From positions 1 to 53,831 of IMG/VR virus record IMGVR_UViG_3300028735_000012: 53,831 nucleotides of DNA. One strand, given 5' to 3'. Below are positions 1-53,831 of the stretch, one piece after another. The notes under the pieces are model-generated. The model was given only the letters and a program-made list of their open reading frames with translations. It made no database searches and was not told where the DNA came from. The stretch comes from a virus. Its lineage: Duplodnaviria > Caudoviricetes. Within the stretch, counting starts at the first letter, position 1. Each line of letters starts with the position of its first letter. A program made the position numbers and the translations under genes.

Positions 1-2052
1 GCTGGAACTTTGAATCACGTCAGCGATGGGGTGTGGGAATACGTTCCCACCCAGGGTGAGACCGATTGTGCGATGTTAGGCCTGATTCTCAGTGCCAGCA
101 ATGCCTATGCGGTTGCTTTGACCGTCCCTACCACTCGCTTGCCGTTGCAAACGTCAGGAGTGCTGCCCGACGCAGCTGCTGACAGTGCAGGTGGTTTGCC
201 AGTGTTAGACAGCAACAACACTATTGCCGCCAACGTCACTCGGTTTGGTGGTACGGCGGGCATCTTCAGTGGAGGTCGGCCCGAAGTAAACACGACCCAT
301 TGGGGAGGCACGGCCACGACCAGTGCCAACGTGCGGGCGAATGTGGTACAGATTGACGGACAAACAGCTAATGCCAGCGCCGCTGTGACGTTCCCCGCAA
401 ACATTGGTACGTCTACTCTCGATGCTGCGGGAGTATGGGGGCATACGACTCGTACTCTCACCTCAGGAGCGGCACCCAGCGTAGCCGACATTTGGAGTCA
501 TTCCTCGCGGACGCTGACGGGTAATGTGGATGCCAACATCGTCCAGATTGCCGGACAAACGGCAAATGCCAGCAGTGCCGTAACCTTTCCTGCGAGCATT
601 GGTACGTCTACTCTGGATGCTTCGGGAGTTTGGAGTCATTCCAGCCGCACTCTCACTTCTGGGACGGCTCCGAGTGTAGCAGACATTTGGAGTCACACGA
701 CACGAACACTCACCGACACCGTGGATGCCAACGTTGTTCAGATCGCGGGTCAGACGGCTAACGCCAATGGGGCAGTGACATTTCCTGCAAACGTGGGCAC
801 ATCTACTCTAGACGCTGCTGGAGTATGGGGCCATGCAAGCCGTACCTTAACGGGCAGCGTTGATGCCAATGTCATCCAGATTGCCGGGCAAACAGCAAAT
901 GCTAGTAGTGCGGTGACGTTTCCTGCAACCATCGGCACATCGACCCTCGATGCCTCTGGCGTTTGGGGCCACTCCACACGAACCCTTACGTCGGGAGCTG
1001 CACCCAGCGTTTCGGACATTTGGAGTCATTCGAGTCGCACGTTGACAGGTAACGTGAACGCCAACGTAGTGCAGATCGCTGGACAAACAGCAAATGCTAG
1101 CAATGCGGTGACGTTTCCCGCGAACATCGGTACATCCACTTTGGACGCTCCAGGAGTATGGAACCACACCAGCCGTACTCTCACTTCAGGGGCCGCTCCA
1201 AGCGTGGCAGACATTTGGAGTCATTCGAGTCGCACCCTGACTTCAGGGGCCGCTCCCAGTGTAGCAGATATTTGGTCGCACACGAGCCGCACTTTGACAA
1301 GCACCGTCAATGCCAACGTCATCCAGATTGCTGGACAAGCCGCGAATGCTAGTGCAGCCGTCACTTTCCCCGCAAGCATCGGTACATCCACACTCGATGC
1401 TGCTGAAGTGTGGAGTCACACAACACGCACGATCACAGGGGGCACGCTAACCAATAGTCCGCCCACTGTTGCCCAAATTGTAGCGGGAGTTTGGGACGCT
1501 ACTGCCGCTTCTTACACAAGCAGCGGATCGACCGGTGAAAAGCTGCATCAGCTGGACACGCATACAACAACCATCAAAGCCAAGACAGATCAATTGACAT
1601 TTACATTAGGGCGTGTGGATGCCAACGCGACGGCGGTCATTCAAGGGGCCGACGTTACGCTAATCGTCAATGGCACTACTCAGGGCGTCATTGCTGGTCT
1701 GGGTTCGGCGAGGATTACGATACGTTCCCCCCTATCGCCTCGCGGACAGCAACTTTTCATTACGCCGGGCGACGACTACTACGTTTCGGATCGGGCTGTT
1801 CCCGAGTGGGAGGAAGACGGTGCGGGCTGGCCGGTACTAACGGGGGCGACCGTCACACTGGTGGTCAACGGAGGATCGTTGCTCATCCCGGCCACAATCG
1901 TGGTAGCAACCGGTAGCAACAAAAAAGTGCGGATCGAGATGAGCCGCACGGTATCGGCACAAATCCACGAGGCACCATACGAACTAGTCGCTACACTTGC
2001 AGATACAGGACGCAAATTCACCTTGGCCAAAGGTATGGTTGTGCTTGAGTAG
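1..2052 (+). CDS. Repeat-rich tail fiber/virion-associated protein (5'-truncated; frame open from base 1)
   Basis: Alternating ~44-aa (VDANVVQIAGQTANASSAVTFPASIGTSTLDA.GVW.H.SRTLT) and ~19-aa (SGAAPSVADIWSHSSRTLT) repeats; Thr/Ala/Ser-rich; lies upstream of the membrane gene cluster. Confidence 0.65.
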   Translation, partial: AGTLNHVSDGVWEYVPTQGETDCAMLGLILSASNAYAVALTVPTTRLPLQTSGVLPDAAADSAGGLPVLDSNNTIAANVTRFGGTAGIFSGGRPEVNTTHWGGTATTSANVRANVVQIDGQTANASAAVTFPANIGTSTLDAAGVWGHTTRTLTSGAAPSVADIWSHSSRTLTGNVDANIVQIAGQTANASSAVTFPASIGTSTLDASGVWSHSSRTLTSGTAPSVADIWSHTTRTLTDTVDANVVQIAGQTANANGAVTFPANVGTSTLDAAGVWGHASRTLTGSVDANVIQIAGQTANASSAVTFPATIGTSTLDASGVWGHSTRTLTSGAAPSVSDIWSHSSRTLTGNVNANVVQIAGQTANASNAVTFPANIGTSTLDAPGVWNHTSRTLTSGAAPSVADIWSHSSRTLTSGAAPSVADIWSHTSRTLTSTVNANVIQIAGQAANASAAVTFPASIGTSTLDAAEVWSHTTRTITGGTLTNSPPTVAQIVAGVWDATAASYTSSGSTGEKLHQLDTHTTTIKAKTDQLTFTLGRVDANATAVIQGADVTLIVNGTTQGVIAGLGSARITIRSPLSPRGQQLFITPGDDYYVSDRAVPEWEEDGAGWPVLTGATVTLVVNGGSLLIPATIVVATGSNKKVRIEMSRTVSAQIHEAPYELVATLADTGRKFTLAKGMVVLE

Positions 2053-2100
2053 TGTAGATTCCCCATAGATTGCCGCATGGCAATTTATGGGGAATCAAGC

Positions 2101-2364
2101 ATGTCTGAAAATAAAGACGTAGGTCAATTGATGAAACCCATAACGGTTAAAATTGACGCCAATGAGGCGCTTGACCGTTTGGAGAGAATCATCGCTAACC
2201 GGTCTATTGTCATCAAGGTAGATGCCGAAGCGACGCTTGTAAAACTGGAAGGTAAGGCTTTGCAGGTGGCTTTCTGGGGTGGCGTGGCCACTGGAGCGGT
2301 GGGCACAACGCTTGTTGTGATGTTGTTATGTGTCGTGTTTCTGTCATGGGGGAAAAAGCAATGA
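2101..2364 (+). CDS. Small membrane protein (one C-terminal TM)
   Basis: Hydrophobic stretch VAFWGGVATGAVGTTLVVMLLCVVFLSW; overlaps the next start. Confidence 0.6.
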   Translation: MSENKDVGQLMKPITVKIDANEALDRLERIIANRSIVIKVDAEATLVKLEGKALQVAFWGGVATGAVGTTLVVMLLCVVFLSWGKKQ

Positions 2365-2591
2365 ATGAATTGATCAAGCAAATCTGGGAATCCAAGGAAG
2401 TGCGCAGCGCATTCATCGCTGTTGTGGGCATGGTGGCTGCATACCTGCTTGTGCTGTTTGGTTTTGTGCCGGATAAGGCTGCTGCCGGTGCCATGGGGGC
2501 AGCTTTCGCTTCTTGGGCATTCAACGTCTTGCGTTTACGTCTGTTTCCTTCTTCGCCGGTGGAGGTGCCCGATGAAGAAACCAAAGAGTGA
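2361..2591 (+). CDS. Two-TM small protein, holin-like candidate
   Basis: 76 aa, two hydrophobic helices, acidic C-tail, ATGA coupling. Confidence 0.5.
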   Translation: MNELIKQIWESKEVRSAFIAVVGMVAAYLLVLFGFVPDKAAAGAMGAAFASWAFNVLRLRLFPSSPVEVPDEETKE

Positions 2592-3264
2592 TGGTTTTGG
2601 GCCGTGGCTGATTCTGTGCGGCCTAAGTGTGCTTGTTCTGTGGGCGTTGGCTTGGAAGCCCAGGGCTTCGTCGGTCGTCTACGGCGACACGGTAGGCGCG
2701 TACGTCTCTGGCCCTGTATCTCGTGATGGCGTGCGGGCACGCTGTGCCATCCCTGCCCAGTGGCATCAGAAAAACGCGGGCGGGAGCGATGGGGCGGGGC
2801 TGTGTGTGTTTGCTTCGATGCGACACACCGGGCTGATGCAGGGCGATCCAGTTTTTGCGGGCCTGTTTCATTACATGCGCAATTTCCCAGGTGGTAGCTA
2901 CCCATCCAAGACTAAACAAATGATCGAGCGTTACGCCCGCGAAAAGGGCCTACCCGTGCCGCACTACATTCAGGCCGAACGCACGGATTGGGGGCTTATC
3001 CAACGGGCGGCCCAGGCGGGACGGGTGCCAGCCGTGACCTACTCGATTTCACCTACCGGGCGATATCGCGGCCAGCGAATCGCACACATGGTTTCACTGG
3101 TTCATTGCGATGGCGAACGAGTGGCCATCTTGGACAACAACTACATCGGCGAGAATGCTTATGAGTGGATGACTTTAGAGGAAGGTCGTCGTGCGGGCAT
3201 TCTCGATTGGGTGATCGTGCTAATCACTCCGGGTGTCCCCCCGGCCCCTTTTAATGGAGATTGA
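2572..3264 (+). CDS. Membrane-anchored/exported papain-fold (C39-like) cysteine peptidase
   Basis: GGAGG RBS before ATG 2572; N-terminal TM; GLCVFAS (Cys), AHMVSLV (His), ILDNN (Asp/Asn) in papain-like order. Confidence 0.55.
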   Translation: MKKPKSDGFGPWLILCGLSVLVLWALAWKPRASSVVYGDTVGAYVSGPVSRDGVRARCAIPAQWHQKNAGGSDGAGLCVFASMRHTGLMQGDPVFAGLFHYMRNFPGGSYPSKTKQMIERYAREKGLPVPHYIQAERTDWGLIQRAAQAGRVPAVTYSISPTGRYRGQRIAHMVSLVHCDGERVAILDNNYIGENAYEWMTLEEGRRAGILDWVIVLITPGVPPAPFNGD

Positions 3265-3932
3265 TTATGCTTGAACTGTTAAACCTAAAAACATTGTTGA
3301 AATTGACCTTGGCGATTTTGCTTTGTGTGGCGGGCTGGCTTGCACTGCCTGATGTCGAAGAAAATTTGCCCACAGGGGTGGATGCTTCTAAACTCTCGCC
3401 TGAGCCACGCTACTCGATTGACGGGAAAGAGACAACCCGCGAAGCTGTAGATGCGGTCTTGCTCGCCAATTATGTCCCTGATGATTCGGGCAAGATTCGC
3501 TTGGTGTTGATTGGCGATGAGGCTGCACGTCGCAAGGTGCTGGATGATTTTACTAAGCCGCGGCTTAAAGCGTTAAGCGACAAACTGGTGATCAACGCCT
3601 ACCCTGACGATCACCCACTCGTCAAGCAAGCAGGATTTGTCACTTCAGGGGATGTGGATATTTATGTGATGCGGGCCGATGGTAAGGTGCTAGGTCGCAA
3701 CCATGACGGGAAATATCACGGGCCGGAGTGGCTGGCCTGTGCAATTGAGCAAAAGCCCTACGATCCTAGCAAGGATCCAGACCTGACGCCCAAACCGGGG
3801 CCGAGGCCCAACCCGGACGGGCCGTCGCCATTGCTGCCTAGCTTGCCAGACCTGCAACAGGTGCCGTGGTTTTATTGGGTGGTGGGAGCCATCCTGATCT
3901 ATCTCGTGTTTTTACGCAAGGGGGCCAAATAA
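3261..3932 (+). CDS. Membrane protein with N- and C-terminal TM and Pro-rich linker
   Basis: ORF track; hydrophobic termini, PKPGPRPNPDGPSP linker. Confidence 0.6.
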   Translation: MIMLELLNLKTLLKLTLAILLCVAGWLALPDVEENLPTGVDASKLSPEPRYSIDGKETTREAVDAVLLANYVPDDSGKIRLVLIGDEAARRKVLDDFTKPRLKALSDKLVINAYPDDHPLVKQAGFVTSGDVDIYVMRADGKVLGRNHDGKYHGPEWLACAIEQKPYDPSKDPDLTPKPGPRPNPDGPSPLLPSLPDLQQVPWFYWVVGAILIYLVFLRKGAK

Positions 3933-4387
3933 TGCTCGCTTTGGTCCTAATTTTGGCGGGCCAGTGGGGGGTAGCGGGGTGCGCGTCCGGTCGGACGATT
4001 TACACACCTCCGGCTTATGCTCCTCAACCTGCTCCTACTACTCTCCCGGCTCCGGCGGTTGAATCGCCCCGTGTGATTGATCAGCCGCCGGTCGATGTCG
4101 AGAAGCTCAAAGCGGAACTGCGACTTGAACTGCGAGCGTATGCCCGTGAGTGGCTAGAGAAAAAGCTCGCTGAGCAACAACAGTCTAGCAATGCTGAACA
4201 AATTACTATGCTGCACATGCCGCGTGAGATGCCTGACGAGGAGCTTGATGCCATACCGGTGATGCCTTCGATCACGCCACAACCCGCGACAAAGATTGCA
4301 CCGCCCATACCACTTTTGCCCTACGTTCTGTTCGCCTGTGCAGCTATCATGCTGCTGTTGGATTTAAAAAGGAGTGAACATGCCTGA
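3932..4387 (+). CDS. Exported/membrane protein, Pro-rich
   Basis: TAATG overlap with the upstream gene; signal-like N-terminus, C-terminal TM. Confidence 0.55.
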   Translation: MLALVLILAGQWGVAGCASGRTIYTPPAYAPQPAPTTLPAPAVESPRVIDQPPVDVEKLKAELRLELRAYAREWLEKKLAEQQQSSNAEQITMLHMPREMPDEELDAIPVMPSITPQPATKIAPPIPLLPYVLFACAAIMLLLDLKRSEHA

Positions 4388-4706
4388 TTTATTGACCCAT
4401 GTTTTGTTGGCTGTAGGCGGCACGGTATTGGCTTTGCGCCTTGTGCCCCAATTGCAAGACTTACTGCTGGACAAACGATCACCGTCTCAACCGGCAGATC
4501 CAGCAGTGCCGATTAACCCTGTGCCTCCGACGGTCCCTAATGTGCCGCTGCCGGACAAATTGGCTCAACGGCCCGGAGTCCGGCTGTTGCTCAATGCGCT
4601 TGTGACGGTGGCCGCCTTGACGCCCAACAAGCTGGACGACGTTGCGGTCGAGTGGGCTAAGCGATTGCTCCAGATGGCTGAGCTACCTAAGCAGGGGCCT
4701 GAGTGA
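4380..4706 (+). CDS. Membrane protein, Pro-rich
   Basis: AAGGAG RBS; N-terminal TM; TPNKLDD motif. Confidence 0.55.
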   Translation: MPDLLTHVLLAVGGTVLALRLVPQLQDLLLDKRSPSQPADPAVPINPVPPTVPNVPLPDKLAQRPGVRLLLNALVTVAALTPNKLDDVAVEWAKRLLQMAELPKQGPE

Positions 4707-5080
4707 TGCGACTACTCGTCTTACTTGCTTTTGTGGCAGGCTTGCTTATTGCGGCCCCGCTGCCACGTCCGAAACCTCGACCGCCGCTTACTGGCACTAC
4801 TTGGGTGATGGTGCATGGCAGCAGCACTTACTGGGCACGCTTTCATGCTGACGGTCGCTACATGGCCGGCAATTGCAACAGTAAGCGGCCTCTGTGGGCA
4901 GGCACCTGGCGGATGGACGGTGACACATTAGTAGTGAAAGAGCAAATGGCCGACGTGTTTGGCCAGCCGTTGCCTGATGCATGGATCTTGCACTGGACTG
5001 CTGAGGTCGAACCGGGAGCGTGGCAGGGCACTTACTACGATTCGAGTGGCAGGACAGGTATATTTCGATTGCAGAAATGA
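4703..5080 (+). CDS. Exported protein with signal peptide followed by AAPLPRPKP (planctomycete-type) and small beta domain
   Basis: Signal peptide, LTGTTW...GTWRMDGDTLVV lipocalin-like pattern. Confidence 0.55.
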   Translation: MMRLLVLLAFVAGLLIAAPLPRPKPRPPLTGTTWVMVHGSSTYWARFHADGRYMAGNCNSKRPLWAGTWRMDGDTLVVKEQMADVFGQPLPDAWILHWTAEVEPGAWQGTYYDSSGRTGIFRLQK

Positions 5081-5085
5081 CGAAC

Positions 5086-5118
5086 GCCGCCCCGATACGG
5101 AGCGGCGTCAGTTTTTGT
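5086..5118. terminator. Putative intrinsic terminator between convergent genes
   Basis: acgccgc-cccg-ata-cgg-a-gcggcgt hairpin followed by cagttttt. Confidence 0.5.
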
Positions 5119-5148
5119 CAAGCCAACGGGGCGAACGCTGGCTGAATG

Positions 5149-5382
5149 TCATTCACACTGGCAATCGGAATGTGGGTAGGTCTGCCGACCGCACTCTGAG
5201 CAGGTCGAGACCCGATCGTCGCACACGGTGGTGCTGAGCAGGCTGCGGACGCCCACGCCTTGGTAGCGGCCATAGACCTTCGTGCAGCCGCAGGTGTGTT
5301 TCACGACCATCTGGCCGTCACTGGTGACGATTCTTTCGGTCGGAGTGTTACAGGTGGGCAGAAAGCCGAGTTTCGTAGCCAT
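5149..5382 (-). CDS. Small Cys-rich (putative Zn-binding) early protein
   Basis: Strong AAGGAG RBS on minus strand; HTCGC and CSEC motifs; consensus promoter upstream. Confidence 0.65.
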   Translation of the reverse strand: MATKLGFLPTCNTPTERIVTSDGQMVVKHTCGCTKVYGRYQGVGVRSLLSTTVCDDRVSTCSECGRQTYPHSDCQCE

Positions 5383-5434
5383 TGTTAATTCTCCTTTTCA
5401 GGTTCGAGTTAGAGGTTTTGCTCTCGACACTTTT

Positions 5435-5463
5435 ATAGTAATCGCGTGTCGGCTAGTTGTCAA
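5435..5463 (-). promoter_or_regulatory. Sigma70-type promoter TTGACA-17-TACTAT
   Basis: Reverse complement of atagta(5435-5440)...tgtcaa(5458-5463), 17-bp spacer. Confidence 0.7.
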
Positions 5464-5622
5464 GCGACAACACCATTTTTTTGATTTTTTCGAGATCGCT
5501 TTTAGTCATTCTCGCTCGAATCGGCGTCCCGCTAGTTTCCTTTTGGGGGCATGGTTTTGGCTAATTCGTACATGTTCTGTGGAGATGTAGAACCACTCCA
5601 TATAATCTGTGGATAACTAGAT

Positions 5623-6429
5623 ATGTCTACGTCAGCAAAAAAGAAAAAGCGAGCCACCAATAACCTGACATGTCCTGATCCGCTGACGGCAAAATATACA
5701 ACTCACGATATTGACGCATGCGGTAGATGGCTGATCCTATCTGATTTGCACATTCCCTATCATGATCGACGTGCCATCGAGATTGCTGTTGATGCAGCTG
5801 CCAAACGCCGAGTAGACGGAATCCTACTCAACGGCGACGTGTTAGACAGTCATGAAATCAGTGAGCATGACAAAGATCCGAAAGCACTTAGATACGTTGA
5901 AGAAATAGAAATCACCTTGCAATTTCTTCGTTGGTTGCGTAAGCGATTTCCGCGTGCGCATATCATTTTTAAAGAAGGCAATCATGAAGAAAGATTGATT
6001 CGATACGTTATAAAAAATGCCCCTGCGATCTTTGGATTGGAAGGTCTTTCAGTGCCTGATCTGCTCCATTGTGGCAAGCTGGGGATTGATTGGGTTGGCG
6101 ACCGGCGGGTTATTCGTCTTGGGCGACTAAACGTGATTCATGGACACGAATATCGCGGTGGGATTAGCACGCCGGTAAACCCGGCACGAGGGTTGTACCT
6201 CAAAGCCCGGTCTGTCGTTATGTGTGGCCATTGGCATCGGACCAGCGAGCATCATGAGCGGGACATTCGCGGTCGATCAGAGGCCGCCTGGAGTGTTGGC
6301 TGTTTGTGCCAGTTAACACCAAGATACTGCCCGCTGAACAATTGGAATTTGGGCTTTGCCTTTGTGCAAATAACAAAAGATAGCTTTGAGGTGGAAAATA
6401 AAAGAGTTCTTGAAGGAAAGATTGTATAA
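5623..6429 (+). CDS. Calcineurin-like metallophosphoesterase
   Basis: Motifs SDLH, NGD, GNHE, HGHE, GHWH. Confidence 0.85.
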   Translation: MSTSAKKKKRATNNLTCPDPLTAKYTTHDIDACGRWLILSDLHIPYHDRRAIEIAVDAAAKRRVDGILLNGDVLDSHEISEHDKDPKALRYVEEIEITLQFLRWLRKRFPRAHIIFKEGNHEERLIRYVIKNAPAIFGLEGLSVPDLLHCGKLGIDWVGDRRVIRLGRLNVIHGHEYRGGISTPVNPARGLYLKARSVVMCGHWHRTSEHHERDIRGRSEAAWSVGCLCQLTPRYCPLNNWNLGFAFVQITKDSFEVENKRVLEGKIV

Positions 6430-6735
6430 ATTTGTATTGATGTATTGCTTAGATCTCAGCAATCACGGAATGCGGACTGTCGCGTCTGGCCGCAAGTTGG
6501 ATTGGCGCATCCAGTGCTAAGGTGATTAGACGACGCAGATCCGACACCAGCATCGCCACAATGCTCACATTGGCGGCCATCATGCCCTCGAACCAGCCTA
6601 GGCCGTTGGCACGACTACAATCCCTTCATTTGCTCGAAAAAAAATCGCAAAATTTTTTTGAGAGCTGGTGTCCATTCCGCCTTAAGTGTATATGCTACAA
6701 GCATTTACAAAAAGAAAGAAATTTTCCATAAGGGG

Positions 6736-6764
6736 TTGACGGATGACAATAGCGAGTCTACAAT
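6736..6764 (+). promoter_or_regulatory. Sigma70-type promoter TTGACG-17-TACAAT
   Basis: Direct reading; precedes ORF 6808. Confidence 0.7.
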
Positions 6765-6807
6765 GATGGTGTCGAGAGAAAAACCTAACCCAAACCCGGA
6801 GAAAGAG

Positions 6808-7101
6808 ATGAAACTGAAACCAGCCCCGAAAAATTCGTTCACGGTTCTTGCCGTCGCCGCCTTTGGAGACATTATTGCTGTAGCCGCCGACTGGCGGCAA
6901 GCCAACTGCCAAGTCTTTGCCTACGGTGCGGACGGCTGGCAAGCCACCGCCTTTCAAGTGGCGGACTTCCGCCACAGCGCGCACCAAGCGCTTGCCCATG
7001 AAATTCGGGAATACATCGCGGCACCGGAAGGCGTTTCTCCCGATGAGGTCTCTGAAGAGACGATTGATGGCGTGATTTCCCGCGCCGAATGGGTGGTTTA
7101 A
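6808..7101 (+). CDS. Hypothetical early protein
   Basis: GGAG RBS before ATG 6808 (track start 6658 lies upstream of the promoter). Confidence 0.6.
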   Translation: MKLKPAPKNSFTVLAVAAFGDIIAVAADWRQANCQVFAYGADGWQATAFQVADFRHSAHQALAHEIREYIAAPEGVSPDEVSEETIDGVISRAEWVV

Positions 7102-7459
7102 ACGACTACCCTAAACGCAGACCCACGGAGCAGGACATATGCCCTGCTCTGGTAATGCGGCGGCCCGGTGGGTAGCCCGGGCGCAGACAGTCACCGCATT
7201 CCGGACCCGGCCGGTTGCCGGGTAAGGAGGAAGAGCGATGGATTATTCGGCAGAAAACGCATTATTAAGGCCGCTGGCATTGGTCGTATCGGCAAAGATA
7301 TCGTCCTAGTTGGGTCTAAAAATGAGTACACGGGATATGCCTTCCATGTCGGGAAGCATCCGTTAATTCAGTATATTCAATCAATGGAAGTAACGTATGA
7401 CTGGTGACGAGGGGTGCCCGGATGTGTAGCCCGGGCACCCTATGTAAAGGAGAAGAAAA

Positions 7460-7999
7460 ATGGCGAACGATATGTCGTACTTAATCGCCCGACGACGGGC
7501 GGAAGATGTCGCCCTTCAAGCCAGCAGTGAGGATGCATGGCGGCTCCGTGCCGAGCTGGAAGCCGGCGCGGACAACGAGATGACGGTCTTCGTGACCGGG
7601 GGGCACTACCTCACCCTCCCGGCGGTCGAAGGGGATGCCCGAGGGTTGCGGCGCGCGATAGCGCCGCAGTGCGACCATGACACCATCGACGCCCTTGTTG
7701 GGGAGCGTCAGGAGGTTGTTGAGCCATCGGCGGACACACCGCTGGTGATCGAGTTCTCGCATGGAAGCAGCGGCCTAGGCGTCGATGTCCTAGGCCAAAC
7801 CGGCCTGCTGCGCCGGGCATCACTGGGTCGCCCCCCTCAAGTAGAGGGGGAGGCTCTGGTGGCCGAACTGTTGGCACTTGCCAAACAGTTTCGGACGGAC
7901 GACCACTTCTCGAAGGGCAAGGATGCTGTTGTGCTGCTATCCTCGTACAGCCGATCTGGTGACTTCGTTGGGTCGCGCCGGCTCGGAGTGATCCGGTGA
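7460..7999 (+). CDS. Hypothetical protein
   Basis: AAGGAG RBS, 179 aa ORF. Confidence 0.6.
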   Translation: MANDMSYLIARRRAEDVALQASSEDAWRLRAELEAGADNEMTVFVTGGHYLTLPAVEGDARGLRRAIAPQCDHDTIDALVGERQEVVEPSADTPLVIEFSHGSSGLGVDVLGQTGLLRRASLGRPPQVEGEALVAELLALAKQFRTDDHFSKGKDAVVLLSSYSRSGDFVGSRRLGVIR

Positions 8000-8052
8000 T
8001 CCTGGCCCCGGCAGTGCCGGGGCATAATCTGATCCTTTTGAGGGGTGCAACT

Positions 8053-8259
8053 ATGAGTTACGAGGTTTGTAGAGTCAATATGTATCGTATCACCTGCCAG
8101 GCCAACTGGCCTGCCAGCGACCGGGGATGTAGTTGCAGCGGCCCCCGGGCCTTCACCCCAGAAAAAGCCGCCGTCCTAGCCCTAGAAAAGGGCTGGGATT
8201 TGATCGCCGGGCGGTGGGTTTGCCCAGCCCACTTAGAAGCAATTGAAGAGACGGAATAG
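8053..8259 (+). CDS. Small Zn-ribbon-like hypothetical protein
   Basis: GAGGGG RBS; ITC...C and GW...WVCPAH motif typical of small phage proteins. Confidence 0.55.
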   Translation: MSYEVCRVNMYRITCQANWPASDRGCSCSGPRAFTPEKAAVLALEKGWDLIAGRWVCPAHLEAIEETE

Positions 8260-8313
8260 ACTTTTACCTAAAGGAGATTGTTATAGGAAAACCGTCCAAG
8301 AGGAAGCGAAGCG

Positions 8314-9231
8314 ATGAACCTAATCCTGCCCTTGCTCCAGGATGGATTGTCGTACCAGTTGGCGTTGGGTATCCAGGCTGACTGGTACGAAGATGCTAAC
8401 TTGCCCTTAGCAGCAATGGCCTTGCGTTCGCAGGGCCGCGTCGCTGCCAAGTGGGGCCACAATCTCGCTCTTACTCCCCAAGGGGTCGTAGCGGCTTGGG
8501 GCGATAATGGTTTCTTCCAATGCCACGTCCCTAGCGGCCTACTCGCTGTAGCCATTTCTGCTGGCTACAGCCACTCTTTAGCTATCACCCCGGATAGCCA
8601 GGTCGCAGCCTGGGGTGATAACGACTATAACTACAATATCCCCAATGGCTTGCGTGCTGTCGCAATCGCTGCGGGCTATAGCCACTCCCTAGCAATCACT
8701 CCCGAAGCCCAAGTAGTAGCTTGGGGCGATAACGGACATCAACAATGCGACGTGCCTAGCCGCTTGCGCGCCGTTGCCGTCGCTGCGGGCTATAGTCACT
8801 CCCTGGCTCTTACTTCTCAAGGCGAAGTGGTAGCCTGGGGCAGCAATCCGTATAGCCAATACGGCATGCCCCGCAACTTGCGGGCTGTTGCCGTCGCTGT
8901 GGGTTGTAGCCACAATCTCGCAATCACCCCAGAGGCCCAAGTGGTAGCCTGGGGTGATAATGAACACGACCAATGTGAAGTGCCCGACGGCCTGCGGGCT
9001 GTCGCTATCGCTGCGGGCTACAGTCACTCCCTCGCCCTCACCCCGGAGGGAGAAGTAGTAGCCTGGGGCGATAATCGACGCCAACAATGCGCCGTGCCCC
9101 GTGGCCTACGGGCTATCGCTATTGCTGCTGGCTGGCGGCATTCTCTGGCTCTTACGCCAAAAGGTAGAGTAGTAATTTGGGGCGACGAAGAGTATTGCCA
9201 GCATCCTATACCTTCATTTGGGAATGCGTGA
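8314..9231 (+). CDS. RCC1/BLIP-II repeat protein with TIGR02996-like N-terminus (paralog 1)
   Basis: Repeats AIAAGYSHSLAITPEGEVVAWGDN; N-terminal LGIQADWYED. Confidence 0.85.
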   Translation: MNLILPLLQDGLSYQLALGIQADWYEDANLPLAAMALRSQGRVAAKWGHNLALTPQGVVAAWGDNGFFQCHVPSGLLAVAISAGYSHSLAITPDSQVAAWGDNDYNYNIPNGLRAVAIAAGYSHSLAITPEAQVVAWGDNGHQQCDVPSRLRAVAVAAGYSHSLALTSQGEVVAWGSNPYSQYGMPRNLRAVAVAVGCSHNLAITPEAQVVAWGDNEHDQCEVPDGLRAVAIAAGYSHSLALTPEGEVVAWGDNRRQQCAVPRGLRAIAIAAGWRHSLALTPKGRVVIWGDEEYCQHPIPSFGNA

Positions 9232-10001
9232 TGCACTTGATTCTACCGCTACTCCAGGATGGCCTCTCGTACCAGACGGCACTGGCCATCCAAGCCGACT
9301 GGTACGACGATAACGACCTGCCTCTAGCCGCAGCGGCCTTGCGGTCGCAGGGGCGCATCGCTACCATGTGGTCACACTCTCTCGCCCTTACTCCAGAGGG
9401 CGAAGTCGTCGCCTGGGGGAATAATAACAATAACCAGTGCGACGTACCTAGCCGCTTGCGCGCCGTCGCTATCGCCGCAGGTGGCCACCACTCCTTGGCT
9501 CTCACTCGCGAGGGGCGGGTAGCAGCTTGGGGCTCCGACTACCAACGCCAATGTCAGGTGCCCGACGGCCTGCGCGCTGTCGCTATCGCTGCTGGTGCCC
9601 GCCATTCTCTGGCTCTGACTCGCGAGGGCCGCGTAGTAGCCTGGGGATGGGGCCACGAACACCAATGTCGGGTGCCCGACGGCCTGCGCGTCGCCGCAAT
9701 CGCCACAAAATATAGCAACTGCCTCGCCATCACCCCAAAGGGGCGGGTGGTGATCTGGAGAAACAATAACCGGTGCCAAGTCGTCCCCAGCCTAAGGGCT
9801 GTCGCCATCGCAGCAGGGTATAACCACACACTCGCTCTTACCCCGGAAGGCAGGGTAGTGGTCTGGGGCGACAATACATACCGTCAGCGCCAGGTGCCCG
9901 ACGGCCTGCGAGCCGTCGCTATCGCCGCAGGTTGGCGACACTCCTCAGCACTCACCCCAGAAGGACACGTCATTATTTGGGGACCAGGTCTTACAACATG
10001 A
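9231..10001 (+). CDS. RCC1 repeat protein with TIGR02996-like N-terminus (paralog 2)
   Basis: Same N-terminus (LAIQADWYDD) and repeats. Confidence 0.85.
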   Translation: MHLILPLLQDGLSYQTALAIQADWYDDNDLPLAAAALRSQGRIATMWSHSLALTPEGEVVAWGNNNNNQCDVPSRLRAVAIAAGGHHSLALTREGRVAAWGSDYQRQCQVPDGLRAVAIAAGARHSLALTREGRVVAWGWGHEHQCRVPDGLRVAAIATKYSNCLAITPKGRVVIWRNNNRCQVVPSLRAVAIAAGYNHTLALTPEGRVVVWGDNTYRQRQVPDGLRAVAIAAGWRHSSALTPEGHVIIWGPGLTT

Positions 10002-10033
10002 CGTTACATCAACATGAGAGGCATAATGTAATA

Positions 10034-10957
10034 ATGCAATTAGTTTTAGATATTTTAAAAGATGATATTCCCTATCATTTAGCCTTAGCCATTCAGGCTG
10101 ATTGGTATGAAGATGAGGGCTATCCTCTAGCTGCTGCCGCTCTGCGTTTGCAAGGACGCATTGTAGCAGGGTGGGACTACTCGCTAGGTCTTACCGACAG
10201 GCGTTATGTGGTCAGCTGGAGATACAGCGACCAGCAATACTGCAACGTGCCGATTGGTATGCGAGCTATTGCCGTCGCTGCCGGCAGTCGCCACTTTTTG
10301 GCTTTGACTCGCAGGGGACGGGTTGTCGCCTGGAGCTGTAATGATTTGCGGCGATGCGATGTTTTGGCAGGGTTGCGAGCTATTGCCATCGCTGCAGGAT
10401 GGCGGCATTCTCTTGCTTTAACAGCCAGCAACGAAGTGGTCGCTTGGGGCGACAACAAATTCAGGCAATGTGAAGTGCCTGCCGGGCTTCGTGCCGTCGC
10501 TATCACTTCGGGCTGGGGGCACTCTCTTGCTCTAACCAAAGAGGGCCAAGTAGTAGCTTGGGGCTACAATGACTATCGCCAATGCAAGGTGCCGGCTGGC
10601 TTGCGGGCTGTAGCTATTGCTGCTGGCGGCTACCATTCGTTGGCCTTGACGCCAAAAGGCGAGGTCGTTGCCTGGGGCGACAATGAATTTCGGCAATGCT
10701 GTGTACCTGCTGGTCTGCGTGCTATTGCTATTGCCGCTTCTAGGTGTTACTCTCTAGCCCTCACCGCTGAGGGAAATGTGGTGGCCTGGGGCGACAATGG
10801 CTATTACCAGTGTCGAGTCCCTGAAGGTTTGCGTGCCGTGGCTATTAGTGCGGGCTGGTATCACTCTCTAGCCCTAACCCTAACCCTCAGGGGCGAAATA
10901 ATAGCATGGGGTTCTTATGGCCGCCGCAATGCACCCATACGGCTGCACGAAACATAG
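10034..10957 (+). CDS. RCC1 repeat protein with TIGR02996-like N-terminus (paralog 3)
   Basis: LAIQADWYED plus ~7 RCC1 repeats. Confidence 0.85.
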   Translation: MQLVLDILKDDIPYHLALAIQADWYEDEGYPLAAAALRLQGRIVAGWDYSLGLTDRRYVVSWRYSDQQYCNVPIGMRAIAVAAGSRHFLALTRRGRVVAWSCNDLRRCDVLAGLRAIAIAAGWRHSLALTASNEVVAWGDNKFRQCEVPAGLRAVAITSGWGHSLALTKEGQVVAWGYNDYRQCKVPAGLRAVAIAAGGYHSLALTPKGEVVAWGDNEFRQCCVPAGLRAIAIAASRCYSLALTAEGNVVAWGDNGYYQCRVPEGLRAVAISAGWYHSLALTLTLRGEIIAWGSYGRRNAPIRLHET

Positions 10958-10981
10958 TTGGCTTTGTAAAAGGAGTATTAT

Positions 10982-11215
10982 ATGCCTGAAGATATTTTGG
11001 CTGATTTAATCGATACTCATGTATGCGTTCGCGACGCTGCTGCCATATTAGGGGTGTCGCGTCAGAGAGTTGTGGTGCTTTGCCAGCGGGGCAAGCTGCC
11101 GGGTGCGCAGCTCATGTATGGCCGCTGGTTGATTCCGCGTGCAGCAATAGCAGCACAAAAAAAACTAAAAAACCCAAAAAACCACTTGACGAACGACAAT
11201 ATCAAGGGACAGTAG
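10982..11215 (+). CDS. HTH_17/excisionase-like DNA-binding protein
   Basis: VRDAAAILGVSRQRVVVLCQRGKLPGA...WLIPR; AAGGAG RBS. Confidence 0.8.
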   Translation: MPEDILADLIDTHVCVRDAAAILGVSRQRVVVLCQRGKLPGAQLMYGRWLIPRAAIAAQKKLKNPKNHLTNDNIKGQ

Positions 11216-11295
11216 AGAGTCAAGTATGAAAATGTCATCGGTGAGTGGCTGATGGTGTCAGCCGTAGGTTGTGCTTTACAACAAAGGATTGAGAC

Positions 11296-11544
11296 TTGCT
11301 CATGAAAAAAATTAAGCGATGTATTGATTGCGGTCGCCCATACAGCACTCCTCGCAAGTGGATTTGCGGGCAGTGCAAATCCGAGAGGCGGCGACTGCGT
11401 GAGCTGCACGGATATGACGGCGATCCAAGATACACAGCCATCAAGGCCGCTCGTGTTGCGGCCTACGCTCGCAGAGTAGAACGGGGAGTTCCGCTCTTTG
11501 AACCACCACTAACGCGAAAGGAGATCTATGAGTCTGCTGAGTAA
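11296..11544 (+). CDS. Zn-finger hypothetical protein
   Basis: CIDC...CGQC; C-terminal YARRVERGVPLF. Confidence 0.55.
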   Translation: MLMKKIKRCIDCGRPYSTPRKWICGQCKSERRRLRELHGYDGDPRYTAIKAARVAAYARRVERGVPLFEPPLTRKEIYESAE

Positions 11545-13345
11545 AGTACAGCGTGGCCGTGTCGCAAGACCGCCTCGATTACTGATTTACGGTATTCCGG
11601 GTATTGGAAAGGCCCAGCCACTGACGGCAAAGGTTCTTACCCCCACAGGTTTTGTGGAGTTGGGGCAACTCCGCGTCGGCGATCTGGTCATCGGTTCCAA
11701 CGGACGTCCTTGCTCGGTCCTGGGCGTTTATCCCCAGGGAACCAAGGAAGTCTTTCGCGTCACGTTCCGCGACGGCTCGTCCACGGAGTGTTGCGATGAT
11801 CACCTGTGGTTTACCACTACAAAAGGCGAGCGAGATCACGGTTTGCGCGGTGCGGTGAGGGCATTGAGGGACATTCGAAAATCGCTTCGGTACGGGACGC
11901 ATTTCAACCATGCCGTGCCCCGCGTCCGGCCAGTGGAGTTCGAGACCAAGTCGCTGCCCGTCGATCCGTGGCTACTCGGGATGTACCTGGGGGATGGACA
12001 CACCGGCACCAGCACCATCATCACCAATCCCGAAGCCGACATCCAGGATCGCGTTCGTGCAGCGGTGGCGGTCGATGGCGACCGTGTCCGCCTCTACGAC
12101 CGGATGCACATGCGGCTGGTCTCAGCCGACCGAACGGGGACGGAGTTCAAAGCCGCACTCGTCCAGCTGGGCTTAGCCGACGCAATGGCCGAGAGTAAGT
12201 TTGTGCCGCCGATATACCTGCTCGGTTCGGTGTCGCAGCGATTGGAACTGTTGCGTGGCTTAATCGACAGCGACGGGTACGTCGTGTACCCCGGTTCAGT
12301 GGAGTATTGCACCGTCAGTCCTCAGTTGGCCCGAGACTTTTGCTTCCTCGTCCGGTCTCTGGGCGGATCGGCACGAGTGACAACGAGACGCGGTTCGTAC
12401 ACTAAGAATGGCGTGAGGCATAATTGCCAACTCGTCTACCGAATTTACGCATCCTTCCCGCCGGAGATCACGCCAGTTTCGTCCGAGAAGCATCTAGCGA
12501 AGTGGGGCGTGGCAGAGTGGCGAATCCTTCACACCATTCGGGACGTAGAGTACGTTGGGCGCAAAGAGTGTCAGTGCATCCGCATCGACGCACTCGATTC
12601 GCTCTATGTCACAGATGATTTTATTTTGACTCACAACAGCACCATTGGATCACAAGCCCCCAGTCCGATTTTTATTCCAACCGAAGACGGCCTTGACATG
12701 ATCGACGCGGCCAAGTTTCCGCTAGCCACCAGTTTTGACGACGTGCTAGCTGCGCTCACGGAACTCCGCCTACAGCCGCACGACTTCGAGACGGTTGTCA
12801 TCGATTCACTAGATTGGCTGGAGCGGCTGATCTGGGACCGCGTATGCCAAGAGTTCAACGTGAAGAACATTGAGAAGGCGGACGGGGGGTATGCTCGGGG
12901 CTACATGCACGCCCTAACGTATTGGCGTGAGGTCATTGACCTGCTCGACCTACTGCGTAATCAACGAGAGATGGTCGTGCTGCTGATCGCTCACGCCAAG
13001 GTCGAAAAGTTTGAGGATCCCGAAGCTCCGCCCTATGATCGCTACTCGCCGCGATTGCACAAGCACGCGGCCTCGCTTGTAACCGAGTGGTGCGATGCGG
13101 TGCTGTTTGCCACGCGGAAGTTTCGCACGGCTAGCGAGGATGCCGGCTTTGGTCGCAAGCGGACCATTGCCCATGCCATTGGCAAGGATGGTGGGGATCG
13201 GATCCTTCGTACTGTCGGCGGACCGAGTTGTGTCGCCAAGAACCGATACTGCCTGACCGAGGAGCTGCCTTTGTCCTGGGCAGCATTCATCTCTGCTTTA
13301 TCTGCTACTGCTGGTCATACGAAAAAAGGGGGTGGTGATGATTAA
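11528..13345 (+). CDS. AAA_24/Sak4-like phage ATPase (recombination) interrupted by an intein
   Basis: Walker A GIPGIGK|S split by the intein; Walker B VVIDS; LIAH, AKNR motifs; followed by DUF669. Confidence 0.85.
   Translation: MSLLSKVQRGRVARPPRLLIYGIPGIGKAQPLTAKVLTPTGFVELGQLRVGDLVIGSNGRPCSVLGVYPQGTKEVFRVTFRDGSSTECCDDHLWFTTTKGERDHGLRGAVRALRDIRKSLRYGTHFNHAVPRVRPVEFETKSLPVDPWLLGMYLGDGHTGTSTIITNPEADIQDRVRAAVAVDGDRVRLYDRMHMRLVSADRTGTEFKAALVQLGLADAMAESKFVPPIYLLGSVSQRLELLRGLIDSDGYVVYPGSVEYCTVSPQLARDFCFLVRSLGGSARVTTRRGSYTKNGVRHNCQLVYRIYASFPPEITPVSSEKHLAKWGVAEWRILHTIRDVEYVGRKECQCIRIDALDSLYVTDDFILTHNSTIGSQAPSPIFIPTEDGLDMIDAAKFPLATSFDDVLAALTELRLQPHDFETVVIDSLDWLERLIWDRVCQEFNVKNIEKADGGYARGYMHALTYWREVIDLLDLLRNQREMVVLLIAHAKVEKFEDPEAPPYDRYSPRLHKHAASLVTEWCDAVLFATRKFRTASEDAGFGRKRTIAHAIGKDGGDRILRTVGGPSCVAKNRYCLTEELPLSWAAFISALSATAGHTKKGGGDD
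11612..12637 (+). mobile_element. Intein (342 aa) with LAGLIDADG homing endonuclease, Ala1 start, class-3-like
   Basis: Starts AQPLTAKV, ends ILTHN/S; LLGMYLGDG and LLRGLIDSDG; block B DHLW, block F ECQCI, block G THN. Confidence 0.9.
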
Positions 13346-13661
13346 GGTGAGTATTCGTGCCGAGAATTGGGCTGTCTCGGCTACGGTACATGACGAAAAG
13401 GTTTATAACCCGTTTGCTGGTCTCAACAGTGACGCGGTCGTAGCCCAAGCTATTGAAGTCGCTTTAGAGCATGCTGTATACAGTTTGTGCGACCCTTTAT
13501 ACGTTTTGGCTCGCGTCGTGGTGAACATCGATGAAAGAGAAAACGGCTCTCTGCGAGCAGCTGCCCTGAAATTTTGGGAAGCCGCTGAAGAGTATATCCT
13601 AGCTGCTGAACAAAAACGCCTAACCAACCACCCTAACCTAAAGGAGACCGAGCATGGCTGA
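13332..13661 (+). CDS. Hypothetical protein
   Basis: ORF overlapping both neighbours. Confidence 0.5.
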   Translation: MVMIKVSIRAENWAVSATVHDEKVYNPFAGLNSDAVVAQAIEVALEHAVYSLCDPLYVLARVVVNIDERENGSLRAAALKFWEAAEEYILAAEQKRLTNHPNLKETEHG

Positions 13662-14124
13662 TTTGCGTGGATTTGACGCCAACCAAGTGGAACAATCGGG
13701 CGGCTTTGAACCGATCCCGGCGGGCAAGTATGTGGCCGTCATCACCGAATCGGAAATGAAGCCGAACAAGGCGGGCACGGGCAGCTATCTGCAACTAACC
13801 TTTGAGATCATCGAGGGCGACTACAAGGGCCGCTATCTGTGGTCGCGGCTCAATCTTGACAACCCGAACTCGACGGCAGTGCAGATCGCCAGAATGGAGT
13901 TGGCGGCCATCTGCCGAGCTGTCGGTGTGCTGACGCCCAAGGATTCGGTCGAGTTGCACAACCTGCCGCTGGTGGTTCATGTCCGCTGCAAAAAGCGGCA
14001 GGACACCGGCGAGATCAGCAATGAGATCAAAGGCTACTCGTCTAGGACCGCTCTGACCGAGGACGCCAAGACAGCCACCCCGTCGGCTACCGGCAAACCA
14101 ACTACGCCACCGTGGAAGCGTTAA
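13654..14124 (+). CDS. DUF669 single-stranded DNA-binding-like protein
   Basis: FEPIPAGKYVAVITESEMK...YLQLTFEII...NEIKGY...PPWKR; follows Sak4-like ATPase. Confidence 0.85.
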   Translation: MADLRGFDANQVEQSGGFEPIPAGKYVAVITESEMKPNKAGTGSYLQLTFEIIEGDYKGRYLWSRLNLDNPNSTAVQIARMELAAICRAVGVLTPKDSVELHNLPLVVHVRCKKRQDTGEISNEIKGYSSRTALTEDAKTATPSATGKPTTPPWKR

Positions 14125-14166
14125 TGAAAACGTTAATGAGAGTTAACTACAAAAGGAGAACATGAC

Positions 14167-14799
14167 ATGGCGACAAAAGAAAAGGCTACGTCAGCTACGG
14201 CTATTGGCCCCGAAGTGAGCAACGGTGCTGCCGAGACAATTGCGTTGTCTCTGCCGTATCGGGTCGAGGTGGTCATTCGGGGGGAGGCCGACATCCTGTT
14301 CCATCGCTGGAACTGCGAAGCGGTCGAGGCCAAGGCCAAGGCCGCCAAGGGGTCAGCGGCCAAGAAGCAGGACGACGTAGAGTCCTACGTCTATCGCAAC
14401 GACAAGAGCGAACTATGCCTGCCGGGCGAATACTTGCGGCAGGCAGTGATCGGAGCCGCCAAGTTTCGCCAGGATCCACGCAGTCCTCGCAAGTCGGCCC
14501 AAGACCTGGTCAAAGCGGCGGTGGTCAATCTGACGCCGCTAGCTAGTCTAGGCGTCACTGAGTGGGACTACGAACATCGCTGCCGAGTGCAAGTGCAGCG
14601 TAACGGCGTGACGCGGGTGAGGCCAGCGATGCGGGCTGGCTGGCAGGCAACATTCGTGTTTCTGGTCAACTTGCCTGAGTATGTGTCGCGGGAGATGCTA
14701 CTGGGGCTGTTGACGGATGCTGGCCGATTGATCGGCGTAGGCGACTTCCGTCCGACGTATGGGCGGTTCCAAGTCGCATCGTTTAAGGTATGCGACTAA
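14167..14799 (+). CDS. Stand-alone RAMP/Cas7-like protein (putative effector of the adjacent pentamer array)
   Basis: N-terminal VEVVIRGEADILFH strand, LCLPGEYLRQAVIGAA helix motif, C-terminal Gly-rich loop AGRLIGVGDFRPTYGRFQV as in RAMP proteins; AAGGAG RBS. Confidence 0.7.
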   Translation: MATKEKATSATAIGPEVSNGAAETIALSLPYRVEVVIRGEADILFHRWNCEAVEAKAKAAKGSAAKKQDDVESYVYRNDKSELCLPGEYLRQAVIGAAKFRQDPRSPRKSAQDLVKAAVVNLTPLASLGVTEWDYEHRCRVQVQRNGVTRVRPAMRAGWQATFVFLVNLPEYVSREMLLGLLTDAGRLIGVGDFRPTYGRFQVASFKVCD

Positions 14800-14803
14800 T
14801 AGT

Positions 14804-16197
14804 GGCTTGACGGGGCCAAGCGTGGCCAGGCTAGGCGGGGCGGGGCTTGGTGCGGCGCGGCCAGGTTGGACCGGGCTGGGTCCGGCCCGGCTTGGTTCGG
14901 CATGGTATGGCAGGGCAAGGCGTGGCGCGGCTACGCTCTGCGGGCATGGATGCTCGCCCTATCCCCATCGACCAGCAGATGTGCTGGTTTGTGGGAATGG
15001 GGCAAGGTTTTGCTGGGTCCGGCGCGGCGTGGCGGGGCCAGGTGCGGCTCGGTCGGACTTGGCGCGGCGTGGCGGGGTGAGGCCCGGTGGGGCCCGGTGG
15101 GGCGAGGAGGGGCTGGGTCCGGCGTGGCACGGCGTGGCGGGGCGTGGCTCGGCGTGGCGCGGTCGGGCTTGGCGTGGCGTGGCGGAGCCAGGTTTGGCGT
15201 GGCGGGGCAGGGCCGGGCACGGCAGGGCACGGCCGGGTGGGGCGAGGCTCGGCCGGGCTTGGCAGGGTATGGCAGGGCACGGCCCGGCATAACTAAGCTA
15301 AGCCACCTTGACCATGCCCGGTCAAGGTAAGGCGAGATAAGGATAGCTCGCTTTACCTCGACCGGGCGAGGCCGGACCTGGTGGGGCTGGGTCGGGCGAG
15401 GCCCGGCACGGCAGGGCATGGCGTGGCCGGGTCGGGCCTGGTGCGGCGCGGCGCGGCGAGGCAGGGCCGGGCTATTTTTATCGCCCCCGGTCAAGGTAAG
15501 GTGAGCTGTCTTCGTCTCACTTTACCTCGACCGGGCAGGGCGTGGCCAGGCTAGACGGGGCGAGGCCTGGCTGGGCGCGGTCTGGCTGGGCGTGATGGTG
15601 TTCGGCAGAGCTGGATGTGGCTAGGCATGGTATGGCTAGGTTGGGCACGGCATGGCGCGATATGGGCTGGCTCGGCGGAGCCACCTTGACCATACCCGGT
15701 CGAGGTAAGGCGAGATAAGGATAGCTCGCCTTACCTCGACTGGGCGCGGCGGGGCAGGGCGTGGCCAGGCTAGACGGGGCAAGGCCAGGCATGGCGTGGC
15801 GTGGTCCGGTGAGGTCCGACATGGCCGGGTGGGGCTTGGCGTGTCGCGGTGAGGCTTGGCAAGGTGAGGCTTGGCCGGGCTTGGTGTGGCTAGGCGTGGC
15901 CCGGCTACTTTTACCGCCCCAGGTCGAAGTAAGGCGAGACAAAGATAGCTCGCTTTACTTCGGCCTGGTCCGGCGGGGTCGGGCTTGGCGGGCCTGGGCG
16001 GGGCGAGGTCCGGCGAGGTCCGGGCGGAGCATGGCAGGGCCGGGCCGGGCGCGGTTCGGCGCGGCAGGGTGTGGCTTGGCGTGGCGAGGCCAGGCATGGT
16101 TTGGCGAGGTCAGGCGCGGCATGGCGAGGCTAGGCTTGGCCTGGCTTGGCGGGGCTGGGCCAGGTCCGGCAAGGCTGGTTATGGCTTGGCTTGGTTT
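14804..16197 (+). repeat. Array of ~215 GGY-NN pentamers in six blocks (14804-14933, 15001-15290, 15365-15474, 15534-15683, 15743-15907, 15967-16197); putative guide-RNA array
   Basis: Strict 5-nt period, e.g. ggcgc ggcgt ggcgg ggcca ggtgc ggctc; positions 1-3 nearly invariant GGC/GGT, positions 4-5 take all 16 dinucleotides. Confidence 0.95.
15316..15968 (+). ncRNA. Four related ~50-nt stem-loop separators (15316-15367, 15486-15535, 15695-15744, 15919-15968) between pentamer blocks
   Basis: ~20-bp stems CC(C/A)GGTC(A/G)A(G/A)GTAAGG(C/T)GAG...CTC(G/A)C(T/C)TTAC(C/T)TCG..; compensatory changes between copies. Confidence 0.8.
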
Positions 16198-16201
16198 TTC
16201 G

Positions 16202-16230
16202 CGTGCCTGGTTCGATGTGAACCAGGCACG
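16202..16230 (+). terminator. Terminal hairpin closing the pentamer array
   Basis: cgtgcctggttc-gatgt-gaaccaggcacg, perfect 12-bp stem. Confidence 0.55.
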
Positions 16231-16257
16231 TCTTACCTGCACAATCAAGGATGCTTC

Positions 16258-16644
16258 ATGGAAGTTGAGCTGCCATTTCCGCCGAGCATAAACCATCTTT
16301 GGCGAAGAATCGGCCATCGCACGCTAATGAGCCGAGAGGAGCGACGATTTCGGCGTCAGGTCGTAGCAATCCTAGCAGCAATGCAAATTCGTCTGCTCGT
16401 CGGCAATCTGGCCGTGCAAGTGGCAGTGCATCCGCCGGATCACCAACGACGCGATCTCGACAATGTGCTGAAGGCCCTGCTCGATGCACTCGAACATGGC
16501 GGAGCGTACACGGATGATGCCCAAATCGTAGAAATTCATATTCAAAAATGTGCAACGGCAGCACCGGCGGGCAAGGTGCGTGTCGTGCTGCAACAAGTTG
16601 GGAGTAATCCAGATGAAAATACAGGGTTGGATAGCAACAAATAA
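16258..16644 (+). CDS. rusA: RusA-family Holliday junction resolvase
   Basis: ELPFPPSINHLWR; RRDLDNVLKALLDAL; DDAQI; true ATG at 16258. Confidence 0.9.
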   Translation: MEVELPFPPSINHLWRRIGHRTLMSREERRFRRQVVAILAAMQIRLLVGNLAVQVAVHPPDHQRRDLDNVLKALLDALEHGGAYTDDAQIVEIHIQKCATAAPAGKVRVVLQQVGSNPDENTGLDSNK

Positions 16645-16825
16645 ACAAGGCTTAATCTTGGGTAGCTTTCATGAGAATCAAGAGGGGGCTATTGCTGCTG
16701 CTCGACAGATACTGCGCCTGACAGGCGGCCCGTCACTTGTGGCTGGCTTTCGCCTAATTCAGGCTACGCTGACCGTTCAAGACATGGATGACACCGCCCT
16801 GGGCCAAGAAGCGGAGGCAAAGTAA
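16613..16825 (+). CDS. Hypothetical protein
   Basis: GGGAG RBS, TAATG coupling to the helicase. Confidence 0.5.
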   Translation: MKIQGWIATNKQGLILGSFHENQEGAIAAARQILRLTGGPSLVAGFRLIQATLTVQDMDDTALGQEAEAK

Positions 16826-18630
16826 TGGAGCTGCGACCGTACCAGCAGGCAGCGGTCGAAGCGGTGTATGACCATCTACGGACGCGGGACGACAATCCGT
16901 GCGTGGTCATTCCGACTGCCGGTGGCAAGACACCGGTCATGGCAACCATCTGCAAAGATGCAGTCGGGCAATGGGGTGGCCGCGTCCTGATCTTAGCCCA
17001 TGTCAAAGAGCTGCTAGAGCAGACAGCAGACAAGCTGCGGGCCATTTGCCCAGAGGTCAGCTACGGTGTCTATTCGGCGGGCCTCAAGCGGCGCGATACA
17101 GACTATCCCGTCATCGTAGCTGGCATTCAGTCGGTCTATCAGCGGGCCTGTGAATTTGACCCGTTTGACTTGGTGATCGTGGATGAAGCGCATCTTATCC
17201 CGCCGGACGGAGATGGCATGTACCAGCAATTCTTGGCCGAGGCCCGGGTCGTCAATCCCAACCTGCGGGTCATTGGCTTCACGGCGACGCCATACAGGCT
17301 AAAGTCGGGGCCTATCTGCACGCCGGACGGCATCCTCAACCACATTTGCTACGAAGTTGGGGTGCGGGAGTTGATTGTCCAGGGCTACTTGTGCCCGCTT
17401 GTCACCAAAGCGGGCAAGGCACGGGCCGACACTAGCGGCCTGCACGTCCGGGCGGGTGAATTCGTAGCCGATGAAGTTGAAGAGCTGATGGACGACAATT
17501 GGCTCGTTGAAGCCGCTTGTGCTGAGATTGTCGAACATACCCATGATCGCAAGGCGGTTCTGATCTTTGCTTCGGGCATACGGCACGGCCAGCACGTCGT
17601 GCAAGTGCTGAAAGAACGGCACGGCATCGAGTGCGGCTTTGTCAGCGGGGAATCGTCAGACGACGAACGAAGCCGATTGATTTCTCGGTTCCGCGATCAG
17701 GAATGGATACGCCAACTCCAAATTGACTTTGGTGCAACCGCCGCCCCCAAGCCGCTGAAGTATCTAGCCAACGTCAATGTGTTGACGACCGGCTTCGATG
17801 CGCCAAATGTCGATTGTGTGGTCTTGCTTCGGCCCACGATGTCGCCGGGCCTCTACTACCAGATGGTTGGTCGAGGATTTCGACTGCATCCAGCCAAGCA
17901 AAACTGCCTGGTCCTTGACTTTGGCGGCAACGTGTTGCGACATGGACCGGTAGATCTGATCAAGGTCAAAACTGCCAGTCGCGGCGACACCAAAAGCAAA
18001 GAATCACCGGCCAAGGAATGCCCGGAATGCCAGTCCATCATTGCTGCCGGCTATGCACGCTGTCCCAATTGTGGCTACGAGTTTCCGTCGTCTGAGCGCA
18101 GCAAGCACGAAGCAAAGGCTAGCAGTGTCGGCATATTGTCGGGCCAGGTGACAATTGAAAAGTATACTGTGCGAGACGTGTCTTACAGCGTCCATAAGAA
18201 GCGTGGTTCGCCGGAGGACGCCCCAAGGTCAATGCGGGTCAATTACCGGGTCGGCTGGCACGAATACAAGTCAGAGTGGATCTGCTTTGAGCATACAGGC
18301 TTTGCGCGGCAAAAAGCGGTCGCTTGGTGGAGCAAGCGGTCGCATGAACCGGTGCCTGCAACAGCTGCCGAAGCCGTCGCGATTGCTAATGCTGGCGGGC
18401 TGGCCTCGACGCTTTCGATCACCGTGCGATCGGTAAGCGGCGAGGAGTACGACCAAATTATTGACTATGAACTCGGACCAATTCCAGAGTTTCTCGGTCT
18501 GGATGAGGTCCACGATACTAGCAACACCGGACTGCTAGACGACGACGCAATCAGTTTTCCGTACGGCTACAACGCGGCTGATGCCACAGAAAGCGTGGCT
18601 GATACCACAGAAGATGATATTCCGTGGTAA
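16825..18630 (+). CDS. SF2 DEAH helicase (RadD/YejH-like) with C-terminal Zn finger
   Basis: LRPYQ, PTAGGKT, DEAH, TATP, QMVGRGFR, CPEC...CPNC. Confidence 0.92.
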   Translation: MELRPYQQAAVEAVYDHLRTRDDNPCVVIPTAGGKTPVMATICKDAVGQWGGRVLILAHVKELLEQTADKLRAICPEVSYGVYSAGLKRRDTDYPVIVAGIQSVYQRACEFDPFDLVIVDEAHLIPPDGDGMYQQFLAEARVVNPNLRVIGFTATPYRLKSGPICTPDGILNHICYEVGVRELIVQGYLCPLVTKAGKARADTSGLHVRAGEFVADEVEELMDDNWLVEAACAEIVEHTHDRKAVLIFASGIRHGQHVVQVLKERHGIECGFVSGESSDDERSRLISRFRDQEWIRQLQIDFGATAAPKPLKYLANVNVLTTGFDAPNVDCVVLLRPTMSPGLYYQMVGRGFRLHPAKQNCLVLDFGGNVLRHGPVDLIKVKTASRGDTKSKESPAKECPECQSIIAAGYARCPNCGYEFPSSERSKHEAKASSVGILSGQVTIEKYTVRDVSYSVHKKRGSPEDAPRSMRVNYRVGWHEYKSEWICFEHTGFARQKAVAWWSKRSHEPVPATAAEAVAIANAGGLASTLSITVRSVSGEEYDQIIDYELGPIPEFLGLDEVHDTSNTGLLDDDAISFPYGYNAADATESVADTTEDDIPW

Positions 18631-18657
18631 TTTCGCACGATCTGGAGAGACTAACAA

Positions 18658-20985
18658 ATGAATAACAATGCAAATGAACTCGGCAAGATTGCCAAAGCTC
18701 TTCTTCGTGCGGGTCTAAGTGTGCTTCCTGCCAAGCGAGAGGGGGACGCTAAGCGTGTAGCTTTGTCCGTTTGGAAACCGTACCAAGAGCGTCTGCCGAC
18801 TAGTGCCGAAGTGCGTGGCTGGTTTGCCAATCGCCACCAGTCGCTATGCCTTGTATGCGGTGCAGTGTCCGGCAATCTGGAGATGATTGATTTTGACCTC
18901 AGCGCCGAGATGTTCGAGCCATGGTGCAGCTTGGTGCGCGAAATGGCCCCAGACCTGCTTGAGCGGCTGGCAATCGAGACTACGCCTTCTGGGGGCAAGC
19001 ACGTCATTTATCGCTGCAATTCGCCTGTCTGTGGCAATCTCAAGCTTGCTCAACGAAAGCTAATTACGCCAAATGCGGACGCAGTTACGATTGCCGGCAA
19101 AACTTTTTTGCCAAGAAAGGACGCTCAAGGAAACTGGTCGATCCTATTGACATTCATTGAAACTCGTGGCGAGGGGGGCATTTTTTTGTGCTGGCCATCT
19201 GAAGGGTACAGCATCGTTCAAGGCAGTCTTACTGAGCTGCCGGTCATTACTGCTGAAGAGCGAGAGATACTGTTGTCGGCGGCATGGTCGCTGAACGAAC
19301 ATCATGCCGATCCCGAACCTGAACCAGTGCCTGCTGCGCCAACATATGGTCTTCGCCCTGGTGACGATTACGCCCAACGCGGGGATGTCCGAGACGTGTT
19401 GCTCAAGCACGGCTGGGTGCTTGTCAAGTCTGGTGAGAATGAATACTGGCGCAGGCCCGGTCGAGATGTTGGATGGTCGGCTACACTGCGAGATCGGGTC
19501 TTTTACGTCTTTAGCTCCAATGCTGCACCCTTTGAGCCGGGCAAAGCTTACGGCCCGTTTGCAGTGTACACATACCTGGAACACAACGGAGACTTTGTCG
19601 CAGCGGCCCGGGCGCTTAGCTCTGAAGGTTACGGCGGCACGCCGGCGATTGTGTCGATTGGAGACCGCGAAGATCCGGCTACGCCCGCTATGGTGGATCC
19701 TGGGCCAACACCTGTTGAAATGTTGCGTGTACCAGGTTTTATCAGCGAATTGATGGATCACACGCTAGCTGTTGCACCATACCCGAATCCGGTCATGGCA
19801 TTTGCTGGAGCGCTAGCATTGCAGGCATTTCTTGCTGGTCGCAAGGTACGCGATTCCGGCAATAATCGCACCAATATCTACCTACTTGGCCTAGCTCACT
19901 CCAGCTCAGGAAAAAACGAACCGCGCAAAGTCAATGCAGAAATCCTCTATCAAGTGGGCCTTTCTGAATGTTTGGGAGGACAATTTGCGTCCGGTGAAGG
20001 CATTCAAGATGCTCTCTTTCAGACACCCAGCATGCTGTTTCAAACAGATGAAATTGACTCGATACTACAATCGATCAACAAGGCTAAAGATGCTCGACAT
20101 GAAGCGATCATGAGTACGCTGCTGACGATGTATTCGTCAGCAAACAGTGTGTTTTCGATGCGTCGCAAAGCGGGCAAAGAATCACCGGGAGCGATTGATC
20201 AGCCATGTTTAGTGATCTTTGGTACAGCAGTCCCAAATCACTATTACCAAGCTCTTAGCGAACGCATGCTGACCAACGGCTTTTTCGCGCGAATGGTCGT
20301 CTTAGAGTCTGGGCCGCGATCACCTGGGCAAGAGCCGAGCGTTGATCCGCCACCACAAAGAGTCTTGGGTACGGCCAAATGGTGGGCCAACTATCGACCC
20401 GGTACAGGCAATCTGGAGCAATTTCACCCAGTGCCGGCTGTGGTCGAATATACCGACGAAGCTAAGCAACTGCTAATCGAGACGCGTTTGGCCGCAGATG
20501 CCGAATACGCCAAAGCGGAAGCCAAGAACGATCCGGTTGGTACAACTGTCTGGGGACGAGTCAGCGAACAAACTCGTAAACTATCGCTGCTGTACGCTGT
20601 TAGTGAAAATCACCAGTCGCCACGCATTAGCCTAGCCGCTGTGCAATGGGCATCGGCCTTTATGATGCACCAAACAAAGCGCATGCTCTTTATGGCGACC
20701 GGTCACGTTGCAGAAAACCCATTTCATGCCGAATGTCTCAAAGCGTTGGGGAAATTACGCAACGCCCCCAACGGCCAACTTTCGCACAGCGTGCTACTAA
20801 AACGCATGAAAATGGATGCCAAAAGCTTCTGCACCCTCATGGATACGTTAGTGCAGCAAGGGGACGTGGAAATCATAACGGAGCCTACGCCCGGTCGCAC
20901 CATGCGAGCATATCGCATTGTCGGTTCAGTAGCCCAAGAAGTGAAACAGAAAAGCGAAACAAGCAGCGAAAGAGAAAAAAGCTAA
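18658..20985 (+). CDS. Prim-Pol bifunctional primase/polymerase fused to DUF3987-type helicase domain
   Basis: GLSVLP, MIDFD, ETTPSGGKHVIY, ETRGEGG; C-terminal HSSSGK and QTDE motifs. Confidence 0.85.
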   Translation: MNNNANELGKIAKALLRAGLSVLPAKREGDAKRVALSVWKPYQERLPTSAEVRGWFANRHQSLCLVCGAVSGNLEMIDFDLSAEMFEPWCSLVREMAPDLLERLAIETTPSGGKHVIYRCNSPVCGNLKLAQRKLITPNADAVTIAGKTFLPRKDAQGNWSILLTFIETRGEGGIFLCWPSEGYSIVQGSLTELPVITAEEREILLSAAWSLNEHHADPEPEPVPAAPTYGLRPGDDYAQRGDVRDVLLKHGWVLVKSGENEYWRRPGRDVGWSATLRDRVFYVFSSNAAPFEPGKAYGPFAVYTYLEHNGDFVAAARALSSEGYGGTPAIVSIGDREDPATPAMVDPGPTPVEMLRVPGFISELMDHTLAVAPYPNPVMAFAGALALQAFLAGRKVRDSGNNRTNIYLLGLAHSSSGKNEPRKVNAEILYQVGLSECLGGQFASGEGIQDALFQTPSMLFQTDEIDSILQSINKAKDARHEAIMSTLLTMYSSANSVFSMRRKAGKESPGAIDQPCLVIFGTAVPNHYYQALSERMLTNGFFARMVVLESGPRSPGQEPSVDPPPQRVLGTAKWWANYRPGTGNLEQFHPVPAVVEYTDEAKQLLIETRLAADAEYAKAEAKNDPVGTTVWGRVSEQTRKLSLLYAVSENHQSPRISLAAVQWASAFMMHQTKRMLFMATGHVAENPFHAECLKALGKLRNAPNGQLSHSVLLKRMKMDAKSFCTLMDTLVQQGDVEIITEPTPGRTMRAYRIVGSVAQEVKQKSETSSEREKS

Positions 20986-20991
20986 TCGAGC

Positions 20992-21200
20992 TTTTGCCTC
21001 TTCTTTCTTTTCCTTCCCCCCTCCTTCTCTCTGGTGGAGTGAAGAAAGTTTGTCGTCGTAAGTATAAGAAATATAATAAATTATCTCTCTCTCTCTCTCT
21101 TCTTTCTCTCTTTCTCTCTACTTCTCTCTCTCTATTTTTTTTTATTTTTATTTTTGTGTGTGTGTATATAAGAGAGGTGAGGGTGAAAGAGAGAAAGAAG
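20992..21200. repeat. Low-complexity pyrimidine/purine tracts ((CT)n, T-run, (GT)n); candidate replication origin
   Basis: ttatctctctctctctctcttctttctctc...tttttttttatttttatttttgtgtgtgtgtatata directly after the primase gene. Confidence 0.6.
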
Positions 21201-21302
21201 ATACTCCGGCACCGTAGATTGCTGTCTGGATAGGATTGCGCAGGACATTTTTTGTGACCGACGTAACGGATTTGTCATAGATTCTGCACTAGAGGATTTA
21301 TT

Positions 21303-21848
21303 ATGAAAAATGTACTTACGACTGGGCAGGTGGCTCGTATGCTAAACACTTCTCCAAGGACAGTGACTAAGTGGGTCGATTCTGGGCAACTGAAAGGCTA
21401 TCGACTGCCTCTCTCCCCAGACCGACGCATTCCTCGTGCATCGCTGCTGGAATTTATCCGGCAGCACAATATCCCTATTCCGCCCGAGCTAGGCTTGCCG
21501 ATCCTGCTAGTGGTGGGCGACCCAGACATGGCTGAGCAATTGCAACGGCAGCTAGTAGGCTGGAAGGTCGAAGCGGCAGACTCCGTATGGACCGCTGCCA
21601 CAATCGCCACTAAAGCCGGCGGACAGCTACGCGGGGCCGTTGTAAGCGGCCAAATAGGCCGCCTTGAAGCAAGAGAGATCGCCCAAGCCCTAGCAGATCA
21701 AATCCGCCTGCGAATCGTGCTATGCGCGGAAGACGACGACGGCTCGATCTGGACGAGCGACGCTGCACTCATGCGCATGCAGTATCCTGTAAGACCTGAC
21801 GCTATCTCGCGGGCCATCCTTTCGGGCATGACGGGGGGATCAAAATGA
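21303..21848 (+). CDS. HTH_17/MerR-like DNA-binding domain plus degenerate receiver-like domain
   Basis: VLTTGQVARMLNTSPRTVTKWVDSGQLKGYRLP...RRIPR, resembling a conserved planctomycete regulator. Confidence 0.8.
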   Translation: MKNVLTTGQVARMLNTSPRTVTKWVDSGQLKGYRLPLSPDRRIPRASLLEFIRQHNIPIPPELGLPILLVVGDPDMAEQLQRQLVGWKVEAADSVWTAATIATKAGGQLRGAVVSGQIGRLEAREIAQALADQIRLRIVLCAEDDDGSIWTSDAALMRMQYPVRPDAISRAILSGMTGGSK

Positions 21849-21893
21849 AACTAAACCGCCAGCAGATGGAAGAACTTTTTACCCAACATCAAG

Positions 21894-22003
21894 GCTTCAA
21901 TGCGGCCACGGTGAGACACCGTGGAGATACAAAGGACCGGTGGGTGGACAGGGTGCAGGGCTTCCAGCTTCAATGCGGCCACGGTGAGACACCGTGGAGA
22001 TAC
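21894..22003 (-). CRISPR. CRISPR mini-array: two identical 37-bp repeats and one 36-bp spacer
   Basis: Repeat GCTTCAATGCGGCCACGGTGAGACACCGTGGAGATAC at 21894-21930 and 21967-22003; internal CCACGGTG/CACCGTGG hairpin; reverse complement ends in ATTGAAGC; AT-rich region 22040-22240 is a possible leader. Confidence 0.9.
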
Positions 22004-22206
22004 GACCGGTGCCTACCGATTGCTGCATGAGCAATGGCTACTACGCGACAAATAATTGTTGCCACCCTTTTTTAAGGAGGCAAGTATCACAAAACATCCT
22101 ATGAAATTTTATTGATGACACTTTAACAATCCAAACAGTTGAAGATTTTTTCGCAGTAGTTTGTGTCGTGTTTTTGCTTGGAGGCGTGAAAGTTTAGCAA
22201 AGATTG

Positions 22207-22235
22207 TTGACTGGAATAAATGTTTTACGAATAAT
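22207..22235 (+). promoter_or_regulatory. Possible sigma70 promoter TTGACT-17-AATAAT
   Basis: Direct reading upstream of the sigma-like gene. Confidence 0.4.
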
Positions 22236-22277
22236 TGATTAACGGGCCTAAGCGGAACTCAACCCCTCCAGAAAGCC

Positions 22278-23231
22278 ATGCCCGCTGAAACGCAGCCACT
22301 GCTTCCTTTCTCCGACTGGACCGCTTTGAAAGCGGACAACTGGTCGGCCAAAGCAAATACGCCACCTACGAGAAAATCTCGCCCTTCGACTGATTCTGCT
22401 TGTTCTAGCGAGCCGACACAACAGCTCATCACCTTCACAAGCGGTTCCCGTCTCACCGAAGAGCAGCAGCGTCTAGTTGAGGCCAACCTTGGCCTAGTCT
22501 ACAATCTTGTCGGGAAATTTAGGTTTCCGCAGGCGTATCACGACGATGCCGTCAGTGATGCCATGTTGGCATTGGTCCATGCGGCACGCGGGTTCAAGGC
22601 AGACAGAATTGGCAAATTTTCTGCATTTGCGTATCTTTGCATTGAAAGAAGGCTCAAATCTTTGTATAATCGCATTTTGAAGTTAGAGTCGCGGCGTGCT
22701 TCTGACGTGACGCAACGCGACGAGTGGGACGACGAGTGGACTGAGAACGGCCAAGCTCTGCATGAGCCAGCGATCAACGATGCGCCTTACGTTCCGGTGT
22801 TGGACGATCCCCAAGGAACCCGACGGCCTATGTCGAAGCAATGCCGAGCATTTGGCGACCTAGCCCCTGTGGTGTGGTCGCTACGCTCAAGGCATCGCCG
22901 CGTGCTTTGTGCGGCTTATGTGCGTAGCACTCGCGTGCAGGCATCGCTCACCGAATTAGCTTGCACGCTACGTTGCACGCGGCAAGAAGCTCGTGAGCGA
23001 CTGCAAGAGGCTCTTGCGGCTCTGCGTCGCCGACTGCTACGCGAATGGGGTGACACGCCACCTCGGCCTTGGAGCGTAGCTGACGATGACGCCCTGCGGC
23101 CTCTGCTTGCCCTCACAGGTATGCGTCGCCAACTGGTCCTCATGCTGCTTGCCCAACGCTGGCAGCGATCCTACCGCGAAGTCAAAGCGCGGGCAAACTA
23201 CCTGCAACAGGAGGCTGACAATGGGACGTAA
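22278..23231 (+). CDS. Sigma70-family (region 2) sigma-factor-like protein
   Basis: LVEANLGLVYNLV...DAVSDAMLALVHAARGF...KFSAFAYLCI; region-4-like HTH later. Confidence 0.7.
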   Translation: MPAETQPLLPFSDWTALKADNWSAKANTPPTRKSRPSTDSACSSEPTQQLITFTSGSRLTEEQQRLVEANLGLVYNLVGKFRFPQAYHDDAVSDAMLALVHAARGFKADRIGKFSAFAYLCIERRLKSLYNRILKLESRRASDVTQRDEWDDEWTENGQALHEPAINDAPYVPVLDDPQGTRRPMSKQCRAFGDLAPVVWSLRSRHRRVLCAAYVRSTRVQASLTELACTLRCTRQEARERLQEALAALRRRLLREWGDTPPRPWSVADDDALRPLLALTGMRRQLVLMLLAQRWQRSYREVKARANYLQQEADNGT

Positions 23232-23625
23232 GAAAAAAGCGTCGCCCGAACTGCCTGAAAACATGGCAGAATTTCTGGCCGCTTTCGGCAACAAACGCAA
23301 AGAAAGAAAGTATCGCAACGCTCCCGTTGAGGTAGACGGGCGACGCTTTGCTTCCAAAGCAGAAGCTCGACGCTACGGGCAGCTAAAGCTACTTCTCAAT
23401 GCAGGCAAGATTCGTCTGTTGGAAATGCAAGTGCCATACACGCTTACCGTCAATGAGCAGGTAATCTGCAAATACGTAGCCGACTTTGTGTACGAAGAGT
23501 GGGACGGCTCAGCTTGGGTAAGCGTGGTCGAGGACGTAAAAGGAATGCGCACCAAAGAGTACATACTCAAGCGTAAGCTAATGTTGGCTATTTATGGTAT
23601 TGCTATTCGAGAGGTGCAAGCATGA
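23221..23625 (+). CDS. DUF1064 family PD-(D/E)xK nuclease
   Basis: KYRN..VEVDGRRFASKAEARRY; YVADFVY; VEDVKG. Confidence 0.85.
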   Translation: MGRKKKASPELPENMAEFLAAFGNKRKERKYRNAPVEVDGRRFASKAEARRYGQLKLLLNAGKIRLLEMQVPYTLTVNEQVICKYVADFVYEEWDGSAWVSVVEDVKGMRTKEYILKRKLMLAIYGIAIREVQA

Positions 23626-23831
23626 CGAACAAAGAAGCAACAGAAACGCTGGCAGATATTCACCGAGCAATCCAGGGGCAAGATCTGCTATTGGGCTCTG
23701 CGTTAGCCCGCGAAGTGCTTGCTCTCAGGCGCGAACGTGACGCGTTGCTCAAGGACATTGCAGAGAAGGACAAAGCTTGCGACAAAAGTTCAAAAATGCT
23801 TGCTTGTTCGGCATATGCAACGATAGACTAA
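23622..23831 (+). CDS. Hypothetical protein
   Basis: GAGGTG RBS, ATGA coupling. Confidence 0.5.
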   Translation: MTNKEATETLADIHRAIQGQDLLLGSALAREVLALRRERDALLKDIAEKDKACDKSSKMLACSAYATID

Positions 23832-23949
23832 AACATCCTGCTGCACCGTTCGGCAGGCGGTGTCGTGGCTGGGGCATTCTCCCCCCGCAGAAGTGTAACG
23901 TCCGGGCAGATCGGACGTGCGACACCGAGGCAAACATGGGAGTGACGCA

Positions 23950-24123
23950 ATGGAGTTTTTGGGATTCGTGCTGGCTACACTGCTACAACTCTGCGGTATT
24001 GTGGCCTTGAGTATTGTCTTGATGTTGCTTCTAGGTATTGCCGCCTGTGTGCCGCTGGTAGTGCTGACAATGGTGGTCGCAATGGTTGCCAAAATGCGAC
24101 AAGACAAGGAGGGGCAAGAATGA
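23950..24123 (+). CDS. Small membrane protein
   Basis: GGGAG RBS; very hydrophobic. Confidence 0.45.
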   Translation: MEFLGFVLATLLQLCGIVALSIVLMLLLGIAACVPLVVLTMVVAMVAKMRQDKEGQE

Positions 24124-24422
24124 GCTATGCCGACATCTATAAACGTCTGCAAAAGCATGCACATGGCTTTTCCTTGCGCAGCAACGTAGCGGCTGAGTTT
24201 GTGGCCGCCTGCGAAAATGCCGGACTCGAACCGCCACACATGGACGTTCCAAATATATTCTCTTTTTGCTTGGCCGATGGACGGCATGTTTCAGTGTTGG
24301 CCCAATCGCATGGCTTGATGTTGTGTGTAGATGGCTACGAGCCACAGCAGGGCCTCACGGCGGTCCAAGTGGTAGACATGCTTCAGCATGGGCCGCACGC
24401 CGAACGAAAGGCGGTGTGCTAG
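24120..24422 (+). CDS. Hypothetical protein
   Basis: AAGGAGG RBS, ATGA coupling. Confidence 0.55.
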   Translation: MSYADIYKRLQKHAHGFSLRSNVAAEFVAACENAGLEPPHMDVPNIFSFCLADGRHVSVLAQSHGLMLCVDGYEPQQGLTAVQVVDMLQHGPHAERKAVC

Positions 24423-25132
24423 TGAGTAATGCGTACACCCTGTACCTCGGCGATTGCTTCGACATGCTGCGGACCATGCCCGACGCTTCGGTAAATGCAG
24501 TCATTACCGACCCGCCATATGGCGATCTCACTCACGCCGGAGCCAGAACACGCAAAAATGGCGTGCAAAAGCTAGTGCGTTTTAATGGTTTGACAACAGA
24601 CAAGTTTTTGCATGTTTGCGCAGAACTCGTGCGTGTGTCGCGCCGATGGGTGATTTTGTTTTGTGACTGGCAGCATGCGGCTGCCGCTGAGCAAGCTGGA
24701 CTGCCCGTTGTGCGACTGGGCGTTTGGATTAAGACGAATGCTGCACCACAATTCACGGGCGATCGCCCCGGTGTTGGCTGGGAAGCCGTGCTAATCCTGC
24801 ATCGCCCCGGGCGCAAACGTTGGAATGGCGGCGGTTATCCCGCTGTCTGGCAATCCAAATGCGCCCGAGGCAATCACCCCACAGAAAAACCAGTGCCCTT
24901 GCTGCGCGAATGGGTCCAGCTGTTCACGGATCCAGATGAAGTTGTGTTCGATCCGTTTGCGGGTAGCGGTAGCACCGGAGTAGCCACCTTGTCGGTTGGG
25001 CGTCGATTTGTCGGCTGTGAAATCGACCCCAACTATCACGCTATTGCCTTGCGACGATTGGCCGAGGTACAGTGCGAAGCCGGATTGTTCCGTCGATCAC
25101 AGTTGTTGTCGTTTGAAGTCCCCAGATCGTAA
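24422..25132 (+). CDS. DNA amino-methyltransferase (N4-C/N6-A, beta class)
   Basis: ITDPPY, HPTEKP, DPFAGSGST motifs. Confidence 0.9.
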   Translation: MSNAYTLYLGDCFDMLRTMPDASVNAVITDPPYGDLTHAGARTRKNGVQKLVRFNGLTTDKFLHVCAELVRVSRRWVILFCDWQHAAAAEQAGLPVVRLGVWIKTNAAPQFTGDRPGVGWEAVLILHRPGRKRWNGGGYPAVWQSKCARGNHPTEKPVPLLREWVQLFTDPDEVVFDPFAGSGSTGVATLSVGRRFVGCEIDPNYHAIALRRLAEVQCEAGLFRRSQLLSFEVPRS

Positions 25133-25160
25133 CTTTGCTTTGTTTCGCTAAGGAGAATAT

Positions 25161-25742
25161 ATGTTAAACCTTAAAAACCAAGCGGAACGCTCTATCCCTT
25201 ACGGCGTGCTGCCTGACTGGGCTATTCGTGAATATGTGAGGATCACACCGTTCGCTGAATGCCAAAAACGCCCTGGCATCATTTCCTACGGCCTAGGACA
25301 CTATGGTTACGATTTTCGGCTGGGCACGCGATTTAAGCGATACAGCATGGCCGAAGGACTACCGGTCGATCCCAAGAATGCCGCCAGCGAGTTTGAAGAA
25401 TTCGAGACACCTAGCCCTTTTGCTCTGCATCCCGGAGAGTTTGTTCTCGGCGAGCTGATAGAGCATATCGAAATGCCCGACGACGTGATCGGCATCGCGA
25501 TGGGTAAATCAACATATGCACGATGTGGCATTATTGCAAATGTGACACCTCTAGAGCCTGGTTGGAAGGGCATTCTCACCATCGAATTGAGCAACACGAG
25601 CAAACGTCCCGTCCTGCTCTATCCCGACGAAGGCATCCTTCAGATTGTGTTCTTGCGCGGCCAGCGCCCCGACGTGACGTACGCAACCAAAGGCGGAAAG
25701 TATCAGGATCAGCAAGGCGTCACAGTAGCAAGGGTGGATTGA
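25161..25742 (+). CDS. dcd: dCTP deaminase
   Basis: ISYGLGHYGYD, GKSTYARCG, TPLEPGWKG, KYQDQQGVT. Confidence 0.92.
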   Translation: MLNLKNQAERSIPYGVLPDWAIREYVRITPFAECQKRPGIISYGLGHYGYDFRLGTRFKRYSMAEGLPVDPKNAASEFEEFETPSPFALHPGEFVLGELIEHIEMPDDVIGIAMGKSTYARCGIIANVTPLEPGWKGILTIELSNTSKRPVLLYPDEGILQIVFLRGQRPDVTYATKGGKYQDQQGVTVARVD

Positions 25743-25768
25743 TCCGCACCTGATCGGCACTGATGACC

Positions 25769-25802
25769 TGAACTATCCCGTGTTTTTGCATGGGATAGTT
25801 CA
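25769..25802. terminator. Inverted repeat between convergent dcd and thyX
   Basis: tgaactatccc...gggatagttca, 11-bp perfect arms. Confidence 0.6.
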
Positions 25803-26543
25803 TGGTGCCCCCCAAGAAGAAGATAACGTTTCATCTGTTTGAACTTGAATGTCTTCAAACAAATTAGGCGATTCTGATACTAATGTTTTGTAGATGTGAA
25901 TAGCTAGACGCCGAATCTCCGGATCAGCCTGTTTGCTGCCACGCAACAACAAAAAGTGTCGCCATGCTCGTGCATTGGCCGTAACGAACAGCTTGGTCTC
26001 TGTAGCATTGGGCAAAACGCTTCGAGCAGCTTGCCTTACCGTCTTGATAGATCCTGCCTCAAGTTGGCTTTGAATCATATGTGTCAATTGCACATAGGAA
26101 TCATGAGCATATTGCATTGCTTTGCGCCAGATGCTGAATAGACTTGCATCAGCAGCTATGATCTCCGGCACAACGTACTCTGGGGAGGATTCATCCACAT
26201 ATCTTTGCGAAAGCTGAGAAAAACTCATGTGTCTGTGACGTACAAATTCATGCGACAGACTGCGCGAGATGCCTGTAATTAGCAGACTAAATACAGCATG
26301 CTCTAGCACGCTGCCATGACGAGCTTCAAGAATGTGTTGGATGTAGGATTTGTTTCCTCCTGGTCTAGGCCGAGCGTAGCTCATATAGCAAACCCGGCCA
26401 GCTGTCTCAACTAGCACCTCAGAGCCTACAGAACTGTCAGACTCCCAAGAGACGCCGTGGTCGCTCAGAAAACGATCCAGCTCATCGCTGGATACTGTCT
26501 GATGCCCGACTAGGTACACTTGGGGAGCAGTAATAATGCGCAT
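25800..26543 (-). CDS. thyX: FAD-dependent thymidylate synthase
   Basis: HGSVLEH; RHRHMSFSQLSQRY ThyX motif; ARSVLPNATET. Confidence 0.95.
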   Translation of the reverse strand: MRIITAPQVYLVGHQTVSSDELDRFLSDHGVSWESDSSVGSEVLVETAGRVCYMSYARPRPGGNKSYIQHILEARHGSVLEHAVFSLLITGISRSLSHEFVRHRHMSFSQLSQRYVDESSPEYVVPEIIAADASLFSIWRKAMQYAHDSYVQLTHMIQSQLEAGSIKTVRQAARSVLPNATETKLFVTANARAWRHFLLLRGSKQADPEIRRLAIHIYKTLVSESPNLFEDIQVQTDETLSSSWGAP

Positions 26544-26600
26544 GCTTTAAGCTCCAAATAGGATGTGAGAAAAAAACAAGTGATACGCTTTGTGAACCAG

Positions 26601-26807
26601 TTAGGCGTCAGCAAGGCTTGGCTTTTTTCTCGCGGCGATGGCATCCTCTAAGAGGATCTTTGCCATCTGGGTGACTGTCCGCCTCTCCTGACGTGCCAAT
26701 TCCTCAATGGCGGTTCTCGCCTCTAGTGCGAGGCGAATGGTGATAGCCTTGCCGCGCTGGCCCTGGCAGACGAGAGGCCGACCCCGCTTTTTGGGTTTGT
26801 CGCTCAT
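26601..26807 (-). CDS. Ribbon-helix-helix/Arc-like repressor with KRGRP motif
   Basis: ITIRL...AIEELARQERRTVTQMAKILLEDAI; divergent from the promoter at 26893. Confidence 0.65.
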   Translation of the reverse strand: MSDKPKKRGRPLVCQGQRGKAITIRLALEARTAIEELARQERRTVTQMAKILLEDAIAARKKPSLADA

Positions 26808-26892
26808 GCTTTCTAGCATATCAGTTCCCCTTTATTACTTCTGCCTCTATTATACAGCAGCAGATCACAGAAATAATTTCTGCAATTTTTTG

Positions 26893-26921
26893 TTGACAAT
26901 GCTTGCAAGAATTATTACAAT
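26893..26921 (+). promoter_or_regulatory. Sigma70-type promoter TTGACA-17-TACAAT
   Basis: Direct reading. Confidence 0.75.
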
Positions 26922-26961
26922 AAAGATGCCGAGCGGATGTTTTCCAAGGAGTGCTACCATC

Positions 26962-27204
26962 ATGGCTAAAAATACTGGCTTGCCGGTCGTAGGTGTCAAG
27001 GCGGCAGACCTGGCCATCGGCATGAAGGTCGAATGGCTTTACGAGACCCGCAAGGGCTGGGGCTATCGTTACTGGGTGCCCGCCGAAGTCTTGAAGGTAT
27101 GCCGTTCTCGCATTCGCATCGCTGCTTGCCTTGCTGCGGGCGGCAGCAAAATCATCAATGTGAAGCCAGAAAGTTTGCGTTTTCCCAAGGAGGCAAACAA
27201 ATGA
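26962..27204 (+). CDS. Small hypothetical protein (SH3-like pattern)
   Basis: AAGGAG RBS before ATG 26962. Confidence 0.55.
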   Translation: MAKNTGLPVVGVKAADLAIGMKVEWLYETRKGWGYRYWVPAEVLKVCRSRIRIAACLAAGGSKIINVKPESLRFPKEANK

Positions 27205-27440
27205 CCATCACTACGCGTTCCAAAAAAGAATCACTTGAAGCAGTCCTCTCCCGCATTGCGGGATTCCCCGTCGAGATTACCGTGCGGGGAATGCTGGACT
27301 TTACATTATCCGCCGACGGCCATCAAGATTTCAGCAAGTGCCTTCAGTGGCTTGACATCACGGGCCGGGTAGCAAGCCACGAAACGATTTACGATTCCGA
27401 GTGCAATCTCACTTGTTGCTACATCACTTTCACCGAATAA
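27201..27440 (+). CDS. Small hypothetical protein
   Basis: AAGGAGG RBS, ATGA coupling. Confidence 0.55.
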   Translation: MTITTRSKKESLEAVLSRIAGFPVEITVRGMLDFTLSADGHQDFSKCLQWLDITGRVASHETIYDSECNLTCCYITFTE

Positions 27441-27444
27441 CAAT

Positions 27445-27474
27445 AACGCCCGCCGGAATCTCGGCGGGCGTTTT
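27445..27474 (+). terminator. Intrinsic terminator
   Basis: aacgcccgccg-gaatct-cggcgggcgtt followed by a T-rich tail. Confidence 0.75.
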
Positions 27475-27542
27475 CATTTTTGTCGATCATCTCAACGATT
27501 ACTTCAGTAATAATAGCGTAGACAGTCGACAGGGCACCTGTT

Positions 27543-28301
27543 ATGCTGGTGTCCTATGACAATAAGGAGACACCTGTGATCCGATCGGCCCCGGAGTTGC
27601 TGGCCCGCGCAATGGGTGTATCCTGTGCCGGGCCGCAACGCTGTTATTTGTGTGGTGCCCCATGCGGCATGACACACACACGCGAAAAGTTTATACGCGA
27701 TACGTTTACCGGCGGCGCGACCGTGGCCTATCCCGCCTCGCGTTTTATCTGCGAAGGCTGCGTGCTTTGTCTGCGTGAATCCTGCGAGGTGCCACAATGC
27801 GACGGCACCAACAGGCATATCAATAAAGGAGCAATGCGAATGTGTTCGTGGCTGCTCACAGCTACGAGTGCCACGGCAGCGACCAAGGCGCACACCTCTT
27901 GGATTCGCGAGATGGCCCTGGCAGAACATGCTGCGCCATGGTGCCTGTCCATTGCCATCAGCGGTCAAAAGCACCTACTGTATCGAGGCGTGGTCAATTA
28001 CGATGCCGGCCCGGTGCGTGCTGTGACGCTAGAGGGCGAGCGAATAGACTATTACGTTCAGGATCTGCGCGACATGCTGGCTACAGCCACGGCTATTGTG
28101 GCAGCATGCGGTAAGCCATCCCTGGAAGATGGGCCGACTCCAGCAACGGTGATTCGGATGTTGGAATACTTGCCCCGATCAGGTGAAAAAATTGTCCAGC
28201 GGTGGCAAGCATATCTACAAAGCCAAGCTTCACAGTGGAGCTTGGCCTGTTTTCTTTCCCCTGCAAAAAAGGAGGCATCGCGTGTCGTATCCCCCGAGTG
28301 A
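27543..28301 (+). CDS. csf1: Type IV CRISPR-associated Csf1 (Cas8-like large subunit)
   Basis: CYLCG...ICEGC Zn finger, SGQKHLLY motif; first gene of the csf operon (start may be GTG 27576 after AAGGAG). Confidence 0.7.
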   Translation: MLVSYDNKETPVIRSAPELLARAMGVSCAGPQRCYLCGAPCGMTHTREKFIRDTFTGGATVAYPASRFICEGCVLCLRESCEVPQCDGTNRHINKGAMRMCSWLLTATSATAATKAHTSWIREMALAEHAAPWCLSIAISGQKHLLYRGVVNYDAGPVRAVTLEGERIDYYVQDLRDMLATATAIVAACGKPSLEDGPTPATVIRMLEYLPRSGEKIVQRWQAYLQSQASQWSLACFLSPAKKEASRVVSPE

Positions 28302-28761
28302 CAATGCAAAGCATAGGCTTAGTTGCGAGGATTTTCGGCGCAAGCTCGCCGACCACATTGACACGCAGCGAGTGGTGGAAAGTGTTGGTGAATGCATGAG
28401 TGTGCGTGAGGCATGCCACCGCTGGCTTGCCCTCCTGGCCAAACACTATGGCACTAGCGAAGACCGAACCCAGATGTGGGCACACATCCACAAAGCAGTT
28501 TCAGTAGCCCTAACCCGCGTGCAAGATGCCGATTTGGAACGATTTGCTACGCTGTGTCTAGAAGGCATCCACGCCGACCCAGTGCGAGTGGCCGCATGCG
28601 AAGCGATTAATCAAATGCTCACCACGGAGTTTAGCTCCGATCACCGCGATGCCGCTTGGCGAAACGCCATCATCTCCCGACTTCGCACCCATCTGACGAC
28701 CGATCTGTCCCATGCCCGGCAACGCTGGGCCAAAATCAAGGAAGGGGGCGTAGAGGCATGA
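28282..28761 (+). CDS. Cas11-like small helical subunit (type IV-B)
   Basis: GGAGG RBS before GTG 28282; all-helical pattern; position between csf1 and csf2. Confidence 0.55.
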   Translation: MSYPPSDNAKHRLSCEDFRRKLADHIDTQRVVESVGECMSVREACHRWLALLAKHYGTSEDRTQMWAHIHKAVSVALTRVQDADLERFATLCLEGIHADPVRVAACEAINQMLTTEFSSDHRDAAWRNAIISRLRTHLTTDLSHARQRWAKIKEGGVEA

Positions 28762-29777
28762 GTCAGACTTATCACGTCCGCATCCTGCATGAGGCGATTA
28801 CACCAATCGCCCACATGCGTGGCAACGAAGGCAACGTCAGCGTCATCAACCGACAAGAGGTCATGACCCCAGCTGGACTGGTCAAGATGCCTGTCTTGTC
28901 AGGCAATGCTTTGCGGCATCGAATGATTCGCGAGCCGCTGGCGGAACATCTTGTCGAAGCATGGGGACTCTCAGGGCGCGTGACCTGGGAATGTCTCAAT
29001 TTCCTTTATCACGGTGGCAATCTCACCGGCTCAACAGGCCGCGAGGACACCCAGCGGATCGCGAAATTGTGCCGATTGATCCCATTTGTGCGGCTGTTGG
29101 GCGGCACACTGCCCGATCAGATTCTCTGTGGCTCAGTCTCGGTGAGCGACGGCTTGCTTGTGTGCCGGGAGTTTGCACCAGCCATTCGTGCCCTGTTCCC
29201 GGCGTCGTCAGGTTGGGAAGTGCCCGACGGGCTACGCTGCGGCGAAGACTATCTCGGTCAATACCAGCACACAAGGGGTGACGCAGCTAAAACGCATCCG
29301 CTCCGGGGGCCGAAGGAGCAGGGGGTGGACAGCGACACCAACTTGATGATTTTCTCAGGCGAAACAGTGGTTCGGGGTGCCTTGTTCGCACAGCGAATTT
29401 CGCTGCGCAGTGTGTCAGATCTGGAACTTGGGGCCATGCTATTTGCTCTGCGACAATGGCAGGCGTCAGGAGGCACTGTGGGCGGCCAGTCGTCGCGGGG
29501 CAAAGGCTACCTGCAATCGGCTTGGCATGTAGAGCAAGCCTATGCAGACCATCCTGCCCCGGTGGATGAGGACGCTCCAGTAGCAGCGTATCTGAACCAT
29601 GTAGCCGCATTCAAGGACGAGGGCGTGGCGTTCTTGCTAAGCATTTACGGTGAACCGGGAGCTAAGCCCGCTAAGCCAGTCAAAGAAAACAAGCGTAAGG
29701 CTAAGTCGGCTAAAGAAGTTACACTCGAAGAGCAAGTCGCTACGGAAGGACCAGACAAGTCTGGAGAGGACACATGA
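28758..29777 (+). CDS. csf2: Type IV Cas7-like Csf2
   Basis: TPIAH, PVLSGNALRHRMIR, LYHGG, RLLGG, GGQSSRGKG Gly-loop. Confidence 0.85.
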   Translation: MSQTYHVRILHEAITPIAHMRGNEGNVSVINRQEVMTPAGLVKMPVLSGNALRHRMIREPLAEHLVEAWGLSGRVTWECLNFLYHGGNLTGSTGREDTQRIAKLCRLIPFVRLLGGTLPDQILCGSVSVSDGLLVCREFAPAIRALFPASSGWEVPDGLRCGEDYLGQYQHTRGDAAKTHPLRGPKEQGVDSDTNLMIFSGETVVRGALFAQRISLRSVSDLELGAMLFALRQWQASGGTVGGQSSRGKGYLQSAWHVEQAYADHPAPVDEDAPVAAYLNHVAAFKDEGVAFLLSIYGEPGAKPAKPVKENKRKAKSAKEVTLEEQVATEGPDKSGEDT

Positions 29778-30562
29778 GCATGGAGCCGTTGCGAGTATGC
29801 GCCCATTTGGCCACACCCATCCTTGCTAATCCGCCTAAGCTGGACGCTCTGCTGGAACTGCGCCTGAGTATGCGTATGAAGGAGGAAGCGTACAACATCG
29901 AACGGCCAGGTCGAGAAATTCCCTGGCCGCGATCAGACGAATTGTTGGCGGATTACCTTGCTCGGACGCAAGGCGTATTGCCAGACAAAAAGGCAGTTGC
30001 TTTGTGGGAGCATGCTCGCGATGGTTCTGCGTTCCCTTTGCCTCTAGGTTGGGAGCGAATCGGTCCCTGGCGTTTGCCACGAGTGAGCAATCCTATCTTG
30101 ATCAGCATTGAAGCCGACACGGTTCGCTATGTCGCCAAGCGAATCGGCACTCAGCGGGTCGAGCAAGTGCATCCGGTGGCAAGGGGTGTACTCAACACTA
30201 CGGGAGGTTGGACCAAAAGCTATCGCCTGCCCATGCGCCAGCGAGCAGCACGAGCAGTGGTGTGGTTTGCGTTCGGCCACGGTAGTGCGATCCGTAAGGA
30301 ATTACAGCGCATCGAAGCCTTGGGTAAAAAAACTTCGATCGGTGGCGGGGTAGTTGCCAAGTGGGAAGTTACACCTATCGACCAAGATTACTCTTGGACA
30401 GCCTACAATCTCGAACAAAATGCCCGCGTGCTAATGCGGACGCTCCCCGTGGAAGCACTGGCCACACTGGGTGATTGCATTGGTTGGAAGCGATCTTTTG
30501 GGGCTTGCGTTGCACCCTATTGGCATCCGGATCGATATACCGAAATCATCGAGCCATGTTGA
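29774..30562 (+). CDS. csf3: Type IV Cas5-like Csf3
   Basis: LRVCAHLATP...LDALL; LGKKTSIGGGVVAKW; MRTLP; APYW. Confidence 0.8.
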   Translation: MSMEPLRVCAHLATPILANPPKLDALLELRLSMRMKEEAYNIERPGREIPWPRSDELLADYLARTQGVLPDKKAVALWEHARDGSAFPLPLGWERIGPWRLPRVSNPILISIEADTVRYVAKRIGTQRVEQVHPVARGVLNTTGGWTKSYRLPMRQRAARAVVWFAFGHGSAIRKELQRIEALGKKTSIGGGVVAKWEVTPIDQDYSWTAYNLEQNARVLMRTLPVEALATLGDCIGWKRSFGACVAPYWHPDRYTEIIEPC

Positions 30563-31434
30563 TCCGAATCGGGTATTCGGCGGTCGAAAAAAAGGCAATT
30601 GTGGACGCCTACATTGCGTCTCGTGATGTTTCCACAATTGTTTTGCTCACGCCAAGACTGTTCGATCCCCAATGGGCGAACGCTGACCGAGTGGAATATG
30701 CCGAAATTATTCAATATCGTCACTACTATCGACTGTTGCGAGAGATTGATCAAAGCACACTAGTTGTGATTAACGAATGCTTGCGCACGCAAAACAGGCA
30801 CGACTTGACGTATAACTGTATTCAAAATTTTTTGTTGCAAACAAAACACGTTATTGTTTTTCAGACTTTGCCACTTATTGATCAGTTTGATGATTTTATG
30901 ATTTTGCTTGACTGGGCAACGCGAAGCAAATACAAGCGACAATCGTTTACCGCCAGCATGCTCAACGAAGTAGATTTGCAATGCAAAGCACTGCCAATTG
31001 CGTTTGAACCTATGGTTGTCCCGACCGATGACAGCCTTAAGAATCGCTACGAACAAGTGAAAGAAAGACTTTTTTCTAATCTAGGGACTAAAGATCCGCA
31101 TACTTTGCCTCGCAATTTATATTTGGTAGGCGGCAAGGCGAAACAAGCTCAAGTCCAGCTGTCTCAATGGTATCTGGGCAGAAACAATCGATTCAAATTA
31201 AAAAATCTCCAAACTTACAGCGCTTTGGCGCTGCCGCACGCGCCGTATGTCATCTTTGAGCTGCCCCATCGTTTTATCGACATGGCAGACGCGATTACCC
31301 TTTCCGGCCAAACACGGTTTACTGTTTTGCTGGCCGATCTCAAAGTGGATCATTGGTATTTCAAACGCTATCAACAATGGGCGGAAAGGATTGCCAATGC
31401 TTTCGCAACGTTATACGGGCGAAACGGTTCTTGA
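30556..31434 (+). CDS. Hypothetical protein (degenerate helicase-like) upstream of IbrA-like gene
   Basis: ORF, AT-rich; LVVINECLR resembles a Walker-B remnant. Confidence 0.55.
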   Translation: MLIRIGYSAVEKKAIVDAYIASRDVSTIVLLTPRLFDPQWANADRVEYAEIIQYRHYYRLLREIDQSTLVVINECLRTQNRHDLTYNCIQNFLLQTKHVIVFQTLPLIDQFDDFMILLDWATRSKYKRQSFTASMLNEVDLQCKALPIAFEPMVVPTDDSLKNRYEQVKERLFSNLGTKDPHTLPRNLYLVGGKAKQAQVQLSQWYLGRNNRFKLKNLQTYSALALPHAPYVIFELPHRFIDMADAITLSGQTRFTVLLADLKVDHWYFKRYQQWAERIANAFATLYGRNGS

Positions 31435-32524
31435 GGCGACCAAAAGACGTATTGCCTTTATCTTTGACAATACCTCTGAAGTGATTTGTTCGATCTCTGG
31501 AGGCAAAGATAGCACTGCACTGTGCCATCTTGCTTTGGAAGAGGCAAAGCGAAGAGGCCGCAAGTTGGGGTTATTTTTTCTCGACGAAGAAGCCATGTAT
31601 CAATCCAGCGTAGACATGGCAGATTATTTGATGTCTCTGTATCCTGAAAATGTAAATCGCTTTTGGTTGCAGATTCCTTTTTGCTTAACTAACGCAACCA
31701 GTCTTTCCGAGGGGCAGTTGATTTGCTGGGAACCAGGAAAGCACAAAGAATGGATGCGAACAAAGCGCACCGACAGTATCCATTATCGCATGTGGGATGA
31801 AGCCAGCCAGACTGTCCGAGACAAGCGTAAAGGATTCGGTTTTTACGATGTGATTGACAATTTTGAGCGATGTTTTGTTGGGGCAGTCTTTCTTGTTGGT
31901 CTACGAGCTTCGGGCGAGTCGCCCAATCGGTGGAGAGCCGTAACCAAAAATCCAGTAACCATCGGTGGGCGGCGTATTTTTTGGGCAACCCAAAAAGGAG
32001 CAAATGTTGCAGCATATCCTATTTTTGATTGGAATTATCATGATGTTTGGCGATACATCTATGATGCAAAAATAAAATATTCTCGCATTTATGATCTTAT
32101 GTTTAAAAAAGGCTATCCTATCAACGAAATGCGAGTTTCTAGTTTAATTCACGAAAAAAGTTTTAAGGCACTATGTGATTTGCCGGAGTTTGAACCAAAG
32201 ACTTATGCACGCTTGCTCAAACGTGTAAAAGGTATTGCTTTAGCTCAAGAACAAGGCAAAAGCAACAAACTTTTTCGTGCAAGAAAGCTGCCGAAAAACT
32301 TCAAGACTTGGCGTTCGTATCGTGATTTTTTGCTGTCTACTCATCCAGACACGTCCAAAGTAGAGATCTTTCGGGCAAGATTTTCGCGTCAACTGGACAA
32401 CGAATTTGTGGCTCGTCAGCAGTGTCGTCAGTTGCTTCTCAATGATTACGAAAACAATCTGCCGATTGAAAACAAGCCCGATCCCAGAGACGAGTGGATT
32501 GCCTATTATCGTGAGGTGCTATGA
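31397..32524 (+). CDS. IbrA-like PAPS-reductase-family protein (DUF3440-type)
   Basis: SISGGKDS PP-loop, FLDEE, VGLRASGES..R, YPIFDW...DVW, MRVS. Confidence 0.85.
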   Translation: MLSQRYTGETVLEATKRRIAFIFDNTSEVICSISGGKDSTALCHLALEEAKRRGRKLGLFFLDEEAMYQSSVDMADYLMSLYPENVNRFWLQIPFCLTNATSLSEGQLICWEPGKHKEWMRTKRTDSIHYRMWDEASQTVRDKRKGFGFYDVIDNFERCFVGAVFLVGLRASGESPNRWRAVTKNPVTIGGRRIFWATQKGANVAAYPIFDWNYHDVWRYIYDAKIKYSRIYDLMFKKGYPINEMRVSSLIHEKSFKALCDLPEFEPKTYARLLKRVKGIALAQEQGKSNKLFRARKLPKNFKTWRSYRDFLLSTHPDTSKVEIFRARFSRQLDNEFVARQQCRQLLLNDYENNLPIENKPDPRDEWIAYYREVL

Positions 32525-33036
32525 TGGCAGAGATACGCTTTCCTTGTCTTTCAGTTCGTATGGTGCCACGCGAGAAAGTGATTGCTAACAACTACAATCC
32601 TAATTCGGTGTCACCAGACAAATTGCACCTGCTTCGCCAATCGATTGTAGATAACGGATTTTGCTTTCCTATTGTTGTGATCTACGACGCCGACCGAGAT
32701 TGCTACGTCATCATTGACGGCTTCCATCGCCGCTTGATGTGTGAGCCGGAATGGCTGGATTTGCCCGAAGTTCCTGTGGTGGTTCTTGAGCATGATCTCA
32801 CGCGCCGAATGGCTGCCACGGTGCAATTCAACAAAGCTCGCGGCCACCATCAGGTAGACCTCGATGCGGAAATTGTGCGTTCCCTGATTGAGCAGGGGCT
32901 GACAGACAAAGAAGTAGCCGAGCGGCTGGGAATGGATCTGGACACAGTGCATCGCTACAAGCAAATCACGGGCGTTGCCGCCTTGTTTGCTCGCGCAGAA
33001 TACTCTATGGCCTGGGAGATGGAGGAGTCGGAATGA
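32521..33036 (+). CDS. IbrB-like ParB/Srx-domain protein with C-terminal HTH
   Basis: ANNYNPN, GFCFPIV, IIDGFHR, ATVQFNKARG. Confidence 0.88.
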   Translation: MMAEIRFPCLSVRMVPREKVIANNYNPNSVSPDKLHLLRQSIVDNGFCFPIVVIYDADRDCYVIIDGFHRRLMCEPEWLDLPEVPVVVLEHDLTRRMAATVQFNKARGHHQVDLDAEIVRSLIEQGLTDKEVAERLGMDLDTVHRYKQITGVAALFARAEYSMAWEMEESE

Positions 33037-33683
33037 AATGGGACTACGGCGGCGCGCACGAGCGGCATGACATGAATGGCATCATTGAGCTGCCTAACAA
33101 CTCGCTAGTCCAGGTATTCGATTGGACAACCGGCCCACTGCCTGACTTTATGCGACAAGCAGACACAGTATTTGTTGACCCGCCGTGGAATGCAGGCAAT
33201 GTGCGGACCTTTTACACTAAGGCAGATCTTGCTTCTGGCCGTGTAGACTTCAGGCATTTTCTTGGGCTTCTCTGGGAAAGAATTTTGGAGATCTCTCCAC
33301 AATATCTATTTTTGGAAATGGGTAAAGAGCATCTTGGCGAAATTCTTGTTGAAGCCAAACGCAGATGGAAATATGTTACATTTTACAATTCAACGTACTA
33401 TCATAAAAAACAAAATATTTGCTATGTGATCCATGCAACGAATGACTACGCCAACCGACGATACAAGTGTTTAGAAGGAATGGACGAGCAGCGTATCATT
33501 GAATGGATTTGTCGTCATCATTCATACCAGTGTATTGACGATATTTGCATGGGACAGGGTCTTGTAGGCTGGAATGCTTATCTGGCCGGCAAGCGATTTG
33601 TCGGTACAGAACTCAATCGCAAGCGACTAGCGGTGTTAGTTGAATGCGTCCGTAACCATTACCGTGAAAACGGGTTGCAATGA
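33033..33683 (+). CDS. Methyltransferase-like protein
   Basis: FVDPPW and DICMGQG...FVGTELN motifs. Confidence 0.7.
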   Translation: MKWDYGGAHERHDMNGIIELPNNSLVQVFDWTTGPLPDFMRQADTVFVDPPWNAGNVRTFYTKADLASGRVDFRHFLGLLWERILEISPQYLFLEMGKEHLGEILVEAKRRWKYVTFYNSTYYHKKQNICYVIHATNDYANRRYKCLEGMDEQRIIEWICRHHSYQCIDDICMGQGLVGWNAYLAGKRFVGTELNRKRLAVLVECVRNHYRENGLQ

Positions 33684-34417
33684 TAGTGCTAAGTATTCGC
33701 CATCGGCCAGAGGATTTGGCTTTGTGGCAAGAGTACAAAGAGGCTGACGTTTTGGCTTGCAAGCATCGACTGCTACGCCTAGAGCAAGAAGCTATTGCGG
33801 CCATTCGAGCGTTTGTCCAAAATGGCAAAGCTTACTGTGGGGTATCTTGGGGTAAAGATAGCGTTGCGGTGGCGTATTTGTGCCATCTTGCCGATGTACA
33901 GGCGCCACTGATCCATTTTCGGCCAACCAATCACAATCCTGATTGCGATGCTGTGCGTGACATTTACTTGCGCCAATGGCCAAGCGAATATCATGAAGTG
34001 TATGTAAACTATTCTGACCTGCATTCCAGAAGATTGCCGCATCAGACGCTTGATCAATTGACTGATGAGCGATGGTATGCGGCAATTCGAGAAGTAAATC
34101 GTCACTATGGCGAACGCCACATTTTGGGTATTCGGGCGGATGAGTCGGCAGGACGACGCATTCGCTGTCTGCGATGGGGAGTTAGTAGCCCTAACGGTTG
34201 TGCGCCCATTGCGTTCTGGTCTTGTGCAGATGTGTTTGCTTATTTGTGTTGGCGAAATTTGCCCATCCACCCCGCTTACGCTATGCTGGGTGGCGGACGC
34301 TGGCCACGGGAGAAACTGAGAGTAGCTGAGATTGGCGACACACACGGCACCGGCGGCGGTCGCCGTCAATGGGAAGAGGAATACTATCCCGACGTGTTGC
34401 GACGAATCGAAGCCTGA
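33680..34417 (+). CDS. CysH-like PAPS-reductase-family protein (type IV-B accessory)
   Basis: VSWGKDS, LGIRADES.GR, PIAFW...DVFAY, LPIHPAY. Confidence 0.85.
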   Translation: MIVLSIRHRPEDLALWQEYKEADVLACKHRLLRLEQEAIAAIRAFVQNGKAYCGVSWGKDSVAVAYLCHLADVQAPLIHFRPTNHNPDCDAVRDIYLRQWPSEYHEVYVNYSDLHSRRLPHQTLDQLTDERWYAAIREVNRHYGERHILGIRADESAGRRIRCLRWGVSSPNGCAPIAFWSCADVFAYLCWRNLPIHPAYAMLGGGRWPREKLRVAEIGDTHGTGGGRRQWEEEYYPDVLRRIEA

Positions 34418-34494
34418 CACAGAGCAAAGCGAAACATTGCACCCCCCAACATAACAGACGCATCAACGTAGTTTCTCTTTAAGGGAGAATACGT

Positions 34495-34944
34495 ATGGGA
34501 CGCAAAACCAAACTGAACGAAGAGAAAATCAAAGAGCTGTGTGCGGCGCTGCCGACAGCTTTATACGTCGAAACCGCCGCCAACATGGTGGGTATCCCGC
34601 ATCGGACCTTGCGTCACTGGCTAAAACGCGGTCGCGAAGCGCGAGCCAAAGCCGAACGGGATCACACTCCCATTCCCAAGAGCGAGCAAATTTACGCTTC
34701 GCTCGCAGAAGAGATACGCAAGGCGGTAGCCTCTTCGCAGATCCATGCTTTGCGTTGTGTCCACGAAGCGGCCACGGCGGGCCAATGGCAAGCAGCGGCT
34801 TGGCTCTTGGAGCGGCGATTTCCTAACCTCTTTGGCCGCGACCGTGGCGAAGTGCGAGCACTCAAAAAGCGTATCGAGGAGCTGGAAGCACAACTCGCCG
34901 CCGCCAGCCCGTCGCCCGTGGTGCAAGCCGTCAAAGGGCATTAG
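34495..34944 (+). CDS. Terminase small subunit
   Basis: GRKTKL, HTH, WQAAAWLLERRFP; precedes TerL. Confidence 0.8.
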   Translation: MGRKTKLNEEKIKELCAALPTALYVETAANMVGIPHRTLRHWLKRGREARAKAERDHTPIPKSEQIYASLAEEIRKAVASSQIHALRCVHEAATAGQWQAAAWLLERRFPNLFGRDRGEVRALKKRIEELEAQLAAASPSPVVQAVKGH

Positions 34945-34947
34945 GCA

Positions 34948-36396
34948 ATGTCGCGCAAGCGTGCTTGGTACGAACCGCAAGCGCCGGGGTCAACTCTCCG
35001 GCGCTTGCGCCGTCGTGTTGATCGATTGGAAGCCAAGGCACGCCAAGAGCCGATCCGCGAAGTGCCTCCCCTGGATCAATGGCTTGACCAAGTAAGCCCT
35101 GAGTATCGCTGGGACTGGCCACATCTGGTCTATCTCCGCGAACGGCTTCTTGCCCTGCACCGGGGCGACATTCATAGGCTGGCCATCTTTATGCCGCCCA
35201 GACACATGAAAACGTCCCTATCTACTCAGCGGTTTCCGATCTGGTGTCTGGAACAAGATTTACGCTTTCGCATTATTCTTGGAGCGTACAACCAAACGTA
35301 TGCTGAAGAAATGTCGGGCGAGATGCGCAAAATCGCTCGCAGACGGTTTGCGCTCGCCAGAGATAAGCAGGCAGTGAAATCGTGGAAAACGGTCCACGGC
35401 GGTGGTGTGCGTGCTTGCGGAGTCGGCTCTCCGCCAACCGGGCAAGGGGCCAATTTGCTGGTGATTGACGACCCGATCAAAAGCAGCGAAGAGGCCGAAA
35501 GCCCGACTCTGCGCGAGAAAGTCTGGGCGTGGTATTCAAAGGATCTGCTGACCCGCGTTGAGCCGGGCGGTCGTATCCTGCTTATCCTGACTCGCTGGCA
35601 CACGGACGACTTGGCCGGACGTATCCTCAACAGCGAAGATGCCCCTAATTGGACCGTAGTACGGCTGCCCGCAATCGCCGAAGAGAACGACCCCCTGGGC
35701 CGTGCTCCGGGCGAAGCATTGTGTCCTGAACGATACCCCCTCGAGACGCTGGAGTCTCGGCGTCGCGACATGGGCGACTATGCGTTCCAATCCCTCTATC
35801 AACAAAATCCCACACCGCGTTTGGGCAATTTGTTCAAACTCGCTTGGTTCAATCAGTTCACGCGAACTATCCCTGCCGGATCAGCCTTTGTGCGGTATTG
35901 GGATAAAGCGGGCACAGCGGGCGGCGGTTGCTACACGGCAGGTGTACTCATGGCTCGCGACAAAGATAAACATTTCTATATCGTTGACGTGCGCCGTAAG
36001 CAATTGGATGCGGCTGAGCGTGAGGCATGGATTCTCTCGACCGCGCATGAGGACAAACAAAAGTGGGGCCGCGTCGAGATCGGTATTGAGCGTGAAGGCG
36101 GATCCGGCGGTAAGGAATCAGCGAGGGCTACTATTCGCATGCTCGCCGGCTTTCCCTGTTTTGAAGATTGTCCCACAGGCAGCAAAGAGGCACGGGCTGA
36201 ACCGCTAGCCTCTCAGTTTGGCGGCGGTAATGTGTGGTTTTACGCACCAGATGGCGTAGCACCGCCGTGGTATTCCATGTTTCGTGATGAGGCCCTTGCA
36301 TTCCCGCGTGGCAAATATTTAGACATGGTTGATGGTGCTAGTGGCGCTTTTGCACGGCTTAATATGGGCAATCAAAGCCCACGGATCTTGCTGTAG
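34948..36396 (+). CDS. terL: Terminase large subunit
   Basis: MPPRHMKT, LVIDDP, TRWHTDD, YQQNP, YWDKA, DMVD. Confidence 0.95.
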   Translation: MSRKRAWYEPQAPGSTLRRLRRRVDRLEAKARQEPIREVPPLDQWLDQVSPEYRWDWPHLVYLRERLLALHRGDIHRLAIFMPPRHMKTSLSTQRFPIWCLEQDLRFRIILGAYNQTYAEEMSGEMRKIARRRFALARDKQAVKSWKTVHGGGVRACGVGSPPTGQGANLLVIDDPIKSSEEAESPTLREKVWAWYSKDLLTRVEPGGRILLILTRWHTDDLAGRILNSEDAPNWTVVRLPAIAEENDPLGRAPGEALCPERYPLETLESRRRDMGDYAFQSLYQQNPTPRLGNLFKLAWFNQFTRTIPAGSAFVRYWDKAGTAGGGCYTAGVLMARDKDKHFYIVDVRRKQLDAAEREAWILSTAHEDKQKWGRVEIGIEREGGSGGKESARATIRMLAGFPCFEDCPTGSKEARAEPLASQFGGGNVWFYAPDGVAPPWYSMFRDEALAFPRGKYLDMVDGASGAFARLNMGNQSPRILL

Positions 36397-36428
36397 TCGT
36401 GAGTAGTTTTCTCACAAGGGGACTACCC

Positions 36429-37817
36429 ATGAAGCTATCTGCTATCGACCGTTGGCTCCTTTGGGGTGCCGACACGCTCCTGGGGCTGACTACCTTTGCG
36501 GCCAAGGCAATCGCTGGGCGAGGCGAACGTACCCTAGCAAGCCTATGGCCGTCGGGTATCGGCTATCCCGGCGGTTGGTCAAGTAATCGACTAGAGCAAG
36601 CACGACACTATCGACACTGGGTGTATGTCGGCGTGCGAGCAATCGCCAACGAAGTTGCGCGGGCCAAACCCCAGGTGTGTTTCCAACTATCGCCAGACGC
36701 GCAAAAGCAAGGCACAAACAAGCACTATTACACTGCCAACGCTGATTGGTCCCCACGATACAGCAACGCCTACACGCGATACTTCTACCAAAAGGCGCTC
36801 AACAATCAGCAGCAAGGGATGATGCTAGAGCCGGCTGCGCCGGATCACCCACTGGTACGCCTGCTAGCCAATCCCAACGGCCCAGACACAGGCTTTGATT
36901 TTTATTACGAATTGATTATGTTTTTATGCCTCACAGGTAACGGCTTTGTGTGGGTAGTGCCCAACGGGCTAGGATTGCCTGCGGAGCTTTGGGTGATCCC
37001 TTCGCACTGGGTGGTTCCGATTGCGGGTGACGATGGTTTGATTGCCCAGTATGCTGTGCGTCCTTTTGGTACAGGGGGCGGTCGAGGACAATTGCTAATT
37101 CCTGCCGAAGAAATTCTGCACGTTAAGGAGAAAAACCCGCTTAACAAAATTGACGGCATGTCACCTTTGCAAGCGGGTGCAGAATGGATCGACACTACGG
37201 AAAGTGTCACACGCAGTCAATGGGTACATTTTAAGGAAGGTGCATGGCCCGGGGTGCATATTAAAGTGCCCGGCGACCCTACAGACGAAGAGTTGGACCG
37301 AATTTATGCTCGCTTTATTTCCCGTTTTTCAGGCGAGCTAAATCACGGCAAGCCAATTGTTACGTCTCATGGGGCTGAGGTAAAGCGGCTCACGCATACG
37401 CCAATGGAAATGAATTACATCAATTCAGCGGCAGAACTTCGCGACTGCACGCTTGCCCTGCTAGGTGTGCCCAAAGGTGTCGTAGGGCTAGAGCCGGGTG
37501 GCGACAATATCTCCGCGTATGCTCCGCTACGGCAGTTTTGCCGCTTTACTATTTCGCCCATTCTGATGCGGTTGGGGGCAACTTTCACCGAAAAGCTAGG
37601 GACACGGTATCCTGGCAAGCCTATTGTTTGGTATGCCGATCCCACACCCGACGATCCGGCCCAGCTCAACGCCGACATTTCTACCGATTTTGCGTGCGGC
37701 GCCATTGACGCCGACGAAATTCGTGCCCTGCGTGGTCGGCCCCCTCGCAACTATGGCAACAACAACAGCAGAAGCCGTGTTGCCCGCCGCGATAGAGGGT
37801 TTGCTGCTGGAGAGTAG
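36429..37817 (+). CDS. Phage portal protein (HK97 family)
   Basis: WVYVGVRAIA, LLANPN, LTGNGF, EILH, GMSPL, LGVP. Confidence 0.9.
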   Translation: MKLSAIDRWLLWGADTLLGLTTFAAKAIAGRGERTLASLWPSGIGYPGGWSSNRLEQARHYRHWVYVGVRAIANEVARAKPQVCFQLSPDAQKQGTNKHYYTANADWSPRYSNAYTRYFYQKALNNQQQGMMLEPAAPDHPLVRLLANPNGPDTGFDFYYELIMFLCLTGNGFVWVVPNGLGLPAELWVIPSHWVVPIAGDDGLIAQYAVRPFGTGGGRGQLLIPAEEILHVKEKNPLNKIDGMSPLQAGAEWIDTTESVTRSQWVHFKEGAWPGVHIKVPGDPTDEELDRIYARFISRFSGELNHGKPIVTSHGAEVKRLTHTPMEMNYINSAAELRDCTLALLGVPKGVVGLEPGGDNISAYAPLRQFCRFTISPILMRLGATFTEKLGTRYPGKPIVWYADPTPDDPAQLNADISTDFACGAIDADEIRALRGRPPRNYGNNNSRSRVARRDRGFAAGE

Positions 37818-37840
37818 TTTCCCGAAAGAGGGGGTTCAGC

Positions 37841-39637
37841 ATGCAACTCATGAAACGAATTCGATCCCGAGCAAAGCAGGCAGGATTTGATGCTTGGTCA
37901 CGCAAGCATTCTGTAGCGATGCCGATTCCTGGCCGGCCCGGAACGCTGGCGTTCAAGGATGAATCGAGCAAGGGAGAAACCAACGACGCGGCTATGACCG
38001 CCAAATTTGTAATTTCGTCGGTAAATGCTGATCGGCACGGAGATATTGTTCGGCCAGAAGGGTGCAAAGAGACGCTCAAGACTTATCTAGAAAATCCAGT
38101 AGTGCTGCTCAACCACCAGCATCAAGGCAAACCAATCGCTACAGCACGTCAGCCAGACGGACAGGTTGCTCTGGAAATTACGCCCACACAGATCTTAAGC
38201 GTGGCGCATTTCTCCAACGCGAGCGACGAATCGCGGCAGGTGTACGCTCTTGTGAAAGAAGGGATTCTCTGCGGTGCGTCCATTGGCTTTCGAGCAAGGC
38301 TTGCTCGTCGTTTGCATGATCCCTACGCCGACAGCGAAGGCGATCTGTCATACGACATGATCAATTTTGAAGAAAATCAGTATGGATTAGAGTTTCTCAA
38401 ATGGGAACTTCTGGAATGGTCTATTGTAGGCGTTCCAGCTAATCCTGACGCGCTAGTGATTCAAACAGCTAACGATATTTTGAGCAAAGGTATGTTTGAT
38501 TCTCGCCCTTTAGCTTCGCGTGTTCGGTCTGTTTTGCAACCGCTGGCGCGACCGCGTCAGCTTTGGGAGACTTACATGACTAAATCCCTCAGCGCGCCCC
38601 TTGCGGGCACCCCAAAAACCTGGAAGCAGTTCGTCAAGGAACTCGAAGAAGGCGAAGCCCAAAAGGCTGTGCAGGCCCTGCTTGTGCCCAAAGACACTTA
38701 CCCCGAAGTCGCTGACGCAGCAGCCAAAGTGGACGAGCTGGGCCTCGATTCCAGCGATGTAGACGAGTACACCATTGAGGATACGTCCTACTGGGCGTTT
38801 ATCCAATTCGAGCCGGACCTTTGCTTGGCCGAGAGCGTTGAGCATGAAACGCTCGAAGGCGGCATGATTGCTGTGACTTGCGCTAAGGCTGAGGAAGACC
38901 AAGAAGAGAATAAAGGCTCTCGCGTTGCCAGTCGCAAGGAAGATGGCTCCGAATCTGAAGACGAAAGCAAGTCTATCAAGCGCAAGAGCGGCGCTTGTGG
39001 CACAAGTGTTTGTGCGTGCAAGAAACGCACAAAGACAAAGGATGCTGATGCGACGAGTCAGGATAACGACACAGACGACAAGCCCGTAGTGCCTGGCGTG
39101 GCTCTCGCCAAGGCAATTGCACATGTCCTCAACAAGCTAATGCCGCATCAAGAAAACCCCAAGGTCAAGGCGGCTTGCGTGAAGACGGTGAAAATTTGGA
39201 AGGGCGTCTGCGACACTGAGTATCCCGACGAAACCTTTGCTTGGCCTGAAGATGAATTGGCCGACGAGTTGAACGATGACGACGCTGAGGACGATGACGA
39301 AGAAACCAAAGATGACGACACAAACGACGAAGACGAAGAAAAGTCCAAGTCGCTCTTGTCGTGGCGAAAGATGAGCAAAAAGCGGCGGGCTGTATGCCGT
39401 GATGCCACCGACTGGATGGAAGAGCATGCAAAAGAACCCAACCTGACGCGGGCACAAAAAGCCGCGTGCAAGTATCATCACGCGGCTCTCAGCGCAATGT
39501 TGGCCGAGATGGAAGATACGCCTGATGAGGATGGAGGCGAGTTTGAGGCTCTGCTTGCCGAAGCGTTGGTTCCGATGGCTGAAAGCACCAAAAAAATGCA
39601 AGAGTCCTTTGCACGCCTGACAGGAGTTCGCGTGTAG
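37841..39637 (+). CDS. HK97-type prohead protease with long acidic C-terminal (scaffold-like) extension
   Basis: DRHGDIV, VLLNH, ASIGF, LLEWSIVGVPANPDA; Asp/Glu tracts. Confidence 0.88.
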   Translation: MQLMKRIRSRAKQAGFDAWSRKHSVAMPIPGRPGTLAFKDESSKGETNDAAMTAKFVISSVNADRHGDIVRPEGCKETLKTYLENPVVLLNHQHQGKPIATARQPDGQVALEITPTQILSVAHFSNASDESRQVYALVKEGILCGASIGFRARLARRLHDPYADSEGDLSYDMINFEENQYGLEFLKWELLEWSIVGVPANPDALVIQTANDILSKGMFDSRPLASRVRSVLQPLARPRQLWETYMTKSLSAPLAGTPKTWKQFVKELEEGEAQKAVQALLVPKDTYPEVADAAAKVDELGLDSSDVDEYTIEDTSYWAFIQFEPDLCLAESVEHETLEGGMIAVTCAKAEEDQEENKGSRVASRKEDGSESEDESKSIKRKSGACGTSVCACKKRTKTKDADATSQDNDTDDKPVVPGVALAKAIAHVLNKLMPHQENPKVKAACVKTVKIWKGVCDTEYPDETFAWPEDELADELNDDDAEDDDEETKDDDTNDEDEEKSKSLLSWRKMSKKRRAVCRDATDWMEEHAKEPNLTRAQKAACKYHHAALSAMLAEMEDTPDEDGGEFEALLAEALVPMAESTKKMQESFARLTGVRV

Positions 39638-39710
39638 TAGGATCGCGAATGTAGTTTCTTAGTATACCCTGCTGGCGCGGCCAGCATCACCAACTGTGGG
39701 AGTGGATTAT

Positions 39711-41006
39711 ATGAGCAAGACAAACAGTACGCCGCCCAGCGCCGCGATTGACTATCTCAAGACGCTCGGCGAAGAGATGAAAAAGCTAAACATCCGTCTA
39801 GAAAAGGCGGCTCTTCCGGCGAGCAAGGCAACCAGCACGCTCAGTGGCAAGAGTGTCGCCGGAGTGAGCGGGCAGGAACTCAACAAGGGGTTCAGCGTCG
39901 AGGGCAATACGGTCATCGCCCCGGACGGCTCTCGCATGCCGCTGACCAAAAGCAAGGCTATCGGTTGGGGCGAGTACCTGAAAGATCTGCACCGGGCTTG
40001 CTCGGCTCCGTTGTCGGACGAGAGCCAAAAGCTGATGGAAAAGCACGGCAGCGTTTTTGCTAAGGATCTGTCAGCCCAGGGGGGTTCGACCGGTGGCTAC
40101 ACGATCCCGCCGCAGTTTGTGGCAACGCTGCTTTCGGTTGCGGCAGAATACGCGCACATCCGGCCCCTGGCGACCATCATGCCGATGGCCTCTAAGACGC
40201 TTCAAGTTCCTGCACTGGACTTAACTTTTGGTCAAAACGGTCGCTCTCCCTTTTTGGGTGGCGTGCAAGCGGCATGGACTGAAGAAGTTGCCGAAAAGGC
40301 CGAGAGTGAACCGGCTTTCAAGCAAGTAGACATGGAAGCGCATGAACTGACGCTGATTTGTAATACCAGTAACGTGCTGGTACAAGATTCGGCTCTAACG
40401 CTTGACGCGGTATTGACTAGTCTATTTGGTATGGCTATTGCCTGGTACGAAGACTTTGCGTTTCTGCGGGGTGACGGTGTTGGCAAACCGCAAGGCATGC
40501 TGGGTTCTCCCTGTGCTGTGGGTGTCAATCGTGGCACGGCGACGACTTTCCGGCTTGTGGACGTGGCCAACATGTGGTCGCGACTCTTGGCACCAAGCAT
40601 GAGCCGCGCGGTCTGGATCGTCAGCCAGAGCGTGATTCCGCAACTGATTCAACTCCAAGGTGCCAACGGTGATGTGGTGTTCATCCCGAACTATGGTGGC
40701 GCGGCTCCCGGCCAGGGCGGTATCACAATGGCTATGCCCGGCACTCTGTTGGGCCGACCGGTGATCGTGACTGAGAAACTTCCGCCCTTGGGCACTCCGG
40801 GCGACGTGATGCTGGTTGATCCAACCATGTACCTGATCGGCGACCGCATGGAAATGGCTCTGGAGGCTAGTCCACACGCTCGCTTTACTCGCAATCAGAC
40901 GGTGTGGCGTGCAATTAAGCGCGTAGACGGCCAGCCTTGGATGACGGCTCCGGCCACGCTGGCTGACGGCGTAACCACAGTTAGCCCGTTTATCTTCCTG
41001 AACTAA
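39711..41006 (+). CDS. Major capsid protein (HK97 fold)
   Basis: GGYTIPPQF, GDGVGKPQG, TLLGRPVIVTE, RVDG. Confidence 0.92.
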   Translation: MSKTNSTPPSAAIDYLKTLGEEMKKLNIRLEKAALPASKATSTLSGKSVAGVSGQELNKGFSVEGNTVIAPDGSRMPLTKSKAIGWGEYLKDLHRACSAPLSDESQKLMEKHGSVFAKDLSAQGGSTGGYTIPPQFVATLLSVAAEYAHIRPLATIMPMASKTLQVPALDLTFGQNGRSPFLGGVQAAWTEEVAEKAESEPAFKQVDMEAHELTLICNTSNVLVQDSALTLDAVLTSLFGMAIAWYEDFAFLRGDGVGKPQGMLGSPCAVGVNRGTATTFRLVDVANMWSRLLAPSMSRAVWIVSQSVIPQLIQLQGANGDVVFIPNYGGAAPGQGGITMAMPGTLLGRPVIVTEKLPPLGTPGDVMLVDPTMYLIGDRMEMALEASPHARFTRNQTVWRAIKRVDGQPWMTAPATLADGVTTVSPFIFLN

Positions 41007-41091
41007 ACATCCGCCCGATTCCTGCTTGTGCTTGAAGCAAATAGCAATCAAACATGAGCAGGTTTCACTAACCAACCAGAGGAATTGAGAC

Positions 41092-41523
41092 ATGAGCAGT
41101 AGTTGGCCTAGCGAAAAGATCGGGTTGGTAGCAAAGCTCGCCCCGGTCAATGGCAACAATGCGGCGACACCGACGACTGTATTCCACGCCCGTCATTTTC
41201 ATGAATATATGGCGATTCTGCAAGTGGGCGTGATTGATCAAGCGGTCGATTTTAAGCTCCAGTGTAGCGATGCCCAGAACGGCACCTACACGGACATTCC
41301 CGGCAAAGCAATCACCCAAATTCCTGCTACGGGCGATGGCACGGAGCGGGTGATCGACCTTCTCACGGAAGAGATCCCTGTTGGTCGGCCTTGGATTCGT
41401 GCATTAGTGACAGTAGGCAACGGCACTTCGTCGCTGGTAAGCGTGATCGTGCTGGGCGTGCGTCCGCGTGTTGGTCCGGCCAGCGACAACGACATGGCGA
41501 CTGTGGGCCAGATTGTCCGCTAA
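41092..41523 (+). CDS. Putative capsid decoration/cement protein
   Basis: Beta-rich 143-aa ORF right after MCP; KLQCSD...YTDI. Confidence 0.55.
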   Translation: MSSSWPSEKIGLVAKLAPVNGNNAATPTTVFHARHFHEYMAILQVGVIDQAVDFKLQCSDAQNGTYTDIPGKAITQIPATGDGTERVIDLLTEEIPVGRPWIRALVTVGNGTSSLVSVIVLGVRPRVGPASDNDMATVGQIVR

Positions 41524-41530
41524 TTTTTTA

Positions 41531-41577
41531 GGCTCACCCGGCCTGCCAACTTTGGGGCCGGGTGGGTTGGCCCTTTT
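41531..41577 (+). terminator. Putative terminator after head genes
   Basis: ggctcacccggcc...ggccgggtgggtt stem then cctttt. Confidence 0.45.
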
Positions 41578-41603
41578 GCACAGTTTCACAGCGAGCAAAG
41601 ATT

Positions 41604-41927
41604 ATGGCAAAAACCAAGCGTGAACAAGCAAATGATGATCCAGTTGCTTACCTCAAAGCGGCGGGATGGCGGCAGCTGAGTATCGAGGAGCGTCCAAGCA
41701 TTGGCCGCTGCTGGATTCAGCCGCCTCAAGAGCAAAACGCACAAGCGTTTCGTGAGATTGAGCTACCGCCGCTGAAACGAGGCGGTCGTCCGCGTATCGT
41801 CCGGCAGCACATTGTGCAACCGCAAGGGACGTGGTACTTCACGTTGGAAGAGGCCGTTGCGGCACAGTTACAGGCAGATGCTCTTGCGGCTCAGCGGCTG
41901 GCAGCCAAAAGCAATACGCCTGAATAA
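41604..41927 (+). CDS. Hypothetical protein
   Basis: ORF in structural operon. Confidence 0.5.
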   Translation: MAKTKREQANDDPVAYLKAAGWRQLSIEERPSIGRCWIQPPQEQNAQAFREIELPPLKRGGRPRIVRQHIVQPQGTWYFTLEEAVAAQLQADALAAQRLAAKSNTPE

Positions 41928-41953
41928 TCTATGACCGCTTACGGGAAAAATCT

Positions 41954-42670
41954 ATGACTTTGGCCACGGTCGAGCGATTGCAGGTCAGTCTTGGAGTTTC
42001 TGACTCCAAGGTAGCTGCACTAGATCTCGCCGTGGCAGCAGCCAACCGAGCTGTACTCACTTTTTGCAAGCGGGAGTTTGTACGCACGACGCGAACGGCG
42101 TATCTTTCCGGCACCAATCGTCCAGAGTTGCTTTTGCCTCAGCGGCCTGTGATTGCAATTACTGGCCTGTGGCTGGATTCGAAAGGCTACTACGGCAAGG
42201 GGCCGAACGCTTTCTCGGCCAACACGCAACTTACCGAGGGCGTGCATTATGTGCTGCGCTACGATGACCCTTCGGGAGCAATGCGATCGCTTTCGGGAAT
42301 TGTCGAGCGATTAGGCGGCACGATGGCAGGTGTAGGTTCGCATTCGTGGTGGCCTTCGACAACGGCGGGTGCAGGGGGTGATCTGGCTTTTGCTGCTAGG
42401 CCCGGTTGGCCCGCCGGACGAGGCAACATCAAGGTCACTTACGAATCAGGCTACGACCCGATTCCAGACGACCTCATCAGTGCAGCTGAGCAGATTGCCG
42501 TGTGGATCTATCGCACATTACCTAATGGCGGCATGCCGATGCAAGCTGAGTCCTACGAAGAGTATTCATATACGCAGGCGGTCAACATGCTCAATTCGGG
42601 CGAGCCGATTCTTGGTAGTGCCCGGCAGATTTTGCTGCGCTACCGCGAAGTGCAAGTGTTTGCAGGTTAA
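41954..42670 (+). CDS. Head-tail adaptor (gp6-like)
   Basis: LATVERL, FCKREF, NIKVTYESGY..IPDDL, ILLRYR. Confidence 0.8.
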   Translation: MTLATVERLQVSLGVSDSKVAALDLAVAAANRAVLTFCKREFVRTTRTAYLSGTNRPELLLPQRPVIAITGLWLDSKGYYGKGPNAFSANTQLTEGVHYVLRYDDPSGAMRSLSGIVERLGGTMAGVGSHSWWPSTTAGAGGDLAFAARPGWPAGRGNIKVTYESGYDPIPDDLISAAEQIAVWIYRTLPNGGMPMQAESYEEYSYTQAVNMLNSGEPILGSARQILLRYREVQVFAG

Positions 42671-42708
42671 CCCATTCTTCGCCCACTGTCCCTTGGGGAG
42701 GCATTGAC

Positions 42709-43044
42709 GTGGAAATTCAATCCAGCTTGCAAGCAAGCCAGCCAACACAAGCCATTCTTGTGTTCACCTGCAACAATTCTGAATTTGGCGATATGACCTA
42801 TGACGAAAAACGGGATATCGTGCGTGAGGAGTTGGGACGAGTGTTTCCACATTTGCCGGTGGCTGTAATGCCACCAGGTGTGAGCTTGAAATTTGTCGAT
42901 AGCGTGAGCGGCGAGGACGCTACCCAGGAACGATGCAAAGCGGCGTTGGGAAGCCCGGAAGACGACGAGTTAGACGATTTGGAAGATGATGATTACGACG
43001 ACGAGGACGATTACGAAAAGGGCAGGGTGCCTCATGCTGGATGA
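42709..43044 (+). CDS. Hypothetical acidic-tailed protein
   Basis: GGAGG RBS plus GTG. Confidence 0.5.
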   Translation: MEIQSSLQASQPTQAILVFTCNNSEFGDMTYDEKRDIVREELGRVFPHLPVAVMPPGVSLKFVDSVSGEDATQERCKAALGSPEDDELDDLEDDDYDDEDDYEKGRVPHAG

Positions 43045-43429
43045 TGATCGTCTGCGTGATGTCTGGGAACGAGTGTTACCCCGTCCTGAACCAATCACCT
43101 TTTTTTCGCGGCGTTCAGGCAGCAACCAAAACCTGTTTCACGAGTACCAAATTCCGCGTGCTAAACGCAAGCGTCTCAACGAAGAGCAGATTGCCAACCT
43201 CAAAGGCGCGTACCTAGCTAGTCGTTATCGCGTTTGGCAAATCTGGTTGGAGAGCTTGCAAGCGGCCACGGCAGTCAGTGGGGCACCCTTGCCTGTGCCG
43301 GAACCTAAGGTCAATGATCTATTCCGTGATCGCGATGGCATCGAATGGATTGTTGAAGACGTAATTATCAAGCTTCAAGCCAACGAATCGCCACAAGTGC
43401 GCAACTATCTCTGCATCCGCAAGATTTGA
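43034..43429 (+). CDS. Putative head-closure protein
   Basis: Position; PKVNDLF...WIVEDV pattern. Confidence 0.5.
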   Translation: MLDDDRLRDVWERVLPRPEPITFFSRRSGSNQNLFHEYQIPRAKRKRLNEEQIANLKGAYLASRYRVWQIWLESLQAATAVSGAPLPVPEPKVNDLFRDRDGIEWIVEDVIIKLQANESPQVRNYLCIRKI

Positions 43430-43923
43430 GAATATTTATGGATTCGATGAATCTATGCTTGGATGTTCTGACTACGCTTTGCTCGGGGCTGATGCTCGAA
43501 GTGGGGCCTGTGGATCCGTTTACCGGACGGGCTGAGAGCGTGACGGTGCAGCGGCGCAAGCTTCCCGGTGTCGGCGAGCGGCTGGATACGGTGCCGCTGT
43601 TGGCCATCTGTCCTGATGAGAGGCAACCTGAGCGAGTGCCATGGGATAGCAGGCCCAGCATGAAGCGCACTTGCGTGATCACGCTGGGGTTGGTGGCCAA
43701 GGGCAATCGCGACCCGATCACGGCCCAAGAACAGTATCCAGTGATCCTCAGCAAAATTGCCAACCTGGTTGCGCATCCGCGCACCCTGCGGGGGCTGATT
43801 CCTGGCTATTTGATGGGCCGCATGCGGGAAGAGACCAACTTCAACCGCGCAGCCTACGCCGAAGGCTACGATTATCTGATTCTCAAGGTGGAACTTGAAA
43901 TCATCGAAGCGTTGACGCTTTAG
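43426..43923 (+). CDS. Putative tail terminator/completion protein
   Basis: Position and size. Confidence 0.45.
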   Translation: MRIFMDSMNLCLDVLTTLCSGLMLEVGPVDPFTGRAESVTVQRRKLPGVGERLDTVPLLAICPDERQPERVPWDSRPSMKRTCVITLGLVAKGNRDPITAQEQYPVILSKIANLVAHPRTLRGLIPGYLMGRMREETNFNRAAYAEGYDYLILKVELEIIEALTL

Positions 43924-43955
43924 AGAGTAGTTTCTTAGCAAAGGGGGAACCAGAC

Positions 43956-44516
43956 ATGGCACCGCTTAATGGATTTACACTTGACGCTCGGTTGTCGATC
44001 ACCGGAAATGCTGTCATCAATGGCCAGGGCACGGGTGCTGGGGTAAGCATTCCGGCAACACGCAAACCTATCAATTTTTCGCTGGATTCGTTGCTGTCGC
44101 AAGCGATTGCAAACAATGCTGCGGGCGGCGGCAACCAATTTTACGCCGACATTGTGGATGTCACTGCTGGTGGAACGGCCACGCTCGACCTGCAATCGTT
44201 CACGGACTATTTAGGCCGTTCGGGTGGCGTTTTTGCACGCATCAAGAAGATTGGCTTTTGTCTGCTGCCCGCAAATAAGGGCGGCACGGCGGCTAGCCAA
44301 ATCACGATTGGTGACAGTGGCACCAACGGCAACACCCTGTTTACTGGGGCCAAGGCTCACACACTGATCCTGACCAATGGTCGTGTGATTTGGTGCGATG
44401 ATGTTTCGGCAAGCGGAATTACCGTAAATGCCTCAAATAAAGACGTACTCATCACCAACAACGACAATGCAGTCGCGGCTAAAGTGTTGGTGATCATTGC
44501 AGGCGGGGAATCGTAG
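43956..44516 (+). CDS. Virion structural protein
   Basis: Gly/Thr/Asn-rich beta protein in tail operon. Confidence 0.5.
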   Translation: MAPLNGFTLDARLSITGNAVINGQGTGAGVSIPATRKPINFSLDSLLSQAIANNAAGGGNQFYADIVDVTAGGTATLDLQSFTDYLGRSGGVFARIKKIGFCLLPANKGGTAASQITIGDSGTNGNTLFTGAKAHTLILTNGRVIWCDDVSASGITVNASNKDVLITNNDNAVAAKVLVIIAGGES

Positions 44517-44565
44517 CCCCTCTTGGATTTTTCTTTTGACACTATCTCCATGAGGAGTAGCGATC

Positions 44566-45021
44566 ATGGCACAATTAGCTGGATTCAACGCACAAGTGGA
44601 TATTGACGGTATTCCCTACACCGTAAGCGAATATCGAATCGATGACGAGACGCCGGCGTTGGAAACAACCAACTCTGAGGCGGTGCGTGGCGATGGTAGC
44701 GTGGACCCGGTGGGGGCCGGATATGCTACCAACACGTCCGGCGTGTCTCAGGCCAAAGTGATGCTTAAAACGGCAACATTTGATGATACGAACGATATTT
44801 TTGCTGCACCACTTAGCATTGCGTCAGCAAATGTAGTGGCAGTGTTAATTTACCCTGACGGTCGCGCGGCGGGATTGCCTCACTCTTTCCCGATGTTGCG
44901 GCTGACCAAAGTAACGCCCGAAGGTCAGTCTAACGGCCTACAGCCGATCACGATTGAGGGCGTGACGGATGGCAGCTATTTCTTGCGCAATCAGGATGGT
45001 GTGGGCCGACTTTCGCGGTAA
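44566..45021 (+). CDS. Putative tail tube protein
   Basis: GAGGAG RBS; ETTNS...TSG pattern; precedes chaperone pair and tape measure. Confidence 0.55.
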   Translation: MAQLAGFNAQVDIDGIPYTVSEYRIDDETPALETTNSEAVRGDGSVDPVGAGYATNTSGVSQAKVMLKTATFDDTNDIFAAPLSIASANVVAVLIYPDGRAAGLPHSFPMLRLTKVTPEGQSNGLQPITIEGVTDGSYFLRNQDGVGRLSR

Positions 45022-45061
45022 GGTCAGCCGGTAACACCCCAACTTGAGACGAGGAGTAGCC

Positions 45062-45520
45062 GTGGAACAGCCGATGGAATTCGAGTTTGAGGGGCGCATT
45101 TACAAAATCGGGCGGCGGACGTTCGAGGTGGAGGATCTCTTTCGGCGTTGGCTGGAGCGCAACGCCTTGCTGGCCCTGCAACGGCATGCTGACGCCATAA
45201 ACCCGGTCCAGTACCAACAGCAGATGGACAATTGGGTACGCGACTGTGCCGCTGAGATTTACGACTTCGAGGGCTACCACTCGATGATTGCCCAAACCAG
45301 CCGCACGGGACAAAAGGAGCTTGCCTATCTCACGTTGGGTGCGTTTAACCGCGAGGCCCCGGTGCGTCGTGACGTGATCGAGCGACTGGTGGCCAATCCG
45401 GCCAAGTGGGCTGAATTTTGTGCCATTCAGCGGGCCGTGAATGCGGACCCAAACTCGTCAGCCCCCGAGACACCAAAAACGGAAGCGGGGGCAAGCGAGA
45501 GCAGCAACGTCAACGTTTAA
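45062..45520 (+). CDS. Tail assembly chaperone (G-like)
   Basis: GAGGAG RBS plus GTG; FEFEGRIYKI; slippery C-CCA-AAC at 45448-45454. Confidence 0.65.
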   Translation: MEQPMEFEFEGRIYKIGRRTFEVEDLFRRWLERNALLALQRHADAINPVQYQQQMDNWVRDCAAEIYDFEGYHSMIAQTSRTGQKELAYLTLGAFNREAPVRRDVIERLVANPAKWAEFCAIQRAVNADPNSSAPETPKTEAGASESSNVNV

Positions 45521-45969
45521 GACGCATGAAAAAATCTAGCCTCATGGCAATGCTCGAGGACGCCGGCTATCGCATGCACGAGCAAGGACAATTGACACGT
45601 TACTATGTTATTAACGTACTCATGCACAAGCGAAGCAGGGAAGGACAACTGCTAGTGGAGTATCACGAGCCGCCTGAAAAGGTGATGACACACGCCGAAG
45701 AGTTGGCTAGCCTGTTTCGCAAACGAGGCTATCGCGAGTGGCGGATTCCCCAGTTGGTGCAAGAGCAGCTTGCCCGTGAGGCAGAGGCTGAAGCCAAACG
45801 CAAAGCCGAGAAGTTCAAAAAACGCGAGGCGATGCGCAAGAAGCAACGGGGAGATGCGCAGGTGGAAGCGGAAGCAACGGCTCAGGCGATTGCGGAGCTA
45901 GAAGCACATGGCCGATCTCAGACAATTCGCAAGCAACGCGGCGGAGGCCCTGGAGCGACTGCGCAGTAG
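45448..45969 (+). CDS. Tail assembly chaperone T-like segment (-1 frameshift extension or separate ORF from 45526)
   Basis: -1 frame open from the slippery site to 45969. Confidence 0.5.
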   Translation, partial: PKLVSPRDTKNGSGGKREQQRQRLRRMKKSSLMAMLEDAGYRMHEQGQLTRYYVINVLMHKRSREGQLLVEYHEPPEKVMTHAEELASLFRKRGYREWRIPQLVQEQLAREAEAEAKRKAEKFKKREAMRKKQRGDAQVEAEATAQAIAELEAHGRSQTIRKQRGGGPGATAQ

Positions 45970-47875
45970 TGCAGATCTCGCTTCGCTAGGCTTGACTGCC
46001 GCCTTTGAGCGATTGACCCAACGCCTGCAACCGCTTCTCACACAATTGGGGACAGGAAGCGTCTCTGGTGCCCAGACTGCGGCATCGAGATCTGGGGCAA
46101 AGGCCGATAACTTAGCCGCGTCGCTGCCGTTGGTGCTAATCAATCCGCCCGGTGGCGGTGCGGTCTCACCTCCACCACCGCCACCGGGTTCGAGGACGCC
46201 CAGCATCAATACACCATCACTTGCGGATCTTTCACCTGCCACCGTGACTACACCGACGGTCAAGGGGCCGGCTGGGGGACAGGGTGCAGGGTTTCCTTTG
46301 CCTCTCCCGGTTCGCATTGTGTCGATGGATGCCAAAGCGTCGGCGCAGATGGCCGTGCTGGCGTTGCCCGGCCAGGTGGCGACCGTGGCAGCCCAGCAGC
46401 AAAGGCAGGCGGGCGGCGGGGGTGGCATTACGCAATTCGCGCAGAATGCCGGTGCGCAAGGTGCAAGCCTGTTTGCACAACTTAGAGACGCTATGACCGG
46501 CTTTGCGTCATCTGCTGATCCATTTATCAGCTGGCCAACATACAAGGCAAGTGTGGAAGGGCTAAGCATCAGCATTGGGCAGATGTTTACACCTGCCCTG
46601 AATGAAGCTTCTCGATACATCCAGCAAGTAACGGCATATATTGATGGTCTGGATGCGACAACCAAAAGCTACGCGGCCCGCGTGGTGATTACGGGTGTGA
46701 GTGTGCTGGCCGGAGTGGCGGCTTTGTACAAACTTGGTCAAGCTTTTTACGCCGTTGCCGTGGCGGCACGAGCGGCTACGGTGGCCATGATTTCCAACCC
46801 TGTGACGGCGATTATTGCGGCCACGGCGGCGGTGGCGGGCTTGGCGGCGGCTTGGTATCTGGCGTCCAACAACGCCAATAGTGCCGCTACGGCGGCGGGC
46901 AAAGTGGCGGGGGTAATTGCAGGATTGCGTGATGCCGGCAGTGCTGAACCGCAAGTCACAGATTTGCGAAAGGTTTCTCCCGAAACGCGAAAGCTCATCG
47001 AGTCAGCTTCGCAGAAAAAATCCCCGACTATTTTGGGGCAAGCCCGAGAAGCACTAGATAAAGAAGCAGAAGAAGCAAAGCAAGCGTTTGAAAAAGCAGA
47101 CGCCGTTTACAAGGCGACACAATCGCAACGTGACACCGCCTATGCTTTTGACGCTGCGATTAGCAAGGCATTTGCGGAAAATGTACGAGAAGCGTCTCGC
47201 ACGATTAGCTTGTTTAACGCATATCCAAGCCTCAGAGAGGGGGAAATTCCTAAAGGTGTTCAGCTTACTCCATTTCAACAAGCTGTTTTGCGTGAACGCC
47301 CTAAGACAATGGAGCAGGTGCGACGGGTTGTAGGCGCAGAAGCCGACGCCAGAATGTCAAGCACCCTAGTGCAGGAAGCGGCTAAATTGCCCGACGCGAT
47401 CAGAGATCGTGTCGTGCAGGAGTTTCGCAGTGACATCCCATCAACGTATTTTACTCAAGGCTATACGTCTGCACCTCTGGGAGTGTTAAAACAAAAACGT
47501 CCTGAACTGTTAGATGCTCGCAATCTAAGTTTTCCGATTAATCCTGCCGGCAGTGTGATGGTTGACTACGGCATTTCTCGCACACTGACACAAGCACGTG
47601 AGCGATTGGACGCCATTTCACGATTGCAAAATGCCGTAGGGGGTGGTGGCACCACAGGTGGCCCGATGCAAGCGTTAGGCAGTCTACCTGCACCGGTGAT
47701 TTCCAGCAGTGAAGCGTTAGCCGATCGGCTTCAAATTGCTGCTCTCAAAGGTGACGATTTGCAAGCGGCTAACATGGCTAAGCAGTTACAAGCTCTGGAG
47801 CAATCCAATGTGCTTTTGAAAGAAGTAAAAGACGCGATTCGTGATCTTCGCATCTTACCACAGTGGATGTATTAG
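45908..47875 (+). CDS. Tail tape measure protein
   Basis: Ala-rich helical protein with hydrophobic NPVTAIIAATAAVAGLAAAW segment; follows the chaperones. Confidence 0.75.
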   Translation: MADLRQFASNAAEALERLRSSADLASLGLTAAFERLTQRLQPLLTQLGTGSVSGAQTAASRSGAKADNLAASLPLVLINPPGGGAVSPPPPPPGSRTPSINTPSLADLSPATVTTPTVKGPAGGQGAGFPLPLPVRIVSMDAKASAQMAVLALPGQVATVAAQQQRQAGGGGGITQFAQNAGAQGASLFAQLRDAMTGFASSADPFISWPTYKASVEGLSISIGQMFTPALNEASRYIQQVTAYIDGLDATTKSYAARVVITGVSVLAGVAALYKLGQAFYAVAVAARAATVAMISNPVTAIIAATAAVAGLAAAWYLASNNANSAATAAGKVAGVIAGLRDAGSAEPQVTDLRKVSPETRKLIESASQKKSPTILGQAREALDKEAEEAKQAFEKADAVYKATQSQRDTAYAFDAAISKAFAENVREASRTISLFNAYPSLREGEIPKGVQLTPFQQAVLRERPKTMEQVRRVVGAEADARMSSTLVQEAAKLPDAIRDRVVQEFRSDIPSTYFTQGYTSAPLGVLKQKRPELLDARNLSFPINPAGSVMVDYGISRTLTQARERLDAISRLQNAVGGGGTTGGPMQALGSLPAPVISSSEALADRLQIAALKGDDLQAANMAKQLQALEQSNVLLKEVKDAIRDLRILPQWMY

Positions 47876-47883
47876 GAGATGCT

Positions 47884-48975
47884 ATGCCTAACACGCATGT
47901 GGATAACGTTGCTGATCGCATTTCTTTTTCCTGGCTTACACCTGACGTAGGCGGCCCGGATCTGCAATTGGCCAACAATGGCTCTCGCCTGACTGCACCG
48001 GCGTTGGTGGATTATGACTATCTTAATGTGTTTGTTCGGCAAATGATTGGCTTCCCTGAGATTGAAACGGTTTTTCCCAATGGGCAACCTGCAAGGTATA
48101 TCCAACGCAACATTCCTTACGTTTGGCCAGATTTGCTTGACAACGATGCCAAGCCATTCCTCTTTTGCCAAAGCGTGCAGCGAGTCGAGGGGGTCGGTCC
48201 AATCGGCAACTATCCACTCACGGGATCGCCACGCTATCGATGGGCCAAAGTCTGGCTTACCTTTGCCAGCGTACCTTACGGTATCCTGCATGATGCGGAT
48301 CCACGACTGTACCGCGACTACAATAGCAACGATCCCGGAGGTACACCTTACTGGGACACAGCCACGTCGCAGAACCTAGCTCCTGACGAAAGCACGCTTG
48401 CACGCTATGTCGCCACCGGGGGCGACCCGTTCGACCGGGCCATTAGCATTCCCACGGGCCTCATGCGCATGGTGCATGACCCGGGCGATTTAGTTGCGGC
48501 CAATGGCGGCGTGCGTGCCCAAAATGTCAACGAGCCGGGGCCGTACATTGCTGAAGCAATGGGCATGATCGAACCAGGCTGGGATCGCGTTTATACGCAT
48601 CATCATGTGCCTGAAGTGCCTGTGCGGACTATCCTCGCTGCCATGGGCACCGTTAACGAATTTGAATTTGATGGTTTTCCGGCAGGGACGCTTCTTTGTT
48701 TAGCTCCCAAAGTTCGGCCATTTAATTCCGCCCTTGGCACACTGATTTTTGACATTGACTATCGTTTTCGCTACGTCGCCAAGATTCGCCGACGTGATCA
48801 AGTCAATGTGGGACACAATTTTTTTCTGCGGCGTGTAATTCGTGGTACGACTTCAGCACCTCAGCCGGACATTGATTATCGGCAGATTACATTGACTGGC
48901 TTAGCAAACGGGCGTCCCACATATGCACCTTTTGATTTTCGCAAGCTGTTTCGTCCTGATCCACCAATTCCGTAA
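47884..48975 (+). CDS. Tail/baseplate protein
   Basis: AGGAG RBS; directly after tape measure. Confidence 0.55.
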   Translation: MPNTHVDNVADRISFSWLTPDVGGPDLQLANNGSRLTAPALVDYDYLNVFVRQMIGFPEIETVFPNGQPARYIQRNIPYVWPDLLDNDAKPFLFCQSVQRVEGVGPIGNYPLTGSPRYRWAKVWLTFASVPYGILHDADPRLYRDYNSNDPGGTPYWDTATSQNLAPDESTLARYVATGGDPFDRAISIPTGLMRMVHDPGDLVAANGGVRAQNVNEPGPYIAEAMGMIEPGWDRVYTHHHVPEVPVRTILAAMGTVNEFEFDGFPAGTLLCLAPKVRPFNSALGTLIFDIDYRFRYVAKIRRRDQVNVGHNFFLRRVIRGTTSAPQPDIDYRQITLTGLANGRPTYAPFDFRKLFRPDPPIP

Positions 48976-48992
48976 GCGCGCGAGGATGGTTG

Positions 48993-51092
48993 ATGCGTTG
49001 GTCGAACTGGAACCCAGATAATCACGCTGCCGCTGTAGGCGTACCGTTTGCGTTGAACGACGGCTTGGTCGAGGCGGGGCATGGCCGAGCGGGGCAACTG
49101 GCCTTGCTGCCGCCCACGGGGGACATTCACGGTCGGCTCACGGCAGAGTTGGGGGATGGCTACTACACCTGGGAAGCGGTGGTCTTCAACACGGACACTC
49201 AGGAATGGGAGCGTTCGTCGTTTTTGACCCAGGGCGATGAGCGGCTTGTAGCGGTAGAGGCCAATCGGACTATTGGCTTGCCGGCAGGTAGAGAAGGGGT
49301 GATTGTTCGACTGCGGCCTAATGATGTAGTTGGATTGCAAGCGGGGTGGCTGTTTCATCTTGCGGACAAGGTGCGAGTGGGCCGAGTGATTTTGCCGGAT
49401 CCGGATGAAGATGGTGCGTACTTGGTGGGCTTGCTCGAACTACGGCGAGCTGTGTTGGGCAGCGGCTCAGGCAGTGGCAGCGGATCGGGTAGTGGTAGCG
49501 GTGGCAATTCTGTTGGTCCACTGACTTGGCGGACAATCGGCGTGGCACGGTTCCTGCCAATTGCAGGCGAGGCGCTCACAGTGGGAAAAAGGTATCACGG
49601 ATTCCCAGCCAATATCCGCTCACGAGACGGTAGGTCCGTATATACGACCGATTCCTGTTGTGAACTTTCTCCCCCGATTTCTAGCGGAAGCGGAAGCGGA
49701 AGCGGGAGCGGGAACATCAATATTTCAGGTCGGTATCCATGCGACTGCTATTTTGAAACAGAATCTCCTTTTTATGTCACACTGTCTGGTTTTACTGGAC
49801 AATATGGCAAATATGCCAATACATGCCTACGCTTGGAAAAGTTCGGGCTTGATCCAACTCTTCAACAATCTCTTTATTGCATGTGGCGAACCGAATGCTT
49901 TATTCCACTAAACCCCGATGATCAATTCTCGGGTTTTACACAAATGCATATTTTGGCAGAACTTAATAATTGGCCTGATCCAAGTGCGCCTGTGATTTCT
50001 AGGATATATAATCTTTACATTCGTTTGTATATAAGAGACTTATCATTTGCATCATTTACAATGATGCCCATTACGATTGCCGATGCAGTTTTTGAGAAGA
50101 TAGAGAGGATAGACAATACAACCGTGGCAAATTGCGACAACATTCAATTGAATTTTGTTGATAGCTTTGCATCCGAATGGTTCATTTGGAGGCCGGATTT
50201 AATCAGGGGGGGGGCTTTGTCCTTAAACCTGGTGCGTAATCCATGCGTTCCTTGTCTTGGCCTCTCAAGCAGCGTGCCTCCTGGGTGTCTTACCACTACT
50301 TGCTACGAAGTCACTTTCCCCGACGAGGGCGGCGTCTGCTCGAACTTTGCTGGCCTGCGAAAACTGGTCTGGCTGCGCGACAATCTGTGGTACGATCCTA
50401 CGCTCGCCGACCCTGACATCGGACCCAACTACATCGGACTGGAAATTCAGGCCGACGGCACGGCCTATCTGTACGTCTACCGCAGCCAGATGCCAAGTCC
50501 TTTTGCAGTGGCTTGGCTACTTGATCCATTTGATTGCGATACAGGCGGCACCGGAGTAGAGATTTTTGGCGAAGGCTCGTGTCTCTTGGACCTTACGCCA
50601 GTGGTCAGTGTTACTACCTGTCCTTCGGGAGGCCCAGGCTCTGGGTCTGGCTCCGGCAGTGGAAGTGGCTCTGGTGGCGGCTCTGGCAGCGGCTCTGGCA
50701 GTGGGGCTGGCAGTGGGGCTGGCAGTGGTTCAGGCAGTTCAGGCGGTTCAGGCGGTGGCGGTGGCTCAGGTGGCGGTTCAGGCAGCCAAAACTACTGCTT
50801 CCCCGCCACGTCACTGGGATCCTGCGGCACCTTCGATGCAGCGACATTGCTGCCTGCCGGCCACAATACATGGTACGCTAGCAACGGAGTGCAAGACATT
50901 ACCCTCGTGGTCACAGGCGGCACAGCAACGCTGGAAATCTTTGACGGTTTTGCACAAGCACAATACAACTGCGCGGCGTGGAATCCAGCTACAGGCGGCA
51001 CGTTTACCTTTGCCAGCACCGGCGAACCTTCTTGCAATTACCCTGGCACGATTACGATTACGCCGGCCCCCTGTGTGGAGGAGGGATCCTAA
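48993..51092 (+). CDS. Modular tail protein with three Gly-Ser linkers and Cys-rich domains
   Basis: (GS)n tracts at ~49458-49506, ~49680-49713 and ~50625-50785. Confidence 0.6.
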   Translation: MRWSNWNPDNHAAAVGVPFALNDGLVEAGHGRAGQLALLPPTGDIHGRLTAELGDGYYTWEAVVFNTDTQEWERSSFLTQGDERLVAVEANRTIGLPAGREGVIVRLRPNDVVGLQAGWLFHLADKVRVGRVILPDPDEDGAYLVGLLELRRAVLGSGSGSGSGSGSGSGGNSVGPLTWRTIGVARFLPIAGEALTVGKRYHGFPANIRSRDGRSVYTTDSCCELSPPISSGSGSGSGSGNINISGRYPCDCYFETESPFYVTLSGFTGQYGKYANTCLRLEKFGLDPTLQQSLYCMWRTECFIPLNPDDQFSGFTQMHILAELNNWPDPSAPVISRIYNLYIRLYIRDLSFASFTMMPITIADAVFEKIERIDNTTVANCDNIQLNFVDSFASEWFIWRPDLIRGGALSLNLVRNPCVPCLGLSSSVPPGCLTTTCYEVTFPDEGGVCSNFAGLRKLVWLRDNLWYDPTLADPDIGPNYIGLEIQADGTAYLYVYRSQMPSPFAVAWLLDPFDCDTGGTGVEIFGEGSCLLDLTPVVSVTTCPSGGPGSGSGSGSGSGSGGGSGSGSGSGAGSGAGSGSGSSGGSGGGGGSGGGSGSQNYCFPATSLGSCGTFDAATLLPAGHNTWYASNGVQDITLVVTGGTATLEIFDGFAQAQYNCAAWNPATGGTFTFASTGEPSCNYPGTITITPAPCVEEGS

Positions 51093-51095
51093 GTC

Positions 51096-52412
51096 ATGCC
51101 CTGCGGTCATGCAGTTCCGTCGCCACGTTGTTCCGAATGTCGAGCTAAGCTGCCTTTGCCCGCCGCATCGCTGCCCACAGCCATGCGTCCACCTGCCGCC
51201 GCAAACACAACTGCGACCTCAATCGCAAACACAGCTGAGCGGCTGGAACGTCTGGAACGCTTCGCACCGTGTGTGCATCGCGGTGCAGCTACTGGCGAAA
51301 CGTCACGATGTCTAGACGGCTGTGGCAACACTCTGTATCCACTGTACGCTTGTAGCCTGCATAGAGTTTGCTCGGGACTGGTCCGCACCGAAGCGGGCCG
51401 CTCGTGTTTGCGGTGCAGTGATCGCACAACGCAAAGGGTAAATCGAGAAATTGTGCCGGGCCTAATAGACCCAATCCAAGCCAAAGAGTTGCAACCTGCA
51501 CCTCCAGCATGGCCCTTGCGTACTGAAGTGCGACAAGAGCATATCGCGGCTCTTCAATTTGTGCGCGAACAAGCCGCCAAGGTGAAGCTGGAGCATGCAC
51601 GGGGCGAAGGAGTGCTTCTCGTAGGCGGTGGTCGCTATGGTCCCATGGCTGCGTTGTCGGCCCACTTGCTGCGTGAAACAGGCTGTACACTTCCTGTTCA
51701 GATTTGGCACCGGGGCGGTCAAGAGGAACCGTTTGATCCCGCTTGGGTCGCGGACCTAAAAGACGTGAAAATCGTGGATGCCTCACAAGTAGTGACCGCG
51801 TTGCCGGAAAGCCAACGGCCCCGGATTTTGCGCGGCTGGGAACACAAGACGTTCGCAATGCTTCATTGTGGCTGGAAACGTATCTTATACTTAGATGCTG
51901 ATGCGTATTGTGTACGCAACCCAGAACCATTGTTTAATTTGCTGGCTGAAGATCCTTTTGTTTACTGGATCGATTTGGCCAACACAGCAAGCAATGTGGA
52001 TCCTTATGCGTTCGGGCTGGATCCCCAAGCGGTAGCCGAAGTGCCCCCCGTGCAAGGCGGGCAATTGTTGGTAGATTTGCGAGCGTTTAGTCGCGAGTTT
52101 GTGATTGCTCATTGGCTGAACCAGCACAGTGACTATGCCTACTACGACGGCAAGTATGGTGGTCGCAAGTATGCTTTTGGGGATCAGGATCAATGGCGTG
52201 TCACGTTGGCCGCCACGCAAAGGCGCTATCGCACGTTGGGCAATGCCCGCTGTGTCAGCGGCATTTTCGAGTGTCGCTGGGAAGGCACGTCGTGGATAGT
52301 GCATCGTTGTCAAGCTAAGTTTTGGCCGGGCCAGCCTTTGCCGACGCGACACGAGCATCTACCGCTGGAGCAGCAGGTGTTTGAGACATGGCAGCGAATC
52401 GTCAGCCGGTAG
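51096..52412 (+). CDS. Glycosyltransferase (GT-A, mannosyltransferase/GT71-like) with Cys-rich N-terminus
   Basis: LPVQIWH, GWEHKTFAMLH, ILYLDADAY (DxD), GGQLLVD, FGDQD. Confidence 0.8.
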   Translation: MPCGHAVPSPRCSECRAKLPLPAASLPTAMRPPAAANTTATSIANTAERLERLERFAPCVHRGAATGETSRCLDGCGNTLYPLYACSLHRVCSGLVRTEAGRSCLRCSDRTTQRVNREIVPGLIDPIQAKELQPAPPAWPLRTEVRQEHIAALQFVREQAAKVKLEHARGEGVLLVGGGRYGPMAALSAHLLRETGCTLPVQIWHRGGQEEPFDPAWVADLKDVKIVDASQVVTALPESQRPRILRGWEHKTFAMLHCGWKRILYLDADAYCVRNPEPLFNLLAEDPFVYWIDLANTASNVDPYAFGLDPQAVAEVPPVQGGQLLVDLRAFSREFVIAHWLNQHSDYAYYDGKYGGRKYAFGDQDQWRVTLAATQRRYRTLGNARCVSGIFECRWEGTSWIVHRCQAKFWPGQPLPTRHEHLPLEQQVFETWQRIVSR

Positions 52413-52441
52413 TTTTCTAATAAACACCAAGGGGCAAATTC

Positions 52442-53116
52442 ATGGTCACATTGTATCGAGATGCGTTTGTTGGTGAAATTACTGCTTGGGCCAAAGAGAT
52501 TGACCTGCCACACCGGCTGACACAGGTATTGAACAATCCGCAGACGCTGCCGGAGCTTGCTAAACTCGCACGAGTAGGCTTAGCGTTTATCGAGGAAGAT
52601 CGCATTCAATTTTACGATGCTGAGAAAGTGTTGCAGTTAAGTGAGATGGCGTGCCAAGCAGGACTCATCAACGCGCAGGAAAAAGAACAGCTATTAGACT
52701 TGATTCGTTTTGACCCCGAACAAGAGCGGCTAGCGGGCCTAGCCGAACAATGGCTGGCACGCATCGAAGAAGTCGAAAACTACGAACTAAATCTACGGAC
52801 GCTGGAAGCTCGGCTGGAACAGCTACGGCAAAAACACCCGCAAGGCTGGCCCAAGGAACTCGAGGCTTGGCGACAGCGCACGCTACCGGAAGTGTATGCC
52901 GATTTGACCTTGAGCGACGAGCAAGTCCAGTTGTTAGTCGAGTTGTTAGAACTCGATCAATTGCAACGGCAGCGGCGTTCGACGTTGGGAGAGCTGACCA
53001 AGGCCCGGGAGTATCGGGACCATCTCGCCAATCAGCTACCACAATCTCAGCGAGACGAGCTGTACCAAGAAGCACTGAAGCGGCGTCAACTGCGGAAAGT
53101 GAGTACGGAATCATGA
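52442..53116 (+). CDS. Coiled-coil hypothetical protein
   Basis: ORF track; Leu/Glu/Gln-rich. Confidence 0.55.
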   Translation: MVTLYRDAFVGEITAWAKEIDLPHRLTQVLNNPQTLPELAKLARVGLAFIEEDRIQFYDAEKVLQLSEMACQAGLINAQEKEQLLDLIRFDPEQERLAGLAEQWLARIEEVENYELNLRTLEARLEQLRQKHPQGWPKELEAWRQRTLPEVYADLTLSDEQVQLLVELLELDQLQRQRRSTLGELTKAREYRDHLANQLPQSQRDELYQEALKRRQLRKVSTES

Positions 53117-53831
53117 GTGACGTTGCTGTTGCGCACGCGGGTTCTCCCTACGTTACGGTATATCCGTGGAGTACTACTGGCTTTGGTACGAAGTATGCCA
53201 ATCCCACGACCCTACCGACGGGATCGGGCTACGGTGTGTCCTTCTCTCCGAACGGTGATATCCTTACCGTGGCGCACGTGACTTCTCCCTTTGTCTCGGT
53301 GTATCCGTGGGATAGTAGTGGTTTTGGTACGAAGTACAGCAATCCCACAACTCTACCGACGGGTACGGGTCGCTTGGCGGTGTTTCCCCCCAACGGGGAT
53401 GCGATTGTGGTGGGGCATGAGACTTCTCCCTTCGTCACAGCCTATCCGTGGAGTAGTAGTGGCTTTGGCACGAAGTATACGAACCCTACGACGTTACCGA
53501 CGGGTACAGGCACGAGTGTAGCCTTCTCTCCGGGTGGCGACGTGGTGGCCTTGTCGCACGCGAATTCTCCCTTCATCACGGTGTATCCGTGGAGTAGTAG
53601 TACCGGCTTTGGTACCAAATACACCAATCCCACGACGCTGCCGACGGGGAACGGTCGTGGCGTAGCCTTTTCTCCTGCCAGCGACGTGATCGCGGTGGCC
53701 CATGCAACTTCTCCCTTCCTCACGGTGTATCGGTGGAATAGTGGTAGTGGTTTTGGCACCAAATATGCCAATCCCTCCACGTTGCCAGCGAGTACAGGCA
53801 CGTGGGTAGCTTTTTCTCCTGCTGGCAATGC
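53113..53831 (+). CDS. WD40-like beta-propeller repeat protein (3'-truncated; missing from the ORF track)
   Basis: ATG 53113 overlapping upstream TGA; ~46-aa repeats VAHxxSPxVTVYPWxxxGFGTKYxNPTTLPTGxGxxVxFSPxGD, open to the window end. Confidence 0.8.
   Translation, partial: MSDVAVAHAGSPYVTVYPWSTTGFGTKYANPTTLPTGSGYGVSFSPNGDILTVAHVTSPFVSVYPWDSSGFGTKYSNPTTLPTGTGRLAVFPPNGDAIVVGHETSPFVTAYPWSSSGFGTKYTNPTTLPTGTGTSVAFSPGGDVVALSHANSPFITVYPWSSSTGFGTKYTNPTTLPTGNGRGVAFSPASDVIAVAHATSPFLTVYRWNSGSGFGTKYANPSTLPASTGTWVAFSPAGN

What the first reader, a model, noticed from the sequence alone, without database searches (positions are those of the whole stretch)
15316..15968. Array separators are covarying RNA stem-loops
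Four ~50-nt copies keep a ~20-bp stem despite substitutions: GGCGAG/CTCGC becomes GGTGAG/CTCAC (copy 2), and CCCGG/CCGGG becomes CCAGG/CCTGG and GAGGTAA/TTACCTC becomes GAAGTAA/TTACTTC (copy 4). Loops vary and some remaining mismatches are G-U compatible on the + strand. An unrelated hairpin pair (14940-15003) separates blocks 1 and 2 and a perfect 12-bp hairpin (16202-16230) ends the array. Compensatory changes indicate selection on structure, for example processing sites (RNase III-like) or caps that release individual guide RNAs.
Basis: partly seen in the sequence, partly recalled or inferred. Interest (0 to 1): 0.72.

Follow-up and report, generated by a model that had tools for sequence, protein, structure and literature searches.

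The report
Hairpin caps in a phage VIPR array
The four stem-loops are real, structure-conserved separators inside the guide-RNA array of a phage VIPR system, a CRISPR-related RNA-guided DNA silencer first described in 2026, so this is a new example of a known kind with an unusual hairpin-type guide tail.

Summary
Four ~50-nt hairpins (15317-15366, 15486-15535, 15695-15744, 15919-15968) fold at -39 to -42 kcal/mol (z -7 to -9).

With nine more copies from two related contigs (11 distinct sequences), 95% of cells pair. 7 of 21 pairs change on both sides, and 0 of 500 shuffles reach the covariation score.

The array they punctuate (14800-16231) consists of phased YNNGG pentamers. It starts directly after a 210-aa gene (14167-14799) whose family profile matches the solved "SUSP1 Vipr protein" (E 1.2e-17) and whose model has a Cas7/Csm3 RAMP fold. 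This is therefore a VIPR locus (bioRxiv 10.64898/2026.04.26.720920).

The hairpins are most likely the structured 3' tails or caps of the vrRNA tracts. No RNA data exist, so processing, RNase III-like or otherwise, is inferred.

Three caveats apply:
- Hairpin-bounded tracts hold 22-61 pentamers, against 9-16 in published guides.
- Sister arrays lack these hairpins.
- Two copies are flipped, which shows DNA-level turnover.

This scan has found VIPR loci before on other DNA, including hairpin punctuation. The kind is known; the tail is a modest variant.

The parts
14167..14799 (+). vipr gene (210 aa), a minimal Cas7-like RAMP
   Evidence: The family profile A3 hits PDB 36pp_D 'SUSP1 Vipr protein' at E 1.2e-17. 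tblastn hits Escherichia phage phiSUSP1. The AF2 model has pLDDT 93.7, and its top Foldseek hits are Csm3/Cas7 chains at E 2.6e-7.
14800..14942 (+). vrRNA tract 1: 28 in-phase YNNGG pentamers (23 end in GG)
   Evidence: Phase parse. The tract starts directly after the vipr stop codon.
14942..15003 (+). 3' structure of tract 1: a small hairpin (14942-14955) plus a long imperfect hairpin (14956-15003)
   Evidence: -39.8 kcal/mol, z -5.6. The element is conserved in L090. Its two stem differences are both G.U/U.G-compatible on the + strand only.
15004..15287 (+). vrRNA tract 2: about 56 in-phase pentamers
   Evidence: 61 units were parsed up to 15316. The last 5 are the non-repeat linker.
15288..15316 (+). 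A-type linker. It contains ACCTTGACC, a third copy of the arm sequence.
   Evidence: (I6).
15317..15366 (+). separator hairpin 1 (20 bp, loop ATAAGGATAG)
15367..15471 (+). vrRNA tract 3: 21 in-phase pentamers, followed by a T-rich B-type linker (15472-15485)
15486..15535 (+). separator hairpin 2 (20 bp). Its loop CTGTCTTCGT resembles the reverse complement of the loops of the other copies.
15536..15680 (+). vrRNA tract 4: 29 in-phase pentamers, followed by an A-type linker (15681-15694)
15695..15744 (+). separator hairpin 3 (20 bp, loop ATAAGGATAG)
   Evidence: The listed strain-variant differences at 15716, 15718 and 15720 lie in its loop.
15745..15904 (+). vrRNA tract 5: 32 in-phase pentamers, followed by a T-rich B-type linker (15905-15918)
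15919..15968 (+). separator hairpin 4 (20 bp, two compensatory pairs, two G.U)
15969..16197 (+). vrRNA tract 6: 10 + 34 pentamers with one phase shift near 16020
16201..16231 (+). terminal 13-bp hairpin closing the array, preceded by TTTTT and with no T-run after it
   Evidence: The window differs from L022/L093 by two double-sided changes, G-C/A-T and T-A/C-G. It is not terminator-like.
16258..16644 (+). RusA resolvase gene, the next gene after the array. It belongs to the conserved replication module, and a vap role is not established.

Best explanation
The region 14167-16231 is a VIPR locus of a phage, probably one of Phycisphaerae (Planctomycetota). It has a vipr gene followed on the same strand by six tracts of YNNGG pentamers, which are vrRNA guide tracts. 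Each tract ends in a structured element.

The four covarying 20-bp stem-loops are the 3' tail or cap modules of tracts 2-5. The double hairpin caps tract 1 and the 13-bp hairpin caps tract 6.

Inferred mechanism:
1. The array is transcribed with the replication operon.
2. Vipr protomers coat the single-stranded pentamer tract, one per pentamer as in SUSP1.
3. The hairpin locks four repeat-like units into a duplex that cannot be coated. It therefore bounds the filament and shields the 3' end.
4. As a two-turn duplex it is also a natural substrate for a host double-strand-specific RNase, which would separate neighbouring units.

Shown: the hairpins, their covariation, the phased tracts, Vipr homology and fold, and the co-orientation of tracts with vipr across relatives. 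Inferred: transcription, Vipr loading, and any cleavage and its enzyme.
For: - Vipr identity: profile hit to the solved SUSP1 Vipr at E 1.2e-17 over 174 profile positions, including the C-terminal G.GD.RP..GRF glycine loop. AF2 pLDDT is 93.7 and the top Foldseek hits are Csm3/Cas7.
- Tracts: 217 parsed pentamers, of which 188 end in GG and 214 start with a pyrimidine. Each block sits in one phase, apart from one shift in block 6.
- Association: 70 of 80 viral loci encoding a relative have GG period-5 tracts on the gene's strand next to the gene, and 0 of 80 have them on the other strand.
- Architecture: all 6 tracts are followed by a structure, whereas tract 1 has none before it. This matches the published 'repeat tract then structured 3' tail'.
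- Covariation: 13 copies, 11 distinct, 95.2% paired. 7 of 21 pairs have double-sided changes (15 cells). The score is 0.318 against 0.221 for shuffles, 0 of 500 shuffles reach it, and slid controls score at most 0.126.
- Strand: 21 G.U against 8 A.C cells on the + strand. Both stem differences in the double hairpin are wobble-compatible on the + strand only.
- Strain variants keep hairpins 3 and 4 while tract content is deleted or replaced.
Against: - No RNA run holds the locus, so transcription, ends and cleavage are unseen.
- Both strands fold about equally.
- The + strand is G- and T-rich (GC skew +0.28, AT skew -0.15). That composition alone favours G.T over A.C mispairs.
- The copies are paralogues and close orthologues, so shuffle controls overstate significance.
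- Hairpin 2 has a flipped loop, and L093 copy 3 is the exact reverse complement of L022 copy 1. This shows DNA-level inversion and no strict need for loop orientation.
- The family is confined to 3 contigs: 195 loci were searched with the model and IMG/VR with a motif.
- Sister arrays with Vipr about 81% identical run 141 (L027) or 175 (L038) pentamers without separators, or use a different ~75-nt element.
- Three different 3' structures in one array argue against a Vipr-specific tail such as the SUSP1 pseudoknot.
- Tracts of 22-61 units exceed the published 9-16.
Confidence: 0.7

Rival explanations
1. The hairpins belong to the following tract, as a 5' handle, not to the preceding one. Cleavage would occur in the A/U-rich single-stranded linker upstream of each hairpin, giving RNAs of the form hairpin + tract.
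For: The 3' arm of every hairpin (CCGGG, CTGGG or CCTGG) runs in phase straight into the next tract with no linker. A 14-29-nt non-repeat, A/T-rich linker separates the hairpin from the preceding tract.
Against: Tract 1 has no structure before it, and the terminal hairpin has no tract after it, yet that hairpin is preceded by the same T-rich linker type as copies 2 and 4. In L022 and L093 the hairpins are embedded in phase on both sides without linkers. Published vrRNAs carry the structure at the 3' end.
Confidence: 0.12
2. The stem-loops are DNA-level palindromes with no RNA role. Arm complementarity would be kept by intrastrand template switching or recombination between arms, and they would matter at most as homology for array rearrangement.
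For: There is a loop flip in copy 2 and a whole-hairpin flip between L022 and L093. Both strands fold equally. Related arrays do without them. Arrays differ between strains by deletions and replacements.
Against: The excess of + strand wobble (21 G.U against 8 A.C) is not what arm homogenisation predicts, because that process would give perfect palindromes. The hairpins always sit at tract 3' ends. Two unrelated structures in the same array also preserve pairing through + strand wobble or double changes. The strain deletion joint 15085/15380 lies in tracts, not in hairpins.
Confidence: 0.1
3. The hairpins are transcription terminators or attenuators that tune read-through into RusA and the helicase gene.
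For: They are strong GC-rich stems inside an operon, between vipr and rusA.
Against: No T-run follows any of them. The scan found 0 terminator-like sites on the + strand in 13500-17000. Four or five tandem terminators inside one array would silence the downstream tracts and the replication genes.
Confidence: 0.03

Closest known systems
VIPR systems (Vipr + vrRNA): type II of Escherichia phage SUSP1 and the Pseudomonas fulva prophage. Sources: bioRxiv 10.64898/2026.04.26.720920 (Results, Discussion, three Methods sections and legends read); 10.64898/2026.04.26.720927 and 10.64898/2026.10.15.759431 (passages read).
   Same: Shared features are a small RAMP protein homologous to SUSP1 Vipr, tracts of GGY/NN pentamers on the gene's strand, a structured element at the 3' end of each tract, several tracts in a tandem array downstream of the gene, and phage-borne location.
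   Different: The tail here is a plain 20-21-bp hairpin plus linker, not the ~40-nt pseudoknot. One array holds three different tail structures. Hairpin-bounded tracts hold 22-61 pentamers, not 9-16. The locus sits inside a replication/recombination module, and no vap gene is recognisable. No target was found. Expression is unknown.
Ribozyme-interspersed and staggered VIPR arrays (same preprint, legends of figs S18 and S19; the figures themselves were not visible)
   Same: These are arrays of many tracts with either a defined inter-tract element or none, and sister loci of this clade show both patterns.
   Different: The separators here are simple hairpins with no match to any Rfam ribozyme at the gathering score. 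Cleavage would need a trans-acting enzyme.
RNase III processing stem-loops between cistrons, such as the phage T7 early mRNA sites and rRNA operon stems (recalled knowledge, not from a call)
   Same: These are stems of about two helical turns placed between functional units of one long transcript.
   Different: No cleavage evidence exists here. Internal-loop or bulge features of known sites were not examined. The host RNase III is uncharacterised.
CRISPR repeat hairpins cut by Cas6 (recalled knowledge)
   Same: A repeated stem-loop separates variable guide segments and stays as a 3' handle, and the partner protein is a RAMP.
   Different: CRISPR repeat stems are short, whereas these are 20 bp. 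Nothing suggests that Vipr is a nuclease.

Membership tests
VIPR system | Vipr protein: a minimal RAMP (RRM core, glycine-rich loop, thumb) homologous to published Viprs | tested here: met
   The profile of 65 family members hits PDB 36pp_D 'SUSP1 Vipr protein' at E 1.2e-17, with the G.GD.RP..GRF loop and the R.RP thumb motif aligned. AF2 pLDDT is 93.7. Foldseek's top hits are Csm3/Cas7 at E 2.6e-7, TM about 0.5.
VIPR system | Non-coding tracts of at least 4 tandem YNNGG (GGY/NN) pentamers next to vipr, on its strand | tested here: met
   There are 217 phased pentamers in six blocks, 188 ending in GG and 214 starting with Y. 70 of 80 related viral loci have such tracts on the gene's strand and 0 of 80 on the other strand.
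VIPR system | A conserved structured 3' tail after each tract | tested here: met
   Each of the six tracts is followed by a stable structure. The hairpin family covaries. The structure differs from the SUSP1 pseudoknot, and three tail types coexist.
VIPR system | vrRNA length of 9-16 pentamers (type II exemplars) | tested here: not met
   Hairpin-bounded tracts hold 28, 61, 22, 29, 33 and 44 parsed units. Either the guides are longer or each tract holds several.
VIPR system | An accessory vap gene in the operon | tested here: inconclusive
   RusA and a helicase follow the array, but together with Sak4 and DUF669 they form a replication module kept in 52-59 of 160 loci. No gene could be assigned as vap.
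VIPR system | Natural targets that match the NN dinucleotides with a 1-nt skip | tested here: inconclusive
   A script search of 0.95 Mb (window plus 148 loci, arrays masked) gave 9 hits at 17 or more of 20 positions for the 1-nt skip. Controls gave 6, 13, 8 and 15, and no 1-nt-skip hit reached 18. The database was far too small.
VIPR system | vrRNAs are expressed and bound by Vipr | not testable with these tools
   No RNA run is listed for this DNA.
Self-cleaving ribozyme separators (hammerhead, twister) | A match to a ribozyme covariance model | tested here: not met
   No Rfam family reaches its gathering score in 14600-16400. Only sub-threshold miRNA-precursor look-alikes, which are generic long hairpins, appear.
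Intrinsic terminator | A GC-rich stem followed by a T-run | tested here: not met
   There are 0 terminator-like sites on the + strand in 13500-17000.
RNase III substrate | A duplex of about two helical turns, and cleavage by RNase III | tested here: inconclusive
   Stem length of 20-21 bp is met. Cleavage cannot be tested here.

The most novel reading that the evidence does not exclude
The 20-21-bp hairpins define a third maturation route for VIPR arrays, beside ribozyme-interspersed and staggered arrays. In this route a host double-strand RNase cuts the array at interchangeable, orientation-independent duplex caps, and flipped copies persist. The caps bound Vipr filaments of 22-61 protomers, several times longer than the 12-protomer SUSP1 complex, or multi-guide units.
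Probability: 0.25. Interest if true: 0.5.

Novelty: new member of a known kind. Interest (0 to 1): 0.3.

Why it matters
VIPR is a newly described RNA-guided DNA-recognition system, and how its arrays are cut into working guides is largely open outside the SUSP1 clade. This locus, and the large family behind it (6807 relatives at E <= 0.001), show three things.

- The tail is not one fixed structure. Within one Vipr clade it can be a plain two-turn hairpin, a ~75-nt junction element, or nothing at all.
- Tracts can be far longer than the studied guides.
- The tail may therefore be a generic boundary or stability device rather than a Vipr-specific handle, at least in this clade. That bears on how VIPR guides could be engineered.

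It does not change the picture of what VIPR is.

Tried and rejected
- Rfam at gathering and at E-value thresholds: nothing meaningful on the hairpins.
- Dispersed REP- or MITE-like element: rejected. The hairpin occurs only inside the array in this record.
- More copies for covariation. The covariance model was searched over 81 + 80 + 35 sources, and a degenerate motif was scanned over IMG/VR. Copies were found only on the L022 contig (held also as L098 and L205) and on L093. Weak hits in L090 (E 0.0088) and L168 (E 0.11) were not used.
- RNA evidence: no RNA holder is listed for the stretch. The four DNA contig runs that were laid gave strain variants only.
A collection-wide target search was not run and remains open.
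- Before the VIPR preprint was found I considered a replication origin or R-loop element, a G-quadruplex array, a Chi-like array and a protein sponge for the pentamer array. I dropped these once the flanking gene proved to be a Vipr homologue.
- The ~75-nt separators of sister arrays were checked against Rfam for hammerhead or twister. There was no hit, and by eye the junctions do not fit the hammerhead core.
- An ORF-based neighbour survey was too noisy inside arrays. It was replaced by tblastn synteny.

Full report
**Observation**

The window is an IMG/VR virus record of 53,831 bases, estimated about 70% complete. Reading 14400-16700 shows a 1.4-kb G-rich stretch of five-base repeats. It is interrupted by four near-identical inverted repeats at 15317-15366, 15486-15535, 15695-15744 and 15919-15968.

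Each inverted repeat folds as a 20-bp stem with a 10-nt loop. On the + strand the energies are -39.2 to -42.5 kcal/mol, z -7.1 to -9.1, and 0 of 200 shuffles fold as well. The - strand folds about as well.

78 of 80 cells pair. 7 of 500 column shuffles do as well, and structures slid by 1-3 columns drop to 26-49% pairing with no double changes.

The hairpin pair at 14942-15003 and the 13-bp terminal hairpin at 16201-16231 are also real.

**What the array is**

A phase-aware parse puts each inter-hairpin block into a single five-base register, apart from one shift in the last block. The blocks hold 28, 61, 22, 29, 33 and 10+34 units. Of the 217 units, 188 end in GG and 214 begin with a pyrimidine, which gives the unit YNNGG.

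The array begins directly after the stop codon of a 210-aa ORF at 14167-14799. That ORF has no Pfam hit and matches only PHROG 4652 of unknown function.

A full-text search for pentanucleotide repeats in phages returned the preprint that describes VIPR systems. These consist of a small RAMP protein (Vipr) and vrRNAs made of alternating GGY/NN pentamers followed by a structured 3' tail. The NN dinucleotides read double-stranded DNA with a 1-nt skip (bioRxiv 10.64898/2026.04.26.720920; Results, Discussion, three Methods sections and figure legends read).

I then tested whether the ORF is a Vipr.
- A profile of 65 diverse family members hits exactly one meaningful PDB sequence, 36pp_D 'SUSP1 Vipr protein'. 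The hit has E 1.2e-17 over profile positions 33-206, including the C-terminal glycine-rich loop.
- tblastn of the protein finds phiSUSP1 and its Felixounavirus relatives.
- The AlphaFold2 model is confident (pLDDT 93.7, pTM 0.84).
- Its best Foldseek matches are all Cas7-family subunits: Csm3 and type VII Cas7, from E 2.6e-7, TM about 0.5.

The ORF is a Vipr homologue, and the locus meets the defining features of a VIPR system.

**Relatives**

The protein family is large: 6807 proteins at E <= 0.001 in the 90% clusters and 1127 representatives at 50%.
- Of 80 viral loci encoding a relative, 70 carry GG period-5 tracts on the gene's strand beside the gene, and none carries them on the other strand.
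- The closest cellular copies, at 74-82% identity, are mostly in Phycisphaerales/Phycisphaerae MAGs. A planctomycete host is therefore likely.
- In loci whose Vipr is at least about 71% identical, the order Sak4-like, DUF669, Vipr, array, RusA, helicase, primase-polymerase is kept. Among 160 loci, Sak4 is found in 57, DUF669 in 59, RusA in 54 and the helicase in 52; this count includes a few duplicate contigs.
- RusA and the helicase therefore look like the phage's replication genes rather than VIPR accessory genes. I could not assign a vap.

**The hairpins in relatives**

A covariance model of the four copies found the family in only three contigs: the window, the contig held as L022 (also as L098 and L205) with five copies, and L093 with four copies. 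The searches covered 81, 80 and 35 sources. An IMG/VR motif scan added nothing.

The 13 copies, 11 of them distinct, give the following on a 21-pair structure:
- 95.2% of cells pair.
- 7 pairs have changes on both sides, in 15 cells.
- The covariation score is 0.318, against a shuffled mean of 0.221, and 0 of 500 shuffles reach it.
- Slid controls score at most 0.126.

On the + strand, 21 non-Watson-Crick cells are G.U and 8 are A.C, which would be G.U on the - strand.

The other two structures behave alike. Between the window and L090, both stem differences in the double hairpin are wobble-compatible on the + strand only. Between the window and L022/L093, the terminal hairpin differs by two double-sided changes.

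This favours selection on a + strand RNA structure. Three reservations apply:
- The copies are related to one another.
- The + strand is G- and T-rich, which alone favours G.T mispairs.
- DNA-level events are visible. The loop of window copy 2 resembles the reverse complement of the other loops, and L093 copy 3 is the exact reverse complement of L022 copy 1 in the same context.

**Placement**

All six tracts are followed by a structure, and tract 1 has none before it. The terminal hairpin has no tract after it, yet it is preceded by the same T-rich linker type as copies 2 and 4.

This fits the published 'tract then 3' tail' order. [quoted passage not shown] The third preprint treats the shared tail as what makes an RNA competent for Vipr complex formation (passages of 10.64898/2026.10.15.759431).

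The alternative is that the hairpin is a 5' handle of the next tract. That reading is suggested by the in-phase continuity of the 3' arm with the following tract and by the A/T-rich linker upstream. I give it about 0.12.

- Tracts hold 22-61 units, against 9-16 in the published guides.
- L027, with Vipr about 81% identical, carries 141 pentamers in one phase without a separator. L038 carries 175.
- L024, L025, L032, L033 and L035 use a different ~75-nt two-hairpin junction element: 12 distinct copies with covarying stems and no Rfam hit.

The separator is therefore labile and dispensable within one Vipr clade. One array here even holds three kinds. This argues for a generic role, as a boundary, a 3' protection or a duplex cleavage site, rather than a Vipr-specific handle.

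The 5' arm of the hairpin is itself built of repeat-like units such as CCTGG, CGAGG and TAAGG. The stem therefore hides about four units from the protein.

**Strain variation**

Contigs from three other runs, from two other studies of hot-spring metagenomes, carry the same locus with tract content deleted or replaced. One form skips 15085 to 15380. Another has 117 other letters in place of 15755-15833. Hairpins 3 and 4 and the flanks stay aligned. The three listed differences inside hairpin 3 all lie in its loop, but only 8 of that piece's 14 differences were listed.

**Function of the tracts**

The database was too small for this to count as evidence either way. No RNA run holds the locus.

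**Comparison and novelty**

The locus is a member of the VIPR kind. The separators correspond to the vrRNA tail, but as a plain two-turn hairpin.

The text I could read names pseudoknot tails, staggered arrays, hammerhead-interspersed arrays and single vrRNAs. It does not name hairpin-separated arrays. The supplementary figures and data were not visible and may cover this clade.

Earlier reports of this scan had already found VIPR loci on other DNA. One of them reported hairpin punctuation with several guides per hairpin-bounded stretch.

I rate this a new member of a known kind, of modest interest. The most novel surviving reading is a host-RNase-dependent, orientation-independent hairpin route of array maturation that bounds very long filaments.

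Noticed in passing
window 7116-7180 (+); L025 1425-1501 (-); L038 1573-1639 (+): There is a type-P5 twister ribozyme match in the window (39.1 bits, gathering score 37.6) and another in a related phage locus. A type II hammerhead (51.9 bits) lies in a third locus. All are outside the VIPR arrays.
   Followed up: no
L024 4699-4788 and 4881-4970; L025 4858-4947; L032 1050-1603; L033 2480-2819; L035 2934-3999: Sister VIPR arrays use a different ~75-nt separator. It has conserved junction sequences and two hairpins whose stems change by compensatory substitutions (12 distinct copies). No Rfam family matches, and by eye it does not fit the hammerhead core. It could be another tail type or an undescribed ribozyme.
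   Followed up: partly
L027 4640-5351; L038 4916-5792: These loci hold uninterrupted single-phase tracts of 141 and 175 YNNGG pentamers with no separator, far longer than any published vrRNA.
   Followed up: partly
L001 (Mycobacterium phage Brocalys) 2950-3190 and gene 45; L002 (Gordonia phage UmaThurman) 2985-3300 and genes 39 and 40: Both actinophages carry GGC/NN pentamer arrays beside a Vipr homologue. Brocalys gp45 scores hhalign probability 98% (E 1.2e-13) and UmaThurman gp39 scores 97%. UmaThurman 'gene 40, hypothetical protein' is annotated on top of the array.
   Followed up: partly
OR003939.1 (Phage DSL-LC04) 22438-23043: A 61%-identical Vipr homologue is annotated there as 'helix-turn-helix transcriptional regulator'.
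   Followed up: no
window 15305-15313 and 15683-15691: The linkers before hairpins 1 and 3 contain ACCTTGACC, a third copy of the arm sequence. It could pair with the hairpin's 5' arm (GGTCAAGGT or GGTCGAGGT) as an alternative structure. The linkers before hairpins 2 and 4 are T-rich instead, so the array alternates two linker types.
   Followed up: no
window 14821-14840, 15541-15560, 15760-15779: Tracts 1, 4 and 5 share nearly the same run of units near their start: CGTGG CCAGG CTAGG/CTAGA CGGGG. This suggests duplicated guide segments or a conserved tract leader.
   Followed up: no
window 11528-13345: The Sak4-like AAA_24 gene carries LAGLIDADG / homing-endonuclease domains in its middle (residues ~237-309), so it probably holds an intein.
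   Followed up: no
window 8314-10957: Three consecutive genes encode RCC1-repeat beta-propeller proteins, with weak phage tail-protein matches.
   Followed up: no

Follow-up and report, generated by a model that had tools for sequence, protein, structure and literature searches.

The 53,831-nucleotide stretch analysed here (the window), an IMG/VR virus record with terminase, portal, capsid and tape-measure genes, belongs to a siphovirus-like phage whose source is metagenomes of hot springs or microbial mats. We are highly confident that this phage carries a real CRISPR mini-array of host type whose single spacer represents an allele of the phage's tape-measure gene. That the mini-array serves to turn host interference on sibling phages is an appealing functional reading, for and against which we see the balance as even. 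The unit is a further case of the virus-borne mini-CRISPR arrays that are already known: it has one spacer between two repeats, its repeat is identical to that of host arrays, and neither Cas1 (PF01867) nor Cas6 (PF01881) was found in the window, a record estimated to be 70% complete. It is known that viral mini-arrays turn host CRISPR immunity on siblings, but few natural cases are well resolved, and the one studied by experiment is archaeal. Here, public data show the phage, host arrays with an identical repeat, a motif beside the protospacers and diverged alleles of the target gene that occur together with the phage's own. Since all players are visible, models of sibling exclusion, of decoy action and of capture from the host can be tested directly in one community.

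The mini-array and its surroundings

Two 37-nt repeats, 100% identical and spaced by 73 nt, enclose a 36-nt spacer (Table 1), and on re-reading the window we recovered the same coordinates and letters for repeats, spacer and tape-measure site that an earlier note on this DNA had given. At up to three mismatches the window holds only these two repeat copies, with 0 expected from 100 shuffles, and the best other repeat-like place reaches 25/37, a score attained by 6 of 500 shuffles. A protein-coding repeat is ruled out, as 3 does not divide the period of 73 and as the sequence is that of a CRISPR repeat. The RNA fold of the unit is uninformative (z = -1.1), the palindromic repeats pairing with each other.

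The site is intergenic and no gene is interrupted. The mini-array begins 45 nt after the end of an excisionase-type HTH_17 gene and, the mini-array aside, all phage genes but one lie on the plus strand. Upstream in the crRNA sense lies a leader-like AT-rich stretch with a GC content of 0.41, versus 0.57 in each flanking gene. On its minus strand only one site, a weak one, resembles a promoter (TTGGAT-17-TAAAAT at 22134-22106, 8/12), and an automated promoter scan of the minus strand of this region found none. The plus strand of the stretch holds a terminator-like hairpin (22045-22062) and a promoter-like site (22207-22235), and a host spacer matches perfectly inside it, at 22071-22108. The mini-array is a recent accessory, since G001, the one relative of the phage that could be detected, lacks it. 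A chimeric assembly was considered and rejected, for no host spacer matches the sequence that abuts the mini-array (the nearest matches are those at 22071-22108 and 22463-22498) and two exact junctions would be needed. Insertion into host arrays by way of the repeat was likewise given low weight, neither a tyrosine nor a serine recombinase having been found in the window.

Table 1. Positions of the mini-array, its match in the tape-measure gene and the csf cassette in the window.
Feature	Position	Strand	Basis or remark
HTH_17 gene (excisionase-type helix-turn-helix)	21303-21848	+	Pfam PF12728, E 1.3e-11; PHROG excisionase/regulator families
CRISPR repeat 2	21894-21930	-	trailer-proximal in crRNA sense; identical to the other copy and to the host consensus
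Single 36-nt spacer	21931-21966	-	as crRNA, complementary to the + strand, i.e. to tape-measure mRNA
CRISPR repeat 1	21967-22003	-	leader-proximal in crRNA sense; minus-strand reading GTATCTCC...ATTGAAGC
AT-rich intergenic stretch, leader-like	22004-22277	-	274 nt; upstream of the mini-array in crRNA sense
csf1	27543-28301	+	PADLOC, E 1.2e-44
cas11	inside ORF 28183-28761	+	PADLOC, E 9e-21
csf2/cas7	28758-29777	+	PADLOC, E 1.5e-66
csf3/cas5	29774-30562	+	PADLOC, E 5.4e-32
cysH-like gene (PAPS-reductase family)	33680-34417	+	Pfam PAPS_reduct, E 7e-8; conserved csf partner
Probable tail length tape-measure gene, 655 aa	45908-47875	+	PHROG matches and gene order
Imperfect protospacer	46262-46297	+	in the phage's own tape-measure gene; 29/36 to the spacer

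Host arrays and the orientation of the crRNA

A search with the repeat pattern recovered 10 metagenome contigs, nine of them with arrays (L011-L017, L019 and L020) and one, L018, with a single terminal repeat. The nine array contigs hold 411 repeats, 397 of which are identical to the phage repeat at 37/37 positions, as is their consensus, and the mini-array is thus a genuine CRISPR unit, as had been claimed. The arrays comprise 401 spacers (396 unique) of 34-45 nt, mostly 36-37, so that the mini-array spacer has a length within the mode. At up to 7 mismatches, 50 of the 396 unique spacers (about 13%) match the window, 8 of them perfectly, 3 with a single mismatch and 2 with two mismatches; after shuffling, all 396 had at least 11. 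Because their arrays hold these 50 anti-phage spacers, the nine contigs can be tied to the host of the phage. One host array (L012) contains a 680-nt insert, which shows no likeness to the phage sequence.

Outside these contigs the repeat left little trace. A 20-mer of it gave 8 single matches in 185,579 species genomes; the three inspected (L003, L005 and L007) proved to be coding-like sequence without an array, and no array with the phage repeat was found in the GTDB species genomes. Matches to an 18-mer in six viral contigs were discarded, as they do not reach the full repeat, and a search of a collection of papers for the repeat sequence gave two matches, both unrelated.

Four agreeing lines of evidence place the crRNA sense on the minus strand, with a repeat reading that ends in ...ATTGAAGC. 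The repeat matches Rfam CRISPR-DR16 over its full length on the minus strand (18.6 bits, below the gathering score of 35); spacers with perfect matches, which are hence recent, cluster at one end of L013, L014 and L019; the degenerate terminal repeat of L012 lies at the opposite end; and a T at -2 of the protospacers appears only on the 5' side in the minus-strand crRNA sense. The earlier note had read the repeat in this same direction, correctly.

This T at -2 is present in 16 of 22 host protospacers at up to 4 mismatches and in 31 of 50 at up to 7, with no comparable signal on the 3' side, and most of the 13 perfect or near-perfect matches (8 + 5) have the consensus flank. The crRNA-sense strands of the host matches are divided into 11 plus and 11 minus at up to 4 mismatches and into 27 plus and 23 minus at up to 7. 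The 5' motif and the absent strand bias point to a type I-like host system with motif-dependent DNA targeting. The effector type is here read from the spacer record rather than from effector genes, since every array contig breaks at the leader end, so that neither a host leader nor a host cas locus was recovered; beyond the trailer ends of L012 and L019 lie housekeeping-type genes, with no cas gene among them.

The tape-measure match and possible roles of the spacer

In a gap-free alignment, the spacer agrees with the site in the tape-measure gene at 29/36 positions, 15 of them in one unbroken core. The runner-up place on either strand of the window reaches 22/36, and none of 1000 shuffled spacers scored 29 (maximum 25). 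The likeness ends at the spacer borders, and each 10-nt flank has 3/10 positions in common. The site starts in frame, 46262 being the first base of a codon in the ORF, whose translation there is KGPAGGQGAGFP. The mismatches fall at spacer positions 3, 6, 11, 12, 15, 31 and 36, that is, at 1, 6, 22, 25, 26, 31 and 34 in crRNA coordinates. The codon pattern noted earlier is borne out, with 5 of the 7 mismatches at third positions and 4 codon changes synonymous, a third-position bias that on its own is only marginal (binomial p = 0.045).

The tape-measure label comes from weak matches to four PHROG tape-measure families (E 1.1e-5 to 5e-4) and from the position of the ORF downstream of capsid/head and tail genes; no Pfam domain was found in it. 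Only two homologues of its product were present among 5.8 billion proteins (54% and 40% identity), both with a peptide at the spacer site unlike that of the spacer; the protein search gave no phage match in GenBank and no close relative in IMG/VR; and a profile search found one relative, L027, where the best spacer match is 23/36.

Most likely, the spacer derives from the tape-measure allele of a sibling phage, since host spacers share the third-position bias (164 of 226 host-spacer mismatches against the phage) and diverged tape-measure alleles co-occur with the phage's own. Two runs, X2 and X3, which belong to a different study than the candidate source run, X1, hold a near-identical tape-measure allele with 0-1 differences per contig among the matches listed and, again among the matches listed, a diverged allele with 19/417 to 27/192 differences, whose changes are spaced by threes. 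Among the contigs listed, one X3 contig spans 46262-46297, with zero differences to the phage. The proposal of the earlier note that the spacer came from the gene of a related phage thus agrees with the mismatch pattern of the host spacers and with the diverged alleles in other runs, but a perfect protospacer was found in none of the collections searched. The search of viral collections for such a site in a sibling, which that note had suggested as a check, was run and returned none: neither the exact spacer nor its codon-degenerate pattern was found in IMG/VR, and the best match among GenBank phages (19/20 nt, E = 5) is at chance level.

It is appealing to propose that the unit acts against siblings. 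Transcription of the minus strand would start in the AT-rich stretch, a host Cas6-type enzyme would cut the transcript into a crRNA with the 8-nt ATTGAAGC handle, and a host class 1 effector, type I-like by the spacer record, would take up this crRNA, which would steer host interference at co-infecting or superinfecting siblings with a diverged tape-measure allele. The carrier's allele would be spared by its 7 mismatches, which include seed position 1, and by a non-consensus flank: the 5' flank of the own site in the crRNA sense is CAA (from TTG at 46298-46300), with A at -2. The own site does look protected, in line with the self-avoidance proposed in the earlier note. This A at -2 also counts against the exclusion model, as do the lack of a convincing minus-strand promoter and the failure to find a closer protospacer. 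Indeed, each of the three homologues has a Leu or Val codon here, with the -2 base as its second position, and siblings may therefore also be without the consensus motif.

The exclusion model has precedents. Mini-arrays with host-identical repeats are reported to aim at close relatives while the carrier's orthologous site is point-mutated (PMC6858448, PMC11656645). In the account of Medvedeva et al. 2019 (PMC6858448), the Saccharolobus portogloboviruses SPV1 and SPV2 resemble the phage in their host-like repeats, their intergenic units of 1-2 spacers and the absence, as described there, of viral cas genes for adaptation or processing; their spacers target close relatives, and point mutations at the carrier's orthologous site prevent self-targeting. 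However, SPV1 and SPV2 are described as archaeal, non-lytic viruses with recognisable host-like leaders, spacers that hit near the mini-array and 100% reciprocal targets in sequenced siblings (PMC6858448), whereas the carrier here is a tailed bacteriophage with a candidate AT-rich leader only, a spacer that hits 24 kb away and no perfect target found. Closer in carrier type are the phage and prophage mini-arrays of Faure et al. 2019 (as cited in PMC6858448 and PMC11656645), which are phage-borne with host-identical repeats, as is the present one. They are summarised as usually leaderless, with most spacers targeting related viruses rather than the carrier and targets often in adjacent genes; unlike in those cases as they are summarised, host arrays, anti-phage spacers and sibling alleles are here visible in the same sequence data.

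Could the crRNA instead act on the phage itself? It is conceivable that a partly matching crRNA guides a non-cutting effector to the phage's own tape-measure gene or mRNA and so tunes late expression. Positions 2-21 of the crRNA pair with the own site save position 6, and 5 of the 7 mismatches fall at 22-34, which resembles the handle-proximal partial pairing described for regulatory crlRNAs (10.1101/2024.10.29.618823). Cracr, a virus-encoded repeat-plus-spacer described in the same source, shares with the unit partial complementarity and reliance on host Cas proteins. However, position 1 is mismatched, the flank is non-consensus, the site lies deep within a coding region and not at a promoter, and the third-position bias of the mismatches is as expected from neutral divergence rather than from a design for partial pairing. 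Cracr spacers, moreover, are described as short and as pairing with host cas or creT promoters beside a proper motif (10.1101/2024.10.29.618823), whereas the phage spacer is not shortened and, among the phage and viral sequences compared, has its best partner in a phage structural gene. We thus regard self-regulation as extremely unlikely.

A somewhat different role would follow if the host effector were of type III, a style of targeting that the earlier note had thought compatible with the orientation. The crRNA would then pair with the tape-measure mRNA of a sibling and set off Cas10-type responses. It is indeed antisense to this mRNA, and the 8-nt handle can hardly pair with the 3' flank of the own site, so that such a target would be read as non-self. 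However, the antisense orientation is a 1-in-2 outcome, the host protospacers combine a 5' motif with absent strand bias (11 vs 11 and 27 vs 23), neither of which would be expected under dominant type III selection, and no cas genes were seen on the array contigs, all of which are broken at the leader end. Type III systems also tolerate many mismatches, so that the carrier might not be spared by its 7, several of which lie where the crRNA is trimmed at its 3' end. With no positive support for it, we consider type III targeting very unlikely.

How the spacer reached the phage bears on what it may do there. Because 50 of 396 host spacers already match the phage, capture of the spacer from a host array is plausible. 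By the same count, roughly one in eight repeat-spacer-repeat pieces captured at random would match the phage, and the match alone is therefore no proof of purpose. Perhaps the unit is passive and without function, a fragment of a host array that was recombined into the phage and has not yet decayed. Phage mini-arrays are described as often leaderless and as possibly gaining spacers by recombination with host arrays (PMC6858448), about 13% of the recovered unique host spacers match the phage lineage, the unit is absent from G001, and the scan found no promoter on its minus strand. Such a remnant is less easily reconciled with two repeats that are still 37/37 identical to the host consensus or with a clean intergenic position beside a 274-nt AT-rich stretch; nor is the spacer among the 401 recovered from the host (best 23/36), in arrays that are incomplete. 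We consider it quite unlikely that the unit is such an inert remnant.

It is also possible that what matters is the crRNA rather than its target. Produced abundantly from replicating phage genomes, the crRNA could compete with the anti-phage crRNAs of the host for Cas6 and effector subunits. Its effect would then be that of an RNA anti-CRISPR, or of a non-targeting crRNA in excess, and the target of the spacer would be secondary. The phage is under strong CRISPR pressure, with 8 perfect and 5 near-perfect spacers in the host, and expression of RacrIF1 or of a canonical non-targeting crRNA is reported to cut interference and allow infection (PMC10651486). The Racrs of Camara-Wilpert et al. 2023 (PMC10651486) are, like the unit, viral mimics of host repeats that use host Cas proteins, and competition between crRNAs is plausible here too. 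Yet Racrs are described as solitary repeat units, with a promoter close upstream, that form aberrant subcomplexes (PMC10651486). The phage unit is not a solitary repeat lacking a canonical spacer and second repeat: its two intact repeats and spacer of normal length would yield a canonical crRNA. A strong promoter was not found, and a decoy leaves the tape-measure identity of the spacer unexplained, an objection that the 1-in-8 base rate weakens. A decoy role thus seems unlikely.

The type IV-B cassette of the same phage

The phage also has a type IV-B cassette of its own, which had been overlooked in the earlier note. By its gene set (csf1, cas11, csf2, csf3 and a cysH-like gene), the region 27543-34417 classifies as type IV-B. 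NCBIfam matches to csf1, csf2 and csf3 fall under their cut-offs, and the only PDB match of csf2 is 7jhy Csf2 of a type IV-B complex (E 0.004). The csf cassette is kept in 19 viral loci, in 15 of which a homologue of the cysH-like gene adjoins csf3. No DinG-like gene was found in the window, the only large helicase being of the ResIII/DEAD kind with a zinc ribbon. The cassette itself contains no CRISPR array; the host-type mini-array lies 5.5 kb upstream.

Given this neighbourhood, it may be that the mini-array guides the phage's type IV-B complex. The crRNA would arm the Csf complex instead of, or beside, the host effector; the host would give Cas6 processing only, and the nuclease-free complex, together with its cysH-like partner, would bind the tape-measure DNA or mRNA of siblings. 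The repeat would have to equal that of the host, since the host Cas6 would process it. All genes of a IV-B set are present in the window, and neither Cas6 nor Cas1 nor a DinG-like gene was found there. IV-B systems are described as having no known RNA source, with scavenging of crRNAs as a standing hypothesis (PMC8175902, PMC7038947), and a crRNA antisense to mRNA would fit the Csm-like architecture reported for IV-B (PMC8175902). Both elements are rare, and their chance co-occurrence in one 54-kb genome appears unlikely, by judgement rather than by computation.

The closest parallels are again archaeal viruses. In the description by Duan et al. 2024 (PMC10848311), the IV-B locus of Fuxivirus is atypical and combines the same genes (csf1, cas11, csf2, csf3 and cysH-like) with a mini-array of two repeats and one spacer, and the mini-array repeat of Chiyouvirus is, like that of the phage, identical to the repeat of its host. 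However, the Fuxivirus mini-array sits inside the IV-B locus, with no protospacer found according to that account, whereas here it lies 5.5 kb from the cassette; and Chiyouvirus spacers match their own genome at 100% (PMC10848311), whereas the target family of the phage spacer is known through an imperfect match to an own gene.

Several findings speak against a guide for the IV-B complex. Cassette and mini-array lie on opposite strands, and the genes in the 5.5 kb between them are unrelated (sigma-like, DUF1064, methyltransferase and thymidylate synthase). Around the 19 related csf2 loci, no CRISPR-like mini-array occurs at a distance of up to 10 kb. The sole IV-B complex studied is reported to have associated with heterogeneous RNA, whereas type I-E crRNAs expressed alongside it were not bound (PMC8175902). 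We therefore consider IV-B guidance fairly unlikely. If true, it would provide the first natural guide-target pair for type IV-B in a bacteriophage. The RNA partner and the function of IV-B are described as open questions (PMC8175902, PMC7038947), and a genome that combines a IV-B complex with a gene for a host-type crRNA offers a concrete experimental way in.

A scan of 10 whole records showed arrays only in G004, and these were dropped as support for an association of IV-B with arrays, as they adjoin a Cas12f/Cas12u1-like gene. In the window, ORFs at 30475-33683 are inserted between csf3 and the cysH-like gene; two of their products are unknown, one combines PAPS_reduct with DUF3440, and one is ParB-like.

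A CRISPR mini-array with the repeat of host arrays

The IMG/VR virus record of 53,831 nt is linear, with an estimated completeness of 70%, and carries nearly all of its genes on the + strand. Copies of the 37-nt repeat (up to three mismatches) occur only twice in the window, against none expected by chance. Rfam family CRISPR-DR16 aligns at full length with both copies on the minus strand, with the stem at the same position and the same ...CAUUGAA.C tail, at a sub-threshold score (18.6 bits versus 35; E 0.18 in one search and 0.004 in another). The decisive evidence that the phage unit is a CRISPR comes from metagenome arrays with the same repeat. The repeat pattern retrieved ten metagenome contigs, nine of which are CRISPR arrays while the tenth holds a single terminal repeat. 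In the nine arrays 397 of the 411 repeats equal the phage repeat at 37/37 positions, the phage repeat thus being an exact copy of that of the host population, and there are 401 spacers (396 unique; 34-45 nt, mostly 36-37). Fifty unique spacers match the phage with at most seven mismatches (eight perfectly, three with one mismatch and two with two), whereas the 396 spacers never came below 11 mismatches when shuffled, indicating that the arrays derive from a population that the phage infects. The exact repeat was not found in IMG/VR, and no array carrying it was found in 185,579 species genomes, which gave eight single matches, the three examined lying in coding-like DNA. One host array of 109 repeats is broken by a 679-nt insert (L012 6253-6931) that shows no sequence similarity to the phage. 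It contains an open frame of some 190 aa, and a terminator-like hairpin immediately precedes the next repeat; the insert may be a gene cassette lodged within the array, or two arrays may join there.

The mini-array is real. A chimeric assembly that ran through a host array is improbable, since none of the host spacers matches the sequence immediately on either side of the mini-array, and an assembly artefact was rejected on this ground. The leader-side stretch of the mini-array (274 nt) has a GC content of 0.41 versus 0.57 in the flanking genes. A consensus scan of this side found no minus-strand promoter, but a + strand terminator-like hairpin (22045-22062) and a + strand promoter-like site (22207-22235); a looser scan gave minus-strand TTGGAT-17-TAAAAT at 22134-22106 (8/12). 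Only one relative of the phage could be detected, G001, with 54% identity in the tape-measure and 44% in the sigma-like gene. The repeat is absent from G001, as is any mini-array upstream of its sigma-like gene, and from this comparison the mini-array appears to be recent. G001 does contain many copies, on both strands, of a GC-rich unit (GTCGCCCGGCGTCGGGC...) with a 24-26-nt period, a spacing too tight for CRISPR.

Several further features of the window were noted. A 61-codon open frame (21846-22029, +) spans the whole mini-array, with each repeat read in a different frame; it almost certainly does not represent a gene. Within 21055-21322, immediately upstream of the HTH_17 gene, a CT-rich low-complexity tract (21081-21142) has two pairs of inverted repeats at its flanks (32 nt with 72% complementarity, 22 nt with 91%), and this region could be an origin or regulatory region. 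Inside a head-tail gene, 42011-42047 (+) matches the repeat at 25/37 positions in the crRNA sense without keeping the hairpin, probably by chance, a score of 25 being reached by 6 of 500 shuffled repeats. In PHROGs, a 605-aa ORF (11528-13345, +) matches Sak4-like or primase-like families as well as terminase-large-subunit-like P-loop families. It is distant from the true terminase gene (34948-36396) and probably encodes an ATPase of replication or recombination.

Coordinates of features in the window and in related records
Feature	Position	Remarks
Window gene content		primase, helicases, methyltransferase, thymidylate synthase (minus strand), large terminase, portal, protease, major capsid, probable tape-measure
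HTH_17 gene	21303-21848	borders the 429-nt intergenic region holding the mini-array
Perfect 37-nt direct repeats	21894-21930 and 21967-22003	enclose the 36-nt unit
Sigma-70-region-2 gene	22278-23231	other border of the intergenic region
Cas8/Csf1, type IV	27543-28301	PADLOC E 1.2e-44, scan of unannotated ORFs
Cas11	in ORF 28183-28761	PADLOC E 9e-21
Csf2/Cas7, type IV cassette		PADLOC E 1.5e-66
Csf3/Cas5, type IV cassette		PADLOC E 5.4e-32
cysH-like gene	33680-34417	one of two PAPS-reductase-family genes after csf3
Perfect host-spacer protospacers	251-286, 7992-8032, 20626-20663, 22071-22108, 23953-23989, 33003-33039, 33863-33896, 50828-50863	
G001 GC-rich unit	L027 2557-2748, 7141-7279, 8474-8577, 9511-9630; L031 254-297	
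G004 (L061-L066) sites	1-614, 15424-15713, 17756-17791, 64905-65140, 102180-102287, 103821-105839, 105961-106291	

Origin of the spacer and fate of the carrier's site

The earlier note had matched the spacer to the phage's own tape-measure gene with wobble-biased mismatches, and this holds. The alignment with 46262-46297 is ungapped, with 29/36 identities and a perfect core of 15 nt, stops at the spacer borders and follows the reading frame of ORF 45908-47875, which at this site reads KGPAGGQGAGFP and owes its tape-measure label to weak PHROG matches (E 1e-5 to 5e-4) and gene order. The second-best site on either strand of the window scores 22, and none of 1000 shuffled spacers reached 29 (maximum 25). 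Five of the seven mismatches fall at third codon positions, a count that taken alone is marginal (p = 0.045), and four codon changes are synonymous. In host spacers that differ from the phage by one to eight mismatches, third positions likewise account for 164 of the 226 differences at unambiguous coding positions, so that the host spacer record points to a swarm of sibling phages differing mostly at synonymous sites. The mini-array spacer, which is absent among the 401 host spacers (best 23/36), looks like a further sample of this swarm.

The tape-measure region is present in three metagenome runs. X1 (share 1.00) bears the label microbial mat metagenome and may be where the window comes from; X2 and X3, with a share of about 0.6 and the label hot springs metagenome, belong to one sample of another study. 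Contigs of X2 and X3 on 45900-47900 represent a near-identical allele (0-1 differences per contig) alongside a diverged one, with 19/417, 47/572, 29/310, 27/245 and 27/192 differences among the contigs listed and changes spaced by threes. The third-position pattern and the co-occurring diverged alleles make the proposed derivation from a related phage's allele the most likely origin of the spacer. A perfect sibling protospacer, for which the earlier note suggested searching viral sequences, was found neither by exact or codon-degenerate searches of IMG/VR nor in GenBank phages, the tape-measure homologues or the G001 sequence L027.

Four lines of evidence agree that the crRNA strand, reading GTATCTCC...ATTGAAGC, is the minus strand of the window: the strand of the Rfam match, the location of perfectly matching and hence recent spacers at one end of three arrays (L013, L014 and L019), the degenerate terminal repeat of L012 at the opposite end, and a flank motif on the 5' side only (crRNA sense). 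This motif is a T at -2, present at 16/22 protospacers with up to four mismatches and 31/50 with up to seven. The crRNA would thus be antisense to the tape-measure mRNA, as had been proposed. Type III-style RNA targeting does not follow, since antisense is a one-in-two outcome with no other support, and protospacers show no strand bias (11 versus 11 at up to four mismatches, 27 versus 23 at up to seven). The 5' motif and the lack of bias rather argue for a type I-like DNA-targeting host system, a prediction read from protospacers and not from cas genes; all array contigs break on the leader side, and their trailer flanks hold ordinary genes. The T is missing from the flank of the perfect protospacers at 7992, 23953 and 33863 and of a one-mismatch protospacer at 28703, which may be escape mutations.

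Cascade complexes rely on a seed, and the carrier's site is expected to be spared on this basis. Its mismatches lie at crRNA positions 1, 6, 22, 25, 26, 31 and 34, and its 5' flank is CAA, with an A at -2 as in just 5/50 host protospacers. The seed mismatch, poor flank and five distal mismatches should prevent cleavage by a type I-like effector, making self-avoidance plausible. Siblings may share the poor flank, since in each of the three homologues the base at -2 is the middle position of a Leu or Val codon.

The phage's mini-array belongs to a known kind, published mini-arrays showing the same pattern. In the text available of PMC6858448, mini-arrays of one or two spacers with host-like repeats target close relatives, the carrier's orthologous site having point mutations or deletions, and the accessible part of PMC11656645 describes phage mini-arrays whose repeats equal those of the host and whose targets are mostly in related viruses. 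Perhaps the unit acts as a decoy, like RNA anti-CRISPRs, in line with an excerpt of PMC10651486 in which a non-targeting crRNA also relieves interference, or it has a regulatory crRNA-like role of the sort raised in the portion seen of a preprint (10.1101/2024.10.29.618823). It is also plausible that a piece of a host array was captured and is carried passively, since about 1/8 of host spacers already match the phage. These readings do not exclude one another, and the system is unusually complete for testing.

A co-resident type IV-B cassette

Downstream, 27543-34417 is a complete type IV-B cassette by the definition in the passages available of PMC7038947 and PMC8175902. NCBIfam matches for csf1, csf2 and csf3 are all below cut-offs, PHROGs files the csf2 and csf3 families as 'unknown function' (phrog_22746, phrog_34599), and the only PDB match of Csf2 is Csf2 of the type IV-B complex 7jhy (E 0.004). 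No Cas1, Cas6 (PF01881) or DinG-like helicase was found in the window. Csf2 has 383 homologues at E <= 1e-5, and the 19 IMG/VR loci encoding one have csf1 (18/19), cas11 (15/19), csf3 (19/19) and a homologue of the cysH-like gene (15/19), usually directly after csf3. In the window these two genes are separated by an insert (30475-33683), common only to the related loci L035 and L037, with four ORFs (unknown; PAPS_reduct+DUF3440; ParB-like with ParB_N+HTH; unknown).

The mini-array might be linked to this cassette, which provides a concrete handle on the open question of the IV-B RNA source. According to the same passages of PMC8175902 and PMC7038947, IV-B systems have neither arrays nor Cas6, and scavenging of crRNAs is a current hypothesis. 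Also in favour, Pinilla-Redondo et al., in the part of PMC7038947 available, sought neighbouring arrays, mini-arrays and solitary repeats at IV-B loci and found none, and in one archaeal virus a mini-array accompanies an atypical IV-B locus, no target being reported as found in the text at hand of PMC10848311. However, such a link is improbable, as 5.5 kb containing unrelated genes separate the mini-array from the cassette, which is on the other strand, no CRISPR-like mini-array occurs within 10 kb at any of the 19 related loci, and csf2 is also missing from G001. Among the ten whole records scanned only G004, a 106-kb viral record with the same type IV-B cassette, has arrays, and these adjoin a Cas12f/Cas12u1-like gene. 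The G004 array has a 36-nt repeat and extends across both ends of the contig; elsewhere, both strands carry further copies of this repeat, at least 11 in all, scattered and partly degenerate, as candidate solitary repeat units or mini-arrays.

Follow-up and report, generated by a model that had tools for sequence, protein, structure and literature searches.

A CRISPR mini-array whose repeat is predicted to be of type I-G, in an uncultivated phage that also carries a type IV-B module

The mini-array and its genomic setting

The sequence considered here, referred to below as the window, covers the entire length (53,831 bp) of an IMG/VR virus record, which is linear and has an estimated completeness of ~70%. 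It encodes terminase, portal, protease and capsid genes, and nearly all of its genes are on the plus strand. The terminase lacks a close relative in culture, its nearest match being 39% identical, and single-protein searches of the viral_contigs collection with the sigma factor, Csf2 and the tape-measure protein returned no relatives. The features with which we are mainly concerned are the following.

21894..21930, minus strand: CRISPR repeat 2, an exact 37-nt copy
21931..21966, minus strand: the sole spacer, 36 nt, which is the commonest spacer length in the host arrays described below (36 nt, 104/401)
21967..22003, minus strand: CRISPR repeat 1 (first in crRNA orientation), an exact 37-nt copy, identical to the repeat of nine metagenomic arrays
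21845..22030, plus strand: a 61-aa ORF from the ORF list that runs across both repeats in two different frames and belongs to no Pfam family

The repeats are direct, identical and 37 nt long, with a start-to-start distance of 73 nt. They are the only two copies in the window when up to three mismatches are allowed, and none of 100 shuffles yields any; a third, degenerate copy was sought within 400 nt on either side of the array and none was found, the best candidate agreeing at 18/37 positions. Read on the minus strand, the repeat is GTATCT-CCACGGTG-TCT-CACCGTGG-CCGC-ATTGAAGC and folds into an 8-bp stem (-12.7 kcal/mol), which is followed by the four nucleotides CCGC and then by the 8-nt ATTGAAGC. 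The Rfam family CRISPR-DR16 aligns to it from end to end on the same strand, at a sub-threshold score (18.6 versus 35 bits, E 0.15). The exact copies and the 8-bp stem bear out the first-pass annotation, which had described two identical palindromic repeats of 37 bp. Two or more direct repeats within the range of ~23-55 nt, separated by unique spacers of similar length, are what define a CRISPR array; one or two spacers, carried on a virus genome with no cas1, cas2 or cas6, are what define a virus-borne mini-array, and both descriptions apply here. Six-frame searches of the window, itself ~70% complete as a record, gave no match to Cas1, Cas2, Cas6 or Cas5-6g, with the qualification that the Cas5-6g profile matched nothing in any control genome either. 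These searches, with the repeats, uphold the earlier description of a phage mini-array that lacks cas1, cas2 and cas6 and has neither a processing nor an adaptation gene in the window. An 8-nt string, CACCGGTC, directly precedes repeat 1 (0 nt) and also precedes repeat 2, there with 4 nt in between. The possibility that the array is a pair of plus-strand terminators was considered and rejected, as no run of T follows the hairpins and a terminator-like site lies further on, at 22045-22062.

The 61-aa ORF starts in an ATGA overlap with an HTH gene and, because the 73-nt spacing is not a multiple of three, reads the two repeats in different frames; it is probably the remnant start of a small gene that was interrupted by the array. 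An HTH_17 homologue lies beside a degenerate array at another locus (L124), and a transferable module was considered on that account; it was rejected, since homologues were found in L124 and L177 only, amongst 176 loci.

At higher coordinates than the array there is a second CRISPR-related locus.

27543..30562, plus strand: the type IV-B effector genes csf1, cas11, csf2 and csf3, from PADLOC matches
33680..34417, plus strand: a PAPS-reductase-family gene (Pfam PAPS_reduct), the usual partner after csf3 in related IV-B loci

The PADLOC E-values are 1e-44 for typeIV_Cas8, 9e-21 for Cas11, 1.5e-66 for Cas7 and 5e-32 for Cas5, and csf1 starts 5540 bp from the array, so that the genes of a type IV-B complex do lie 5.5 kb away, as had been noted earlier. 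Genes for a sigma factor, a DUF1064 protein, a methylase, a dCTP deaminase and ThyX separate the two. Type IV-B is recognised by csf1, cas11, csf2 and csf3 with a cysH-like gene and by the lack of DinG, Cas6 and adaptation genes, and the module of the window conforms to this; PAPS-reductase homologues follow the csf genes in 15 of 19 related loci, and the window has two such genes downstream. An ORF inside the csf cluster (30475-31434) resembles an SNF2-type helicase lobe rather than Cas6, which is noted here as a lead. The Csf2 family comprised 383 proteins in our search, the few named ones coming from Phycisphaerales and Gemmataceae, and the Csf2 query matched one of 401 Planctomycetota genomes, weakly. 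The presence of the IV-B module and the array on one genome is notable, yet nothing ties the two together.

The repeat family and the host

A strict pattern for the repeat had no match in viral_contigs or in the species-representative genomes of genome_contigs. A relaxed pattern, in which the hairpin ends and the 3' handle were kept, found at least 120 cellular loci. What appeared to be dispersed solitary repeats with irregular spacing in genomes proved to be ordinary arrays, the appearance being an artefact of requiring GT at the 5' end. In one of these loci (L024, from a Planctomycetaceae MAG) the repeat aligns to that of the phage at 30 identical positions, and the array adjoins genes for Cas3g, Cas8g (Csb3), Cas7g (Csb1) and Cas5-6g (Csb2). 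Proteins homologous to these four are encoded in 20 of 120 8-kb blocks, counted amongst the tblastn matches listed. Of the 83 loci in which an array is accompanied by a flanking ORF, 23 have Cas1g as the nearest ORF of at least 200 aa, and in 22 the nearest such ORF matches Cas4 as well, again amongst the matches listed; such ORFs are predicted Cas4-Cas1 fusions. A fusion of this kind is typical of type I-G. The type I-G system of Thioalkalivibrio sulfidiphilus, as described in PMC9638904, has a 36-nt repeat that is cut by Csb2 4 nt past the base of the hairpin, leaving an 8-nt 5' handle, and it uses a TTN PAM. The geometry of the window repeat (hairpin, 4 nt, 8-nt handle) is that of this layout.

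We assign the phage repeat to the type I-G family from the resemblance of the repeats and the genes beside them, and the type of the host that has the identical repeat is likewise predicted from the repeat family. The first-pass annotation had guessed at a class 1-like repeat in the style of type I-G or III, and had proposed a search for the repeat in CRISPR databases and planctomycete genomes; the search of cellular genomes returns family arrays that adjoin type I-G cas genes, which bears out the guess of type I-G. The array resembles type I-G arrays such as those of T. sulfidiphilus (PMC9638904) in its palindromic repeat of 36-37 nt, in the succession of hairpin, 4 nt and 8-nt handle, and in a TTN-like flank at the protospacers. 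It differs from the usual type I-G array in having only two repeats, no adjacent cas genes and no leader motif, and in being carried by a phage.

The exact repeat was found in metagenomes. A scan gave 36 loci, nine of which carry arrays of 14-108 repeats that are identical to the phage repeat at 37/37 positions.

Contigs with the identical repeat, all with the same record prefix: L123, L126, L128, L131, L133, L139, L143, L149 and L153

The array of L126 closes with a degenerate repeat at the expected trailer end. About 400 spacers were extracted from the nine contigs, 395 of them unique and most commonly 36-37 nt long. Full-length matches of at least 80% identity to the window were found for 48 of the 395, giving 50 matches, eight of which are perfect. 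The matches are divided between the plus strand (28) and the minus strand (22). In the 5' flank of the 50 protospacers, T is found at -3 in 24 and at -2 in 31, against a background of 22%, while the 3' flank shows no enrichment. Matches on both strands together with a T-rich 5' flank are the mark of a type I system that targets DNA and depends on a PAM, and they independently confirm that the crRNA sense corresponds to the minus strand of the window. Most of the 50 matches are 80-89% identical to the phage, from which it follows that phage relatives at such a distance circulate; the eight perfect spacers imply that the phage itself is a target in such cells.

The assembled flanks of L126 and L149 contain no cas genes; they contain housekeeping genes. 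Amongst the latter is a gene of L126 for an HPPK-dehydrogenase fusion protein, which is 62-65% identical (E<=1e-89) to proteins in four of five Planctomycetota genomes, its best match being in the MAG that holds the I-G locus, and which has no match at E<=1e-35 in five genomes from other phyla in which arrays of this family are present. A planctomycete-like flanking protein on a contig type whose spacers match the phage indicates a planctomycete host with active immunity against this group of phages. The earlier suggestion that the repeat can identify the host is thereby sustained, through the identical arrays, the phage-matching spacers and the planctomycete-like genes in their flanks.

Knowledge of the cellular arrays allows the sequences on either side of the phage array to be considered.

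22004..22240, minus strand: an AT-rich stretch between genes, upstream of the array when read in crRNA orientation (GC 0.40 over 200 nt)
21872..21893, no strand assigned: the junction segment beside repeat 2, matched at 20/22 positions by the host spacer L149_sp7

The leaders of the family have a motif, CTCG[CA][AG], which is present in 49 of 58 cellular arrays (amongst the matches listed) at -90 to -35, mostly at about -50, and in 84 of 1160 shuffles. It is absent from the 200 nt upstream of the window array, and no sequence shared between the upstream region and the 58 cellular leaders was found. The region had been described as an AT-rich putative leader; it is AT-rich, but it lacks the motif that characterises the leaders of its family, and it is better regarded as a region that could hold a promoter than as a canonical leader. 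A simple scan picked up no minus-strand promoter of the sigma-70 type, though the model may not fit planctomycete promoters; on the plus strand the same scan placed a promoter at 22207-22235 and a terminator-like hairpin at the site near 22045 mentioned above. The phage's own sigma factor gene is next to the array. Within the region, 22071-22108 is matched perfectly by the host spacer L128_sp53. On the other side, the homology of L149_sp7 to the phage ends exactly at the edge of repeat 2 (21893|21894), and the remaining 14 nt of that spacer are unlike the repeat, which means that the relative seen by the host has a different sequence where this phage has its array.

We consider that the array was probably either taken over from the CRISPR material of the host or assembled with it, and that the gain of further spacers through leader-dependent adaptation is unlikely. 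Medvedeva et al. (PMC6858448) report, from an independent comparative analysis that they cite, that bacteriophage mini-arrays are without leaders and that recombination with host arrays may be how they gain spacers; the array described here fits that description.

The spacer and its presumed target

The only significant match of the spacer is to a second part of the phage genome.

46262..46297, minus strand: a site resembling a protospacer within the genome of the phage itself, in agreement with the spacer at 29/36 positions
45908..47875, plus strand: the probable tail tape-measure gene, orthologue of the presumed spacer target, with weak PHROG tape-measure matches (E ~1e-5)

The gene encodes 655 aa and stands after the capsid/head and tail genes. 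The best match of 500 shuffled spacers was at most 24, compared with 29/36 for the real spacer. Mismatches fall at spacer positions 1, 6, 22, 25, 26, 31 and 34, leaving 15 contiguous matches, and the 5' flank of the site is CAA, not TTN. Translated in the frame of the gene, the site gives KGPAGGQGAGFP and the spacer KGPVGGQGAGLP; six codons are affected by the seven nucleotide differences, and in four of these the change is synonymous. Differences that respect the reading frame and are mostly synonymous are those of two orthologous coding sequences, and not of a chance resemblance, so that the spacer probably derives from the orthologous gene of a related phage. With a CAA flank and a mismatch at spacer position 1, the phage should be safe from its own guide. 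For the same two reasons, the absence of a TTN flank and the mismatch at position 1, regulation by the phage of its own tape-measure gene through partial pairing was rejected. The predicted crRNA would be antisense to the mRNA of the rival's tape-measure gene.

The presumed target itself was sought in several ways. Neither the exact spacer nor an IUPAC pattern covering both the spacer and the phage's own site has a match in viral_contigs; the 110-nt array has no meaningful match in the phage collection. In none of these searches was a perfect target flanked by TTN found. Two distant relatives of the tape-measure protein, 54% and 40% identical, were the only ones in the protein collection, and neither has the peptide encoded by the spacer. 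The phage spacer is absent from the roughly 400 host spacers sampled, and it has no significant match in 176 loci, amongst them the related I-G locus of the Planctomycetaceae MAG.

Function of the array and its alternatives

What might the array do? The reading that we regard as probable, with appreciable room for doubt, is that it is a host-type mini-array that supplies a host-dependent guide against a related, competing phage by way of the host's type I-G machinery. The array would be transcribed from the minus strand, and the Cas5-Cas6 fusion (Csb2) of the host type I-G system would cut each repeat 8 nt from its 3' end to give one crRNA with the handle AUUGAAGC. This crRNA would be loaded into the host's I-G Cascade, which together with Cas3 would be directed at the tape-measure gene of the closely related competitor, the carrier's own copy being spared because it has seven mismatches and no TTN flank. 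We infer the transcription, processing, loading and exclusion of the rival. Of the two mechanisms put forward in the first-pass annotation, the borrowing of host Cas machinery is favoured by the identity of the repeats and by their I-G family; the other, that the array feeds the phage's type IV-B complex, fares poorly, as none of 19 related loci has such an array.

There is good precedent for virus-borne mini-arrays that have host repeats, spacers against related viruses and a mutated orthologous site in the carrier (PMC6858448, PMC11656645). The portogloboviruses SPV1 and SPV2 of Saccharolobus (Medvedeva et al. 2019, PMC6858448) and the mini-arrays of phages and prophages (PMC11656645), as described there, share with the present array one or two spacers, repeats identical to those of the host and the lack of processing and adaptation genes. 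In SPV1 and SPV2 the spacer is aimed at a gene of close relatives and the site in the carrier is mutated; here the carrier site agrees at 29/36 and a perfect target was not found. The SPV arrays are described as having host-like leaders, and their reciprocal targets were found and tested, whereas the phage array has no leader motif; moreover, the host here is a planctomycete and the repeat is predicted to be of type I-G. Two archaeal viruses offer further parallels (PMC10848311). Chiyouvirus, a virus of Bathyarchaeia, has a mini-array with a host-identical repeat, as here, and Fuxivirus has IV-B genes and an array of two repeats and one spacer, again as here; but the Fuxivirus array is inside the IV-B locus and its spacer is reported without a match, while in the window the array is 5.5 kb off, has the host I-G repeat and has a clear near-match.

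The simplest alternative is that a repeat-spacer-repeat piece of a host array has recently recombined into the phage, where it is unexpressed and unselected and will decay. Such an inert passenger would account for the missing canonical leader motif and for the failure of a simple scan to find a minus-strand promoter; it would also explain why the array is missing at this junction in at least one relative, as well as from the 19 phage loci that share the IV-B module, and the 81% identity of spacer and carrier resembles that of ordinary host spacers, most of whose 50 matches are in the range 80-89%. Nevertheless, neither repeat shows any decay, since both are full length and agree at every position with one another and with the repeat of the host; the edges of the insertion coincide exactly with the repeat ends and leave no spacer remnants, which random capture would rarely give; and the spacer points at a phage structural gene of which the carrier has a copy with seven mismatches and no PAM. 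For these reasons we think a passenger unlikely. An origin as an assembly chimera, in which reads of a host array were misjoined into the phage contig, is scarcely credible. The many near-identical stretches of 34-44 nt common to the host arrays and the phage can confuse assemblers, but more than 20 kb of phage sequence stands on both sides, the spacer is not amongst the 400 host spacers, and the junctions match no sampled repeat-spacer junction of the host, the nearest approach, L149_sp7, differing at 2/22 positions and being offset by 14 nt. In addition, contigs of the separate run X1 hold 0.99 of the sampled words of 17001-27000, although this run is possibly the source sample and so is not independent.

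A different function again would be that of an RNA decoy or anti-CRISPR, the transcript competing for Csb2 and Cas7g in the manner of a Racr, or redirecting Cascade to a host cas or toxin promoter in the manner of a Cracr or crlRNA, and so weakening type I-G immunity. Counter-defence would certainly pay against a host with 48 spacers directed at the phage group, eight of them perfect, and phage mimics of repeats are known (PMC10651486; 10.1101/2024.10.29.618823); these resemble the present array in being phage RNAs that mimic host repeats and need host Cas proteins. On a viral contig (L182), one repeat of this family stands alone, with a promoter-like site on one side and a terminator-like hairpin on the other. 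Racrs, however, are described as solitary repeats without a spacer (PMC10651486), and the phage array is a full repeat-spacer-repeat unit with a spacer of normal length. Viral crlRNAs were found through spacers with at least nine PAM-proximal matches to RNAs that regulate cas or toxin genes, and the spacers of Cracr candidates are reported to resemble such RNAs (10.1101/2024.10.29.618823), whereas here the repeats are perfect and the full-length spacer has its one significant match in a phage structural gene, the tape-measure gene. The search of the 176 loci bears on the same point, in that it included the I-G locus L024, the cas promoter of the identical-repeat host lying outside the set. A decoy role seems to us improbable.

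The last possibility is that the crRNA, matured by host Csb2, is loaded into the phage Csf1-Cas11-Csf2-Csf3 complex, which would thereby become a private RNA-guided binder. The array and the csf genes are, after all, on one phage genome, and IV-B systems, which have no Cas6 or array of their own, have been proposed to accept crRNAs from other systems (10.1101/780106); Fuxivirus, with its mini-array within the IV-B locus (PMC10848311), is a precedent. In such a hybrid pathway the nuclease-free Csf complex would bind and silence the tape-measure gene of the rival, and it might in addition sequester the many host crRNAs directed at the phage. Against this, the 19 IMG/VR loci with the same csf module, inspected to at most 10 kb on each side, have no mini-array and no convincing solitary repeat, the two solitary-repeat-like matches near them having stems of only 6 bp and no resemblance to the family; the script used recovers the window array, which served as a positive control. 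The idea therefore has no comparative support. Unrelated genes lie between the array and csf1, and the repeat is that of the host I-G arrays, not one of type IV. The solved IV-B complex was assembled on heterogeneous non-CRISPR RNA (PMC7937560), and a survey records no arrays, mini-arrays or solitary repeats beside IV-B loci (10.1101/780106). Both the use of the crRNA as a IV-B guide and the hybrid pathway built on it are, in our judgement, very doubtful.

The guide directed through host I-G machinery at a competing phage remains the reading that we prefer. An element of this kind is already known, and what is notable here is that it shares a genome with a IV-B module, and that targeting between host, phage and phage can be seen with unusual completeness. 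The phage extends the virus-borne mini-arrays of PMC6858448 and PMC11656645 to a planctomycete host and to type I-G. It is amongst very few viruses with both a IV-B module and a mini-array, and is thus a natural system in which to ask whether IV-B uses crRNAs; were the hybrid pathway true, a guide RNA would for the first time have been assigned to a IV-B system. An uncultivated phage of 54 kb is tied to its host in two independent ways, through the identity of the repeat and through dozens of matching spacers, and both sides of one conflict can be seen in the same data: the host heavily targets the phage, which in its turn appears to direct that machinery at a relative.

Small units of the type I-G repeat family

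Repeats of the type I-G CRISPR family to which the repeat of the phage mini-array belongs also occur in short units elsewhere, on three genomic contigs of planctomycete type (L099, L103 and L124) and one viral contig (L182).

Two-repeat units and a solitary repeat of the I-G family
L099, about 6260-6420: two-repeat unit, gene immediately downstream
L103, 3169-3277: two-repeat unit, gene immediately downstream
L124, 900-1020: two-repeat unit, gene immediately downstream
L182, minus strand: solitary repeat with a CCACGG stem

In L099 and L103, the 'spacer' is similar to the sequence following the second repeat, which is the ribosome-binding and start region of the gene; in L124, the flanks of the unit are duplicated. 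The three units recall CreR/CreA-like regulatory mini-arrays but, unlike these, lie outside cas loci. The solitary repeat of L182 has a promoter-like site (TTGACA-17-TAGGAT) on one side and a strong terminator-like hairpin on the other, all within a stretch from about 200 nt before the repeat to 240 nt after it. This solitary repeat is a candidate anti-CRISPR RNA directed at type I-G.

Other features of the phage sequence

An insertion separates csf3, of the type IV-B genes, from the PAPS-reductase-family partner in the phage (30475-34417) and in two other phages with related IV-B loci (L163 and L165); several related IV-B loci have the partner directly 3' of csf3. In the inserted material, one ORF has a predicted SNF2-like helicase-lobe fold; encoded alongside it are an IbrA-like PAPS reductase bearing DUF3440, and also a ParB-like protein.

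Three adjacent genes at 8314-10957 encode RCC1-repeat (beta-propeller) proteins, a tandem set that is unusual for a phage. The host spacer L131_sp47, taken from a contig whose array repeat is identical to that of the phage (37/37), has three matching sites within 53156-53474, each agreeing at 32-33 of 37 positions; their separation of 141 bp indicates a putative 141-bp tandem repeat within the last ORF of the record.

Ribozyme match in the phage
7116-7180, plus strand: intergenic match to the type-P5 twister ribozyme, 39.1 bits (E 1e-4), only slightly over the Rfam gathering score of 37.6

The segment 15001-16000 has 71% GC and a strong GC skew, compared with about 50-57% GC in the remaining phage sequence; its ORFs overlap on both strands and a RusA-like gene follows directly. 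Upstream of an HTH gene there is a CT-rich low-complexity tract (21081-21142) with a 22-nt inverted partner (21180-21201, 91% complementary).

Sequences preceding the repeats

An identical 8-nt string, CACCGGTC in the crRNA sense, occurs twice beside the mini-array repeats, at 22004-22011, immediately before repeat 1 (0 nt), and at 21935-21942, 4 nt before repeat 2. The pair could be due to chance, could be microhomology from the capture event or could belong to a longer unit that was duplicated.

In the cellular loci of the I-G family, a motif, CTCG[CA][AG], frequently in the form GCGCTCGCAA, lies upstream of the array, some 50 nt from its first repeat; it is kept in 49 of the 58 arrays, with several phyla represented. 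A possible role for this motif is that of a leader anchor in I-G adaptation.

Follow-up and report, generated by a model that had tools for sequence, protein, structure and literature searches.

Organisation of the locus in the phage genome

The window, i.e., the whole stretch of DNA analysed, is the entire record of a tailed phage; it consists of a single 53,831-bp contig and contains a phage gene set. Nine ORFs are arranged on the plus strand from position 27,543 to position 34,417; their coordinates in the first-pass annotation were confirmed, and the start sites were refined (Table 1). All eight junctions between them overlap, by 20, 4, 4, 7, 38, 4, 4, and 4 nt, respectively, with ATGA overlaps at five of the eight; the earlier description of an operon coupled by overlapping stops throughout thus holds. 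Judged from these overlaps, the nine genes very probably form one translationally coupled operon and would be co-expressed.

The operon starts approximately 70 nt downstream of a terminator-like hairpin. The total of terminator-like sites in the region is not raised (10 versus 9.4 in shuffled sequences) and, therefore, the call of an upstream terminator relies on the strength of this single hairpin. At its other end, the operon stops 77 nt before the packaging genes, in agreement with the proposed location upstream of the terminase; the first ORF after this gap is assigned as small terminase by position only.

Table 1. Features of the type IV-B locus, its surroundings, and the mini-array in the 53,831-bp phage record.
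Feature	Position	Strand	Product or structure	Evidence
mini-CRISPR array	21894..22003	- (strand of host-like crRNA)	two perfect 37-nt repeats (21894-21930, 21967-22003), one 36-nt spacer	
terminator-like hairpin	27445..27472	+	12 pairs, 9 G-C, then T-run; closes upstream gene	
csf1	27543..28301	+	252 aa, type IV large subunit (Cas8-like)	PADLOC typeIV_Cas8/Csf1 E 1.2e-44
cas11	28282..28761	+	159 aa, type IV small subunit	PADLOC typeIV_Cas11 E 5.2e-21
csf2	28758..29777	+	339 aa, type IV Cas7 backbone	PADLOC typeIV_Cas7/Csf2 E 1.2e-66; phrog_22746 E 1.1e-52
csf3	29774..30562	+	262 aa, type IV Cas5	PADLOC typeIV_Cas5/Csf3 E 5.4e-32; phrog_34599 E 1.2e-26
g5	30556..31434	+	292 aa, compact SWI2/SNF2-ATPase-like fold; first gene of module	
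g6	31397..32524	+	375 aa, PAPS-reductase-family PP-loop + DUF3440	Pfam PAPS_reduct E 7.4e-12, DUF3440 E 1.6e-10; phrog_2302 E 1.1e-82
g7	32521..33036	+	171 aa, ParB/Srx-like N-terminal domain + HTH	phrog_2159 E 1.1e-50; Pfam ParB_N E 3.4e-5, 24.3 bits, slightly below 26.3 cut-off
g8	33033..33683	+	216 aa, small, phage N6/N4-type DNA methyltransferase-like	DPPW motif
cysH-like (CasCysH)	33680..34417	+	245 aa, PP-loop ATP alpha-hydrolase fold	Pfam PAPS_reduct E 7.4e-8, 33 bits (cut-off 22.5)
small terminase (by position only)	34495-34944	+	149-aa HTH-like ORF	
large terminase	34948-36396	+		Terminase_6N/6C (Pfam); TIGR01630 44.7 bits, cut-off 41.65
portal gene	36399-37817			phage gene set of the record
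self site resembling spacer	46262..46297	+	in frame, within 655-aa tail-region ORF 45908-47875	29/36 bases

The type IV-B core and its CysH-like protein

The first-pass annotation had read the region as a phage-borne csf1-cas11-csf2-csf3...cysH operon, which is confirmed by profile searches (PADLOC, Pfam); Csf1, Cas11, Csf2, and Csf3 all match type IV profiles of PADLOC, with the cas11 product covering its model almost end to end. The cas11 gene has a GTG start, which lies within the 20-nt overlap with csf1 and is preceded by the Shine-Dalgarno sequence AAGGAGG. The Csf1 zinc finger, of the form CxxC...CxxC, has its four cysteines at C34, C37, C70, and C73, and all 20 homologues compared retain them without exception. 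The best PDB chain for Csf2 is the Csf2 of the IV-B structure 7JHY (E 0.0039), compared with E 0.82 for the IV-A Csf2 of 8rc2, while a sequence search for solved relatives of Cas11 returned none. Neither csf1 to csf3 nor g5, i.e., the first five genes, found a match in Pfam, and the NCBIfam equivalogs were matched only far under their cut-offs: 15.9 bits for Csf1 (TIGR03114, E 0.0079; cut-off 140), 37 bits for Csf2 (cut-off 130), and 25.6 bits for Csf3 (cut-off 140). No match to Cas6, Cas1, Cas2, Cas4, Cas3, or Cas10 was found among the 53 other ORFs of the phage, and the remaining genome contains neither helicase-type nor nuclease cas genes; the sole match to a DinG model is weak (E 3.2e-5) and falls on the replicative helicase.

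The ninth gene is that of the signature CysH-like PP-loop protein of type IV-B. Its structure model (pLDDT 92.4) has APS/PAPS reductases as best folds, and its profile aligns more closely to that of the cysH-like gene flanking a IV-B locus on a Rhodococcus plasmid (hhalign 99.3%, E 8.8e-21) than to that of g6, its paralogue within the operon (E 4.2e-8). Across 18 homologues, S-W-G-K-D-S, GxRxxES, and an LPxHPxYAMLGGGR block are invariant, whereas a conserved cysteine is absent; a IV-B CysH-like protein devoid of the catalytic cysteine has been described (PMC8175902). Since the PP-loop and GxRxxES are kept and the conserved cysteine is not, the protein should run the ATP step rather than sulfate reduction. 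The observed motifs suggest that ATP would be used for an adenylyl-transfer or an ATP alpha-hydrolase step, the chemistry and the target both being predictions. As a whole, the phage almost certainly carries a genuine, intact type IV-B system comprising Csf1, Cas11, Csf2, Csf3, and the CysH-like protein, with a separate four-gene module inserted between csf3 and cysH.

Distribution and relation to known systems

The cassette was found at 23 IMG/VR loci, with csf3 in all 23, csf1 in 22, cas11 in 18, and the cysH-like gene in 18 of them; two of the five loci missing the latter end ≤0.85 kb past csf3. The order csf1-cas11-csf2-csf3-cysH is also present in five of six MAG contigs and, in terms of breadth, 80 clusters (50% identity) match at E ≤ 1e-30. 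The cassette occurs beside four different large-terminase families, and its invariant motifs are retained in homologues that are 31-61% identical to the proteins of the window; it is conserved under selection in the 23 IMG/VR loci. The claim that motifs and order match type IV-B is, thus, sustained by 7JHY as the top solved relative of Csf2 and by a gene order that is kept in the 23 viral loci. A CRISPR-like repeat pair is contained in none of the 29 related loci (23 IMG/VR and six MAG) within the fetched flanks.

The megaplasmid IV-B locus of Mycobacterium sp. JS623 (7JHY) has the same csf1, cas11, csf2, csf3 order with a cysH-like neighbour, and actinobacterial megaplasmid IV-B loci likewise lack Cas6, array, helicase, and nuclease. 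The Rhodococcus plasmid locus shares the neighbourhood; however, its cysH-like gene is divergently placed, while that of the phage lies on the same strand in the same operon. Phage Csf2 is only 24-28% identical to the plasmid Csf2 proteins and, in contrast to the megaplasmid systems, the present cassette is virus-borne, lies beside packaging genes, contains a four-gene module, and belongs to a phage whose presumed host has large CRISPR arrays.

A counterpart in a cultured tailed phage is found in the 55.7-kb genome of Skermania phage SPI1 (KR011061), where Orf40-Orf44, all five annotated as "hypothetical protein", form the same five-gene cassette. Orf40-Orf43 match the PADLOC profiles typeIV_Cas8 (E 1.9e-28), Cas11 (E 5.9e-15), Cas7 (E 1.2e-66), and Cas5 (E 2.1e-36), and Orf44 resembles the CysH-like protein of the window (BLASTP E 1e-11). 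In SPI1, however, Csf2 is only 25.7% identical, the cassette lies between tail and lysis genes instead of before the terminase, there is no inserted module, and a scan covering 50,000 bp out of 55,748 bp detected no repeat pair.

Proposed function

Because none of the 29 related loci has an array of its own within the fetched flanks, the RNA partner of the cassette must be external, and its general function needs no phage array. By homology with the solved Mycobacterium IV-B complex, described as a Cas7/Cas11 filament on RNA (PMC7937560), it is likely that Csf2 and Cas11 would polymerise along an RNA of ~55-60 nt, the filament being capped by Csf1 and Csf3 and devoid of nuclease, Cas6, and acquisition functions. 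That the system would serve the phage in conflict with host CRISPR or with rival phages seems reasonably probable to us. In the present phage, the leading candidate is a host-repeat RNA, derived either from host crRNAs by capture or hijack or from its own mini-array; this pair of sources is put forward tentatively, with odds below even, of which the mini-array takes slightly more than half. The lack of crRNA enrichment in the Mycobacterium IV-B complex, described below, speaks against it. The overall explanation, a IV-B module that serves the phage with an RNA partner from elsewhere, we favour with a confidence just above even. A survey reports a negative correlation of IV-B with other CRISPR-Cas systems in hosts (PMC7038947); contrary to this trend, very large arrays are attributed to the presumed host here, hence the phage may be atypical. 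With its very small CRISPR array copied from the presumed host, the phage is an informative natural example of a CRISPR-Cas type that is established yet still unexplained.

The mini-array and host CRISPR arrays

The mini-array lies 5.5 kb from the operon. Of the 402 repeat copies on nine contigs with environmental CRISPR arrays, 397 have exactly its repeat sequence; cas genes of the host were not recovered. Among the 384 unique spacers of these contigs, 30 match the phage at ≤5 mismatches (eight perfectly), with targets that include cas11, cysH, and the g7/g8 junction, compared with no matches for three shuffled spacer sets. The spacer of the mini-array itself resembles a site in a tail-region gene of its carrier, a similarity with a chance expectation of 4.5e-7 per genome; five of the seven mismatches affect third codon positions, and the encoded peptides agree at 10 of 12 residues. 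A crRNA transcribed in the host-like orientation would be complementary to the mRNA of this gene. The array is best read as of the classical virus-borne type, reliant on host Cas proteins and aimed at the tail-region gene of a related phage. The first-pass annotation had announced a co-resident mini-array with an identifiable target; the array is real and the kind of target is recognisable, but searches of IMG/VR did not recover the exact target.

Virus-borne mini-arrays and solitary-repeat RNA anti-CRISPRs, in the accounts given by PMC11656645 and PMC10651486, likewise have one or two spacers, of which one targets a virus related to the carrier, together with host-identical repeats, and their viruses lack cas genes of the corresponding type. 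The present case differs in that the carrier also codes for an effector of a different type, IV-B, which has no array, and in that a relative with the exact target was not found in IMG/VR; the RNA may act either as a guide or as a repeat decoy. The 'Fuxiviridae' virus of Bathyarchaeia, as portrayed in PMC10848311, is also a carrier of IV-B with an adjacent CysH-like gene and a two-repeat, one-spacer mini-array, and in both viruses the cas genes are targeted by host spacers; however, that virus is archaeal with the mini-array inside the cas locus, whereas here a bacterial-type virus has it outside. In the same account, the protospacer was not found, in contrast to the homologue in the carrier's own tail-region gene, and the identity of the repeat to recovered environmental arrays is particular to the present phage.

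The mini-array might, alternatively, be a dedicated guide of the IV-B system, its transcript being cut by host Cas6 and the single crRNA loaded by the Csf complex, which would bind the tail-region gene or mRNA of a competitor phage and block it uncut, with the CysH-like protein adding a modification. The co-residence of array and operon in a small genome without Cas6 or another effector speaks for this reading, as do the clear homology of the spacer to a phage tail-region gene with mismatches of synonymous type and the antisense orientation of the crRNA; the same hypothesis has been put forward for the 'Fuxiviridae' virus (PMC10848311). On the other hand, the repeat is that of the host, which makes host effectors the default users, and the host-like crRNA lies on the minus strand, for which no promoter-like site was found, while a terminator-like site follows the array on the plus strand. 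[quoted passage not shown] With no array found in the fetched flanks of the 29 related loci or in the 50,000 bp of SPI1, a connection of the mini-array with IV-B stays conjectural, and we consider a dedicated guide unlikely. The array was also said to offer a rare handle on the RNA loaded by the complex; it is genuine, yet its distance, its host-type repeat, its strand, and the array-less relatives weaken this expectation. Under the favoured explanation of an external RNA partner, the mini-array is one candidate source.

The inserted four-gene module

The genes that the first-pass annotation had left unnamed between csf3 and cysH are present in the operon, but rather than being part of the IV-B system, they form a self-contained module, which probably has a role in DNA modification. 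For g5, no family match was obtained in Pfam, NCBIfam, PADLOC, and PHROG searches; its AlphaFold2 model (pLDDT 92.5) resembles the ISWI, SNF2h, and INO80 cores in the PDB (Foldseek, E about 1e-7, TMq about 0.6), in agreement with the Atlas, whereas a canonical Walker A is absent. HMM searches of the same four collections returned no match for g8, either, and its Atlas neighbours are "methyltransferase" clusters (TM 0.89-0.91) and PF01555 clusters (TM 0.70-0.74). As in DndC/DndB-type pairs, g6 with its PAPS-reductase PP-loop and DUF3440 lies beside the ParB-like g7, and a methyltransferase adjoins. DndC models, however, match g6 weakly (E 2e-4), neither a cysteine desulfurase nor other Dnd genes accompany g6 and g7, and g5 is a SNF2-fold partner without canonical Walker A. 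E. coli IbrA/IbrB are another pair of a PAPS-reductase and a ParB-like protein.

It has also to be considered that all nine genes constitute one modification machine, in which the Csf filament would be an RNA-bound scaffold or targeting device and the PP-loop pair, the ParB-like protein, the SNF2-fold protein, and the methyltransferase would mark phage DNA (or RNA) so that restriction or CRISPR interference fails. The heavy CRISPR pressure on the phage is in keeping with this, as is the coupling of the module within the cassette here and at two of the 23 IMG/VR loci (L004 and L006), together with weak csf2- or csf3-like matches near the module at three further loci (L048, L051, and L056); in Dnd and Dpd DNA modification, PAPS-reductase-family and ParB-like proteins are reported to cooperate (PMC12839542). 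However, 21 of 26 module loci have no detectable csf match alongside, and a full csf1-csf3 set accompanies the module only at L064 and L065, whose contigs are those of L006 and L004. Conversely, of the 18 IMG/VR loci with a cysH-like gene, 16 have a cassette without the module, indicating separable units, and identities to the L004 and L006 counterparts of about 60% for g6, g7, and cysH but 32-43% for the Csf proteins fit separate histories; a single machine, hence, appears quite improbable.

The notion of a decaying or functionless passenger, to which the unmet NCBIfam cut-offs and the lack of a known IV-B phenotype (function still uncharacterised according to a 2024 review, PMC11656645) might lend some colour, is already disfavoured and highly implausible given nine intact, tightly coupled ORFs, invariant motifs that persist at 31-61% identity, the recurrence of the cassette next to four large-terminase families, and the presumably expensive room in a 54-kb capsid.

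Organization of the operon in the phage genome

The nine genes located at positions 27543-34417 of this phage record (csf1, cas11, csf2, csf3, g5-g8 and a cysH-like gene), all of which are on the plus strand, are coupled as one operon. Neighbouring genes overlap at all eight junctions (by 20, 4, 4, 7, 38, 4, 4 and 4 nt), with five overlaps of the ATGA type; thus, the overlapped-stop coupling proposed in the first-pass annotation holds throughout the operon. The most likely start of gene 2 (cas11) is a GTG codon at 28282, situated six bases past an AAGGAGG site. On the 3' side of gene 9, a 77-nt gap is followed by a 149-aa HTH-like ORF, which, judged by its position only, is a putative small terminase, and by the large terminase and portal genes.

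The record is one contig of 53,831 bp with a tailed-phage gene set encoded nearly completely on the plus strand. This gene content, together with the start of the terminase genes after the 77-nt gap, confirms the placement of the operon in a phage directly ahead of the terminase that had been read from the bare sequence. Products of the genes ahead of the operon include a Sak4/primase-like protein, SSB, RusA, a helicase, a primase-polymerase and a sigma-like factor; genes for a methyltransferase, a dCTP deaminase and thymidylate synthase also precede the operon, while terminase, portal, protease, major head protein, adaptor and tail-region genes follow it in this order. No tRNA was found in the phage record. 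Three DNA sequencing runs, labelled as microbial mat and hot spring, came up as candidates, one of which may be the source. Landmarks next to the operon and the host spacer matches within it are compiled in the table.

Features bordering the operon and sites within it that are matched by host spacers
Feature	Position	Remark
Hairpin, 12-pair, G+C-rich, with T-run	27445-27472	closes the gene upstream of the operon
Spacer match in cas11	28703-28739	36/37
Spacer match at g7/g8 junction	33003-33039	37/37
Spacer match in CysH-like gene	33863-33896	34/34
Large terminase	34948-36396	

Csf proteins and subtype assignment

The four csf-type genes are intact and their products are recognized by PADLOC over nearly the entire length of each model. 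Csf1 is assigned to typeIV_Cas8/Csf1 (E 1.2e-44, residues 16-246), Cas11 to typeIV_Cas11 (E 5.2e-21, model positions 5-140 of 141), Csf2 to typeIV_Cas7 (E 1.2e-66) and Csf3 to typeIV_Cas5 (E 5.4e-32); in Csf1, the cysteines C34, C37, C70 and C73 are invariant among 20 homologues. Together with the Pfam PAPS_reduct match of the cysH-like gene, these assignments bear out the type IV-B order csf1-cas11-csf2-csf3...cysH claimed initially. The profile search suggested for verifying the Csf proteins, thus, succeeded in PADLOC, although the narrow NCBIfam equivalog models for Csf1, Csf2 and Csf3 (TIGR03114, TIGR03115 and TIGR03116) did not reach their cut-offs (15.9, 37 and 25.6 bits versus 140, 130 and 140); still, these models are the top matches of csf1, csf2 and csf3, in the correct order. 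Pfam yielded no match for genes 1-5 or g8, and a sequence search of the PDB yielded none for Cas11 or the CysH-like protein. Among solved structures, the top match of Csf2 by sequence is the IV-B Csf2 of 7JHY (E 0.0039), whereas the IV-A Csf2 of 8rc2 is matched only at E 0.82. The phage Csf2 also possesses a Lys/Glu-rich C-terminal tail (residues ~295-339; 29640-29777), which is missing from its homologues of mostly 276-334 aa.

As described in PMC7038947 and PMC8175902, subtype IV-B is defined by csf1 and cas11 without DinG, RecD, Cas6 or a Cas10-like gene, the Cas11 small subunit being a IV-B trait that is absent from IV-A. Screening of the nine operon proteins and 53 other ORFs of the phage with PADLOC revealed no Cas6, Cas1, Cas2, Cas4, Cas3 or Cas10, and neither Csf5, RecD nor adaptation genes, in agreement with the earlier remark that the subtype typically lacks Cas6 and a nuclease. 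The sole match to a DinG model among the 53 other ORFs is weak (E 3.2e-5) and concerns the replicative helicase. The absence of a helicase has to be read with the caveat that g5 has an SNF2-like fold, yet the module to which it belongs also occurs without IV-B. No repeat pair is present inside the operon or in its immediate flanks; the only array of the genome is a mini-array 5.5 kb upstream.

The CysH-like protein

The product of the last gene matches Pfam PAPS_reduct at 33 bits (cut-off 22.5). Invariant among 18 homologues are a PP-loop S-W-G-K-D-S, a GxRxxES motif, an LPxHPxYAMLGGGR block and a WExEYY block. Conserved cysteines are lacking, and the phage protein agrees in this respect with the IV-B CysH-like protein without catalytic cysteine described in PMC8175902. 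Profile comparison connects it to a PAPS-reductase-family gene that neighbours a IV-B locus on a Rhodococcus plasmid (hhalign 99.3%, E 8.8e-21) and to its paralogue g6 of the same operon (E 4.2e-8). The nearest folds to its AlphaFold2 model (pLDDT 92.4) are APS/PAPS reductases, followed by FAD synthase, the tRNA thiolases NcsA and TtuA, LarE and CysD (E about 1e-6 to 1e-4; TM about 0.5-0.6). These matches point to an adenine-nucleotide alpha-hydrolase fold and do not indicate the substrate. An ATP-using, non-redox step is predicted for the protein.

An inserted module between csf3 and cysH

Of the four genes between csf3 and the cysH-like gene, g6 encodes a PAPS-reductase family protein with DUF3440 (Pfam; phrog_2302, E 1.1e-82) and g7 a ParB-like protein with an HTH (phrog_2159, E 1.1e-50; Pfam ParB_N slightly below cut-off), while g8 is characterized by a DPPW motif and by an Atlas model matching small phage methyltransferase clusters as well as PF01555 clusters. 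No family match was obtained for g5, and no canonical Walker A is visible in its alignment. The structural model of g5 (pLDDT 92.5) resembles SWI2/SNF2 ATPase cores (ISWI 6iro, E 7.8e-8; TMq about 0.6), and the protein defines a hitherto unnamed family whose compact fold is SNF2-ATPase-like and which lacks the canonical Walker A.

Single-sequence scans of IMG/VR with Csf2 and with g5 returned no relatives; alignment-based scans succeeded, with that for g5 retrieving 26 loci (L046-L071). In all of them g5 is followed by g6 and, in 25, then by g7, the remaining locus being cut off; a g8-like gene adjoins in 19. Just two loci, L064 and L065, have the full csf1-csf3 set next to the module; they are the contigs of the cassette-bearing loci L006 and L004. 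Weak csf2- or csf3-like matches lie near the module in L048, L051 and L056. Some loci (L060, L066, L070 and L071) contain the gene set twice. Given these 26 loci, mostly without a csf set, g5-g8 is a separable module, which was inserted into the cassette downstream of csf3 and ahead of cysH. Its role may be DNA modification, in analogy to the Dnd and Dpd systems (PMC12839542).

Distribution of the cassette among viruses

The csf1-cas11-csf2-csf3-cysH cassette is conserved in many diverged viral loci. Among 5.8 billion proteins, 150 matches were obtained at E <= 0.001, the nearest being 50% identical and nearly all unnamed, and many of them reside on contigs of 43-55 kb; a HMMER search over 1.84 billion cluster representatives gave 700, 239 and 80 clusters at E <= 1e-3, 1e-10 and 1e-30, respectively. 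An alignment of 30 cluster sequences served for retrieving 23 loci from IMG/VR. By tblastn with the phage proteins as query (E 1e-4), csf1 was identified in 22 of these, cas11, which is small, fast-evolving and hence under-counted, in 18, csf3 in all 23, and the CysH-like gene in 18. The latter is mostly located directly 3' of csf3, and in one locus it lies between csf2 and csf3. Of the five loci lacking it, two stop no more than 0.85 kb past csf3. The downstream context was analysed in 19 loci by applying Pfam to 60 of 100 listed downstream ORFs, a selection that excludes short or minus-strand ones and everything from L003, L009 and L019. A large terminase is encoded within the next few genes in five of the 19 (L006, L010, L012, L018 and L021), with four different terminase families represented, and other loci instead have helicase and primase-polymerase, DNA polymerase A, integrase, sigma factor or radical-SAM genes.

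Six MAG contigs, four of which are labelled as Planctomycetota lineages, also carry the cassette, in the same order in five cases. Among 50,697 deposited phage records, the sole match is Skermania phage SPI1 (KR011061), in which PADLOC identifies Orf40-43 as Csf1, Cas11, Csf2 and Csf3 and in which Orf44 is similar to the CysH-like protein. Each of these five ORFs (3846-7479 of the retrieved sequence, L024) is annotated as "hypothetical protein". A literature search on this phage retrieved no paper. As a cultured carrier of an unannotated IV-B cassette, SPI1 would be a tractable model. The matched plasmid records (n = 12; 24-28% identity) are mostly from Gordonia, Rhodococcus and archaea. Given the 23 IMG/VR loci, the 80 clusters at the strictest threshold, the adjacency to four different large-terminase families and the occurrence in a cultured phage, the cassette is widespread and mobile in tailed phages and not a matter of plasmids only.

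The presence of IV-B in prophages and some phages is already in print (PMC7038947, PMC11656645). What appears to be new is how broad the viral clade is, that a cultured phage carries the cassette without annotation, that a module is inserted inside it, and the recovery of host arrays with an identical repeat; no paper was found on these four points, and supplementary tables of surveys may list some of the loci. As to function, the 2024 review PMC11656645 states that type IV-B "remains to be characterized", in accord with the first-pass annotation, and our literature searches retrieved no experimental function for IV-B.

The mini-array and the arrays of the host

The mini-array (21894-22003) is composed of two perfect 37-nt repeats around a 36-nt spacer, and the repeat folds as a stable 8-bp hairpin. 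With a 20-nt half of the repeat, 20 metagenome stretches were retrieved, of which nine are CRISPR arrays of 14-108 repeats (L026, L031, L033, L034, L035, L037, L039, L041 and L043); 397 of the 402 repeat copies in these arrays are identical to the phage repeat across its full 37 nt. In one further stretch (L040), the repeat is cut off at the contig end, and the other ten were ruled out as arrays, being chance single matches. A 25-nt piece of the repeat comprising stem and end had no match in a genome set of 185,579 species. A 61-aa ORF (21845-22030) that includes the repeats was rejected as a real gene because hundreds of copies in CRISPR arrays have exactly this repeat sequence.

The phage is intensely targeted by these arrays. 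At up to five mismatches, 30 of the 384 unique array spacers match it (32 sites), eight of them perfectly, while three shuffled spacer sets gave no match. By these matches, the arrays belong to a probable host of the phage or of its very close relatives, and their spacers document a recent arms race. The perfect matches are concentrated at one array end (spacers 65-67 of 67 in L033, 52-55 of 55 in L034, and 55 and 58 of 62 in L041) and the opposite-end repeat is degenerate in both arrays having a flank; therefore, the leader was placed at the end with the newest spacers. From this polarity, the repeat in the crRNA is predicted to end in ATTGAAGC, an end which, we presume, resembles the usual 8-nt crRNA tag.

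In the phage, a host-like crRNA would be read from the minus strand, and almost all phage genes lie on the other strand. For a putative minus-strand transcript of the mini-array, no site resembling a promoter was detected, and a terminator-like site follows the mini-array on the plus strand. The A+T-rich intergenic stretch just right of the mini-array, in which a minus-strand crRNA would have its leader or promoter, is matched at 22071-22108 by a host spacer (L033 sp15, 38/38). The non-array flanks of L031 and L041, whose arrays are truncated by the contig end on the leader side, contain no cas genes. The flanks of the 30 protospacers show no strong PAM, the sole bias being an A at +2 (19/30; 0.48 bit), and the protospacer strands are mixed (14 plus and 18 minus among the 32 sites).

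The spacer of the mini-array is not among the 384 host spacers. In IMG/VR, neither the exact spacer nor a relaxed pattern spanning spacer and self-homologue had a match. Within the phage itself, 29 of its 36 bases are shared with positions 46262-46297 of ORF 45908-47875, a tail-region ORF without family match. The alignment is in frame; five of its seven differences are third-position changes, and 10 of the 12 encoded residues are the same, at a chance expectation of 4.5e-7. As regards the identifiable target claimed initially, the kind of target is recognizable from this in-frame self-homologue; no near-exact target was obtained from IMG/VR. Viral mini-arrays, as portrayed in PMC11656645, target relatives of the carrier while sparing the carrier, and the spacer shows such a pattern.

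Possible RNA partner of the Csf complex

Based on homology to 7JHY, Cas7 and Cas11 would form a filament bound to RNA. The RNA partner would come from outside the cassette and, in this phage, most plausibly be an RNA with the repeat of the host. As to a direct tie between the mini-array and the IV-B genes, their presence in one genome without Cas6 or another effector is suggestive, and an archaeal virus with IV-B and a mini-array is already in print together with the same idea (PMC10848311). However, no CRISPR-like repeat pair was detected in the 23 IMG/VR and six MAG loci with fetched flanks of up to 10 kb, nor in 50,000 of the 55,748 bp of SPI1; furthermore, the repeat of the mini-array is the host's own and, according to PMC7937560, the only biochemical IV-B study, crRNA was not enriched in the complex. 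We therefore consider such a tie unlikely.

A broader reading is that the Csf complex loads host-repeat crRNAs, cut by host Cas6 from the mini-array and/or from the host arrays, and uses them without cutting; we put this forward as a tentative proposal with rather low odds of being correct. Along the same line, and just as doubtfully, the complex might act with the CysH-like enzyme to shut out related phage or to disarm crRNAs targeting the phage. If true, crRNA loading would represent the first defined IV-B guide and a viral hijacking of host CRISPR RNA. More generally, the IV-B system may act in phage-host or phage-phage conflict, a setting that is visible from the sequence in one case, namely through the shared repeat and the 30 host spacers on this phage. 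The function is not revealed by the record alone; what the record suggests is the RNA to be offered to the complex, its orientation and its repeat-derived tag.

Other features of the phage genome

A type-P5 twister ribozyme (Rfam) is located on the plus strand at 7116-7180, between ORFs 6658-7101 and 7168-7407, with 39.1 bits versus a gathering score of 37.6 and the full model matched. In 8517-10764, 13 copies of a 114-nt (38-aa) repeat extend across three adjacent ORFs with weak matches to RCC1-like and tail-protein PHROGs; frameshifts may have split one repeat-protein gene into these ORFs, or the split may be an assembly effect.

Positions 14804-16176 comprise ~1.4 kb of G-rich pentamer repeats of the GGCNN type (periods 5/10/15/20/25; G+C 0.66; GC skew +0.21), flanked by ORF 14167-14799 (phrog_4652, unknown function) and the RusA-like gene. 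This is presumably the "pentamer array" of the first-pass annotation, and several of its frames are free of stops on both strands, so that it is probably non-coding. Long tandem repeats occur at both ends of the record (328-1245 and 53131-53822; 195 nt; 141-144 nt), and L034 sp11, one of the host spacers, hits the right-end repeat in three to four of its copies.
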